Positions 1-41,905 of a stretch of DNA of 41,905 nt are shown here, piece after piece. The number at the start of each line of letters is the position of its first letter. Position 1 is the first letter of the stretch. The stretch is taken from contig JAPLTI010000215.1 in assembly GCA_026398285.1 (NCBI GenBank), forward strand, positions 1 to 41,905, given 5' to 3'. The position numbers and the translations under genes are program-made. Below the pieces are notes generated by a model. The model was not told the DNA's origin, ran no database searches, and saw nothing but the letters and a program-made list of their open reading frames with translations. Source of the stretch: Verrucomicrobiota bacterium (GTDB taxonomy: Bacteria > Verrucomicrobiota > Verrucomicrobiia > Chthoniobacterales > Terrimicrobiaceae).

Positions 1-383
1 GTGTCGCGGCATCCGCCATCGCAGAGGTAGCCGCGCACGCCCTTGTAAACAAAGGTCTCGGAGGACAATTCCCCCATGTGGGCGAGCGTGTCGTCGTTCG
101 GTTGGCAGACCACCACGCTGTCTCTTGGCGCCCTCGACAGCATCCGCGTCCACTCCAGAAGCGTCGTGTGCCCGTCCACGCTGTAGTCGGCATGGCCGCT
201 GACAGTGAAAATGCGGCCCGCCAGGGCCTTCGTGGGATCCAGCGGCCGGATTGTGCGCGGCAGGATTTGATCCGGAAGTCCCATCGAGCGGAGGACATCG
301 TAGACGGCGCCGGAGTAGCATTTTTCCAAGCGGTCTCCATAGCCGTCGGAGAAGTGAGTTTCAGCGGGGAGGTTGTCTTGCAT
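1..383 (-). CDS. RraA-family protein (RraA / 4-hydroxy-4-methyl-2-oxoglutarate aldolase-like); the 3' end is cut by the window edge
   Basis: Absent from the ORF track because it runs off the window. Hand translation of the minus strand from the ATG at 383 gives MQDNLPAETHFSDGYGDRLEKCYSGAVYDVLRSMGLPDQILPRTIRPLDP...SVVVCQPNDDTLAHMGELSSETFVYKGVRGYLCDGGCRD with no stops. The G-E-L...G-V-x-G-x-x-x-DG-x-x-RD end is the RraA-fold signature. The + ORF 78..404 is its antisense shadow. Confidence 0.55.
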   Translation of the reverse strand, partial: MQDNLPAETHFSDGYGDRLEKCYSGAVYDVLRSMGLPDQILPRTIRPLDPTKALAGRIFTVSGHADYSVDGHTTLLEWTRMLSRAPRDSVVVCQPNDDTLAHMGELSSETFVYKGVRGYLCDGGCRD

Positions 384-429
384 CTCATGGATTCTTCCAT
401 GTAGAATATCAAAAGCAATAACAAATATT

Positions 430-1140
430 ATGAATAAAAACACCTCGGATGCCAAAATTCCCGCGCTCGACCGTGGTTTGGATCTTCTCGAATGGATGGC
501 GGGGTTGATGGAGCCAGTGACATTGACTCAGATCGCGCAGGGGGTTGGATTGAGCGTTTCGGAGGTTCAGCGTCCAGTGGCCTGCCTGCACTGGCGGGGT
601 TATCTTCACCGCTCGGAGGCCGGAGCCTACAGCCTTTCGGGTCGCTTGGCGGGGCTGGCGGGAAGTCATCCGCCGCATCAGCGACTCCACAGGGCGGCGT
701 TTGGTGTGATGACCGAGTTTGCGCGATTGTATAGCGAGTCTGTGCACTTGTGCGTGCCCGATTGGGATAGTGCGCTTCTTTTGCTCGATGTGCCCGGCGG
801 CGGGCTTGTTCGCGTGAGTCTTCAACAGGGTGCGAGGCTGAATGCGCTGGAGACCGTCTCCGGAAGGATTCTTGCAGCGCATGGCGTATTGGTCCTGCCC
901 GAGCTCAAGAAAAGTCTCGGTTCACATTTGCAAAAAATCCGGGAAGAGGGCTTCGATCACGCCGCCAGTTCGCAAGTGGTGGGCATCACCGATATAGGGG
1001 TTCCGGTGTTGGATTCGGGCGGAGCTATTCTCGCTGCGATGACGGTCTCTTCGTTCCGGATGAAAGGAGACTTGAAGGAGGAGCGCAGCCTCGTGCCGAT
1101 TCTTCAAGTGTGCGCCCGCCGCATCGCCGACCGTTTGTAA
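430..1140 (+). CDS. IclR-family transcriptional regulator
   Basis: ORF 373..1140. The N-terminal wHTH (IPALDRGLDLLEWMAG..VTLTQIAQGVGLSVSEVQRPVACL) and C-terminal effector domain (GITDIGVPVLDSGGAILAAMTVSS) are typical of IclR. I prefer the ATG at 430 (MNKNTSDAK) because the 373 start would overlap the divergent RraA-like gene. Confidence 0.85.
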   Translation: MNKNTSDAKIPALDRGLDLLEWMAGLMEPVTLTQIAQGVGLSVSEVQRPVACLHWRGYLHRSEAGAYSLSGRLAGLAGSHPPHQRLHRAAFGVMTEFARLYSESVHLCVPDWDSALLLLDVPGGGLVRVSLQQGARLNALETVSGRILAAHGVLVLPELKKSLGSHLQKIREEGFDHAASSQVVGITDIGVPVLDSGGAILAAMTVSSFRMKGDLKEERSLVPILQVCARRIADRL

Positions 1141-1691
1141 GCGTCCAGAACCTCTATTCGAATTTGAACTCCCGCGATTACCGAGCAATCCGATCACCAC
1201 TCAATGAACACAAAGAAACTTCCGCTCACGCCCCGCGCAATCTTTTCAGAACGCCATGACCATAGGCAACGCCCGCCCTTGGTGCCCTGCTCTTCGGCTA
1301 TCCTCCGACCTCATTGATGCGTTATATTTTACAAAAGCATCTAATATCAAAGATGTTAGAAATGCAATTTTTGCAGCTTCCTCCCTGGGAGTGTGCGCGC
1401 CGTTGTGCGTTCGGGGACTTCCTGCTTATAGCCTACGGATCGGAGAGCGGGCGCGATCCCCGAGACCATTCAGATTCCGCAGGCAACCTCCGTAACAAAA
1501 GTCGCTCGGAGCGCCGACGTCCTTGTCGGCATTAAATTGCCGCAGTGTTATCTTTACGGCAGCTCCTCCAAACAAAAGCGTCAATACGCGGGACTGGTAT
1601 CTTTTTCACCCGCACAAAGAAGCTGGCGACCGTGTTCTTTAGTTCCATTCCTGTTTCCAAACGGTCGCCGTATCCTTCATAATAAATCGGT

Positions 1692-2030
1692 TCAGTTTGT
1701 ATGAAAAACCTCCTCCAAATTAGACCACCAATCACCTTCCGCTCGATTCGATAGCGGTTCCTGGCATGGCTTGCAGAGGGCCCACCATTCCTGAACCTTG
1801 GGATTTGCCGCCATGCGGGCCGAGTCGGCCTTGATGTCGACTCCCGTATACTCGAGGTAGCTGAAAAGGTAATGATTCCCGTCCGGCAGTTGGTGGAGGA
1901 AGATGGAGTAGTTGCTCATGTGACATTCTTTGATATTCGAGAGAATCTCCGGCCAAACCGCCGCATGCAGTCTTTTGTATTCTTCGATTTTATCCGGGCG
2001 AAGCCCGATGATGGATCCGTAGCGTTTCAT
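1692..2030 (-). CDS. rhaM: L-rhamnose mutarotase (RhaM/DUF718 family)
   Basis: 112 aa. [45 protein letters not shown]...[10 protein letters not shown] matches the size and motifs of the mutarotase family. Its start overlaps the MaoC stop by 4 nt. Confidence 0.85.
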
Positions 2031-2545
2031 GATTTTTGTTCGGGTGCGCCGCAGGCTTTTGCGTCTCGGTATTTCACCGTTTGAAGGTGTTCACAGTAGA
2101 GAACGAGTTCCCCTGCATTTTTAAAAACTTCGTAGCTAGCCTTATAGAGGCCCATCTCCGGGTATTTGGGCGTCTTTTCCAAATCGGTTTTTATGGTGTG
2201 AATCGTATCGCCGATGAAGACGGGCTTGATGAATCGCAGCTTGTCGTATCCGTAGCTGAAAGCGTTGACGCAGTTTGTCGCGACAAGCCCGAGTCCGACG
2301 CTGAAGACCATGGCGCCAGCGATGAGGCGACGCCCGAAGACCCCCTCCTCTTTGGCAAAGATTTCGTCAGCCACATAAGGGTGCATATCGAGCACGAGGG
2401 CATTAAACTGCATGCTTTCTCCTTCGCTGATCGTGCGGCGGATGGAGCGGATGCGCTTGCCGATGACAATATCTTCGTAGAGCCAGCTCTCCGCGTTCCA
2501 GACGGGGATATCCTTGTGCTTTTCAGGATCAGGGTTCGGATTCAT
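2027..2545 (-). CDS. MaoC-like (R)-hydratase/dehydratase, hotdog fold
   Basis: 172 aa. The [36 protein letters not shown]...[13 protein letters not shown] pattern is typical of the MaoC dehydratase domain. There is no signal peptide. Confidence 0.8.
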
Positions 2546-2554
2546 AAAATGAAA

Positions 2555-3026
2555 TCAGTGCGCTGCGAGAGCCTTACCGAGGTAGCGTCCATAGGCGAGG
2601 GAAAGAACGGCTACGAGCAGCATGGCCAGGGCAGCCGCGAGCATCGACCATGTGCGACCTCGGCATCCTTGCCACTCGCGAAGAAGGAGCCCGGCGAGAC
2701 TGCTGAAAAGGACAAGCATGATCATGTGAATGCCCCAGCTCGAAAACTTGTAAGCGGGGAGGTGCGCATCTTTGACGATTCCACCCGTGCCAATGATGGC
2801 GATCGGGAACGCCGACGCCATGCATCCACCGGGCCTTCAGTGGAGGATTTCCTTTGCCCGGTATTGGGCAGAGCTGTATGTCGGTGTAGTCGAAGCCCAT
2901 CTTCGTGATCTCATCCGGCGTCATCACCACGACCGGCTTGCCGGCAGTGAATGTTGTTTGGCCGGAGCAGATTCCTGCGAAAGGAAGCAGGGCGGCGAGG
3001 AAAAGGCGGAGCATTTTATGATTCAT
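2555..3026 (-). pseudogene. rhaT: Gene remnants: the C-terminal ~85 aa of a RhaT-like L-rhamnose/H+ symporter, joined out of frame to an orphan signal-peptide fragment
   Basis: Frame B (2555..2821, open back to 2836) reads ...LPAYKFSSWGIHMIMLVLFSSLAGLLLREWQGCRGRTWSMLAAALAMLLVAVL. This matches the last two TM helices of RhaT (E. coli ...[34 protein letters not shown]...). The ~250 N-terminal residues of a RhaT are absent. Frame A (2574..3026) starts with a signal peptide (MNHKMLRLFLAALLPFAGICSG) plus ~45 plausible residues, then becomes junk where it overlaps frame B. Confidence 0.5.
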
Positions 3027-3048
3027 AGCCTCTTAAAAAGGTTTGGAA

Positions 3049-4737
3049 TCATCTCTTCACGGGAGGCGGCTCTCCCAGAATCCGCTCGCTTTCCAACGGC
3101 AGGACGTGGGGTTGAACGGATGCGTCGCCGCGGGCCTCCTTCACCATCCGGGCGCAGACCGAACGCAATTCCTCGAGTTTTTCCGCGTATTTCGAATCAC
3201 CGGCCAGATTGAGGGTTTCTCCGGGATCCGTCTTCAAATCGAAGAGTTCCTCGTGAACGGGCATCTCGCCGTGGATCGAGGCATCCAGCCACTTCCGGTA
3301 AACCTGCGCCTGCCGGTCGGTGATGCGCTGTTGGTCCTGATCGGTCATGCCGGCAAACAGGGAGGCATCGTTCTGAAAATAGCGGATGTATTTCCATCCG
3401 TCGCCCCGCACACTTTCGCTGCGTGGATTCCCATGGCGTGTGCTCCAGAGGTTTTCCGAAAAGGCATATTCGCGCCATGTCACCTGTTCGCCCCTGATCA
3501 AAGGTGCCAGCGAGCGGCCACTCATCGCAGGGGGAATCTCCATGCCGGCGTAATCGAGCAGGGTGGCGGTCAGATCGATCGTTTGGACCTGCTCGGAGCG
3601 CCGTTGTCCTCGCACATCCGAGCGCGGGTCGTAGGCGATCAGCGGGACTCTGAGACTGGCATCGTAGCAAAGCCCCTTGCCACCCAACCCGAATTCTCCG
3701 AGCTGAATCCCATGGTCGGATACAAAAAGGATAACGGTATTTTTATCCAAACCAGCAGCCACAAGGGCTGATCGGAGCTTCCCGACAAAATTGTCGATGC
3801 CGGTGAGGGCTTGATACCGGCGCACGATCCGTTCCACGAGGTCCTCAGGCGTATCGACATAGTCGTAGGATTTCTGCCGGAACTGCGAACGCAGAAGTTC
3901 CCGGGGAAGTTTCGGATTTTTTATGTCTGTCTTCGCCGTGTAAGTCGCGGGAAGATTCGCGCGGATGGCATCGCGATCGCCGTGATAGGCCGTCTTATAC
4001 AAGTCGGAGTCGGATGGGCGATCCGCCATGCTTCCCGTGCCGGCATCGTGGGGGAGATTGAAACAGATCGACAAACAAAACGGCCGGTCGTGCGGACGCT
4101 TCTCCAAAAACCGCGCAGCGCGGTTGTAGAAGTCCTGATGTGGATTCAGGAAATTCTCCACCCCTTCCTGAAGCACTTCGACTTGGGTATCCGACTTGGC
4201 GTTGTCGAAGACGTGTTCGTCAATTCCTTTCACCCGTATGGCCCAGGCCGGGCGGTTTTTCGGATAAAAGAGCAGATGCTCGTGCCCGCCATACCAATAG
4301 TCGAAACTGGCATCCATCAGGCCCGTCTCGTAACCCCTCGCGCCGAGCGGCACATGGTTCTTGCCGATGTAACCAATGAAATATCCCGCCTTGCGGAGAA
4401 GCATCGGGTAGGTTTGCTGCCAGGCGGCCGGCGAGAGTGCCGTGCCGGAATTGAAGTTGATCCCATGACGCCTCTCGTGCATTCCCGTGAAAATCGAGGC
4501 GCGACTTGGAGTGCAGACTGCGCTCGTCACGGTCGCTTGCGTGAAGAGTGTCCCATCGGCGGCCAACCGGTCGAGGTTCGGCGTTTGCACGACGGGATTT
4601 CCGGTGCATCCGAGTTCATCGGCGCGCTGGTCGTCTGTCACGATGAGGATGAGATTGGGGCGTCCGGCATCCGCCAGAAGAGTCGTCCACGGCAAGGCCG
4701 TTGCCAGGGTTGCAAGGAGTATGGTTGGTCTGATCAT
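3049..4737 (-). CDS. Secreted formylglycine-dependent sulfatase (S1 family)
   Basis: 562 aa. It has a signal peptide, LILIVTDDQRADELG, and the CxPSR maturation motif (AVCTPSRASIFTG), followed by GYIGKNH and FVSDHG blocks. Its start overlaps the upstream esterase stop by 4 nt. Confidence 0.9.
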   Translation of the reverse strand: MIRPTILLATLATALPWTTLLADAGRPNLILIVTDDQRADELGCTGNPVVQTPNLDRLAADGTLFTQATVTSAVCTPSRASIFTGMHERRHGINFNSGTALSPAAWQQTYPMLLRKAGYFIGYIGKNHVPLGARGYETGLMDASFDYWYGGHEHLLFYPKNRPAWAIRVKGIDEHVFDNAKSDTQVEVLQEGVENFLNPHQDFYNRAARFLEKRPHDRPFCLSICFNLPHDAGTGSMADRPSDSDLYKTAYHGDRDAIRANLPATYTAKTDIKNPKLPRELLRSQFRQKSYDYVDTPEDLVERIVRRYQALTGIDNFVGKLRSALVAAGLDKNTVILFVSDHGIQLGEFGLGGKGLCYDASLRVPLIAYDPRSDVRGQRRSEQVQTIDLTATLLDYAGMEIPPAMSGRSLAPLIRGEQVTWREYAFSENLWSTRHGNPRSESVRGDGWKYIRYFQNDASLFAGMTDQDQQRITDRQAQVYRKWLDASIHGEMPVHEELFDLKTDPGETLNLAGDSKYAEKLEELRSVCARMVKEARGDASVQPHVLPLESERILGEPPPVKR

Positions 4738-6419
4738 GGTTGTTTTTCCGTAGTGAGTTTGGCGATGAGGGAAGCCCGCATGCGTTTTCGGATTTGCTCA
4801 TGCGTCACATCAGGCGATTCGGAGTAAACCAGTTCGCACGGCACATCGAGTTCCCGGAGGCGTTCCTGGAGTTTCACGCCGAAGTTGGCGGAGTGGGTGG
4901 GGTCCTTTTGTTCGTGGCCGATCTTTGGCGCGTCGCCGTAATACAGAGCCACCGGCGGCGCATCAGAGGCGGCCAACGCGTAGGGCGAGTATTCCGCAAT
5001 CCAAGGCAGGATCGACTCGCGTTGTTCGAGGAATCCCTCGAAACCGCCTTTCACGCCGAAAGCATGGCTGCCGTAGCGGCTGTTGGGGATCCATTCCTTC
5101 ATTTGTTGGGGGTCAAGCGTGGTCTGTGCCGCCCACACGGCTGCGCAATACGGACGTGTGCTCTCGCGCGCCACCGGATCGGGGCTGTTCGGGTCGGCCA
5201 TGTCCTTGTGAAATGCCAGCCAGAGCGCGGAGCACGCTCCTGCCGAGCCGCCGGTCAGAGCGATTCGGTCTCTGCGAATGCCCCATTCATCGGCCTTGCT
5301 GCGCACGAACTGCAACGCCCTTGCGGCATCGTGCATCGGCCCGCGCACCGGAGGGACGATGCCTTCGGCGTTTGCTTGAGCGATGAAACGATAATCCACC
5401 GAAACCACCGAGATGCCGGCATTCAAATAGTCGTTGAGACCCTCGACATCGCGACGGGTCCCGGTTTTCCAACCCCCGCCATGAATGACAAAGACGGTCG
5501 GCGTGGGGTGTGGTGAACCAGCTCTCCAAAAATCAAGGACCTGGCTGTCATGCGGCCCGTAGGCCACCAAGCTCTGTGTGGGAGGAACCGCGTAAGTGTT
5601 CTGGCGAATGAATCGCACGATCTCCGCTGGGTCCGACAGCCCGTGCGGATGGTGCCCTTCGTCGGGTTGCCTGAGGAGCCGAAAGAAGAGCCCCCTGCTC
5701 TCATACAGCTTTTGCAGCACCGCGCCATTTTCGCTGTAGGGCACGACCTGGTCCTTTCCCCCAGCGACATAAAAAATACCCGCCCGGGTGGCTGCGAGCT
5801 CCTCGGTGAGGTCCACCGGATTTTTCTTGTAGGCCAGCGCCTCCGCTTCGCTGGAAAAGCCGTAAACTTTCAGGAGTTCCTCCCAATCCTTCGAGCTTCC
5901 CGTGCCTTTGCCGAGCTTACCGCCCGGCCAGCTCTTGAAATCGCAGACCGCCTTGTCGAGATAAAGGCACGAGACCCTGCCGGGATTGTCCGCTGCCCAG
6001 CGCAACGCGCCAAGCCCCTCGCGGCTTAGTCCCATCAGCGCCACCTCGCGCGACAGGCTGTATCGCTCCGTCATCTCCCGATAAGTGGCATCCCAGCGCT
6101 TATCCGGATCGGGTGCCCCCAGAATGGCCCCAGGTGCCATTGCCACAACATGGAACCCTTGTTTGACAAGTTCGGATTGCGTCCGCGCCAAGTTTGTCAC
6201 CGGAGCGCTGCTCGGATCGTAAAGTCTGGGCGCAAGCACCCAGGGACGGCCTGAGGCAGGCTTGTCGGGAACCAATACCTGCGCTTGCGCCGCGCCAACC
6301 AGCGCCTTGGACACAGGCACACCAAGGTGTGTGCTCTGGGGAGACGGAAACGATTCCCCCGCGCGCAAAAGATTCCATGAAGCTGATATGAGAGTCAGAA
6401 TTGTGAGGAAATGTTTCAT
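4734..6419 (-). CDS. Secreted two-domain alpha/beta-hydrolase esterase (putative carbohydrate de-acetylase)
   Basis: 561 aa with a signal peptide (MKHFLTILTLISASWNLLRA). The C-terminal half carries an HGGG oxyanion motif (VFVIHGGGWKTG) and a GxSxG nucleophile (LTGGSAGACSALWLA). The N-terminal half resembles a second dienelactone-hydrolase-like fold ending in ...DEGHHPHGL. Confidence 0.75.
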   Translation of the reverse strand: MKHFLTILTLISASWNLLRAGESFPSPQSTHLGVPVSKALVGAAQAQVLVPDKPASGRPWVLAPRLYDPSSAPVTNLARTQSELVKQGFHVVAMAPGAILGAPDPDKRWDATYREMTERYSLSREVALMGLSREGLGALRWAADNPGRVSCLYLDKAVCDFKSWPGGKLGKGTGSSKDWEELLKVYGFSSEAEALAYKKNPVDLTEELAATRAGIFYVAGGKDQVVPYSENGAVLQKLYESRGLFFRLLRQPDEGHHPHGLSDPAEIVRFIRQNTYAVPPTQSLVAYGPHDSQVLDFWRAGSPHPTPTVFVIHGGGWKTGTRRDVEGLNDYLNAGISVVSVDYRFIAQANAEGIVPPVRGPMHDAARALQFVRSKADEWGIRRDRIALTGGSAGACSALWLAFHKDMADPNSPDPVARESTRPYCAAVWAAQTTLDPQQMKEWIPNSRYGSHAFGVKGGFEGFLEQRESILPWIAEYSPYALAASDAPPVALYYGDAPKIGHEQKDPTHSANFGVKLQERLRELDVPCELVYSESPDVTHEQIRKRMRASLIAKLTTEKQP

Positions 6420-6620
6420 GCTGGAAAAAGGATTGGGGGATTAGGTTCAGGTCTTAATATTCAACGATCCTCTTGACCTGGGATGTGACACAAATCCCGA
6501 AACCATTGGCGCAATTGTTGGGTCGAAGGGCGTTCGTCCAGAAACATGGCGGGGGAGTGGGATCCGAGACCGGACTTCACGAAAATGAAGCGCGCCGTCA
6601 TCGCATCCATTGAATATGAT

Positions 6621-9600
6621 TTATTCGGAAATATCGACTTCGACAGCGCCATCCGTATGCGAAAGAATTAATGAAAGTGTCTTCGTTTTCTCGTCCCACT
6701 GATTAAGCTTTGCTGCCTGGGGAGGAGTCACCGTCACTTGGGGTGATTTTTTAAATGTGACGCGCAATTCGGTATCGTGCCCAGTGTATTCCGTTTGAGC
6801 TTGAATCCACAGCGATTGATTTTCAAATTTTCCCATCACGTAGGCATGGGGTTTGATTGTTCCCGAGATGTTCAAGAAGTCTCCACGGTTCGTCAAAGGA
6901 ATCGCATAAGTTTGTGTCTCGTCGCGATTTTCGTTGCTGTTCATTATAGCCAAGGTATTTCCGACAATATTGACCAGGGCGTCTCCTTCATACCATTTTG
7001 GATAGGCTTGGTCGAAAATTTTCCTCACTTCGGCCGGATTGCCTAATTGAGACAATGGAAGGGTTTCGATCCTATGGCCAAGGTCAACCTTGCCCTGCGG
7101 AAAAACCGGGAAGTAGTAATAGCGGCCAGTATCGGGGAAAAACTCCATGAGCGTTCCGGGAATCACACCATAATCCTTGAATCCGTAGGTGCCCTCGTAA
7201 AGTGGCTTCCATTCGTAGTAATATTGGTCACCATCTTCTTTCTTGGGAACGCCATCGTTGTAAACAGCGAGGTGGATGTTTTTCAGGACTTCTTCTTTGG
7301 AAGGAACAAGTTGTTTTTGGATGACCGCCCGCATGAAGGGGGCGAGGAATCGGTGAAATGTGGGGGTTAATTCGCCTTGCGTCGTCCAGTAGGCCATGAA
7401 ATTTTGGCGATTCGGCGGGAAGCCTTTTTCCGCAATTTTCCAACCTTTTCCGACTGGAAGGCTGCCGCATTGTCCTTCGAAACTGAAGATGGCGCACCCT
7501 CGGGCGAGTCCCATCAGGAAGTTCAGATTCCAAAAGTTGCGAGGCATGTCAGTATCGCCAGAGCGTTGGCCGAGAATCTCGCCAAGGCGACGAAAACCGG
7601 TTTGCTGCCAATACCATCCGCCATCCTCCCAAGCGCCTTGGTTGGAGATCGCACCCGAGAGGTAAAGCCCGAGAACAGAGCTCTGGGAGACAAATTGGCG
7701 GTGGAGAATGTTGTTTTTCTGCGCAAAAATCAAATGATCAGCGTATTCCTTCATGAGTGGTCCTGATTTTTCATAAAGGGACTGCCATTTATTCTCGCTG
7801 GGGTAGGTGCCATCGGCCTCGTAGAAATAACGGCCGTATTTACCGCAAAGCTTCAGAACGCGACTCATATAGGTCTGGTTATCTCCGCCATGAAAGAGAG
7901 CCGAGAGCGTTTCTCCACCCATATTTCCAATGATATTCGGGTATTTTTGGAAAATTTCCTCCAAGTCCGAGATCGGCAGCCAAGCGGAGATCGGGGCTGG
8001 ACCATGCGTGCGGACGAAGCCCGTAATCCCAGCGTCTTGAGTCGGCTTCAGAAATGCGATGGGGTCAATGCGCTTTTTGGTTGCGGCATCTGCATATGTC
8101 CACTTACAATTGATCGCGACAGAAGGCTTGAGATCGGGAGGGATTGTTTCTTTAAACAGGCTTAAATCCTTCACCATGTAGGCTTCGATCGTGAACAGGG
8201 GCTTTTGGGAAGAAATCGTAAAGGTCACCGGTTTTTTGGTGATATCATTGTTAATTGTGAATGATCTCACTGCTGACCATTGTCCGGGAATATCTTCCTC
8301 CAATCCCCTGATGCGCCAAAACCACTTGCCCGGTGCAGGCAACTCGGAATCCGTGGGCATGTAATACGGCCACTCCACTTCGGAACGCACTTTCAGGATT
8401 TTTGGATTAGTAAATGACTCGTCGGTTGAGAGTTGAATCTCATAGTCGAGCGCACCTTTAAGCTGTCTCCATCGGAAAAAAGTTGCGATGTCCGTGAGGT
8501 TCAAGCCATCGCTGGGCGAACCGAGCTCAGGTGCTGGCAGTCCGACAGGTTGGAGGGCAAGTTTATGCAAAGTCGTTCCTTCGGGTCGTTCCACTTCAAT
8601 TACAAACTTTTGGCGTTTGCCTTGCCAACCGGTTGCCTTGCTGAAGTCCACCTCGGTCGGTTCCGAGTTTGAAAGAGTCGCTATTTTTATCTTCTGTGCT
8701 TTTTTCCCAAGGAGATATGCAGAAATGGAAATGGGGTTCTCCGGCGTCGCTCCTTGCGCTTGAATTTTCAAAACATATCCGCGCTGAAAATCCATCTCCC
8801 AGGCTGCCGATTCCACATGGCCGGAATTGACTAAGGCCTGGAGAGAATCTTCCATCTCAAATTGAGATACTTCCGCGCACTCCAAGGGCTCGCCATCAAG
8901 ATAAATGGCATAGGAATTGGTCACCTTGGGCTTTTTGTCGGTGGTGACCGATTTATAAAGATTCTTGGTTTGATTCCAAATCCCTGTTCCTCCGCTGGTA
9001 GCCACGAATGCCAGCCCCATCTCAAGAGGTTTCTCCGCAGAAAATTCATAAGGGTAATTTTCCTGCTCCTGATCCAAGAGACGGAGAAAAAAATCTCTGC
9101 CGATCACCCAGACCACAGTGCCGGGCAAGGGGCGGTCAACGGATCGGGATGTCGAAAAGCCAATTCCATGACCAAATTCGCCATCCACTCCCACCCAACA
9201 CCGTTCAGGACGCCAGCCCACACGGGTGAAGCTATTTTCTTTCCCGTAGAGAAGGACCCGACTGGGCTCCCTCGGGTTGTCATATTTGAATTGCATCTTG
9301 GATTTCAAGAGATTGCCAAATATTCCACGCATGCCTGCGGCGTGTTCCACATTCGCCACATACCATTTGGAACTCCCGCGTGTGGTGAAGCGGCATTGAT
9401 AGGTTAAAACGGGTTGAGCTGCCAACAATGTATAGGTTTCATGTAAAACCACCTCTGAGGCGGCGCCTTCAAAGCCGCGCTGTAAATTTAAGGATACGGA
9501 GCGGTCCGGGTTTATTTTAGTTTGACTATGAATAATTTTTGACTCCATTCCGGGGACCAGTCCCAAGTCGCGAATCTTTTCCTGTGTCATACCCAGCAAT

Positions 9601-10124
9601 CGGCCTCGAGATTCGACATCCAACCAAAAATCCAGCCAGCAATCTTTGACGAGCTCAGTCTTGGCTCGTTGATTCTCGGATTGCGGGTCGATGAACGAGA
9701 GGTTCCACTTCCCATCCTTGAGTTGGAGGCTCAGGATTCCATTACTGATTTCGCCGCCGTCTCCTTCGAATTCGGTCTTGGCCACGGGATTCGACCAATT
9801 TGGAGCTTGCCGAACTGTTATATCCAATCTCTCGTATTTGTTGAGCCCAAAGTATATGTATGCCACAGGGGCGCCATTTTCCTCGCTAGCCAGAATCGGT
9901 AGTGAGCGGCCATCTGCTGTCTCGGCTTCCAACGGAGTGCCTTCGGACAAACCCAGCGCGCTCCAGAGAGCGGGGAGGGGAACTGCGGCGGCCGTGGCAG
10001 GAATTGGTTTGTCGGCATAGTTAATAACGGAGAGCTTTGCCGTTGGGTTGCTTTCCGAATGAGAGGAAACGATGCCTGCGAGCGTAAGCCCTAGAGCAAG
10101 GCGGAAAATGGATAAAAATCTCAT
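6621..10124 (-). CDS. Large secreted protein of unknown family (paralog 1), a putative polysaccharide-active enzyme
   Basis: 1167 aa with a signal peptide (MRFLSIFRLALGLTLAGIVSS). It is collinear with 10994..14596 and shares long identical blocks with it: FTRVGWRPERCWVGVD, LTDIATFF.W, DYEIQL, ELPAPGKWFWRIRGLEE (an FN3/DUF4962-like beta-sandwich signature), FAQKNNILHRQFVSQSSVLGLYL, QGAWEDGGWYWQQTGFRRLGEILGQR and GTLMEFFPDTGRYYYFPVFPQGK. I do not recognise the catalytic family. Confidence 0.85.
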   Translation of the reverse strand: MRFLSIFRLALGLTLAGIVSSHSESNPTAKLSVINYADKPIPATAAAVPLPALWSALGLSEGTPLEAETADGRSLPILASEENGAPVAYIYFGLNKYERLDITVRQAPNWSNPVAKTEFEGDGGEISNGILSLQLKDGKWNLSFIDPQSENQRAKTELVKDCWLDFWLDVESRGRLLGMTQEKIRDLGLVPGMESKIIHSQTKINPDRSVSLNLQRGFEGAASEVVLHETYTLLAAQPVLTYQCRFTTRGSSKWYVANVEHAAGMRGIFGNLLKSKMQFKYDNPREPSRVLLYGKENSFTRVGWRPERCWVGVDGEFGHGIGFSTSRSVDRPLPGTVVWVIGRDFFLRLLDQEQENYPYEFSAEKPLEMGLAFVATSGGTGIWNQTKNLYKSVTTDKKPKVTNSYAIYLDGEPLECAEVSQFEMEDSLQALVNSGHVESAAWEMDFQRGYVLKIQAQGATPENPISISAYLLGKKAQKIKIATLSNSEPTEVDFSKATGWQGKRQKFVIEVERPEGTTLHKLALQPVGLPAPELGSPSDGLNLTDIATFFRWRQLKGALDYEIQLSTDESFTNPKILKVRSEVEWPYYMPTDSELPAPGKWFWRIRGLEEDIPGQWSAVRSFTINNDITKKPVTFTISSQKPLFTIEAYMVKDLSLFKETIPPDLKPSVAINCKWTYADAATKKRIDPIAFLKPTQDAGITGFVRTHGPAPISAWLPISDLEEIFQKYPNIIGNMGGETLSALFHGGDNQTYMSRVLKLCGKYGRYFYEADGTYPSENKWQSLYEKSGPLMKEYADHLIFAQKNNILHRQFVSQSSVLGLYLSGAISNQGAWEDGGWYWQQTGFRRLGEILGQRSGDTDMPRNFWNLNFLMGLARGCAIFSFEGQCGSLPVGKGWKIAEKGFPPNRQNFMAYWTTQGELTPTFHRFLAPFMRAVIQKQLVPSKEEVLKNIHLAVYNDGVPKKEDGDQYYYEWKPLYEGTYGFKDYGVIPGTLMEFFPDTGRYYYFPVFPQGKVDLGHRIETLPLSQLGNPAEVRKIFDQAYPKWYEGDALVNIVGNTLAIMNSNENRDETQTYAIPLTNRGDFLNISGTIKPHAYVMGKFENQSLWIQAQTEYTGHDTELRVTFKKSPQVTVTPPQAAKLNQWDEKTKTLSLILSHTDGAVEVDISE

Positions 10125-10984
10125 TTCGAATCAGAAATAACCTTTTTGATGGACTCGGCAACCTGCTTGCCAAGGATCGCGGAGCTCCATTTTCCAAAAT
10201 GCACATTGCGAGGTGTTTGAAATGGTTCTCCGGAGGAATTTTTGTTCGTCAATTGCGGCATGGCCAATCCCCAGAGATCATTGATTGGGATTCCCTCCTC
10301 CTGCATGACCTTTAGCGCTACTTCGTTGTAAGCAACTTCAGATCCTTGGACATACTTCTCCGCTTTGGAGTCCGGAATCGGCGTGGTGGTTGCGAAAACA
10401 AGTTTGGCGCCCGTTTTTCTTAGAATCGGGATGATTTCCCGCAAATTCTTTTCATATTGCTCGACCGACACATTTGGACGGCCCCCGTTTGTGGGGCTTG
10501 CGTAGTTTCCTGCAGCGTCTTTATCTAAATCATTAGCAAATCGATAAGAGGCATCATGCAATCCGAAGTTGAAGTGGATGATATCCCACTTTTCGCCCTC
10601 TTTGAGCCAGCGGTTCAAGCCATAAGAACCCAAAGCGGTCTTGGTTGACCCACCGTTGGCCGGAATGCGGTGCAGGTTTGCCACGCCCTCCAAATCGCGG
10701 CGCACAGCGATTGTGTAAGCCACCGATATAGAGTCTCCAATGAGGAGCACACGCGGAAGACCTGGCTGATCTTCGATGGGAAGAAATTCCGGAGGTATCT
10801 TCGCTGCCGCTGGGGTTGGAGTCGACTTGGCTGTGGTTTCTCCCACTTCCCCCTCGGCGAGGGGAATGTTCGATGCGTCCACACGCACTTGGGCGTGAGA
10901 AGTGGGCGTGATGCTGAGTGCGTAGCAAGCAGCAAGTGACGCCATGAAAAAACGATGGCTCATGAGCGTAGATTTTGGTTTCAT
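10121..10984 (-). CDS. Secreted SGNH/GDSL-family esterase
   Basis: 287 aa with a signal peptide. The SGNH blocks are VLLIGDSISVAYT (block I GDS), NGGST (block II) and FNFGLHDA (block III). Its stop overlaps the paralog 1 start by 4 nt. Confidence 0.8.
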   Translation of the reverse strand: MKPKSTLMSHRFFMASLAACYALSITPTSHAQVRVDASNIPLAEGEVGETTAKSTPTPAAAKIPPEFLPIEDQPGLPRVLLIGDSISVAYTIAVRRDLEGVANLHRIPANGGSTKTALGSYGLNRWLKEGEKWDIIHFNFGLHDASYRFANDLDKDAAGNYASPTNGGRPNVSVEQYEKNLREIIPILRKTGAKLVFATTTPIPDSKAEKYVQGSEVAYNEVALKVMQEEGIPINDLWGLAMPQLTNKNSSGEPFQTPRNVHFGKWSSAILGKQVAESIKKVISDSK

Positions 10985-10993
10985 GGGATGGAG

Positions 10994-13900
10994 TTATTGA
11001 ATTTCAAGATTCACAGCGCCATCTTTATGTGAAAGCCGAAGTGAAAGGGTGCGTGTGGTGGGGTTCCAAGTATTTTTCAAGGCTGCAGAATCCGGTGTGA
11101 TCTTCACTTGAGGCTTGGACTTGAGTTGGATTTCCAACTCGGTATCCCGCTCAGGGTATTCGGTATTTGATTGCAGCCAAAAGGATTTGTTTTTGTTTTC
11201 AAATTTGCCGACTAAATAGGCGTGAGGGCCTATTTTTCCGGAAATTTTTTCAAAGCCGCCCCGATTTTTCAGCGGAACATCGTAGGTTTGCGTTTCGTCT
11301 GAGTTTTCACAGGAATTAAGGACGGTGAGTGTGTCAGCCACCTCTGCTACAAATGCATTACCCGAATACCAAGCGGGATATGCTGCATCAAATGTTTGCT
11401 TCACACTGGCCTCTGTTTTAAATCGCGAGAGCGGAAGGACTTCGACTCCAGGGCCGAGATCGCGCTTCCCTTGAGGCAAGACAGGGATGAAATAGAAACG
11501 ACCAGTATTGGGAAAAAACTCCATGAGCGTGCCGGGATGAACGCCGACATCACGGAAACCGTATGTGCCGCGAAAAAGGGCCTCCCACTCGTAGTAGTAT
11601 TGATCTCCAGTCTCATACTTGGAAACTTCGTCGTTAAAAACGGCGATCTTCACATTGCGCAGGACAGCTTGTTTGGTCGGAACAAGATTTTTTTGGAGCA
11701 ATCCACGGATAAATGGAAGGCAAAACCGATCAAAGGTTTCTGTGAGCTCGCCATCCGTTGTCCAGAAGGCGGCGGGATTGCGGTAGGCTGCATCAGTGAT
11801 TTCGGGAAGACCTTTTTCGGCGATGCGCCAGTCTTTGGGCACGGGAGTTGTTCCAACTTGGCCTTCAAAGCTGAAGACCGAGCAGCCGCGTGCCAAGCCC
11901 ATCACATGGTTGAGCGTCCAGAAAATCCGTGGCATGTTAGTCACATCGCCAGCCCTCTGACCGAGAATTTCTCCCAGTTTGCGGAAGCCGACTTGCTGCC
12001 AATACCAGCCCCCGTCCTCCCAGGCTCCCTGGGCCACGATGTCATCATTCAGATATAATCCCAGAACGGAACTTTGGGATACGAATTGTCTGTGAAGGAT
12101 ATTGTTTTTTTGCGCAAGGATGAAGTAGTCTTTGTATTCCCTCATAAACGCGCTGTTTTTTTCAAAAAGAGCCTGATATTTATTTTCTTTCGGATAAGAT
12201 CCATCCGCTTCGTAAAAAACTCGGCCGTATTTTGCGCAGAGTTTCACAAGTCGTTGGATGTATTCTTCTTTTTCGCCACCGTGAAAGTGGGCGGAAAGCG
12301 TTTCGCCGCCAGAGATGCCGATGACATTCGGGTAGGTTTGAAAAACCTCTTCCACCATGGAGAGGGGGGCCCATCGGGACATCGGGGCAGGCGCATGGGT
12401 GCGCAAAAAGGTTTTAACGCCCATGTCTTTCAGTGGGCGCAGGTATCCGATGTGATCGTTGGTTTTGTAAATGCCCGTGTTTATTGCCACATTGGCTTGA
12501 ATATCCGGCGGGATCGTGTTGTGAAAACGGCTCCAGTCTGGAACGCGGCAACCCTCAAAGGTGAAGAGCGGGTTTTCGGGAGTTGGTTTGAAAACGAGAG
12601 GTCTTTTGGGGAGTTCTTTGTTGGAGGTGAAGCGGCGGGTCGTTGACCATTCTCCAGCTCGTCCTTCCTCCAGCGCTCGCACTCGCCAGAACCACTCTCC
12701 CGGAGCGGGAAGTTCGCTTTCCTTTGGCATGTAGTAGGGCATGTCAACCTCCGAGCGCACATTCAAGCTCGTGGGGTTCTCGAATTCTGGCGAGCGGGCC
12801 AACTGGATTTCGTAGTCGATCGCTCCAGGGACCTGAAACCAATGGAAAAAGGTCGCAATATCGGTCATGTTCAGGCCGTCTGCCGGGAGGTTAAGCTCGG
12901 GTGCGACGAACGGAGCACTCTCCAGCACCAGAGACTCCATTTTGGCGAGTTTTCCTTGGAAAATCTCAAGATTGTAAACTCTGCGGCTGTGCAACCATCC
13001 CGTCACTTTCGTGAAATCGATGGTTTCCTCCCCATCCTTTTCGAATGTCGCTACTGTGAACGCCTCTCCTGCGTCCGAGGTTGCCACAATTTTCAGCGGA
13101 TGCTCTGCTGTTGCACCGGAAACCTTCGTCCGAAGCTGAAACGGCCGAGTGAAATCGGTTTCGAGTTGAGCCATCAGCGTTCGGCCATTCGTGACGAATG
13201 CCGATGTGTCCTTTGCGTTCGCGGTGAAGCAGATCGTTTCGCCGGGTTTCACGGGTTTTCCGTTAAGGTAAACTGTGCAGGCATCACCTACTGTCGGAGA
13301 TGCCTGGCTTGTCACCGCTTTGAAAAGGTTTCGCCCTTGGTTCCAAATACCCACCTCTCCGCAAGTCGCCGCAATGGCAAATCCCAGTTCAAGCGGCTTC
13401 TCCTTGCTGAATGCATAAGGCTGATTTTCCTGCACATCGTCAAGCAGGCGGATGAGGTAACCGGTATTGTTGATGACCCAAACTGTGTTCCCGGGAATGA
13501 AACGAACATAGGCATCTTTAAGAGTGGAAAAGGCCAGACCATTTCCCAGTTCGGAATCGACACCAACCCAGCAGCGCTCATTGCGCCAGGAAACGCGCGT
13601 GAAGCCTGTGTTCTTTCCCGAAAGCAAAATCCGTGGGCCTGCTGTGCTGGTCTTGTTCGTATTGGCGACACTAATCCCAGAGGCCGTTTTTTCGCTGCCC
13701 GAGGTTGGAATATCATATAAGAACCGGAGCTTGCCCTGCAGGAGAGGGCCAAAATCACCTTTCAGCCCTGCTCCCATTTCGACATAAGACAAGTATCGCG
13801 TCCGGTCGTCTGTGCAGGTCCAGCGGGTCTTGTAGATCAGCACAGGCTCGGAGGCTTGGAGAGTGAATGTTTCCTCCCAGACCACATTTTCTCCCAATGT

Positions 13901-14596
13901 CGGGAAGCGGTGCGCAAGAACGAGGGTTGCCGAGCCATCCGGGTTGGCCGTTGCGCGGCTCTCTATCAAGGTTGCATTTTCGGTCGAGCGCAGAAGATTC
14001 ATATCGCGAAGTTTGTCGTCCTTGAAGCCGAGCAAACGACCATGTGGTTCCTCCGAAAGCCAGAAATCCAGACGGTTGTTCTGGCATATCTTTGTCTCCG
14101 TATTCCCAGCATACGCGAGGGACCACCTTCCGTCAGCATAAGCCAGAGTCAGGATTCCGTTGCTCAAAGATCCAGAGCCGCTTTGCGCATCAAACGCGGC
14201 CGTGGCGCTTGGTGCTCCCCATGCCTTTGCCTTCCGGATTTTGAATTCCATTCGCTCGCGAGGTTGTAGGGAAACCACCGCATGAAGAATCTCGCCGCCA
14301 TCCGACTTCTGCCGGATCAGTGGGATCGCAGCACCATCCCCTCGGACAAGTTCCAAGGGCACATTCGCCCCGACTCCTGCCGCTTTCGCTGCCGCATCGG
14401 CCGGGAGATTCAGCGTTGTCGCATACACGGGCTTCTCGCTTTGGTTCACCACCGTCACGCTGGCAGATCCTGACTCTCCTCCTCCCGTTACCTGTGGGGT
14501 CTTGGTAACAGCAGCGCTCGTTGCTATCGCCCCGAACAGCGCCAAGACGCTCGCGAACCGCAGAGGCAAGCGCAGTCTTCGAACGGTAGTCGACAT
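10994..14596 (-). CDS. Large secreted protein of unknown family (paralog 2), a putative polysaccharide-active enzyme
   Basis: The ORF is 10994..14644. I prefer the ATG at 14596 (MSTTVRRLRLPLRFASVLALFGAIATSAAV, a signal peptide) over 14644. It is collinear with 6621..10124, sharing FTRVSWRNERCWVGVD, ELPAPGEWFWRVRALEE, LAQKNNILHRQFVSQSSVLGLYL, QGAWEDGGWYWQQVGFRKLGEILGQR and GTLMEFFPNTGRFYFIPVLPQGK. Confidence 0.85.
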   Translation of the reverse strand: MSTTVRRLRLPLRFASVLALFGAIATSAAVTKTPQVTGGGESGSASVTVVNQSEKPVYATTLNLPADAAAKAAGVGANVPLELVRGDGAAIPLIRQKSDGGEILHAVVSLQPRERMEFKIRKAKAWGAPSATAAFDAQSGSGSLSNGILTLAYADGRWSLAYAGNTETKICQNNRLDFWLSEEPHGRLLGFKDDKLRDMNLLRSTENATLIESRATANPDGSATLVLAHRFPTLGENVVWEETFTLQASEPVLIYKTRWTCTDDRTRYLSYVEMGAGLKGDFGPLLQGKLRFLYDIPTSGSEKTASGISVANTNKTSTAGPRILLSGKNTGFTRVSWRNERCWVGVDSELGNGLAFSTLKDAYVRFIPGNTVWVINNTGYLIRLLDDVQENQPYAFSKEKPLELGFAIAATCGEVGIWNQGRNLFKAVTSQASPTVGDACTVYLNGKPVKPGETICFTANAKDTSAFVTNGRTLMAQLETDFTRPFQLRTKVSGATAEHPLKIVATSDAGEAFTVATFEKDGEETIDFTKVTGWLHSRRVYNLEIFQGKLAKMESLVLESAPFVAPELNLPADGLNMTDIATFFHWFQVPGAIDYEIQLARSPEFENPTSLNVRSEVDMPYYMPKESELPAPGEWFWRVRALEEGRAGEWSTTRRFTSNKELPKRPLVFKPTPENPLFTFEGCRVPDWSRFHNTIPPDIQANVAINTGIYKTNDHIGYLRPLKDMGVKTFLRTHAPAPMSRWAPLSMVEEVFQTYPNVIGISGGETLSAHFHGGEKEEYIQRLVKLCAKYGRVFYEADGSYPKENKYQALFEKNSAFMREYKDYFILAQKNNILHRQFVSQSSVLGLYLNDDIVAQGAWEDGGWYWQQVGFRKLGEILGQRAGDVTNMPRIFWTLNHVMGLARGCSVFSFEGQVGTTPVPKDWRIAEKGLPEITDAAYRNPAAFWTTDGELTETFDRFCLPFIRGLLQKNLVPTKQAVLRNVKIAVFNDEVSKYETGDQYYYEWEALFRGTYGFRDVGVHPGTLMEFFPNTGRFYFIPVLPQGKRDLGPGVEVLPLSRFKTEASVKQTFDAAYPAWYSGNAFVAEVADTLTVLNSCENSDETQTYDVPLKNRGGFEKISGKIGPHAYLVGKFENKNKSFWLQSNTEYPERDTELEIQLKSKPQVKITPDSAALKNTWNPTTRTLSLRLSHKDGAVNLEIQ

Positions 14597-14656
14597 AGTA
14601 AAACAACATTGCAGATGAGGGCGGTCGAGGGAGTATGTGAACATAAAAAAATATTA

Positions 14657-14683
14657 GTGTAAGTATTTACTTGTCGGCGTCAA
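14657..14683 (-). promoter_or_regulatory. Promoter-like element, copy a (TTGACG-N15-TTACAC) upstream of the 14596-to-3049 operon
   Basis: The minus strand reads TTGACGccgacaAGTAAATACTTACACtaat. It lies ~60 nt upstream of the ATG at 14596. It shares the spacer core AAGTA..TAC and the TTACAY box with five other sites in the window. Confidence 0.45.
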
Positions 14684-14920
14684 TCATTATTTTCGACTGA
14701 AATTGCTGACCCGCGCTACGATGGTCTGGAGACTTGGTGTTTTGTCTTTGTCGCAAGCGCTCGTCGACGGACCTGCTGGCATTACTGGCAAGCCTCTTGC
14801 TTATTCAAAGAAAAGGGCACTCGCGGCGGAACCCTTCCTCAATAGCACTTTTCCCACGGCAACTCAGCGAGAATTACTCATAATTCAAACGCCTTGCGCA
14901 CCGAGTGCCTGCAGTTTCCC

Positions 14921-14946
14921 TTGCGGATGCGAAAAAGTATTTACAT
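14921..14946 (+). promoter_or_regulatory. Promoter-like element, copy b (TTGCGG-N14-TTACAT), with no annotated gene directly downstream
   Basis: cccTTGCGGatgcgaaAAAGTATTTACATgacg. It is nearly identical over ~32 nt to copy c, which lies 245 bp downstream. Confidence 0.4.
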
Positions 14947-15165
14947 GACGATTCGATTCTCCGCGTCCAAATTCTCACTCATCTTTATTGGGCATGGGCT
15001 ACAAACTACGAAGACAACCAACCCAGCTTGGGCTGAAAACGAAAACACAAAATGAGCCAAACAGCCAAAATTCTGATAGGGAATTCAAACAATATCCATA
15101 GTCCTCGGAGCGCACCTAAAAACTTCTCACGAACACACGATTTTTTCGATGACTCAAAATTCCCC

Positions 15166-15191
15166 TTGCAAATGCCTGAAAGTATTTACAT
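15166..15191 (+). promoter_or_regulatory. Promoter-like element, copy c (TTGCAA-N14-TTACAT) upstream of the LamG-like gene
   Basis: cccTTGCAAatgcctgAAAGTATTTACATatttt, 50 nt upstream of the ATG at 15241. Confidence 0.45.
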
Positions 15192-15240
15192 ATTTTAAAG
15201 GCAGAAAATCAACGTCAACACTTCCTGCTTGCTGCTCGTT

Positions 15241-16083
15241 ATGACCATAATCACTTTAAAAAGTCTCCCTGTGCGCCCCTTCTTTGCCACTCCTACCCGT
15301 TTCTTTTTGCTTCTTGTTGCATTTAGGCTTTGCGGCTTAACTTCCAATGTCAATGCGGCTCCGCAGCCCGCAGCCTGGAATCAATCTGTGGAAAGTGCCT
15401 CGCAAAACCGTCCCGTCTTATGGTTGCAAGGTGAAGGGGATGAAAATCTCGGATCTGAAATTCCGGGGCGATTGAATCTTCGCGGCGCGAAGCTTGTTCC
15501 AGGCGTTGGATACTGGGAGGGCAAAAGTGGGTTTGTAACCGATCCGGCGACTGCTCCAAGTTCCTCGTTGCTGATCGCTTCCTCCGACACTTCTATTGCT
15601 TCCTCTCCGCAGGGCACCGTCGTCCTTCTTTTTCAGACGCCATCGAGCTTTAGAGAACCAGAAGACGACAAACCCGCAAAAATTAACCTGTTCGAGCGCA
15701 GCACAAGAGGTGTGCCGACACACTTCGAAATCGCCATCGTGAAAGGCTTCTTGAGGCTTGTCATTGCCGACGAGGCGGACAAATCCCTGCTAAAACCGAT
15801 CTGCAAACTTGAACCCTCACAGTGGTATTGGCTGGCAGTCCGCTGGAAAAGCGAAGGAGGCTCCACCTCGCTGGATTGGCAGCTTCTTGCGCCTCCCGAT
15901 CCGGAGCATATTGATCAAGGCTCCTTGGTTACAAGTCCCGTTGGTAACGCCTCCGGCATTATAAGCATCGGTGGTTCCTACCAGAAGGAAACCCCTCCAG
16001 TTCCCTTCTCCCAAATCATTGTTTGGGACTCGTTCATCAGCAATGAAGCCTTGGAAAAACTCGTGCGCCTCCTTAAAAAATAA
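15241..16083 (+). CDS. Secreted hypothetical protein, possibly with a LamG/concanavalin-like jelly-roll fold
   Basis: The ORF is 15229..16083 with a TTG start. The ATG at 15241 gives MTIITLKSLPVRPFFATPTRFFLLLVAFRLCGLTSNVNA, a signal peptide. The beta-rich body with ...WYWLAVRWKSEGGSTSLDWQLL... resembles LamG-type lectin folds. The fold call is weak. Confidence 0.6.
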   Translation: MTIITLKSLPVRPFFATPTRFFLLLVAFRLCGLTSNVNAAPQPAAWNQSVESASQNRPVLWLQGEGDENLGSEIPGRLNLRGAKLVPGVGYWEGKSGFVTDPATAPSSSLLIASSDTSIASSPQGTVVLLFQTPSSFREPEDDKPAKINLFERSTRGVPTHFEIAIVKGFLRLVIADEADKSLLKPICKLEPSQWYWLAVRWKSEGGSTSLDWQLLAPPDPEHIDQGSLVTSPVGNASGIISIGGSYQKETPPVPFSQIIVWDSFISNEALEKLVRLLKK

Positions 16084-16229
16084 ATCCCCCTCCCCCCTCT
16101 GAGGTGCTCACCTTCCGGTCGTTCCATAGCCCGCGAGGGGAATGCTTCTGGGAGCCGCTTCGATCACCCCCGCTGCAGAATTTCATCCCACTGAGCGCCC
16201 CTGCTACGAGAGTCGCTCCAAAGAGAAAA

Positions 16230-16255
16230 AAGACTCATGAATCAAAATGAGTCTT
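16230..16255 (-). terminator. AT-rich hairpin (9-bp stem AAGACTCAT/ATGAGTCTT, 8-nt loop) with a U-run only on the minus strand
   Basis: aaaaAAGACTCATgaatcaaaATGAGTCTTgaaaaaa. On the minus strand the stem is followed by TTTTTCTCTTT. It sits between the LamG-like gene and the LacI gene, both on the + strand, so the orientation is puzzling. The stem is weak (3 GC pairs). Confidence 0.25.
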
Positions 16256-16275
16256 GAAAAAAGCGCCTCATTTTT

Positions 16276-17334
16276 ATGATAGTCTCAGACTCCTCAACCT
16301 TGAAACCCGCCCGATCGCTGAACCACCCGGCCCAACAGCCCACTCTGAAAGACATTGCCAAAGCGACGAATCTCACCGTTGCCAGCGTGTCCCGCATCCT
16401 TGCCGGGAAGGCCAAGTTCTCTGATGAAACCCGAGAGCGTGTCGAGGCCGTCGCCAATGCCCTGGGCTACCGACCCAATCGTCTGGTCTCCGGCATCCAA
16501 ACCGGCCGCACCGGTCTCATTGGCGCCATCCTTCCAATCCATTCTGAATGGGGGGCACAACTCTTCACCAGACTCCAGCAGGAACTCGCTCATCACAGCT
16601 ATGTTCCCATCGCCTTGGACTGCCCGTCTGCGGCCATCAACGAATTGGAGATGATCTACCATCTCCTCGATCGGCGCGTGGAGGGGATTGTTCTCTTTCC
16701 AGGCGACGACACAATTTCCGATGAATATTTCGACGAAATCCACTCGCGCAAAATCCCGCTCGTTGTCGTCGTGCGCCGCCTCACGCGCGCCCACTGCCAT
16801 TTCATAGGCTGCGACGATTTTGAAAGTGGTAAACTCGCCGCCGAACACCTCACCAGCCTCGGACACCGTGTGCTTGGCCATATCGGCGGCCCCTGGAACA
16901 TCAGCACAGGCCGCGAACGCGCCGAGGGCTTCACTCAAACGGCCATGTCCCACCCGGCAGTCTCTGTCGCCCAAGTCGTCATGCCCACCTTCCTGCCCGA
17001 TGAGTCCTTGATCGAACAATTTCTCGATTCGCATCCGCAAATCACAGGCGTTTTTTGTGCCAACGAACCCATTGCCCTGGGACTTTACGCCGTTGCCAAA
17101 AGGCGCAAGCTTGATATCCCGGGGAATCTCAGCATCGTTTCCCACGGCAACGGCCGCGCTGCCTCAATCGTTTCTCCCCCGCTCACTTCCACAGTAGAGA
17201 ACAGCAGCCAAATCGGCCGCGAAGCAGCCGCCCTTCTTCTCGAACTCACCAGCCACAAAAAATCCTCCCAACCCATTATCGAAAAACGGATCCCCGTTGA
17301 ACTCATCGTCCGCGAGTCTACAGCGCGCGTGTGA
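16276..17334 (+). CDS. LacI-family transcriptional regulator
   Basis: 352 aa. The N-terminal HTH is PTLKDIAKATNLTVASVSRILAGKAKFSDETRERVEAVANALGYRPN, followed by a periplasmic-binding-protein-like sugar-binding core. Confidence 0.9.
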   Translation: MIVSDSSTLKPARSLNHPAQQPTLKDIAKATNLTVASVSRILAGKAKFSDETRERVEAVANALGYRPNRLVSGIQTGRTGLIGAILPIHSEWGAQLFTRLQQELAHHSYVPIALDCPSAAINELEMIYHLLDRRVEGIVLFPGDDTISDEYFDEIHSRKIPLVVVVRRLTRAHCHFIGCDDFESGKLAAEHLTSLGHRVLGHIGGPWNISTGRERAEGFTQTAMSHPAVSVAQVVMPTFLPDESLIEQFLDSHPQITGVFCANEPIALGLYAVAKRRKLDIPGNLSIVSHGNGRAASIVSPPLTSTVENSSQIGREAAALLLELTSHKKSSQPIIEKRIPVELIVRESTARV

Positions 17335-17361
17335 CATACATAGAGTTACCGGAAAATGAGC

Positions 17362-17388
17362 TTGCTTCCGAAAAGTAAATACTTACAT
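17362..17388 (+). promoter_or_regulatory. Promoter-like element, copy d (TTGCTT-N15-TTACAT) directly upstream of the pseudopilin cassette
   Basis: cTTGCTTccgaaAAGTAAATACTTACATtttaagttgaccttt-ATG(17404). It ends 15 nt before the preferred start codon, so any leader would be very short and has no obvious SD. Confidence 0.45.
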
Positions 17389-17403
17389 TTTAAGTTGACC
17401 TTT

Positions 17404-17883
17404 ATGAAGCCCCCAAACCTCCCCCATGCTCTTTTAGAAAGACGCTATGGCTTTTCTTTGGTGGAGGTGTGTCTTGCGATAGGGATCGTTTCGTTCAGCT
17501 TGTTGGCCTTATTGGCCTTGGTTCCGAATGGTCTGCAAACCCTTCAAAATGCCGCAATCGAGGCTTCCCTTTCGGCGATCCGAAAGGAAGTGCGTTCGGA
17601 GATGAATACGGCGAATTTTGCGAATCTCTCGGAGAGCCTGCCGCTGCAACTCTGGTATTTTGACCAATCTGGGCGACGCCTGCCAGCATCTGCTCCTGAA
17701 ACGGATCGTTTTTTTCAACTTCGTTTCATGGCATCGGAGCCCGCAATCACGGGACAGGTGGGGGGATTCGAAAGCAGTGCAAAGCGCATGATGTTGAAGG
17801 TTACCTTTCCGGCTTTTGCGCCGCCTTCTTCACAGTCGACAAATATCTTCACCCTGCTTGTGGCCCGACAGTCTTCCCAATAA
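17404..17883 (+). CDS. Prepilin-type N-terminal cleavage/methylation-domain protein (pseudopilin-like 1 of the cassette)
   Basis: The ORF is 17356..17883. The ATG at 17404 gives MKPPNLPHALLERRYG|FSLVEVCLAIGIVSFSLLALLALV. This has the canonical G|FxxxE class III signal with a hydrophobic helix. 159 aa. Confidence 0.8.
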   Translation: MKPPNLPHALLERRYGFSLVEVCLAIGIVSFSLLALLALVPNGLQTLQNAAIEASLSAIRKEVRSEMNTANFANLSESLPLQLWYFDQSGRRLPASAPETDRFFQLRFMASEPAITGQVGGFESSAKRMMLKVTFPAFAPPSSQSTNIFTLLVARQSSQ

Positions 17884-17889
17884 TAAGTT

Positions 17890-18813
17890 ATGGGAAAAAG
17901 TCGTGCCAAACGCTGCTACGGATTTTCGCTGGTTGAAGTTCTCGTGGCGAGTGCAATTCTGGGAGTTCTGGTTATTCTCTTGTCCTCGGCTACCGGTTCA
18001 CTTTTAAACACTTTGCGGAATGCCCATTCCAAGATCGATCAATACTCTGCTGCGCGTGCCGGTTTTGAGCAGATTCTTTCGACACTTTCCCAAGCGACAT
18101 TGAACACTTATTGGGACTACGACAATCCCGCAAATCCAAATAACTATGTCCGCAAATCCGATCTACATCTTTTGATCGCGCCGTCCACAATGGGCCACGC
18201 CGTTTTTTTCCAGGCTCCTCTCTCGAGAAACGGGAATACCACTTCCAGTGGTCTGTTGAACGCTGTGGGATTTTGGGTCGATTTTGGCAGTGATTCCCAA
18301 TGGAAGCCAGGGCATGTGCCGGAGCAATTTCGCTTCCGGTTGATGCAAGGAATTCAACCTGCTGACAGCCTGCAGGTCTTCACGACGACCGATGGATCGT
18401 GGACGAATGCGGTGAAAACCATTCCCGATGTTGGTTTTCCGATCGCGTCAAATGTTCTGGCCCTGATTCTCTGGCCGCGGCTTCCTGTGGTGCAAGATCC
18501 CGAGGGAAATGACTTGAGTGCCAATTTCGCCTACAATTCCCGACAAGGTAGCGCTATTCAAAAAGCACAGCTTCCTCCCTCGGTGCAAGTGACGATGATT
18601 GTGATGGACGAAGCCTCGGCATCCCGCCTGGCATCAGGCTCGGCCGCTCCTACGGCGATCACATCGGCATTCACCAATCGCTTTCAGGATGTCACCCGCT
18701 TTGAGTCCGACTTGGAGGCTGTCCGTGCGGCTCTGACGGCAGCCAAGGTCAATCACCTGGTGCTGTCATCCTCGGTCACTCTGCGCGAGGCAAAATGGAG
18801 CCAGACCCCATGA
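17890..18813 (+). CDS. Prepilin-type N-terminal cleavage/methylation-domain protein (pseudopilin-like 2 of the cassette)
   Basis: 307 aa. MGKSRAKRCYG|FSLVEVLVASAILGVLVILL. It begins 6 nt after the previous stop. Confidence 0.8.
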   Translation: MGKSRAKRCYGFSLVEVLVASAILGVLVILLSSATGSLLNTLRNAHSKIDQYSAARAGFEQILSTLSQATLNTYWDYDNPANPNNYVRKSDLHLLIAPSTMGHAVFFQAPLSRNGNTTSSGLLNAVGFWVDFGSDSQWKPGHVPEQFRFRLMQGIQPADSLQVFTTTDGSWTNAVKTIPDVGFPIASNVLALILWPRLPVVQDPEGNDLSANFAYNSRQGSAIQKAQLPPSVQVTMIVMDEASASRLASGSAAPTAITSAFTNRFQDVTRFESDLEAVRAALTAAKVNHLVLSSSVTLREAKWSQTP

Positions 18814-19364
18814 AAAGACGAGGCTTCTCATTAATTGAATTGCTGGCCGTGGTTGCCGTTCTGGCGATTCTTTTAGTTTTGGTGACACCCGCATTCAATT
18901 CCATCGCCAGTTCCAGCAACATCACGCAAGCCGCTAACATGCTCTCGGGGCAAATCGAACTGGCGCGCCAACTCGCCGAGGTGCGCAACCGCTCGATCGA
19001 GGTGCGAATTTTGAAAAAAAACGGCGACTCCCACTTCTCAGCCCTCCAACTCTGGTGGCCCAGCCTCGGCCAACCCGCAGAAAAGCCGGTTGTTTTCCCT
19101 CAGGGCATGCTACTCAACGAGTCACTCTCCCCTTGGTTGAGCAAGATGGGTAGCGGAACCATGGCTGCCGGTGGATCGTGGGCAGGCGCTACCTATCGGT
19201 CATTTACCATCCGCCCTTCCGGCGAACTCGATCCCCGACCCTCTGCCGGGGATCGCGCCCAGGTTTTCCTCACCATTTCCGCCCGCGAGGAGCCCACACC
19301 CTCAAACTACACCACCATCCAAGTCAACCCCGACACCTCACGCCCCATTCTTTATCGACCATGA
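18810..19364 (+). CDS. Prepilin-type N-terminal cleavage/methylation-domain protein (pseudopilin-like 3 of the cassette)
   Basis: The ORF is 18795..19364. The ATG at 18810 makes an ATGA overlap with the previous stop and gives MKRRG|FSLIELLAVVAVLAILLVLVTPAF. The fold looks GspH/FimT-like. Confidence 0.8.
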   Translation: MKRRGFSLIELLAVVAVLAILLVLVTPAFNSIASSSNITQAANMLSGQIELARQLAEVRNRSIEVRILKKNGDSHFSALQLWWPSLGQPAEKPVVFPQGMLLNESLSPWLSKMGSGTMAAGGSWAGATYRSFTIRPSGELDPRPSAGDRAQVFLTISAREEPTPSNYTTIQVNPDTSRPILYRP

Positions 19365-22300
19365 TGTCCTCCCGCTTCCACAACCGTGGCGCCGCCCTTG
19401 TCATTGTCCTGGGAATGCTGGTGCTTGTTTCCATCGTCGCCATCGGATTTTTCGCACGCACGGTCACGCTGAGAAAATCCACCGCCAACGAGTTGGCTTC
19501 GAGTTCTGCCCGCTCACTGGCTGATACGGCAGTTAATTTGGTGCAAGCCCAGATCGACCACGCCACCACCGCCGGAAATTTTACTTCTTGGGCCTCCCAG
19601 CCGGGTGCGATCCGCCTTTACAACACCTCGGGCACGCTCCGCACGGTCTATCGCCTCTACTCGTCCTCCTCGCTCACCACATCCACTGCCACCGACCTCG
19701 CAGCAGACCTCCCGTCCAGTCCAGACTGGAGGAACTCGAAGTCGCTTTGGGTGGATTTGAACGCCCCAGTCGATATTTCCTCAAATGCAACCCTCACCCG
19801 GCGCTTCCCGATTCTCGATCCATCGTCCATGGGAGCGATCGAGGGGTTTAACAGCAATGGGACTACCTCGATCACCGTTCTCACCAGCAACCAGACCAGC
19901 CGCTCACTGCCGATGCCCGTCCGCTGGATGTATGTCTTGCAGAATGGCGAAATCGTGGCCCCCGCCGCGGCATCGGGCGGAACCGACAGCGTTACTGTCG
20001 CGGGAGCCAGCGCTGCCAATCCGATTGTAGGCCGCATCGCCTTCTGGGCCGATGACAATACCAGCCGCTTGAATATCAACACCGCCGGCGGGCGAGGGAA
20101 TGCGATCTCATCCAACGCCACCTTCTGGGATACCCCGCGCTTCGAAGCGCCCGACGAACGCAACCTCGCCAAATACCAACCAGCCAGCGGCGAATTCCAA
20201 CGCTATCCCGGACATCCCGGCACGACCACACTCGGCAAAGTCTTCCCGTCGCTCACCAGCAATCAAGTCCTGCAGCTCACCCCCCGCTACACCTACGGAG
20301 GCTCCCGCGACGCCACGGTGGCGAATACAGCAAACAACACCTCCAAAGCCGACCGTCTTCTCTCCTCGGCAGGTGAACTCCTTTACACTCCTGACCGATC
20401 GGCGACACCCCTCCTCTCCGCAGACCAACTCGAAGGCGTGAAATTCCTCCTCACCTCACACAGTCGCTCGCCGGAACTCACCCTCTTTGGCACGCCCCGC
20501 ATCAGTGTTTGGCCGATCCACGCGAACGCGGCATCTGCCTGGCGCTCTCCCAAAGACCTGTTGCTGGCCCGCGCAGCCACAGTCAATGGCAATCAAACCT
20601 ACCACTTCACCCGCTCCGATTCACAGAGCTGCACCACCGATATCAACCTGCCGCGAAATCTCAGCCTTTTGAATTATCTCGATCACCTCACGCAGCAAAA
20701 CATCCCGGGCTGGGGCGCGAGTTTTACCACCAAATACCCAGCCGACCGCCGCGATATCCTCACCAAAATTTTTGACTATGTGCGCATCACCAATCTGCAA
20801 GACCCCCTTCTTGCTCCAGCCAACCGATATTCATCCAATAGCTCCACAAGCGCTGGGATCGTGGCGCCTGCAATCCACCCGACTTGGAACACTCGGGGAT
20901 TTGGGAGATTTGAGGTCCTCGCTGATGCCGGCTTCCTCCTGGTCGGTGTGGGGCAGGGGAATCTTACTGTTAACGCCACAACCACGAACGCCACGGTCTT
21001 AACCTCCCAAGCAGGCACTCTCTACGACTCGGGAAATTCTACATCTTGGGCTAACGCCGCGAGCCGCCTCCCGGCAGATGGTAAAGTGGCGGTTCAAGGA
21101 TTGTTTCTCATGAGTTTCTTCAATCCAGCCATGGGATATGCGGAAACAAAATCCGGATTCAGCCTGCGCATCCAAGGCCTTAACTCGGCAACACTCGATG
21201 GTGTCGCCATGGATTTCCCGGCAGACGATTGGATTTATTGTGATCCGGCCCAAAATGGAACAGTCAACCAGCCTCCCGGAACCCGTGGATTTGGGGCAGT
21301 CATCGATTCGCGAAAACTCATCTTCTATCTGCAAGGAGGTCCCAAAGCCCGCTCTTTAGGGTTTGGTGACCTTGGGCGCCGAACCACATACCCGTTTTTC
21401 AGTAGAAACATTATTCCGGTTTCCGCAAACGCCCCATCGGTATCGTTCACGGCAGGAAATGTGACACTGGCGTTGTTCAGTGGAAATGGAGCCCAAAATT
21501 CGGAGCCGCAAAAATGGATTTCCACCTACACCTTGGATTTCAGTCAACTTCCAGGAACGATTCCGACTCCGAAGCTTGCCCGCAACAGAGGATTCGGATT
21601 GACGGCTTCCAATGCTGCGGAGGGAGGCTATCAAAGGGATCGTTTTCATCTCGCTTCGAACATGCTTGGGAGTTCCACCACAAGTCCCCAGACAAGTTTT
21701 TATGCCGGTGGATACACCTATGTCTGTGGATTGGTTGAACCGGACCGGGATGTGTTTTACACATTGGCTCCGAGTGGAAACTTCACAGACTATCGATTGT
21801 TGAATCGTGCCCAGGTTCCTGCAGCAGCTTTTAACCCCCACCCCAATGCGAATGGGATAAATCGCTCAGCCTTTTTAGGTATGATGGGGGCAGGGTTTCA
21901 AATGGCTGGAAGCGGACCCTACGGAAAGCTCTCTCAAAGCGCCTCTTATTACGAGCCGTCAATCATTTCGAATGCCAGTGGAAATCTCACCCTCGGCAAT
22001 CTCACCCCCAATCCGGCCCAGCCTGCGGTGCCATCCGGTTTGAACGGAGCCTTCTCGGCCAACAATTCCAGTGTCCCTGGCGACTGGGACAATGGCATGG
22101 GCATCGTGATGGACGGCCCTTACATCAACAAACCGGATGACGGAAACCAAAAAAACATCAGCACTGGCATTCCCTTCTTTGATTCGGATTTTTACTACGC
22201 TGAGATTCTTGGAGGCGGTCTATTCTCGCCCAACCGCATGATCCCTTCCGCCGGGATGTTTGGTTCGCTACCGACCGGAGTTCTTTCAGCCCAACCGTGG

Positions 22301-23083
22301 CAGACGCTTCTCTTCCGGCCCGGGCCGCTTGGCCACAAGGGGCTGGAGTCGCCTCGCGACCACCTGCTACTCGATCTCTTTTGGATGCCCGTGGTCGAGC
22401 CATATGCCATCAGTGAACCGTTTTCCACCGCTGGGAAGGTCAATATGAATTACCAAATTCAGCCCTTCACCTACATCGACCGCAAGACCCCGCTTCTGTC
22501 CGTTTTGGATTCCGAACGAATCGCCAAGGTGAGAAGAGGTGATGCCGATAAATACAAAAAATTGGATATTGGCATCGGCTCCAATGCACGCCTCCCCCTG
22601 AACCTGAGTGAAACCGACGGCACGCTGCGACAATTCCGGGAGAGATTCGCAGCGAATGAGATTTTCAAATCCCCGACGGAAATTTGCGATGTGTTTCTCG
22701 TTCCACAAGGCTCGAGCTGGTCCACGGATGCAGCCGCCCGCACAGCCTGGTATGGCGATGATTTCGGTTTGGTCGGCGACAACACGCGCGAGCGCCCCTA
22801 CGCAAACCTCCTTGGCCGTGTCACCACGAAATCGAATACCTTCACCGTCTACTACACAGTGCAGGCTCTCAAAAATCCGGCCAGCCTGCCGCAGGATATA
22901 TGGAACGAGTCGAAGGGCGTCGTAATGAGCGAATACCGTGGAAACACGACACTCGAGCGATACATCAACCCCAACGACACGCGCATTCCAGACTATGCGG
23001 CCGTCCCAAGCAAAATCGCCACAGATCCGCTGGATAAATACTACAACTGGCGAATCATCGAACAAACACAGTTTGCCCCGTAA
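19361..23083 (+). CDS. Giant (~1,240 aa) PilX_N/GspK-like N-terminal-helix protein, the fourth gene of the cassette (recalled TIGRFAMs name 'Verru_Chthon cassette protein A'; not verified)
   Basis: The ORF is 19178..23083. The ATG at 19361 makes an ATGA overlap with the previous stop and gives MMSSRFHNRGAALVIVLGMLVLVSIVAIGFFARTV. This is the RG-x-ALV-x-VL hydrophobic N-terminus seen in PilX/GspK minor (pseudo)pilins. The remainder is a long Ser/Thr/Asn-rich body with no motifs I recognise. Confidence 0.85.
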   Translation: MMSSRFHNRGAALVIVLGMLVLVSIVAIGFFARTVTLRKSTANELASSSARSLADTAVNLVQAQIDHATTAGNFTSWASQPGAIRLYNTSGTLRTVYRLYSSSSLTTSTATDLAADLPSSPDWRNSKSLWVDLNAPVDISSNATLTRRFPILDPSSMGAIEGFNSNGTTSITVLTSNQTSRSLPMPVRWMYVLQNGEIVAPAAASGGTDSVTVAGASAANPIVGRIAFWADDNTSRLNINTAGGRGNAISSNATFWDTPRFEAPDERNLAKYQPASGEFQRYPGHPGTTTLGKVFPSLTSNQVLQLTPRYTYGGSRDATVANTANNTSKADRLLSSAGELLYTPDRSATPLLSADQLEGVKFLLTSHSRSPELTLFGTPRISVWPIHANAASAWRSPKDLLLARAATVNGNQTYHFTRSDSQSCTTDINLPRNLSLLNYLDHLTQQNIPGWGASFTTKYPADRRDILTKIFDYVRITNLQDPLLAPANRYSSNSSTSAGIVAPAIHPTWNTRGFGRFEVLADAGFLLVGVGQGNLTVNATTTNATVLTSQAGTLYDSGNSTSWANAASRLPADGKVAVQGLFLMSFFNPAMGYAETKSGFSLRIQGLNSATLDGVAMDFPADDWIYCDPAQNGTVNQPPGTRGFGAVIDSRKLIFYLQGGPKARSLGFGDLGRRTTYPFFSRNIIPVSANAPSVSFTAGNVTLALFSGNGAQNSEPQKWISTYTLDFSQLPGTIPTPKLARNRGFGLTASNAAEGGYQRDRFHLASNMLGSSTTSPQTSFYAGGYTYVCGLVEPDRDVFYTLAPSGNFTDYRLLNRAQVPAAAFNPHPNANGINRSAFLGMMGAGFQMAGSGPYGKLSQSASYYEPSIISNASGNLTLGNLTPNPAQPAVPSGLNGAFSANNSSVPGDWDNGMGIVMDGPYINKPDDGNQKNISTGIPFFDSDFYYAEILGGGLFSPNRMIPSAGMFGSLPTGVLSAQPWQTLLFRPGPLGHKGLESPRDHLLLDLFWMPVVEPYAISEPFSTAGKVNMNYQIQPFTYIDRKTPLLSVLDSERIAKVRRGDADKYKKLDIGIGSNARLPLNLSETDGTLRQFRERFAANEIFKSPTEICDVFLVPQGSSWSTDAAARTAWYGDDFGLVGDNTRERPYANLLGRVTTKSNTFTVYYTVQALKNPASLPQDIWNESKGVVMSEYRGNTTLERYINPNDTRIPDYAAVPSKIATDPLDKYYNWRIIEQTQFAP

Positions 23084-23123
23084 ACCAGCTGGGAATGCGG
23101 AGCCCGGGCGACATGCTGAAAGC

Positions 23124-24296
23124 CTAAGCTAGCTTCGGTGAGAACGCAGGGACACCGTTGATCAAAATCCGGCAGATTACAAGTGTGGCAGCTGGCGGAT
23201 TATACTTCCTGTCCAGACGCAACAAAAGATCGTGGGGGGCATCGGGCAGATCATCGGCGAGGATCAGAGTCCAAGGTAAATACAAGTCTTGGCTCCAAGC
23301 CGTCGCGGTCTCGAAACGGCGTAAGGGCCCGCCATCGCAAGAGACATCCAGCACTCCGGTCTTCGGGCCTGAAGCAATAAGGATCCCCGCGGCCGTGCCG
23401 TGAAAGAGAAGGCGCAACTCCGCGCCGGGGCAAGAGGCAACCAATGCCGGCACATCCACAAAGCCCGGTCGCGTCTTGGCAGGGAGGTCGGGAATCCATC
23501 GCTGGACAAGTTGGAAGCCCTGCACGATACGAGCCTCTTCGAGCGGCGCGAAGCGGCCATGGAAATAACTGGCGGAATCCGTCGGAGAGATAGGCAAGGC
23601 ATGGGGCGCTGCCATCGTCCCCGTGCCGCTCCAAGCAGCCTCGAGAAGGCGATTCACCCCGGCCGCATAAAGCGCGTGCCCAAATGGAGAGGGATGCAAA
23701 TCCTGAAAATCCCGGTCCCAAGTGAACTCTCCGGCTCGAATGCGCTCGAAGACTTCCCGTGACAAGTGGAGTGAGGGATTGCCATAGGCCTCCGCGATGC
23801 GTTCGTGCTCTGCAATCGCCTTCGGCACGCGACCCTCCTGATAATCGGCCAAGTGCTCAGGCATGGCAAAGTGCAGGTGAATGACATCAGTGAGAGGATT
23901 GGCCATACGAACATGGCGGACAATGCCCTCCATGCCACGACGCATGCGGTCTGGGTCATTGGGGATATTCACGGTATCGTTCACCGCGGCCTCGACAATA
24001 AGCAGGTCGATATCACCCTTCGAAAGCACATCGCTCTCCAGCCGGAAGGCGTGGGGCACCGAGCCAAGCGAGCCGATTCCCGCCGCCACGAAATCGAACT
24101 GCGTTTCCGGAAACCTCGCACGCAAAGAATCCATCACCAGATTCCGCCAACCCTCACTTTGCGTGATCGAACCGCCAAGAAAAGCTACGCGCCCGCATCG
24201 AGCCTGCTCGAACCGCGCACGGCAGTTCGCTAATCCCCCGCGCAAATCAAAAAATTTCGACCAATCACACATTGTCACTTGAGAGGGAAAAATCAT
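23124..24296 (-). CDS. SGNH-hydrolase-type esterase (no signal peptide)
   Basis: 390 aa. The motifs are VAFLGGSITQSEGW (a block I variant, GS instead of GDS), GIGSLGS, and IVEAAVNDT (block III). There is an extra C-terminal beta-rich domain. Its start overlaps the upstream stop (ATGA). Confidence 0.75.
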   Translation of the reverse strand: MIFPSQVTMCDWSKFFDLRGGLANCRARFEQARCGRVAFLGGSITQSEGWRNLVMDSLRARFPETQFDFVAAGIGSLGSVPHAFRLESDVLSKGDIDLLIVEAAVNDTVNIPNDPDRMRRGMEGIVRHVRMANPLTDVIHLHFAMPEHLADYQEGRVPKAIAEHERIAEAYGNPSLHLSREVFERIRAGEFTWDRDFQDLHPSPFGHALYAAGVNRLLEAAWSGTGTMAAPHALPISPTDSASYFHGRFAPLEEARIVQGFQLVQRWIPDLPAKTRPGFVDVPALVASCPGAELRLLFHGTAAGILIASGPKTGVLDVSCDGGPLRRFETATAWSQDLYLPWTLILADDLPDAPHDLLLRLDRKYNPPAATLVICRILINGVPAFSPKLA

Positions 24297-25903
24297 TTTT
24301 TCGAAAAGGGAACCGCCACTTCAAATGGCGCTGCAGGCAGACCAGATGAATTGAAAAGCGTGACATCCGGGTTGTCGCACCAACCATAGCGCACCCACTG
24401 CGGAGCCTGCACTGGAGCAGCTTCGAGAACGAGGCTGCCCTCCTCCAGGCGGGTGGTGGCAGGGAAAAACTTCTTATCTCTGCCTGCCAGTTCCAGTCCA
24501 GTTCCTGACGCGGTTTTCAGCACAACCTTTTCGTCCATGCCTCCAGCATCGAAGCGGATTCTAACGGCATCACCTTCTGGCGAGACCTCTGCCACACGTG
24601 GTCCGTGAGCCGTGACATTGCGACCATAGACCTCCTTCAAGGCGACCAGCGCCAATCGCGTGCCAACACCTTTTTTATCGGGCGGATGGATGGTTTTGGC
24701 GTCTCCCAAATCCAATCCAATCGCGATGTGACAATGGGGAACTGTCTCGGCGATCGTCTGCTGGTCGGCACGCATCTGAACCCACTTGTTGGTGGTTTTC
24801 GAATGAAAATTAACCAACTGCATGAGGATAAATGGCAAGTCATCCTGACGCCACGCCGCACGCCAACCTGAAATGACCTGTCCCATCAGCCAGACATAGT
24901 CGCCTTTGGCTTCCGCATTGCTCTCCCCTTGATACCACAGCACACCTTTGATGGTCTGCGAGGTCACTGGTTGGATTTTGGGAGTGAAGAGGCTTCCCAT
25001 ATTCTCGACGGCGCGCGCGTCTGCGACGGCCTGCTGCTGCTCGCTTGTGAGGGTGCGGACGGGTTGGACGGGGGGAGGGAGACCTGCCTCTTTGGCTTTT
25101 TTCTCCTCCTGCCTCCACTTCACAATCGCATCGTTCTCCACTGTCCACACAGGGAGTAACTCCGCCAAGGTCTTGCGAGCCCCTTCGCGAGCCTTTTCCG
25201 GAAGAGCTTCGCGAAGGGCGGGAGGAGCCCAGGGTTCCGCACGGGAGCCTCCTGTAGCCGCCAAGATCAAGCCGATCGGCACCTGGAGTTCCTTCTGCAA
25301 AAACGAGCCAAAGTAGTAACCCGCCGCCGAGAATTTTGCCGTCGATTCTGGAGTGCAGGCGGTCCACGGGCCGCTGTTGTTCGTGGAAATGTAAAAGCGC
25401 AAAAGCGGATTCCCTGCTTTGGCAACCTCCTCGGCAGCATTGTTGATCCCACCGTAGGCATGCGGGGTCATCTCCATATTCGACTGTCCCGAGCACACCC
25501 AAACATCTCCAGCCAACAAATCCGTGAGGGTGATGGTGTTGTTTCCTTGAATCACAAGATCGGGAACCGGGCCGGCTTTGAGCACAGGCAACTCCACCGA
25601 CCACATGGTTTGCTGGCCGCGCCCGATCGACTCGGCAACAACCTGGCCGCCAGACTTGATCTGAATTTTTTCGCCTTCATCCGCCCAACCCGCCAAACGG
25701 GCGGGAACATCCCGCTGCAAGACCATCCCGCTTGAAAAACCTGGCGCCAGCCGCACACCGGCTTCCACAGTGGGCAAGAACGTAGTGCTCAACAAAAAAC
25801 TCACGCCGAGTGCGTGAAGCGGGAAGCAGCGCGCGCGCGCGCGCGCGCCCGAATGATCTGAAAATGAAGGGCAGGTTTTTTTTCGGGAATTATGGTTTTT
25901 CAT
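24293..25903 (-). CDS. Secreted sialate-O-acetylesterase-like carbohydrate esterase (DUF303/SASA family)
   Basis: The ORF is 24293..26110. I prefer the ATG at 25903 (MKNHNSRKK...FPLHALGVSFLLSTTFLPTVEA signal) because the upstream part overlaps the end of the preceding gene. Family motifs are SSGMVLQRD, DVWVCSGQSNME and GVLWYQGESN. Confidence 0.8.
   Translation of the reverse strand: MKNHNSRKKTCPSFSDHSGARARARCFPLHALGVSFLLSTTFLPTVEAGVRLAPGFSSGMVLQRDVPARLAGWADEGEKIQIKSGGQVVAESIGRGQQTMWSVELPVLKAGPVPDLVIQGNNTITLTDLLAGDVWVCSGQSNMEMTPHAYGGINNAAEEVAKAGNPLLRFYISTNNSGPWTACTPESTAKFSAAGYYFGSFLQKELQVPIGLILAATGGSRAEPWAPPALREALPEKAREGARKTLAELLPVWTVENDAIVKWRQEEKKAKEAGLPPPVQPVRTLTSEQQQAVADARAVENMGSLFTPKIQPVTSQTIKGVLWYQGESNAEAKGDYVWLMGQVISGWRAAWRQDDLPFILMQLVNFHSKTTNKWVQMRADQQTIAETVPHCHIAIGLDLGDAKTIHPPDKKGVGTRLALVALKEVYGRNVTAHGPRVAEVSPEGDAVRIRFDAGGMDEKVVLKTASGTGLELAGRDKKFFPATTRLEEGSLVLEAAPVQAPQWVRYGWCDNPDVTLFNSSGLPAAPFEVAVPFSKK
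25829..25848. repeat. (GC)10 dinucleotide tract inside the signal-peptide n-region of the O-acetylesterase-like gene
   Basis: Direct reading gives ...ggaagca(GC)x10 ccgaatg. On the coding (minus) strand it encodes ...SGARARARCF.... Confidence 0.95.
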
Positions 25904-25958
25904 GATTGGAAGATTGCATTTCAAGCCACTGCATCGCCTGCCTCTCGCCTTGGGTTTT

Positions 25959-27005
25959 TCAGCGTTCCATGTAGCCCGAGGCGATACTGGGTGAGGCTTG
26001 CAATAATTTTTGTGGGATGATTTTGCTGAGTCTCTGAATTTCCGCCTGCTCTTGGGCAATCTCGTTGAGACGGTTCGCATCCGATGACGGATCCAGAAAT
26101 CTTTTTTCAATCGACATCCCTGCCAGTTGATCGATCAAAAGCTCGTATTCTCCGGACTGAAGATTTTGGCCTATTGTCAACCCAGCCGAGCGGATCGTGG
26201 CCGCAGTCTCCGGGTCGGAGGTAGCCTGAAGGCTTTTGAGTTGTTTCGATAAATCGATCAACTGGGGAATGACCGTTCGTGGAAAACACATGAGACCTGC
26301 CACCTGAGCATCCATACCTTGAAAGCCGGCGGAAAGATGGGCGTCCTCGAAGGCTTGCATGAACGAACGCGAAAAATCATCCACATCTGTCTTGTTCAAC
26401 GAGGCAGCCAAATCTTTCAGGGCCTCGCTCTGGCGGCCCTGCTTGAGGTGGTCAAGTGCGGAGAGGTAGTCGCCCATCGCGTTGTCGGGGTCCACTGCTT
26501 GCAATTTCTCGATGGCCGAGCGTCGTTCGACGAGGTCATCCGTCGAAATCGCCATGTGGGCTTGAATGGCGGGATCCTCAGGAAATTTCAATGCCGCCTC
26601 GCGCAAGGAAGGCTTCCCCTCCCGAAGATAGGCTGCGGCAATCCATGCATCTGGATCGGAAGAATTGGCCGCCAGGTATTTTTGGATTTGAGCCTCCGGC
26701 AACTTGCCCAATTTGAGCAATTCGCCGGAGGGATTGCCGCCCAGAAGCTCCTCCAACCAAAGCCTCCATTTTTGACCTGACCTCGGAGATGCTGGGGCTT
26801 TTGGCATTTTCATTTCCGGTGCGATGTCCTCTTGGGGATCAAATGAAGCCCTCTCAGTCGCGACTCGGCTGGCCATGGGCTTTGCGGATGCGACCGTCGC
26901 ATTCTGCTCCTCGGCTCGGTAGGTCCCTCCACGAAGGAAAAAACCTATCAACACACCAACAAGGAGCAAAACAGCGCCCACAGCCAGGCGTATGGTTGGC
27001 TTCAT
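25959..27005 (-). CDS. Membrane-anchored hypothetical protein (N-terminal TM helix, helical-repeat-like body)
   Basis: The ORF is 25959..27206. The ATG at 27005 gives MKPTIRLAVGAVLLLVGVLIGFFL and avoids overlap with the 3' end of the FAD oxidoreductase gene (stop at 27037). The body is alpha-helical and acidic, with no motif I recognise. Confidence 0.6.
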   Translation of the reverse strand: MKPTIRLAVGAVLLLVGVLIGFFLRGGTYRAEEQNATVASAKPMASRVATERASFDPQEDIAPEMKMPKAPASPRSGQKWRLWLEELLGGNPSGELLKLGKLPEAQIQKYLAANSSDPDAWIAAAYLREGKPSLREAALKFPEDPAIQAHMAISTDDLVERRSAIEKLQAVDPDNAMGDYLSALDHLKQGRQSEALKDLAASLNKTDVDDFSRSFMQAFEDAHLSAGFQGMDAQVAGLMCFPRTVIPQLIDLSKQLKSLQATSDPETAATIRSAGLTIGQNLQSGEYELLIDQLAGMSIEKRFLDPSSDANRLNEIAQEQAEIQRLSKIIPQKLLQASPSIASGYMER

Positions 27006-27036
27006 GCCAAGCTTTCCATCGCCATGGGGCAGCGGA

Positions 27037-28836
27037 TCAATCAGCAGGCCCATACACGCGTATTTCCTGCAGAGCGGGGCATGCGGCACCATGCGTGGAA
27101 AGAAGTGTGCAGCGCAAAGACTGGACTTGGATAGGCGGCGAGAAGCGATGAATGCGGCGTCGTTGGTGATTGGCTTCCACTTTTGCAAGCAAACGCCCTT
27201 CGCCATCGTGCAGTTCGTAGCTCTTCACGATTTCAGGCTGCGCCCCTCGGATGATTTTGCGGCTGGAATGGTCGCTGGCCGAAAGCATCAACTCGCGATC
27301 GAGGCCGGAATCGAAGCACAGGTGGATTTCCCCAACCTGAATCGGGGAATTCCAGGAAAGCTCGATCCAGGCTGTTCCTTCCGCCGCTTTCCAAGCATGG
27401 GACTCGCCATCCGCCCACGGGCCGAGATGGCTGGGAAGCGGACGGGACAGCCCATCGACCACCGCCTCCGCCGGATGCCCAGGCAGCTCCGATGACGAGG
27501 CAATTTTCGCTTGTGGAGCCAAATCCGTAGGATCGGAGTTTCGGTGGCCGGGCAAAAAGACATCGTCTTTCAAAAGCTGTTGCTGGATTTTTTCAATAGT
27601 CTCGGGTGTAGCCAGCGCGGCGATATCGTTTCCCTCGCCGGAAGCCAACACAGCCGCTGCAGTCCCCACCGCCTGCCCGGCCAAAGCGCAGGTGGCCATC
27701 ACTCGCGTGCTGGCAAACGCCACATGCGTGGCACTCAGATTCCGCCCTGCAAAGAACAGGTTCGGCACATTACGCGAATGAAGGCAACCCAGTGGAATCG
27801 TGAACAGATGCGGGAAGTGAATCTGCTCGCAGGGTTGCTCCTCCGGAGCATCAATTCCCATCGGGGGATGCAGGTCAACCCACCACCCCCCATAAGCGAT
27901 TGCATCGTCGAAAATCCGACCCGAAAACACATCATCTTGAGTGAGCACATGACGCCCGAGGAATCTGCGGCTCTCGCGCTTGCCAGGCAGGTTACCCACC
28001 CAGTCCAATGTCCAGTTCGCCGCATCCGGATGGTCGCCGGAATTTTTCACATAGTCCCACACGCCAAGCGCGATCCTCAACAATTCATGCCGGATCACTG
28101 TTGGACTGTCCGCAATGGTATTCAGGTGCCCGCCCCACTCGAACCACCAGTAGCCATATTCATAGCTCTGGATCGGTCGGTGTTTGAAATCCTCCTTGCG
28201 GAATTTGCGAATCCAATCCGGAGCAATAAAAGCCTGAGGGGTCTCGCAGCGTCGACCCGTCAGCAAGATCGAGCTTCCAAGAGTCTTGTCGTCGCCCTGC
28301 TCAAGGGCCAGAGACTCGCCGAAATCACTTTGGGCCTCGCGACCCCGAAGGAACTCCGCACCGGCGGCCGCCCCCAAGCCACCATCCCCCGTGCAATCGG
28401 CAAAAAACCGCGCCCGAACCACAAACTCCTCCTCGGTGGAACTGCGCACAGCCCTCAAACTTTTGATCGACCCATCGGCTGCCCGCTCACATCCCAAGCA
28501 CGCGGTGTCGAGCAACAGAGTCAGGTTCGGTTCAGCCACTGCTTTTTCATAGAGCAGGACATCCCAGAGCGAGTAACAGCGGCCCGGATTGCGGAACGCA
28601 TCCTCCAGACGCAGTTCCTCGATGAGGCCAGTCTCGCGCGCGCCCGGTCTCGAGCCGTGACAATCCGCACCAACCACATGCATTTTGATTTCGGACGATG
28701 CATTCCCACCTAAAACTGAGCGATCCTGCACCAACACGGTTCGCAAACCGTTTCGTGCCCCCGCCAAAGCCGCGCAAAGCCCCGCCAAACCGCCACCGGC
28801 GACCGCCAAGTCCATTTCAAGATGTGTGGTTTTCAT
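27037..28836 (-). CDS. FAD-dependent oxidoreductase (FAD_oxidored-type Rossmann fold) with a C-terminal galactose-binding/discoidin-like domain
   Basis: 599 aa. The N-terminus DLAVAGGGLAGLCAALAGARNGLRTVLVQDRSVLGGNASSE is a GxGxxG dinucleotide fold. The tail ...WIELSWNSPIQVGEIHLCF...LQEIRVYG resembles an F5/8 type C domain. There is no signal peptide. Confidence 0.85.
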   Translation of the reverse strand: MKTTHLEMDLAVAGGGLAGLCAALAGARNGLRTVLVQDRSVLGGNASSEIKMHVVGADCHGSRPGARETGLIEELRLEDAFRNPGRCYSLWDVLLYEKAVAEPNLTLLLDTACLGCERAADGSIKSLRAVRSSTEEEFVVRARFFADCTGDGGLGAAAGAEFLRGREAQSDFGESLALEQGDDKTLGSSILLTGRRCETPQAFIAPDWIRKFRKEDFKHRPIQSYEYGYWWFEWGGHLNTIADSPTVIRHELLRIALGVWDYVKNSGDHPDAANWTLDWVGNLPGKRESRRFLGRHVLTQDDVFSGRIFDDAIAYGGWWVDLHPPMGIDAPEEQPCEQIHFPHLFTIPLGCLHSRNVPNLFFAGRNLSATHVAFASTRVMATCALAGQAVGTAAAVLASGEGNDIAALATPETIEKIQQQLLKDDVFLPGHRNSDPTDLAPQAKIASSSELPGHPAEAVVDGLSRPLPSHLGPWADGESHAWKAAEGTAWIELSWNSPIQVGEIHLCFDSGLDRELMLSASDHSSRKIIRGAQPEIVKSYELHDGEGRLLAKVEANHQRRRIHRFSPPIQVQSLRCTLLSTHGAACPALQEIRVYGPAD

Positions 28837-29921
28837 AGCTCTTTAAAAAAGTTCTTCGTCAATGCGACCGAAAGGCTGAACGAGCGCCGCCCCTCACCGG
28901 CGGGAAGACAGGCGACCTGCAAAGCCACCGCATTGCCATTCCCATCAAAAGTCATTTGAGGACGCTCCAAGCGGTTCATGCTCTCAACTGTCCCATCATC
29001 CCATCGCACAGTCGCGCCGGAAACCGGGGGAATCCGGGAAAGTTTCCACTCCAACGCATTTGGCGATTCATAGAATGCCAGTGTGCGCCCAGCGCCAGCA
29101 AGAACGCCCTCGTTGTCCTTCAGAACCGCTCGAAACTTGCCCGCACGGGCATCCCACCACACAAAGGGATCCTCCGCCGCGAAGACCGCACCTTCAACTT
29201 GAAATGGATGGACTCCTTTAAACTTCTTGTAAGTTCCCCCAGGTAACGGCGACTCCGCCACGCCGTGCAACACTTCTTTGCCAAATGGCCGAGGCCCATC
29301 CGTGACCCCCTTGTAAATCATCACCCAACCCCCGTCGGGTTTTGCGGACACACTCGGATTGTTCACGACTAAGGAATCCCACCCTTCCGGATTCACTTCG
29401 ACCGAAGGTTGGTCCTCTGTTTTCCATGGTCCCAAGGGATGCCGCGCCATCGCGATGCCAATCCGCTGGTTGTTCCGGTGCTCCCACCAACGATCATCCT
29501 TCGGGATTTCCCCGACAGTCGGCAAGCCCCGCCGGTATGGCCCAAAGGTTCCTGTGTAGGCCATCCACAGCGTTTCCCCTGCAGCAAAGATTGTCGGGTT
29601 ATGCCCAGTGTCCCTGTCCCACAACGCCCCTCCTTCAACCGGAAGCACACACCGGTTTTCGGGAAAAAACGGACCCGTTGGCGACTCTCCGCGAGCCACC
29701 GCCACCTCAGAGTGCGTCGCCCAAGCCTCGAATCCCAAATCCTCCCTCCACCGTGAGTAGAACAACCACCAGGCTCCGCCCCATTCGCAGACACTCCCGC
29801 ACCACACATGCCACCCCTGCTCCTCAAAAACATTTCCTCGTTTTGCCTCCAGCACCCGACTCTTCCCCTCCGAGTTCAAAACCCCATTCGAAGAATCTGC
29901 CGCAAAATTTAGATTGACCAT
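28833..29921 (-). CDS. Five-bladed beta-propeller glycoside-hydrolase-like protein (GH43/GH117-like clan), cytoplasmic
   Basis: 362 aa. The W-rich blades (WHVWCGSV, AWWLFYSRW, GHNPTIF, LWMAYTG, AEDPFVWWD, NRLERPQM) resemble clan GH-F enzymes. There is no signal peptide. The family assignment is unverified. Confidence 0.6.
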   Translation of the reverse strand: MVNLNFAADSSNGVLNSEGKSRVLEAKRGNVFEEQGWHVWCGSVCEWGGAWWLFYSRWREDLGFEAWATHSEVAVARGESPTGPFFPENRCVLPVEGGALWDRDTGHNPTIFAAGETLWMAYTGTFGPYRRGLPTVGEIPKDDRWWEHRNNQRIGIAMARHPLGPWKTEDQPSVEVNPEGWDSLVVNNPSVSAKPDGGWVMIYKGVTDGPRPFGKEVLHGVAESPLPGGTYKKFKGVHPFQVEGAVFAAEDPFVWWDARAGKFRAVLKDNEGVLAGAGRTLAFYESPNALEWKLSRIPPVSGATVRWDDGTVESMNRLERPQMTFDGNGNAVALQVACLPAGEGRRSFSLSVALTKNFFKEL

Positions 29922-29941
29922 AATTGTGAAAATACTTACAT
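29914..29941 (+). promoter_or_regulatory. Promoter-like element, copy e (TTGACC-N16-TTACAT) in the divergent region upstream of the GH29 gene
   Basis: agaTTGACCataattgtgaAAATACTTACATtctt. The -35-like box overlaps the start codon (29921) of the divergent minus-strand gene. Read on the minus strand, the same near-palindromic core gives GTAAGTATTTTCACAAT immediately before that ATG. Confidence 0.4.
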
Positions 29942-30066
29942 TCTTATTCTGGCGATGTTTTTTTTTCCATCAAGAAAAAAACGGCTCCATTTTTTCGGGG
30001 TTCCTCCAATGGCCAAAACAACCAACATCCACAACAACACACAACGATCCGCTCTGCTCAAATCCT

Positions 30067-31371
30067 ATGAACGCATCCCCACGCTACACCCGCTCCGGCG
30101 ACATATCCTGGTTTTCAAACGATGCTTTTGGCCTTTTCATTCATCTTGGCATTAATTCTTCAGCCGCCATCGAGCCTTCCTGGCCGATGAAAGCCTTCAG
30201 CGCCGAGGACGCGGACAGCGACTCGGCGGAGCGCTGGACTCCGGAGCGCTATTACGCGCTGGCTCCGAAATTCACCGCAGCCGCCTACGATCCGGAGCAC
30301 TGGGCTGCCGTAGCGAAAGAAGCGGGCTGCCGCTATGCCGTCTTGGGCACCAAGCATCACGATGGCTTCTGCCTCTGGCCCACAAAAACGAAGGATCTCC
30401 ACTCAGGCAATCATGGTCCCAAGCGGGATTTGGTCGGACCATTTGTGGAGGCCACTCGCAAGGCGGGACTCAAGGTCGGATTGTATCTCTCACTCATCGA
30501 CTGGGAGGATCCCGACTTTGTTTCGATGCCGGCCTCATTCCGGTTCTCTTCGCCAGTGCGTCCCGTGGAGTTCGACCCCGCCCGCTGGCAGCGCTTTCTC
30601 CAGCGCCTCTTCAAGCAGGTCGAAGAGCTTTTGACAAACTACGGCAAGATCGACCTCTTCTGGTTTGATGTCCCTGGTTGGGGGAGCGACCTCTGGCACG
30701 CGGACGAGTTGAAAATGATGATGCTCGGTCTCCAACCCCACATCATTTGCAACGACCGGTTGCCCGGCGCGGGCGATTTCACCACACCCGAACAACAAAT
30801 TCCGCTCGACCCCATTCAGGGCCCCTGGGAGACCTGCATGACCACCAACGAGACCTGGGGCTATCATCCCGATCCGGCGAAATACAAGTCCGCCCGCACT
30901 CTTGTTCGCAACCTTTGCGAAATCCGCTCCCTTGGTGGAAATCTCCTCCTCAATGTCGGCCCCGATGCCGAAGCCCGCTTCCCTGAGATGGCTTGCCAGC
31001 GCTTGTCCGAACTCGGCAGCTGGCTGGCGAAATCGGGAGATGGCATCTTTGGCGCCTCACGGGGTATTGACTACCGCCACTTCTGGGGACCCACCACCCG
31101 CAAGGGGAACACTCTCTATTGCCACCTGCCAGCAACGCCCGATCCCGACTTCGAACTGCGTGGCATTGCCGACGATCCACGCCGGGTTTATCTTCTCCAA
31201 TCGGGCGAGGACTTGCCTTTCCGCCGTGTGGCCAACCGCATTGTCATCGATTGCAGCGGCAAGGCACTCGACCCGCTCGGCCCCACCGTGGCTATCGAAT
31301 TCGCCGCGCCCCCCGCAGCACTCGAATTCTCATCCACCGTCTTCACCGCCAGAGGCACCCCTCTGTGGTAG
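30067..31371 (+). CDS. Alpha-L-fucosidase, GH29 family (no signal peptide)
   Basis: The ORF is 29914..31371. The ATG at 30067 gives MNASPRYTRSGDISWFSNDAFGLFIHLG. It has the GH29 hallmarks YAVLGTKHHDGFCLWPT and FWFD. Confidence 0.9.
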   Translation: MNASPRYTRSGDISWFSNDAFGLFIHLGINSSAAIEPSWPMKAFSAEDADSDSAERWTPERYYALAPKFTAAAYDPEHWAAVAKEAGCRYAVLGTKHHDGFCLWPTKTKDLHSGNHGPKRDLVGPFVEATRKAGLKVGLYLSLIDWEDPDFVSMPASFRFSSPVRPVEFDPARWQRFLQRLFKQVEELLTNYGKIDLFWFDVPGWGSDLWHADELKMMMLGLQPHIICNDRLPGAGDFTTPEQQIPLDPIQGPWETCMTTNETWGYHPDPAKYKSARTLVRNLCEIRSLGGNLLLNVGPDAEARFPEMACQRLSELGSWLAKSGDGIFGASRGIDYRHFWGPTTRKGNTLYCHLPATPDPDFELRGIADDPRRVYLLQSGEDLPFRRVANRIVIDCSGKALDPLGPTVAIEFAAPPAALEFSSTVFTARGTPLW

Positions 31372-31380
31372 AAAAATAAA

Positions 31381-32781
31381 ATGCAGCCCCAAGCCGCCCC
31401 CCCGTCGCCGCAGACCCCGTATTCCGCACCGCGCAAGCAAATGTGGATATGGGGTCTCGGCGGCGTCTCCGAGGCCACGATGGCCCAAATTTTTGGAATC
31501 CTTTTCAATATTTTCCAAACTTGGTTCGGGGTCGACCCGAAGCTGCTTGGCTCGGTCTTCGCCCTGCCACGCCTCATCGATGCCTTCCTCGATCCCGCCT
31601 TGGGGCACTTTTCTGACAATCTCCATACCCGCTGGGGCCGCCGCAAACCCATCCTCCTTGCAACAAGCCTAATCGGAGCCTTGGTGATGGCAGGCATCTG
31701 GTGGCTCGACCCCTCGTGGCCCCAATGGGTCCAGGCAATATATCTTTTTGTCTTCGCAACGACCTACTACTGCGCCCTCGGCACTTTCGGTATGTCTCAT
31801 CAGGCCCTTGGCTATGAATTGACCGATGACTACCACGAGCGCTCCCGATTCATCGCCATCAAAGCGGTTTTCACGACACTCGTCACCATGATGGTCTCGT
31901 GGAGCTACAAAACCGCCGATCTTCCCTTTTTCGGCGACCGCATCACGGGCATCCGCTGGGTCGGATTTTTCTTCGCCTGCCTCGTTGTGTGCTTCACGAT
32001 CCCCGTCCTTCGCCACTCCAAGGAACGCTTCGCCCGCTCAAGCGGGGAGCATGCCGGTCTCCTCACATCGCTCCGCCAAGCCATGGGACTCCAACCCTTT
32101 CGCGTCTATATCGCCATGCGATTCTTTTCCGCTTTTGGACTCGTCATTTTCAACCAGCTCAATTTTTTCATCAACCTCTACTTCGTCTGCTCCGGTAACC
32201 AATCCCAAGCCTACGAGATCATGGGCTGGTCCCTCACACTCACGGCCCTCCTATCCCTTGCCCTCATGCCGCTTGTCCCGAAAATTTCCAAAAAAATCGG
32301 GAAACGCACCGGATTCATTATTAGCTCCGGACTGGCCCTATTCCAAGCCGTGCTGGTGCCTTTGCTCTACACCCCGTCCAACCCTTACCTCCAATTGGTG
32401 GCCGCCGCCGTCACCGCCCCCCTCATTGCCATCGGCGTTGTTCTCCGCGATGCTATAGTTCCCGACATTTGCGACCTCGACGAACTTACCCATGGAAAAC
32501 GCCGCGAGGGACTCCTTTCCGCCGCCATCGCCTTCGTCTATAAGCTCGAAGTCTCCCTCTGCGTCTTCATCGTCGGGCTCCTTCTCGCGTGGGTCGGCCT
32601 CGACCAATCCCTCTCCACCCAGTCTCCGGATGCCATTACCCGACTCCAGTGGGCCACTTTCGCCCCCAATATCCTCTGCTCCGCGCTCGCCTTTTTCTTC
32701 GCCACCCGCTTCTCGATCACCGAAGACCAAGCACGCCAAACCATCCAAACCCTTATCCAACGCCGCTCCCAAGCACCCTAA
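31381..32781 (+). CDS. MFS-type glycoside-pentoside-hexuronide (GPH):cation symporter
   Basis: 466 aa with about 12 TM segments. The GPH signature is LPRLIDAFLDPALGHFSDNLHTRWGRRKP. It starts 9 nt after the GH29 stop. Confidence 0.9.
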   Translation: MQPQAAPPSPQTPYSAPRKQMWIWGLGGVSEATMAQIFGILFNIFQTWFGVDPKLLGSVFALPRLIDAFLDPALGHFSDNLHTRWGRRKPILLATSLIGALVMAGIWWLDPSWPQWVQAIYLFVFATTYYCALGTFGMSHQALGYELTDDYHERSRFIAIKAVFTTLVTMMVSWSYKTADLPFFGDRITGIRWVGFFFACLVVCFTIPVLRHSKERFARSSGEHAGLLTSLRQAMGLQPFRVYIAMRFFSAFGLVIFNQLNFFINLYFVCSGNQSQAYEIMGWSLTLTALLSLALMPLVPKISKKIGKRTGFIISSGLALFQAVLVPLLYTPSNPYLQLVAAAVTAPLIAIGVVLRDAIVPDICDLDELTHGKRREGLLSAAIAFVYKLEVSLCVFIVGLLLAWVGLDQSLSTQSPDAITRLQWATFAPNILCSALAFFFATRFSITEDQARQTIQTLIQRRSQAP

Positions 32782-32809
32782 ACCCCTCCAAAAAACCCAG
32801 AAATTTTTT

Positions 32810-32836
32810 TTGACTCCTAAAAGTAAGTAATTACAC
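32810..32836 (+). promoter_or_regulatory. Promoter-like element, copy f (TTGACT-N15-TTACAC) upstream of the PEP-CTERM repeat giant
   Basis: tttTTGACTcctaaAAGTAAGTAATTACACtaagg, 24 nt upstream of the ATG at 32860. Confidence 0.45.
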
Positions 32837-32859
32837 TAAGGTTTCCAACCCTTCCAAAC

Positions 32860-33798
32860 ATGTCTTCCCTCTTTCCTCGGAATGCTTGCATCCCGAAAAC
32901 CTACCCCAGATATCTCCTCCTTGCCGCCGTGACCTTCTGCGCTCTGCCTTGCGCCTCGCTGAAGGCCGCCAACTTGTATTGGGATAGCAACGGTGCCACC
33001 GCCGGCGCTGGGGCCACGCCGAACGGCACATGGGGCGTGAATTCCTTCTGGAACACCGCAGCAGCCGGAACCGCTGGCACCTTCTCCACGGGCATGACGC
33101 AAGCAGATGATGGCTACTTCTCAGCAGGAACTGATGCCATCAATGCCTACACCGTGACTGTTAACGGAACGCAAGCGGCAGGTAATCTCTTTTTCCAAGA
33201 GGGCACACCAACTCTCACCGGCGGCACTATTGCCCTAGGAGCCGCAAAGACTCTGACTGCCGTAGCCACACTCAACGGCACAGCAACGATAGCGTCTGCG
33301 CTCACTGTGAATAGCACAGCTGGTAATACAACCCTCACTCTAACCGCTAACGATGGAGCCGCCGCAACGGATCTTTTGATTACCGGTCCCATCTCGGCTA
33401 CCTCTGCAAATACTTACCAACTCCGTTTCAGTGGAGCTGGTAATGCTCGCATCGAGGGAGCCATTTCTGGTCACGGCGGCACATTAGGAGCTTCAACGTG
33501 GAACGGCACAGTCACTATTGCCGGAAACCAAAACCTGGGATCAAGTAAAGTTGATCTTACATACGCTGGAAACAAACTTGTTATGGGTAACAGCACCAGC
33601 GATGTGCAGAGCTCGGTTCGCTCGCGGCCACCGGCTTCACCTTCGGAGTGTTGGGAACGAACGACTCCACCCAATCCGGCATTCTCAAGCTCTCTGGCGG
33701 CAACGCCACCTTCACCGGCGCGGCCTCCCAGATCATCGTCCACGGCACCGGCAGCAAGATCATCGGCGGAGCCGCCAGCTACGGCACCCTCACCATGA
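32860..33798 (+). CDS. N-terminal fragment (signal peptide plus first repeats) of a frameshift-interrupted autotransporter-associated beta-strand-repeat protein
   Basis: The signal is MSSLFPRNACIPKTYPRYLLLAAVTFCALPCASLKA, followed by ANLYWDSNGATAGAG and G/T/N-rich beta-strand repeats. The protein-like sequence ends near 33609 (..MGNSTSDVQ). After that this frame reads P/S/R junk, while the repeat sequence continues in another frame. Confidence 0.8.
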   Translation: MSSLFPRNACIPKTYPRYLLLAAVTFCALPCASLKAANLYWDSNGATAGAGATPNGTWGVNSFWNTAAAGTAGTFSTGMTQADDGYFSAGTDAINAYTVTVNGTQAAGNLFFQEGTPTLTGGTIALGAAKTLTAVATLNGTATIASALTVNSTAGNTTLTLTANDGAAATDLLITGPISATSANTYQLRFSGAGNARIEGAISGHGGTLGASTWNGTVTIAGNQNLGSSKVDLTYAGNKLVMGNSTSDVQSSVRSRPPASPSECWERTTPPNPAFSSSLAATPPSPARPPRSSSTAPAARSSAEPPATAPSP

Positions 33799-36700
33799 AC
33801 CAGACCTCTGCTGTCAATCTCACCGGAAACCTCACACTGGGCGGGAGCGGCACCCACGAGAACAACTTCAACCTCGTCAAAGCCAACACCAGCAGCACCC
33901 TGACGCTCTCCGGAGCGAATACCTTTGCTGGCACAACCACCATCAACGGTGGCACGCTGTCCTTGGCCAACCAGAACGCCATTCAAAACAGCACCCTCGT
34001 GATGACCGGTGGGGGCAATGTGTCCTTCTCCTCTGCAGAGGCCGCCAATGCCTTCACGCTCGGGGGTCTCTCTGCGTCCAGCAACGGTTCGGGCTACAAC
34101 ATCGCCCTCGCCAACAACGCCCCGACAGCCATTGCTCTGACTGTCGGCAACAACAATGCCTCCACCACTTATGCCGGCATTCTGAGCGGCGCGGGATCTC
34201 TTGTTAAGACCGGCACGGGAACCCTCACCCTCTCGGGTAACAACTCCTACTCAGGCACAACCTCCATCAATTCAGGCACACTTCTCATCGATGCCGGTGG
34301 TCGCCTTGGTTCCGGGTCCTACGCCGCCGCTATCACCAACAATGGCGCGCTGGTCTATTCGGGCACAAACAACCAAACCCTCTCGGGCATCCTCTCTGGC
34401 TCAGGATTCCTTACCCAGAACGGCTCGGGCGTCCTGACGCTTGCCAATTCAAATACCTACAGTGGTGGAACCAGCCTCCTTTCTGGAAGCATTCAAATCA
34501 CCAATGCGAACTCACTGGGCACAACGGGCAACCTCAGCTTTGGCGGAGGCACACTGCAATACGATGTCGGCATTACGACCGATCTTTCCTCCCGCATACA
34601 AAACAGCAGCTCGGCGATCGCCATCGATACGAATGGACAAAATGTGACCTTCGCCAGTGCGCTGGGTGCCTCCAACGTTGGCGGACTCACCAAATCTGGA
34701 GTCGGAACCCTCGTGCTCTCCGGCGCAAATACATTCACTGGCACCACGACAATCAGCACCGGCATTTTGAATATCCAAAATTCGGACGCCCTTGGCTCCA
34801 CCGCCAGCGGCACCACAGTGTCCTCCGGCGCTGCTCTTCAGCTCCAAGGTGGCATCTCTGTGGGTGCCGAAGCCCTCAGCCTCAGCGGCACTGGTGTTTC
34901 CACGGATGGTGCCTTGCGCAATATTTCCGGCGCAAATTCACTCGCCGGCGACATCACTCTCGCCGCGGCTACGCGCATCAACTCCGATAGCGGCTCTCTC
35001 ACGCTCAGTGGCGGTATCTCAGGCTCCCAGAACCTCACCCTAGGAGGCTCGGGAAACACAACAATCACTGGTGTCATAGCTACTTCTACCGGAACGCTCA
35101 CCAAAGATGGAGTCGGAACCCTCTTGCTCTCCGGCGCAAATACATTCACTGGCACCACGACAATCAGCGCCGGCATTTTGAATATCCAAAGCTCGGACGC
35201 CCTTGGCTCCACCGCCAGCGGCACCACAGTGTCCTCCGGCGCTGCTCTTCAGCTCCAAGGTGGCATCTCTGTGGGTGCCGAAGCCCTCAGCCTCAGCGGC
35301 ACTGGTGTTTCCGCAGACGGTGCACTCAGCAACATCTCGGGGGCCAACTCCTTGGCTGGCAACATCGCTCTTAACGCCGCCTCCCGCATTAACTCCGATA
35401 GCGGGTCTCTCACACTCAATGGTGGCATTTCTGGGACCCAAAATCTGACCATCGGTGGCTCAGGAAACACCATCCTTACCGGATCCATCGCCACTTCCAA
35501 CGGAACTCTCAGCAAGGATGGAGCAGGAACCCTCACCCTCAGTGGTGCAAATTCTTTCACTGGCGCAGTGACGATTCAAAATGGAGCCCTGCAACTTGAT
35601 GGCGGGGATAACCGCCTTCTGGCTAACAAAACAATCACTATCGGAAGCGTTTCGAACTCGGCCAAACTTATTTTGGGAGGCACTTCCTCCGTGAACCAAA
35701 CGCTTGCGAGCCTTTCCTTCAGTGGGTCGGGAGGTTCGGTTGTCGGCGGAAATTCGTCGTCTTCAACTCTTGGGCTAAACCTAGCATCCAATATCACCTT
35801 GAATGGAACAGTCTTCGGTGGCTTGGGGGTCAACGAAAACAATCTGGCGCTTGTTAAATCTGGTGGAGGATTCCTCACCCTCAATGGGACAAACACCTTC
35901 ACAGGAGGAATCACCCTCACGAATGCCAATGTGGAACTCCGAGCTGATGGGGCGCTTGGCACAGGCCCCCTGACTTTTAATGCCACAGCAACAGCCCGTC
36001 TGCGTTTGAATGGCACAAACCAAACCATAACTGGTCTGACCATTCTCGGATCGACCGCCTCCCTCATCGAAAACCAGGGCGGCGGCAACGGCACGCTCAC
36101 CATTCAGATCGCCAATGGGCAAACCAGCTCCTCGGCCAGCAACTTTTCATTCCGCGATCAATCCGCAGGCAGCGGCACTCTGGCTCTTGTCAAAACGGGT
36201 GAAGGAACGCTTGATTTTTCCACCTATAACCAAATGGCCTACTCCGGCGGCCTGACTGTGAACGACGGCACCTTCGCCTACACCAATACCGCAGCCCTCG
36301 GCTCGGGCAAACTCGTCCTTGGCGGCGGTTCCCTGTCTTATGCCGACTCCTCGGTGGTCACGGTTTCGAAAAATATCACCCTATCGGACGCCACCTCCAG
36401 CACACTCAACAATGCCGCCGGCACACTCACCTACTCTGGCGTCATCTCAGGCTCCGGATCCCTCATCAAATCCGGCGCGGGCAATGCCACCCTCTCCGGA
36501 GCGAATACCTTTATCGGGTCAACCTCCATCACGGTCGGCCGATTGACGATCTCCGGCGGCTCTGCCCTCTCGGATACCGCTGCCGTGAGCATCTCATCGG
36601 GAGCGACTCTCAACCTCGCCGCCAGCGAGACCATCGGTTCGATTGCCGGCGCGGGTAATGTCACTCTCGGTGCCAACACGCTTACGACGGGGAGTAACAA

Positions 36701-37637
36701 TTCCAACACCACGCTCAGTGGAGTGATCAGCGGCACCGGTGGGGGCCTCACCAAATCCGGCACCGGCACTCTCACGCTCTCCGGCAACAACACCTACACA
36801 GGTGCTACCACGATCAGCGCTGGGACGCTGCAAATCGGCGCAGGCGGCACAAGCGGGACGATTTCCTCATCAAGTGGCATCAGCAACAACGGCACATTGG
36901 CCATCAACCGCAGCGATGCCCTCACTGTGTCGACCGTTATTTCCGGCACAGGCGATCTCACTAAGAACGGAGCCGGCACACTCGCACTCACTGGCAACAA
37001 TACCTACACGGGCGCTACCACGGTCAACGCTGGCACCCTCCAAGCCACCACCGGCAACGCGCTCGCCAATACCTCCCAAGTCGTCCTGAACAACGGCGGT
37101 TCCTTCTTGGTCACAGCAGAGAACGCCGTCAACGACAACGCTGCCATCAATCTCAATGGAGGCCGCATGGCCGTAAGTGGAAACTTCGACGAGACGGTGG
37201 GTCTTCTCACCCTCAGTGCCAACTCCACCATCGACTTCTCCGGCTTCGCAGGAACTCTGCGCTTCGGTGGCATAGGCTCTTGGGCGCCCGACGCGACTCT
37301 GGCGATCTGGAACTGGAGCGGAACCACCCAATACGGAACACAAGTCAACAATTACGCAAACCCCAGCAATCTTGTCTTCACCACGGTCACTTCAGACCTC
37401 ACTTCCAACCTTGCCAACATAAGCTTCTATAGCGACTCGGGCAACAGCTTCGTTGGAAACGGCTTTGCGGTCAGTGGCTTCAGCGGCGGCGGTAGTGAAA
37501 TCATAGCCGTTCCCGAACCAGAAACTTGGTGTGTAACTGCCCTGCTGGCCGCTATAGCTGCCTATAAAGCCATCCGCCGCCGCCGAAAATCGTGCCGATT
37601 TCCGCTACGCGAAGAAGTGGCCGTAGCGGAAAATTAA
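33648..37637 (+). CDS. C-terminal ~1,330 aa of the same beta-strand-repeat protein, ending in a PEP-CTERM sorting signal
   Basis: It contains many copies of the G-T-L-x-L-S-G-x-N-T/S-Y/F-T/S-G-x-T-x-I-x-x-G-x-L repeat. The C-terminus IAVPEPETWCVTALLAAIAAYKAIRRRRK is VPEP plus a TM helix plus an Arg cluster, i.e. PEP-CTERM. The frame is open back to 33591 (..ELGSLAATGFTFGVLGTNDSTQSG), so the 33648 GTG start is only an ORF-caller artefact. Confidence 0.8.
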   Translation: MLGTNDSTQSGILKLSGGNATFTGAASQIIVHGTGSKIIGGAASYGTLTMNQTSAVNLTGNLTLGGSGTHENNFNLVKANTSSTLTLSGANTFAGTTTINGGTLSLANQNAIQNSTLVMTGGGNVSFSSAEAANAFTLGGLSASSNGSGYNIALANNAPTAIALTVGNNNASTTYAGILSGAGSLVKTGTGTLTLSGNNSYSGTTSINSGTLLIDAGGRLGSGSYAAAITNNGALVYSGTNNQTLSGILSGSGFLTQNGSGVLTLANSNTYSGGTSLLSGSIQITNANSLGTTGNLSFGGGTLQYDVGITTDLSSRIQNSSSAIAIDTNGQNVTFASALGASNVGGLTKSGVGTLVLSGANTFTGTTTISTGILNIQNSDALGSTASGTTVSSGAALQLQGGISVGAEALSLSGTGVSTDGALRNISGANSLAGDITLAAATRINSDSGSLTLSGGISGSQNLTLGGSGNTTITGVIATSTGTLTKDGVGTLLLSGANTFTGTTTISAGILNIQSSDALGSTASGTTVSSGAALQLQGGISVGAEALSLSGTGVSADGALSNISGANSLAGNIALNAASRINSDSGSLTLNGGISGTQNLTIGGSGNTILTGSIATSNGTLSKDGAGTLTLSGANSFTGAVTIQNGALQLDGGDNRLLANKTITIGSVSNSAKLILGGTSSVNQTLASLSFSGSGGSVVGGNSSSSTLGLNLASNITLNGTVFGGLGVNENNLALVKSGGGFLTLNGTNTFTGGITLTNANVELRADGALGTGPLTFNATATARLRLNGTNQTITGLTILGSTASLIENQGGGNGTLTIQIANGQTSSSASNFSFRDQSAGSGTLALVKTGEGTLDFSTYNQMAYSGGLTVNDGTFAYTNTAALGSGKLVLGGGSLSYADSSVVTVSKNITLSDATSSTLNNAAGTLTYSGVISGSGSLIKSGAGNATLSGANTFIGSTSITVGRLTISGGSALSDTAAVSISSGATLNLAASETIGSIAGAGNVTLGANTLTTGSNNSNTTLSGVISGTGGGLTKSGTGTLTLSGNNTYTGATTISAGTLQIGAGGTSGTISSSSGISNNGTLAINRSDALTVSTVISGTGDLTKNGAGTLALTGNNTYTGATTVNAGTLQATTGNALANTSQVVLNNGGSFLVTAENAVNDNAAINLNGGRMAVSGNFDETVGLLTLSANSTIDFSGFAGTLRFGGIGSWAPDATLAIWNWSGTTQYGTQVNNYANPSNLVFTTVTSDLTSNLANISFYSDSGNSFVGNGFAVSGFSGGGSEIIAVPEPETWCVTALLAAIAAYKAIRRRRKSCRFPLREEVAVAEN
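34698..35519 (+). repeat. Tandem duplication, 2 x 411 bp (137 codons), inside the repeat-protein gene
   Basis: GGAGTCGGAACCCTC... starts at both 34698 and 35109. The first ~200 nt of the two copies differ at only a handful of positions and the remainder is more diverged. At protein level: GVGTLVLSGANTFTGTTTISTGILNIQNSDALGSTASGTTVSSGAALQLQGGISVGAEALSLSGTGVS.. versus GVGTLLLSGANTFTGTTTISAGILNIQSSDALGSTASGTTVSSGAALQLQGGISVGAEALSLSGTGVS... Confidence 0.9.
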
Positions 37638-37844
37638 AAGTTTTTCGCCCTCGGCAAGGCCGCATTGCAAAAAGCCTCAATCGCGCCAACGCGCAACGAT
37701 CAGCCTGACTTCCCTTCTTCCCGACCGGAGAGGCATATAAATACAAGCGGAGCGATTTTTATCGGGCTACGGCTATGTTGTTTGGTAAGCGTTGCGTCTA
37801 GCACCACCTGCCATAGGTAGTGGGGGTGTCGTAGTCTGGAGGCT

Positions 37845-38084
37845 ATGACATCTACAGCATCGTTATTATCAGCAGGGGAAATCCTCAAGCAGGACAGTCT
37901 GGGGCGTGTGTGCACGCCGCTTGGCCAGCGGCAGGAAATACTGGCGGCCTTTGATGGTGCGGGCATGAGTGCGGCAAGGCTTGCAGTCATGGTTGTGATT
38001 TCCTCACCAATCCTGCACCATTTTTTGGATGAGCTATACTTTGAGCGGCTTCTGCCTATTCGATATTCGCTCCCATACTTGTGA
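37845..38084 (+). pseudogene. Possible remnant of an IS-associated small HTH ORF (IS66-type accessory protein-like N-terminus)
   Basis: MTSTASLLSAGEILKQDSLGRVCTPLGQRQEILAAFDGAGMSAARLAVMV resembles, from memory, the ..GRxRTPxQRxxxLxxFxxSGxSxxxFA.. N-termini of small transposase-accessory ORFs. The similarity stops after ~50 aa and no transposase follows. This is weak. Confidence 0.25.
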
Positions 38085-38150
38085 CATTCACTGCAGAAAA
38101 GCGGTTCATTTCTAAAACCAGATTTCTATCCTCCATTCAAAACTCAGTAT

Positions 38151-39500
38151 TCAGCATTCAAAATTGGCAGGAGGATTCATTGTGGCTGCGAATTCCCGGC
38201 CTTTTTTCGTGAGGCGGTATTTTTGCAGGCGGCTGTTGGGTTTGTCGGGAATGGTGTATTGAATCAAGCCTGCCGAGAGTGCTGGGCCAAGGTAGGTTTC
38301 CCGCAGTCCTCGTCGGCTCTTAAGTTCAAACGCTGAGCGGATGTCTTCATTCCCAAGCGGCTCCCTTTGGCCGAGAAGGTAAAGTAGTTTCCCCACATAA
38401 TCGCTAACTGGTGCCGTGACTGGTGCCGTGACTGGTGCCGTGACTTGCCCTGTGGCATCGAACCGTGGTTGGGATTTTGTAACCGAATCCCCAGCGGCCG
38501 GTGGGCGAGGAAACTCGGTGATGAAGAAGCCTGCGATTTCAGTGAAGCGGGCTTGGGGGGCTTTTTCAAGAATCAGAGGGATGCCTCGGCCCCAGGCTTC
38601 GATGAGGTGGATTCGGCGGAGTAGGTCCGCGATAAGCGGATTACGGCGGCGTGAGACTTTGGCGGTTTTGAGTGTGCGCAGAGTGACGCCTTCCATGAGC
38701 CTGCCGGGATTTCGCACCTCAACTTGGTCGGGGAAAATGGCGATGCGGACTTCGTCGGGATCCCGGTAATCGCGGTGGCAAAAAGCGTTGATGATCGCTT
38801 CGCGGAAGGCTTCGCGGTCGATCTCGGGGACATCGACTCGGGCCAGGCCATCGAGTTTCATTCCGATTCGGATGTTCTTGAGAATGTATTTTTCGGCTTC
38901 CTCGATAAGGGTCAGGATATCGCCGTTGAAATCATGCTGGTCGATAATGGTCGCTGTGGTGGAAGTGGCGAAAACAGCGCAGCGGAGTGCAAGTGCGGGC
39001 GGCTTTGCAAAGAAAACGCGGGCGGCGTTCAGGTAGTGGCCATCGACATGAAGCCCGAGGCTTTGGAGAGCGGTTGGAGCGTTGGTCCAAGGGAGTCCTG
39101 CCTTGCGGACATAGGCTCGGACCTTTGCGGCATCGGGCTTGAAGGAAGCGTCTGGGATCGGCTCAGAGTCCCAACCGCGGTGGCTGCGATTCTTGCGAAG
39201 GATGATGGACTCGATTTCCTTGGCCGAAAGTTGGCGATCTTCGTCGGCAACGCGCATGTAGGCGCGACCATGTGAGTAGTAGGGTTTCTCACTGCCGGAG
39301 AAACTGACGCGGATGCAGGATTTTCCACTCAAGAGCACATTTGAAACTTCCGGAAAGATCTTTGGCTCGATGTGCGCGGCGATGGGTTGCGATACCTTTC
39401 GTAGGGTGGTTTCGGTGACCTCCATGCCAACTGGCGTGCCATCGTTCTTGATTCCGAACCAGATTTCACCAGCAGCATGCTTGTTGAGTATGGCAGCCAT
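38151..39500 (-). CDS. AlbA_2 (Schlafen-like DNA-binding) plus HATPase_c_4-like plus C-terminal wHTH protein ('RecG-like putative transcriptional regulator' architecture), apparently N-terminally truncated
   Basis: 449 aa. It starts in the middle of the AlbA_2 domain (..AAGEIWFGIKNDGTPVGMEV..), and the usual ~35-aa E-x-x-x-E-F-K lead-in is missing. The core motifs are REAIINAFCHRDY, IFPDQVEVRNPG, RRNPLIADLLRRIHLIEAWGRGI. The tail is a wHTH-like domain. Confidence 0.7.
   Translation of the reverse strand: MAAILNKHAAGEIWFGIKNDGTPVGMEVTETTLRKVSQPIAAHIEPKIFPEVSNVLLSGKSCIRVSFSGSEKPYYSHGRAYMRVADEDRQLSAKEIESIILRKNRSHRGWDSEPIPDASFKPDAAKVRAYVRKAGLPWTNAPTALQSLGLHVDGHYLNAARVFFAKPPALALRCAVFATSTTATIIDQHDFNGDILTLIEEAEKYILKNIRIGMKLDGLARVDVPEIDREAFREAIINAFCHRDYRDPDEVRIAIFPDQVEVRNPGRLMEGVTLRTLKTAKVSRRRNPLIADLLRRIHLIEAWGRGIPLILEKAPQARFTEIAGFFITEFPRPPAAGDSVTKSQPRFDATGQVTAPVTAPVTAPVSDYVGKLLYLLGQREPLGNEDIRSAFELKSRRGLRETYLGPALSAGLIQYTIPDKPNSRLQKYRLTKKGREFAATMNPPANFEC
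38408..38445. repeat. Perfect 12-bp tandem repeat x3 (CTGGTGCCGTGA) encoding (TAPV)3 in an inter-domain linker
   Basis: Direct reading gives the units at 38408-38419, 38420-38431 and 38432-38443, plus a partial fourth unit. The protein reads ..GQVTAPVTAPVTAPVSD... Confidence 0.9.
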
Positions 39501-39505
39501 GGAAT

Positions 39506-39838
39506 TCAGGCTCTCGTGTGGTTTCGGGAGCGGACGGCTTCGCTCAGCGGGGAGTGGTCATCGCCGTTGGGATCGTATCCATTGGCCAGAAGCAACGCCT
39601 CTAGGCTGTGGAATCCTCTATCTGCTGCCGTCTGTAGGGGCGGCGCGATCTTGCGCCATCTCGGATCATCCGAAGGGTGGCATTGAATCGGCTTACCTTC
39701 TGCAATCCACTCCTCCACCTCATAGAGCTTTCCAGAGGCGCAAAGAGTGATGAGCGGAAAGATCTCATCGAGGCCCTTGGCCTTGGGCTGAATCTTAATC
39801 GAAAAATCTTCTGCCCGGATCTCATGCGGCCTCTTCAT
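39506..39838 (-). CDS. Ankyrin-repeat protein fragment (about 2.5 repeats, C-terminally truncated)
   Basis: The ORF is 39506..39880 with a GTG start. The ATG at 39838 gives MKRPHEIRAE... The ANK-like units are ..PLITLCASGKLYEVEEWIAEG.. and ..PPLQTAADRGFHSLEALLLANGYDPN... The third unit (SPLSEAVRSRNH) is cut by the stop codon 5 nt before the next gene's ATG. Confidence 0.5.
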   Translation of the reverse strand: MKRPHEIRAEDFSIKIQPKAKGLDEIFPLITLCASGKLYEVEEWIAEGKPIQCHPSDDPRWRKIAPPLQTAADRGFHSLEALLLANGYDPNGDDHSPLSEAVRSRNHTRA

Positions 39839-39945
39839 GCGAGGTGACCACAATACGGAATCCGGGTGTATTCCAAGCACTACTCTGAAAAGTTGCTCCC
39901 GAGCGGTAGCACCAGGAGGCGGAACAGTGGGTAGAATTCCCTTCT

Positions 39946-40284
39946 ATGTTCAACACCAAGAAACCTATTTCCATTGATGAGGAGGCCCTCCTCCTCGATG
40001 GCCGCCGCCTTCCAGCCCGTCTGACCTCCGCTGAAGTGGCGGTTGTCTTGGGTTTCCATGAGCACGATATCGCTCAGTTGGTCGTTTCCAAGCTGCTGAA
40101 CCCTCTCGGGAAGCCTGCCCATAACTCGCCAAAACATTTTGCAGCCGTTGATATCGTCAAGGCTGCCCAAGACCGTGAATGGCTATCCACCGCCACCCGC
40201 CAGATCTCACGTTACTGGCAAAGCCGGAATGAGAAGAAGAGAGCAAGTGTTCCCGGGGGTATCGATGAGACAACCAGCTCTTGA
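39946..40284 (+). CDS. Small HTH protein, excisionase/AlpA-like (mobile-element-type DNA-binding protein)
   Basis: 112 aa. RLPARLTSAEVAVVLGFHEHDIAQLVVSKLLNPLG resembles the MerR/excisionase-type HTH found next to integrases. No integrase is present in the window. Confidence 0.45.
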   Translation: MFNTKKPISIDEEALLLDGRRLPARLTSAEVAVVLGFHEHDIAQLVVSKLLNPLGKPAHNSPKHFAAVDIVKAAQDREWLSTATRQISRYWQSRNEKKRASVPGGIDETTSS

Positions 40285-40312
40285 TCGAATCCGCTTTCTT
40301 AGAAATATCGCC

Positions 40313-40378
40313 GATCGTTGACATTTCGATAATGACAATGATCGTTGACATTTTTCATTTGTATCCGATCGTTGACAT
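40313..40378 (+). repeat. Three perfect 12-bp direct repeats (GATCGTTGACAT) with an exact 27-bp period, immediately upstream of hipB
   Basis: The copies lie at 40313-40324, 40340-40351 and 40367-40378. Each contains a GATC and a TTGACA. The last copy ends 15 nt before the hipB ATG. A fourth GATC lies at 40283. Confidence 0.9.
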
Positions 40379-40393
40379 GCTAGGGTGTCCTTA

Positions 40394-40669
40394 ATGAACG
40401 TTCGAGCCGCAAAAGACTTGGGAGCGTTGATCCGAGATCGTCGAAACGAACTCGGTCTCACCCAGCAGAATCTGGCCGACAAGACCGGAGTAAGCCGAGT
40501 TTGGGTCGTGGCTCTTGAGAAGGGCAAGCCCTCCGCTCAACTCGATCTTATCCTGAGAACACTTCACCAGCTTGGCTTGGCACTCAGTGTCGATTCGGCG
40601 AAGGCGTCATTATTCACCCCGAGAATCGACCTGGGTGAGATCATCCGCTCAACAACGAAGCAGGCATGA
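40394..40669 (+). CDS. hipB: HipB-like XRE-family HTH antitoxin
   Basis: The ORF is 40385..40669. The ATG at 40394 gives MNVRAAKDLGALIRDRRNELGLTQQNLADKTGVSRVWVVALEKGKPSAQLDLILRTLHQLGLAL. Its stop overlaps the hipA start (ATGA). Confidence 0.85.
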   Translation: MNVRAAKDLGALIRDRRNELGLTQQNLADKTGVSRVWVVALEKGKPSAQLDLILRTLHQLGLALSVDSAKASLFTPRIDLGEIIRSTTKQA

Positions 40670-41905
40670 GTGAGGAGCTGCACGTTTTCTGCAGAGAGAG
40701 GGTCATGGGGCGGGTGATCCGCGATCCTCGCCGAAACAAATTGGTGTTTCGTTACGAGCAGACTTGGCAGTCGGATCCTGGTTCTTTTCCCCTGTCGCTC
40801 TCGATGCCGTTGACTGCAGTGGAACATCCCCATGATGTCATCGAGTCGTTTCTTTGGGGGCTGCTTCCCGACAATGACGGGGTTTTGAGGCGCTGGGGAA
40901 GCAAGTTTCAGGTTTCCTCAAAGAATGCCTTCGCCCTTCTCTCCCATGTCGGGGAGGATTGCGCGGGAGGAATTCAGTTTGTGCGGAGTGAAAAAATCGA
41001 TAACTGGATCGCAGATCCACCTCTTGGGAAGGTTGATTGGCTCAAGAGCGCCGAGGTGGACGAACGCATGGCCCTGCTCCTGCGAGACCATGCGGCCACG
41101 CGATCCGGTTCCGACTCGGGACAATTCAGTCTGGCTGGAGCCCAGCCGAAAATCGCCTTGTTCCGCGACGAAGAGAGGGGGCGATGGGGTGTCCCATCCG
41201 GCTACATGCCCACCACGCACATCTTGAAGCCGGCTACCGGCGCATTCGATGGCCTCGCGGAAAATGAACACTTCTGTTTACGTCTGGCGAAGGAATGCGG
41301 CTTTTCCACAGCGACATCCACGGTGGAATACTTTAGCGAATCCCCAGTGATCGTCGTGGAGCGGTATGACCGCTTGCGTCGGGATGGAAGCGTCTTTCGC
41401 ATCCATCAGGAGGATTTCTGTCAGGCACTAGGACGTGCTCCGCAGCAGAAATATCAAAATGAGGGAGGGCCGTCGGCCTCCGAAATCGTAAACCTGATCC
41501 GACAGTATTCGTCCAATCACGCCGAGGACGAACAGCGCTTCATCGATGCCTTGATCCTCGGATGGCTCATCGGGGCAACCGATGCCCACGCTAAGAATTT
41601 CTCGGTATTGATCGCTGCCGGTGCTCAGGTCCGCCTTGCGCCTCTGTATGATATTTCCAGTGCGCTTCCCTATCCCAAGCAGGTTGATCTACGGAGGGCG
41701 AACCTTGCGATGAGGATTGGTGGCACTTACCGATTGAGGGAAATCGGGAAACGGAACTGGGAGAAGTTTGCTGTCGAAAACAAAATCAGCCCCAAAATGC
41801 TCCATGATCGCGTAGAGCATCTCATGGATGTGATGCCCCAAAAGTGCAGCGCAGTCGCAGACACTCTGGCGAGGGAAGGAATAACTCACGCAATCGTCGA
41901 ACTTC
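40666..41905 (+). CDS. hipA: HipA-family serine/threonine kinase toxin; the 3' end is cut by the window edge (413 aa visible)
   Basis: Absent from the ORF track because it runs off the window. Hand translation from the ATG at 40666 gives MSEELHVFCRERVMGRVIRDP...LSLSMPL...FLWGLLPDNDGVLRRW...GEDCAGGIQF...FSLAGAQPKIAL...THILKP...ENEHFCLRLAKECG...VVERYDR...IHQEDFCQALG...KYQNEGGPS...GATDAHAKNFSVL...LAPLYDISS. All HipA N-terminal, coupling and kinase motifs are present and there are no stops. Confidence 0.9.
   Translation, partial: MSEELHVFCRERVMGRVIRDPRRNKLVFRYEQTWQSDPGSFPLSLSMPLTAVEHPHDVIESFLWGLLPDNDGVLRRWGSKFQVSSKNAFALLSHVGEDCAGGIQFVRSEKIDNWIADPPLGKVDWLKSAEVDERMALLLRDHAATRSGSDSGQFSLAGAQPKIALFRDEERGRWGVPSGYMPTTHILKPATGAFDGLAENEHFCLRLAKECGFSTATSTVEYFSESPVIVVERYDRLRRDGSVFRIHQEDFCQALGRAPQQKYQNEGGPSASEIVNLIRQYSSNHAEDEQRFIDALILGWLIGATDAHAKNFSVLIAAGAQVRLAPLYDISSALPYPKQVDLRRANLAMRIGGTYRLREIGKRNWEKFAVENKISPKMLHDRVEHLMDVMPQKCSAVADTLAREGITHAIVEL

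What the first reader, a model, noticed from the sequence alone, without database searches (positions are those of the whole stretch)
17362..23083. Orphan four-gene pseudopilus-like cassette (three 'GFSL(V/I)E' pseudopilins plus a ~1,240-aa PilX/GspK-like giant) under a LacI regulator inside a glycan-degradation locus
Seen in the sequence: three consecutive genes begin with canonical class III (prepilin) signals, YG|FSLVEV, YG|FSLVEV and RG|FSLIEL. A fourth, giant gene begins with an RGAALVIVLGMLVLV helix typical of PilX_N/GspK-type tip or minor (pseudo)pilins. The genes are tightly coupled (a 6-nt gap, then two ATGA stop/start overlaps) and are preceded by a promoter-like element ending 15 nt from the first ATG. 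The window contains no major pilin, ATPase, platform protein, secretin or prepilin peptidase. From memory, this architecture matches the TIGRFAMs set named 'Verru_Chthon cassette proteins A-D'. That set is described only as a multi-copy cassette of Verrucomicrobia with no assigned function. Inference: the three small proteins plus the giant would form a GspH/I/J/K-like priming or tip complex whose cap is enlarged about four-fold. Its position, next to a LacI sugar regulator and a LamG-like secreted protein and between two CAZyme/sulfatase operons, suggests a substrate-specific, sugar-induced surface or periplasmic filament tip. It could act in polysaccharide capture or dedicated enzyme secretion, functionally replacing the SusC/D-type module that is absent here. 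That role is undescribed.
Basis: partly seen in the sequence, partly recalled or inferred. Interest (0 to 1): 0.8.

Follow-up and report, generated by a model that had tools for sequence, protein, structure and literature searches.

The report
Sugar-regulated orphan minor-pilin cassette, Verrucomicrobia
This is one copy of a known but functionally uncharacterised Verrucomicrobia gene cassette: four proteins that look like the cap of a pilus-like filament, one of them a giant with no known fold, placed under a sugar-sensing regulator inside a fucose/sulfated-glycan degradation locus, which suggests an untested way of capturing polysaccharides or exporting the enzymes that degrade them.

Summary
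Four tightly coupled + strand genes (17404-23083) encode three prepilin-type proteins and a 1,240-aa giant. They are the NCBIfam "Verru_Chthon cassette" proteins B, C, D and A; A, B and D pass the curated cut-offs, C falls just below.

New evidence maps them one-to-one onto the four core minor (pseudo)pilin classes:
- D matches GspH/FimU and B matches GspI/PilV, both by sequence.
- C matches GspJ/XcpW by predicted fold (Foldseek probability 1.0).
- A matches GspK only over its first ~80 residues. It lacks Glu5, as GspK does.

The rest of A gives a confident model (pLDDT 89, pTM 0.92) with no significant PDB match. Its N- and C-terminal modules are conserved and its middle is hypervariable.

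In 80 related genome loci the cassette never has a major pilin or assembly ATPase nearby. It usually sits among CAZymes, sugar transporters and LacI-family regulators. In the window, a 14-bp LacI-operator-like palindrome precedes the cassette and the flanking CAZyme operons, and it is conserved in a 75%-identical relative.

Best reading: a sugar-induced, exchangeable filament tip or priming complex serving glycan acquisition. The family is known and its function is untested. Interest is moderate.

The parts
16276..17334 (+). LacI-family transcription regulator. It is on the same strand as the cassette and directly upstream of it.
   Evidence: Pfam LacI HTH, Peripla_BP_1, Peripla_BP_3 and Peripla_BP_4. 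Its stop codon lies 21 nt before ATG 17356. A LacI gene occupies the same position in the syntenic relative L085.
17374..17387 (.). 14-bp near-palindrome (TGTAAGTATTTACT on the - strand) between the LacI stop and the start of B. It is a candidate operator overlapping the cassette promoter.
Evidence: One mismatch to TGTAAGTATTTACA. The window has 14 strand-matches against 0.72 expected. An equivalent site lies 21 nt upstream of the B ATG in L085.
17404..17883 (+). Cassette protein B, a GspI/PilV-class minor pilin-like protein of 159 aa. The ORF opens at 17356.
   Evidence: TIGR02598, 60.6 bits, above the cut-off. It has a G|FSLVE class III signal with invariant Glu5. Secondary family hits are PilV, XpsI and GspI.
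17890..18813 (+). Cassette protein C, a GspJ/XcpW-class minor pilin-like protein of 307 aa.
   Evidence: TIGR02599, E 7e-63, full length but below the cut-off. The AF2 model has pLDDT 89.9. The best Foldseek PDB hits are XcpW in the XcpVWX complex and the XcpGHIJK model, E 6e-5 to 9e-4, probability 1.0.
18810..19364 (+). Cassette protein D, a GspH/FimU-class minor pilin-like protein of 184 aa.
   Evidence: TIGR02596, 78.6 bits, above the cut-off. It hits the GspH N-terminus at 40 bits. GspH and ComGD are hit by 42 of 45 family members. The family profile hits type IV pilin helices at E 1e-11 and FimU 4ipu at E 0.011.
19361..23083 (+). Cassette protein A, a 1,240-aa giant with a GspK-like N-terminal helix lacking Glu5. 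It is the proposed tip subunit.
   Evidence: TIGR02600, 854.6 bits. The GspK model is hit at residues 9-85 here and by 26 of 38 relatives. The AF2 model has pLDDT 89 and pTM 0.92. There is no PDB or BFVD match with E<0.001.
20801..22240 (+). Hypervariable, beta-rich middle of A (residues ~481-960). It is the candidate ligand-specific module.
   Evidence: This region has the highest column entropy, the lowest occupancy and most of the insertion hot-spots. Six paralogues in one genome share 36% identity here, against 52% in the N module and 56% in the C module.
22079..22147 (+). Invariant acidic loop motif GDWDNG...DGPYINKPD(D/E)GN in A. A calcium-binding role is possible but is speculation.
   Evidence: D, N and G columns are invariant across 108 relatives. 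Position.
14658..14671 (.). Same palindrome, 14 nt from the start of the GH98-like gene, which starts at 14644 on the - strand.
   Evidence: An equivalent site is present in L085 at 3238.
14932..14945 (.). Weaker copy of the palindrome (3 mismatches to the 14-mer, exact for the 10-mer core AAGTATTTAC) in the divergent region between the GH98-like gene and the 284-aa gene.
15177..15190 (.). Same palindrome upstream of the 284-aa gene (15229, +).
   Evidence: An equivalent site is present in L085 at 3402.
29927..29940 (.). Same palindrome in the divergent region between the GH43-like gene (-) and the alpha-L-fucosidase/MFS genes (+).
   Evidence: Gene identities.
32822..32835 (.). Related palindrome (2 mismatches) 25 nt upstream of the PATR/PEP-CTERM surface-protein gene.

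Best explanation
The operon encodes a complete, self-contained set of the four 'core' minor (pseudo)pilins of a type IV filament system.

After cleavage by a prepilin peptidase encoded elsewhere, they would assemble in the inner membrane into a priming and tip complex:
- A (K-class, no Glu5) would sit on top.
- C (J-class) and B (I-class) would sit beneath it.
- D (H-class) would couple the complex to a major (pseudo)pilin and an assembly machine that the cell supplies in trans.

The genome family carries many such cassettes, so they would act as exchangeable tips for one shared machine. The working end would be the ~1,170-residue ectodomain of A: a conserved scaffold carrying a hypervariable beta-rich module.

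In this locus the cassette would be switched on together with the neighbouring fucosidase, GH98-like, esterase and transporter genes. The switch would be the LacI-family regulator encoded immediately upstream, acting through a shared 14-bp palindrome.

The tip would serve acquisition of the target glycan, most likely by binding the polysaccharide at the end of an extended, retractable filament.

Shown by tools: gene content, class assignment of the four proteins, orphan status, association with carbohydrate genes, the shared cis-element, and the variable-middle architecture.

Inferred: complex formation, filament extension, regulation by this particular LacI protein, and glycan binding.
For: Class mapping of the four proteins:
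- D to GspH, ComGD and XpsH in 34-42 of 45 members, plus a weak FimU hit in the PDB.
- B to PilV, XpsI and GspI.
- C to XcpW/GspJ by fold, probability 1.0.
- A to GspK at the N-terminus in 26 of 38 members.
- Glu5 is invariant in B, C and D but absent from A. From established knowledge of the GspK-I-J structure, this is the pattern expected for a tip-most subunit.

The genes are translationally coupled.

Family-wide orphan status: there is no further prepilin gene and no GspE-type Walker A motif within +/-10 kb in 80 loci, about 1.5 Mb in total. One complete genome contributes at least 6 copies to the top 80 loci.

Carbohydrate context:
- Immediate neighbours include LacI, GH2, GH3, GH31, GH36, GH38, GH52, GH106, fucosidase, sulfatase, CBM4_9, CBM9 and MFS/SSF sugar transporters.
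- Same-strand genes directly after A include GH106, GH5, GH2, LamG+CBM9 and a heparinase-like protein.
- 10 of 30 flanking LacI-like genes lie within 600 bp of the cassette, where 8.5% would be expected (P~1e-4).

Shared palindrome TGTAAGTATTTACA: six intergenic sites, counted as 14 strand-matches against 0.72 expected. It is conserved at equivalent positions in a relative whose A protein is 75% identical. It is essentially absent from the other 80 loci.

The middle of A is hypervariable between species and between paralogues of one genome.

Precedents:
- Four minor pilins plus PilY1 prime and tip type IVa pili (PMC7541494).
- Myxococcus xanthus has multiple minor pilin/PilY1 sets (PMC8833165).
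- Akkermansiaceae are reported to use a type IV-like pilus locus for attachment to fucose-rich glycans (PMC13174399).
- A PulG-like pseudopilin lies in the alginate-induced gene cluster of a Verrucomicrobiota isolate, and a pseudopilin outside those clusters was over-expressed on alginate (PMC13274419).
Against: - No machinery (ATPase, platform, secretin, peptidase, major pilin) could be located for this organism. Only 42 kb is available.
- All matches of B, D and A to the GspI, GspH and GspK models are below the curated cut-offs and confined to the N-terminal helix region.
- The A model has no significant similarity to GspK (3ci0_K ranked 13th, E 0.95) or to any adhesin or carbohydrate-binding fold.
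- No carbohydrate-binding Pfam domain is detected in A.
- The palindrome could be a lineage-specific promoter element rather than the operator of this LacI protein. It lacks the central CG that, to my knowledge, is usual in LacI-family operators.
- Only 10 of 79 loci have a LacI-like gene within 600 bp and about 15 within ~2 kb, so LacI linkage is recurrent but not universal.
- The neighbour census has no formal genome-wide background.
- No paper reports any experiment on this family.
Confidence: 0.55

Rival explanations
1. The cassette forms the tip of a periplasmic T2SS pseudopilus and selects cargo. It would recruit the enzymes encoded in the same locus and push them through the secretin, and would not itself bind glycan.
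For: - The best matches of all four proteins include the T2SS minor pseudopilins GspH, GspI, GspJ and GspK.
- The flanking genes encode large, probably exported enzymes: GH98-like proteins, sulfatase and esterases.
- In other genomes CAZyme genes follow A on the same strand.
- PMC13274419 proposes T2SS export of alginate lyases in a Verrucomicrobiota isolate that has 67 PulG-like paralogues.
- From my own knowledge, the Xcp tip complex has been reported to contact T2SS substrates.
Against: - A cap of about 130 kDa is some four times the size of GspK. By inference it fits a secretin vestibule less readily than a surface-exposed tip of PilY1 size would.
- There are no gsp core genes near any of the 80 cassettes.
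- The secondary hits are equally to type IV pilus and competence minor pilins such as PilV, ComGD, ComGE and FimU.
- The tools cannot distinguish the two filament types.
Confidence: 0.2
2. The four proteins form a static stub anchored in the inner membrane and never extend as a filament. A would act as a periplasmic or envelope-spanning receptor or scaffold for glycan fragments or enzymes.
For: - No major pilin or ATPase is linked to the cassette in any locus.
- Verrucomicrobiota are reported to accumulate partly degraded glycans in the periplasm (PMC13174399).
- A has a very large, well-folded ectodomain with a strongly conserved C-terminal module that could be a docking surface.
Against: - Retention of all four minor-pilin classes with invariant Glu5 in B, C and D is what an assembling filament requires. 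A static anchor would need only one transmembrane helix.
- From established knowledge, minor-pilin sets are normally encoded apart from the machine they serve in many type IV pilus systems.
Confidence: 0.1
3. The cassette serves a role unrelated to glycans, such as general adhesion, motility, aggregation or DNA uptake. Its position among CAZyme genes would only reflect how dense such genes are in these genomes.
For: - Many neighbours are unrelated to sugars: LepA, Kdo transferase, serpin, DHFR and ankyrin proteins.
- No background rate was computed for CAZyme genes.
- A has no recognisable carbohydrate-binding domain.
Against: - LacI-like genes are concentrated at the cassette edge (P~1e-4).
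- CAZyme genes follow A on the same strand in several genomes.
- The cassette shares a cis-element with the CAZyme operons here and in a diverged relative.
- The whole locus, cassette included, is syntenic at 75% protein identity.
Confidence: 0.1

Closest known systems
NCBIfam/TIGRFAMs 'Verru_Chthon cassette' proteins A (TIGR02600), B (TIGR02598), C (TIGR02599) and D (TIGR02596)
   Same: All four window proteins have these models as by far their best hits, matched end to end. They form a contiguous four-gene cassette, occur in multiple copies per genome, and are found only in Verrucomicrobiota in this survey.
   Different: C scores 213 bits, below its curated cut-off of 256.5. The gene order here is B-C-D-A, one of at least four orders seen. 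The family has a name but no assigned function, and no paper in the library mentions it.
T2SS minor pseudopilin tip complex GspH-GspI-GspJ-GspK (XcpU/V/W/X; PDB 3ci0, 5vtm, 6utu, 9a1f)
   Same: There is one protein of each class. Three carry the G|F..E5 signal and the K-class protein lacks Glu5. The C model matches the XcpW fold. D, B and A hit the GspH, GspI and GspK models at their N-termini.
   Different: No protein reaches the equivalog cut-offs. A is about four times the size of GspK and has no significant fold match to it. The cassette is never next to gsp core genes. It occurs in many copies per genome. It is linked to sugar regulators and CAZymes.
Type IVa pilus minor pilins (FimU/PilV/PilW/PilX) plus PilY1 priming and tip complex, including the multiple alternative sets in Myxococcus xanthus (PMC7541494, PMC8833165)
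   Same: Four minor pilins plus a large tip protein of over 1,000 aa are encoded as a unit away from the core machine. Several alternative sets exist per genome. The proposed role is priming assembly and adhesion at the tip.
   Different: Here the large protein is itself a pilin-like subunit, a functional fusion of the PilX-class and PilY1-like roles. No PilY1/PilC domain was detected by Pfam. Copy numbers are higher. The context is catabolic loci rather than motility genes.
Akkermansiaceae MUL2 type IV-like pilus locus for attachment to fucose-rich glycans (PMC13174399, citing Davey et al. 2023)
   Same: It is from the same phylum, has a type IV-like filament component tied to acquisition of mucin or fucoidan-type glycans, and has no SusC/D.
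   Different: The genes differ: MUL2 comprises amuc_1099-1102, a PilM protein and an archaeal-type pilin. [quoted passage not shown] MUL2 is not a four-minor-pilin cassette.
PulG-like pseudopilins embedded in polysaccharide loci of Opitutales (Verruconatronum alginivorum, PMC13274419)
   Same: Prepilin-type genes are embedded in a polysaccharide-degradation cluster of a Verrucomicrobiota isolate, with massive paralogy (67 copies) and a pseudopilin over-expressed on alginate.
   Different: Those are single PulG-like (major-pseudopilin-like) genes. They are not an H/I/J/K-type set with a giant K-class protein.

Membership tests
Verru_Chthon cassette (NCBIfam TIGR02596/02598/02599/02600) | Protein A scores above the TIGR02600 cut-off (332.3 bits) | tested here: met
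   854.6 bits, E 1.6e-256, residues 10-1240 against model positions 1-1296.
Verru_Chthon cassette (NCBIfam TIGR02596/02598/02599/02600) | Protein B scores above the TIGR02598 cut-off (51.4 bits) | tested here: met
   60.2 to 60.6 bits.
Verru_Chthon cassette (NCBIfam TIGR02596/02598/02599/02600) | Protein C scores above the TIGR02599 cut-off (256.5 bits) | tested here: not met
   213 bits, E 7.3e-63, with the full length of the model matched. JGI labels close homologues as 'TIGR02599 family'. This is a short, divergent member rather than a different family.
Verru_Chthon cassette (NCBIfam TIGR02596/02598/02599/02600) | Protein D scores above the TIGR02596 cut-off (70 bits) | tested here: met
   78.6 bits.
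Verru_Chthon cassette (NCBIfam TIGR02596/02598/02599/02600) | The four genes are contiguous in one cassette | tested here: met
   6-nt gap followed by two ATGA overlaps. The same four families are adjacent in the related loci, in the orders BCDA, BCAD, DBCA and ABCD.
Verru_Chthon cassette (NCBIfam TIGR02596/02598/02599/02600) | Multiple copies per genome, in Verrucomicrobiota | tested here: inconclusive
   This holds in related genomes: at least 6 copies from CP170506.1 appear among the top 80 loci, several per MAG, and all record titles name Verrucomicrobiota lineages apart from one labelled only 'uncultured bacterium'. The source genome of the window is not available beyond 42 kb.
T2SS minor pseudopilins GspH/I/J/K | Class III signal (G|F-x-x-x-E5) in the H, I and J subunits; the K subunit lacks Glu5 | tested here: met
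   Motifs. F+1 and E+5 are invariant in the B and C alignments, and E+5 is invariant with F+1 nearly so in D. A has G|AALVI with no Glu5, and the family consensus is G-x-A-L-V-I.
T2SS minor pseudopilins GspH/I/J/K | Scores above the NCBIfam equivalog cut-offs for GspH, GspI, GspJ and GspK | tested here: not met
   GspH 40.2 bits (cut-off 80); GspK 27.4 (cut-off 130); C hits gspI at only 16.7 bits (cut-off 44.35) and D hits gspJ at only 16.3 bits (cut-off 64.85); the window's B does not hit gspI and C does not hit gspJ. All matches cover only the N-terminal ~30-80 residues.
T2SS minor pseudopilins GspH/I/J/K | GspJ-type fold for the J-class subunit | tested here: met
   The C model (pLDDT 89.9) matches 9a1f_S, 6utu_E, 5vtm_W and 3nje_B with E 6e-5 to 2e-3, probability 1.0 and target TM-score 0.47-0.57.
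T2SS minor pseudopilins GspH/I/J/K | GspK-type fold (pilin domain with inserted alpha-domain) for the K-class subunit | tested here: not met
   For the A model (pTM 0.92), 3ci0_K is only rank 13 with E 0.95 and probability 0.15. The family profile has no hit among PDB sequences at E<=10.
T2SS minor pseudopilins GspH/I/J/K | Encoded within a gsp operon, next to GspC-G and L-M | tested here: not met
   No such genes are in the window. There is no GspE-type Walker A motif and no extra prepilin gene within +/-10 kb in 80 loci.
T2SS minor pseudopilins GspH/I/J/K | The subunits form a K-I-J (plus H) quaternary tip complex | not testable with these tools
   Only single-chain prediction was available. 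This needs AlphaFold-Multimer or biochemistry.
T4aP minor pilins plus PilY1 | A separate non-pilin PilY1/PilC adhesin with a C-terminal beta-propeller | tested here: not met
   No PilY1/PilC Pfam domain is found in A or in its neighbours. A carries its own pilin-type N-terminal helix.
SusC/SusD-type polysaccharide utilisation locus | A TonB-dependent SusC-like transporter and a SusD-like lipoprotein are present | tested here: not met
   No such Pfam hits were found in any scanned ORF of 200 aa or more in the window. An MFS_2 sugar transporter is present instead.

The most novel reading that the evidence does not exclude
Verru_Chthon cassettes would be the substrate-recognition modules of a polysaccharide-utilisation system specific to Verrucomicrobia. 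Dozens of sugar-induced, interchangeable pilus tips per genome would each carry a giant pilin of a new fold whose hypervariable middle binds one class of glycan. All would be mounted on one shared retractable type IV filament machine that reels the polymer in for periplasmic ('selfish') degradation. This would be a functional counterpart of SusC/D built from entirely different parts.
Probability: 0.25. Interest if true: 0.85.

Novelty: new member of a known kind. Interest (0 to 1): 0.55.

Why it matters
How Verrucomicrobiota and their relatives capture and import complex polysaccharides without SusC/D is an open question. These bacteria are major degraders of fucoidan, mucin and other sulfated or fucose-rich glycans in oceans, soils and guts.

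This cassette family is large: 3,751 clusters at 50% identity have E<=0.001. It has been named for about two decades, yet no paper in the searched library mentions it.

This analysis turns a nameless cassette into a concrete hypothesis that can be tested in cultured strains. It rests on four findings:
- The four proteins make up a complete H/I/J/K-type minor-pilin set.
- The K-class member has a confidently predicted but unmatched fold with a hypervariable module.
- The cassettes sit beside LacI-type regulators and CAZymes.
- In the window, the cassette shares a cis-element with the CAZyme operons.

Tried and rejected
- Foldseek of the confident A model against the PDB and BFVD gave no hit with E<0.001. 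The top hits were generic beta-sandwiches (TEAD, GH2, PAD2), so no domain could be named.
- The A family profile searched against PDB sequences gave nothing at E<=10.
- The B and C family profiles searched against PDB sequences matched only weakly, with the pilin-type matches confined to the N-terminal helix and the rest apparently chance hits. The class of B therefore rests only on sub-threshold NCBIfam hits.
- Pfam found nothing in A for PilX_N, T2SSK or any carbohydrate-binding module, apart from one of 38 members hitting PilX_N at E 0.017.
- Literature searches for 'Verru_Chthon', 'Chthon cassette' and 'TIGR02600' returned no papers. A search for Chthoniobacter with pili or T2SS also returned none.
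- The sigma-70 promoter and terminator scan found no promoter in front of B, and total counts were at chance level.
- I tried reading the palindrome as part of a -35/-10 pair. The spacings are inconsistent between sites, so operator versus promoter element is left open.
- I considered that the cassette might be a mobile or phage-derived element. No integrase or transposase appeared among the families listed for immediate neighbours (only the 25 commonest per census are shown), there were no viral fold matches, and synteny with the CAZyme locus is stable. Rejected.
- The 'LamG-like' identity of the 284-aa upstream protein was checked, and there is no Pfam hit at E<=1.
- The assembly machine of the source organism, or of the complete MAG CP170506.1, could not be located.

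Full report
**Observation**

The region holds four consecutive + strand ORFs.
- B: the ORF opens at 17356, but the likely start is ATG 17404. It ends at 17883.
- C: 17890-18813.
- D: 18810-19364.
- A: 19361-23083, 1,240 aa.

The junctions are a 6-nt gap followed by two ATGA stop/start overlaps. B, C and D carry YG|FSLVEV, YG|FSLVEV and RG|FSLIEL. These are the only prepilin-type motifs in any frame of the window, and no GspE/PilB-type Walker A motif is present.

A begins HNRG|AALVIVLGMLVLV, a pilin-like hydrophobic helix without Glu5.

A LacI-family gene (16276-17334) lies on the same strand and ends 21 nt before ATG 17356.

**Identity**

- A: Verru_Chthon cassette protein A, TIGR02600, 854.6 bits against a cut-off of 332.
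- B: TIGR02598, 60.2 against 51.4.
- D: TIGR02596, 78.6 against 70.
- C: TIGR02599, 213 against 256.5. This is below the cut-off, but the match is full length with E 7e-63.

Pfam sees only the N_methyl motif, and nothing in A. No paper in the library contains 'Verru_Chthon', 'Chthon cassette' or 'TIGR02600'. The family is named but functionally blank.

**What the four proteins are**

I tested the GspH/I/J/K analogy protein by protein.

D: 42 of 45 family members taken from related loci also hit GspH and ComGD, and 34 hit XpsH. The family profile hits type IV pilin helices in the PDB at E down to 1e-11. It also hits the H-class minor pilin FimU (4ipu) at E 0.011.

B: all 57 members hit TIGR02598. 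Their next-best hits are PilV (16 members), XpsI (15) and GspI (9).

C: the AlphaFold2 model built from 112 homologues has pLDDT 89.9 and pTM 0.82. Its top PDB matches are all XcpW, the GspJ of Pseudomonas. They include the XcpGHIJK filament model and the XcpVWX ternary complex (E 6e-5 to 9e-4, probability 1.0). The Thermus type IV-like pilin TTHA1219 follows.

A: the first ~80 residues hit the T2SS_GspK model here (27 bits) and in 26 of 38 diverse relatives. Glu5 is invariant in B, C and D but absent in A, where the family consensus is G-x-A-L-V-I. From established knowledge of the GspK-GspI-GspJ structure, the K subunit is the tip-most one and the only one lacking Glu5.

The cassette is therefore a complete one-of-each set of the four core minor (pseudo)pilins. 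All these matches to Gsp and Pil models are below the curated cut-offs and confined to the N-terminal region. The proteins work like such a set, but they are not members of those equivalog families.

**The giant**

Residues 41-1240 of A, modelled with 108 homologues, give a confident model: mean pLDDT 89, pTM 0.92, and 838 residues at pLDDT 90 or above.

Foldseek finds nothing with E<0.001 in the PDB. GspK (3ci0_K) is only rank 13 at E 0.95. Nothing is found in BFVD either, and the family profile finds no PDB sequence at E<=10. The fold therefore has no solved counterpart.

Conservation along the protein is strongly uneven.
- The N module (to about residue 480) and the C module (from about 960) are conserved. 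The stretch around MPVVEPYAISEPFSTAGKVNMNYQ is nearly invariant.
- The beta-rich middle (about 481-960) has the highest entropy, the lowest occupancy and most of the insertion hot-spots.

Six paralogues from one complete genome share 52% identity in the N module, 36% in the middle and 56% in the C module. This conserved-scaffold, variable-module pattern is what one expects of a specificity-determining tip protein.

An invariant acidic loop, GDWDNG...DGPYINKPD(D/E)GN (residues 907-929), might bind calcium. That is speculation.

**Family-wide context**

The A family is large.
- At least 1,095 proteins were found in the word-indexed search.
- 3,751 clusters at 50% identity have E<=0.001 in the exhaustive search.
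- At least 594 stretches were found in one-genome-per-species contigs. The 80 best carry titles naming Verrucomicrobiota lineages (Chthoniobacterales, Terrimicrobiaceae, Verrucomicrobiales, Methylacidiphilales), apart from one labelled only 'uncultured bacterium' (L069). One complete MAG contributes at least six copies.

In those 80 loci:
- The four families are adjacent in varying order: BCDA, BCAD, DBCA or ABCD.
- No additional prepilin-motif gene and no GspE-type Walker A motif occurs within +/-10 kb, about 1.5 Mb in total. Orphan status is a property of the whole family, not of this window.

Pfam censuses of the nearest flanking genes (65 upstream, 70 downstream) are headed by:
- LacI-family regulators (9 genes);
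- GH2, GH3, GH31, GH36, GH38, GH52, GH106, alpha-L-fucosidase, sulfatase, CBM4_9 and CBM9;
- MFS/SSF sugar transporters, D-lyxose isomerase, and AraC and GntR regulators;
- PATR surface proteins.

Same-strand genes immediately after A include GH106, GH5, GH2, LamG+CBM9, a heparinase II/III-like protein and PATR/PEP-CTERM proteins.

Of 30 LacI-like genes in the flanks, 10 lie within 600 bp of the cassette, where 8.5% would be expected (P about 1e-4). The adjacent LacI proteins are mutually divergent, consistent with different effectors.

There are caveats. I had no genome-wide background for CAZyme density. Only 10 of 79 loci have a LacI-like gene within 600 bp of the cassette, and about 15 within ~2 kb.

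**The locus in the window**

The cassette lies between two groups of genes.
- One side: two giant GH98-like genes, a GDSL esterase, a BD-FAE esterase and a sulfatase.
- Other side: a GDSL esterase, a SASA acetylesterase, an FAD oxidoreductase, a GH43-like gene, alpha-L-fucosidase and an MFS_2 transporter.

No SusC/D-like gene was detected.

A relative whose A protein is 75% identical keeps the whole arrangement. Its order is GH98-like, 277-aa gene, PATR, LacI, B-C-D-A, GDSL, SASA, and so on to the fucosidase.

It occurs at six intergenic sites:
- 14658, beside the GH98-like start;
- 14932 and 15177, upstream of the 284-aa gene;
- 17374, between LacI and B;
- 29927, between the divergent GH43-like and fucosidase genes;
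- 32822, upstream of the PATR gene.

That is 14 strand-matches against 0.72 expected. The motif recurs at equivalent positions in the relative, with 7 core matches against 0.30 expected, including one 21 nt upstream of the B ATG. It is essentially absent from the other 80 loci, with 2 in-ORF hits in 1.5 Mb, so it is not a general Verrucomicrobial promoter element.

From my own knowledge, it resembles LacI/GalR-family operators such as the ideal cre site TGTAAGCGCTTACA, although it lacks the central CG. The simplest reading is a shared regulatory input for the cassette and the CAZyme operons. Assigning it to this LacI protein is an inference.

**Mechanism**

The best-supported model is a sugar-induced, exchangeable priming and tip complex.

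Prepilin peptidase would process B, C and D, and probably A. A would cap a stack of C and B, with D linking to a major (pseudo)pilin. One machine encoded elsewhere would then extend the filament.

Published precedents:
- Four minor pilins plus PilY1 prime and tip type IVa pili (PMC7541494).
- Myxococcus xanthus keeps several alternative minor pilin/PilY1 sets (PMC8833165).
- Within Verrucomicrobiota, Akkermansiaceae are reported to use a type IV-like pilus locus for attachment to fucose-rich glycans (PMC13174399).
- A PulG-like pseudopilin lies in the alginate-induced cluster of Verruconatronum. It has 67 paralogues in that genome, and a pseudopilin outside the two clusters was over-expressed on alginate (PMC13274419).

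I favour glycan capture by a surface filament, because a ~130-kDa cap is PilY1-sized and has a hypervariable module. A T2SS pseudopilus tip that selects the locus's enzymes for export is a serious rival, and these tools cannot separate the two. A static membrane-anchored complex, or a role unrelated to glycans, is less likely.

**Novelty and verdict**

This is a new member of a known, named family, not a new kind of element. No paper in the searched library describes any of the following:
- the one-to-one H/I/J/K mapping;
- the unmatched fold and variable-middle architecture of A;
- the family-wide linkage to LacI regulators and CAZymes;
- the cis-element shared with the CAZyme operons.

Together they give a testable handle on how Verrucomicrobiota without SusC/D acquire polysaccharides. 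Function remains entirely inferred, and the interest is moderate.

Noticed in passing
window 14658-14671, 14932-14945, 15177-15190, 17374-17387, 29927-29940, 32822-32835; L085 3238, 3402, 7923, 8009, 21644, 23227: A 14-bp near-palindrome, TGTAAGTATTTACA, marks the promoter regions of the cassette and of the flanking CAZyme and surface-protein genes. It is conserved in a relative whose A protein is 75% identical and is absent from other Verrucomicrobia loci. It is a candidate regulon operator; whether it is an operator or a promoter element is unresolved.
   Followed up: partly
window 32860-33798 and 33648-37637 (+): A 312-aa ORF with a signal-peptide-like start overlaps, in another frame, a 1,329-aa ORF with 10 PATR repeats and a C-terminal PEP-CTERM-like end (VPEPETW...RRRRK). 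This is probably one surface-protein gene split by a frameshift or an assembly error. A PATR/PEP-CTERM gene sits between the 277-aa gene and LacI in the relative L085.
   Followed up: no
window 6621-10124 and 10994-14644 (-): Two giant paralogous GH98-like proteins (1,167 and 1,216 aa, with only partial GH98 M and C domain matches; the first also has DUF4962) are separated by a GDSL-like gene. Their Pfam matches are weak, so they may be a divergent endo-glycanase family.
   Followed up: no
window 38151-39500 (-): A protein combining Schlafen/AlbA_2, HATPase_c_4 and a Fic-like C-terminal domain lies just outside the glycan locus. It is unrelated to the finding.
   Followed up: no
L053 8134-19100; L066; L039: Cassettes occur in tandem or close pairs in some genomes: B-C-A-B-C-A in L053, B-C-A-A in L066, and two cassettes, each with its own LacI-like gene, within 15 kb in L039. 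This points to expansion by local duplication.
   Followed up: partly
window 22079-22147 (A residues 907-929): An invariant acidic loop, GDWDNG...DGPYINKPD(D/E)GN, is reminiscent of calcium-binding loops. Both GspK and PilY1 are known calcium binders (from my own knowledge). Not tested.
   Followed up: no
P0241 (3,115 aa): One representative protein matches the A profile in 8 separate stretches and is 3,115 aa long. It could be a fused or tandem A protein, or a mis-assembly.
   Followed up: no
window 15229-16083 (+); L085 3475-4308: A conserved 277-284-aa protein with a hydrophobic N-terminus and no Pfam match even at E<=1 lies upstream of the LacI gene in the window and, with a PATR gene in between, in the relative. 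It is preceded by two copies of the palindrome. It was not detected next to the cassettes in the other 80 loci.
   Followed up: partly
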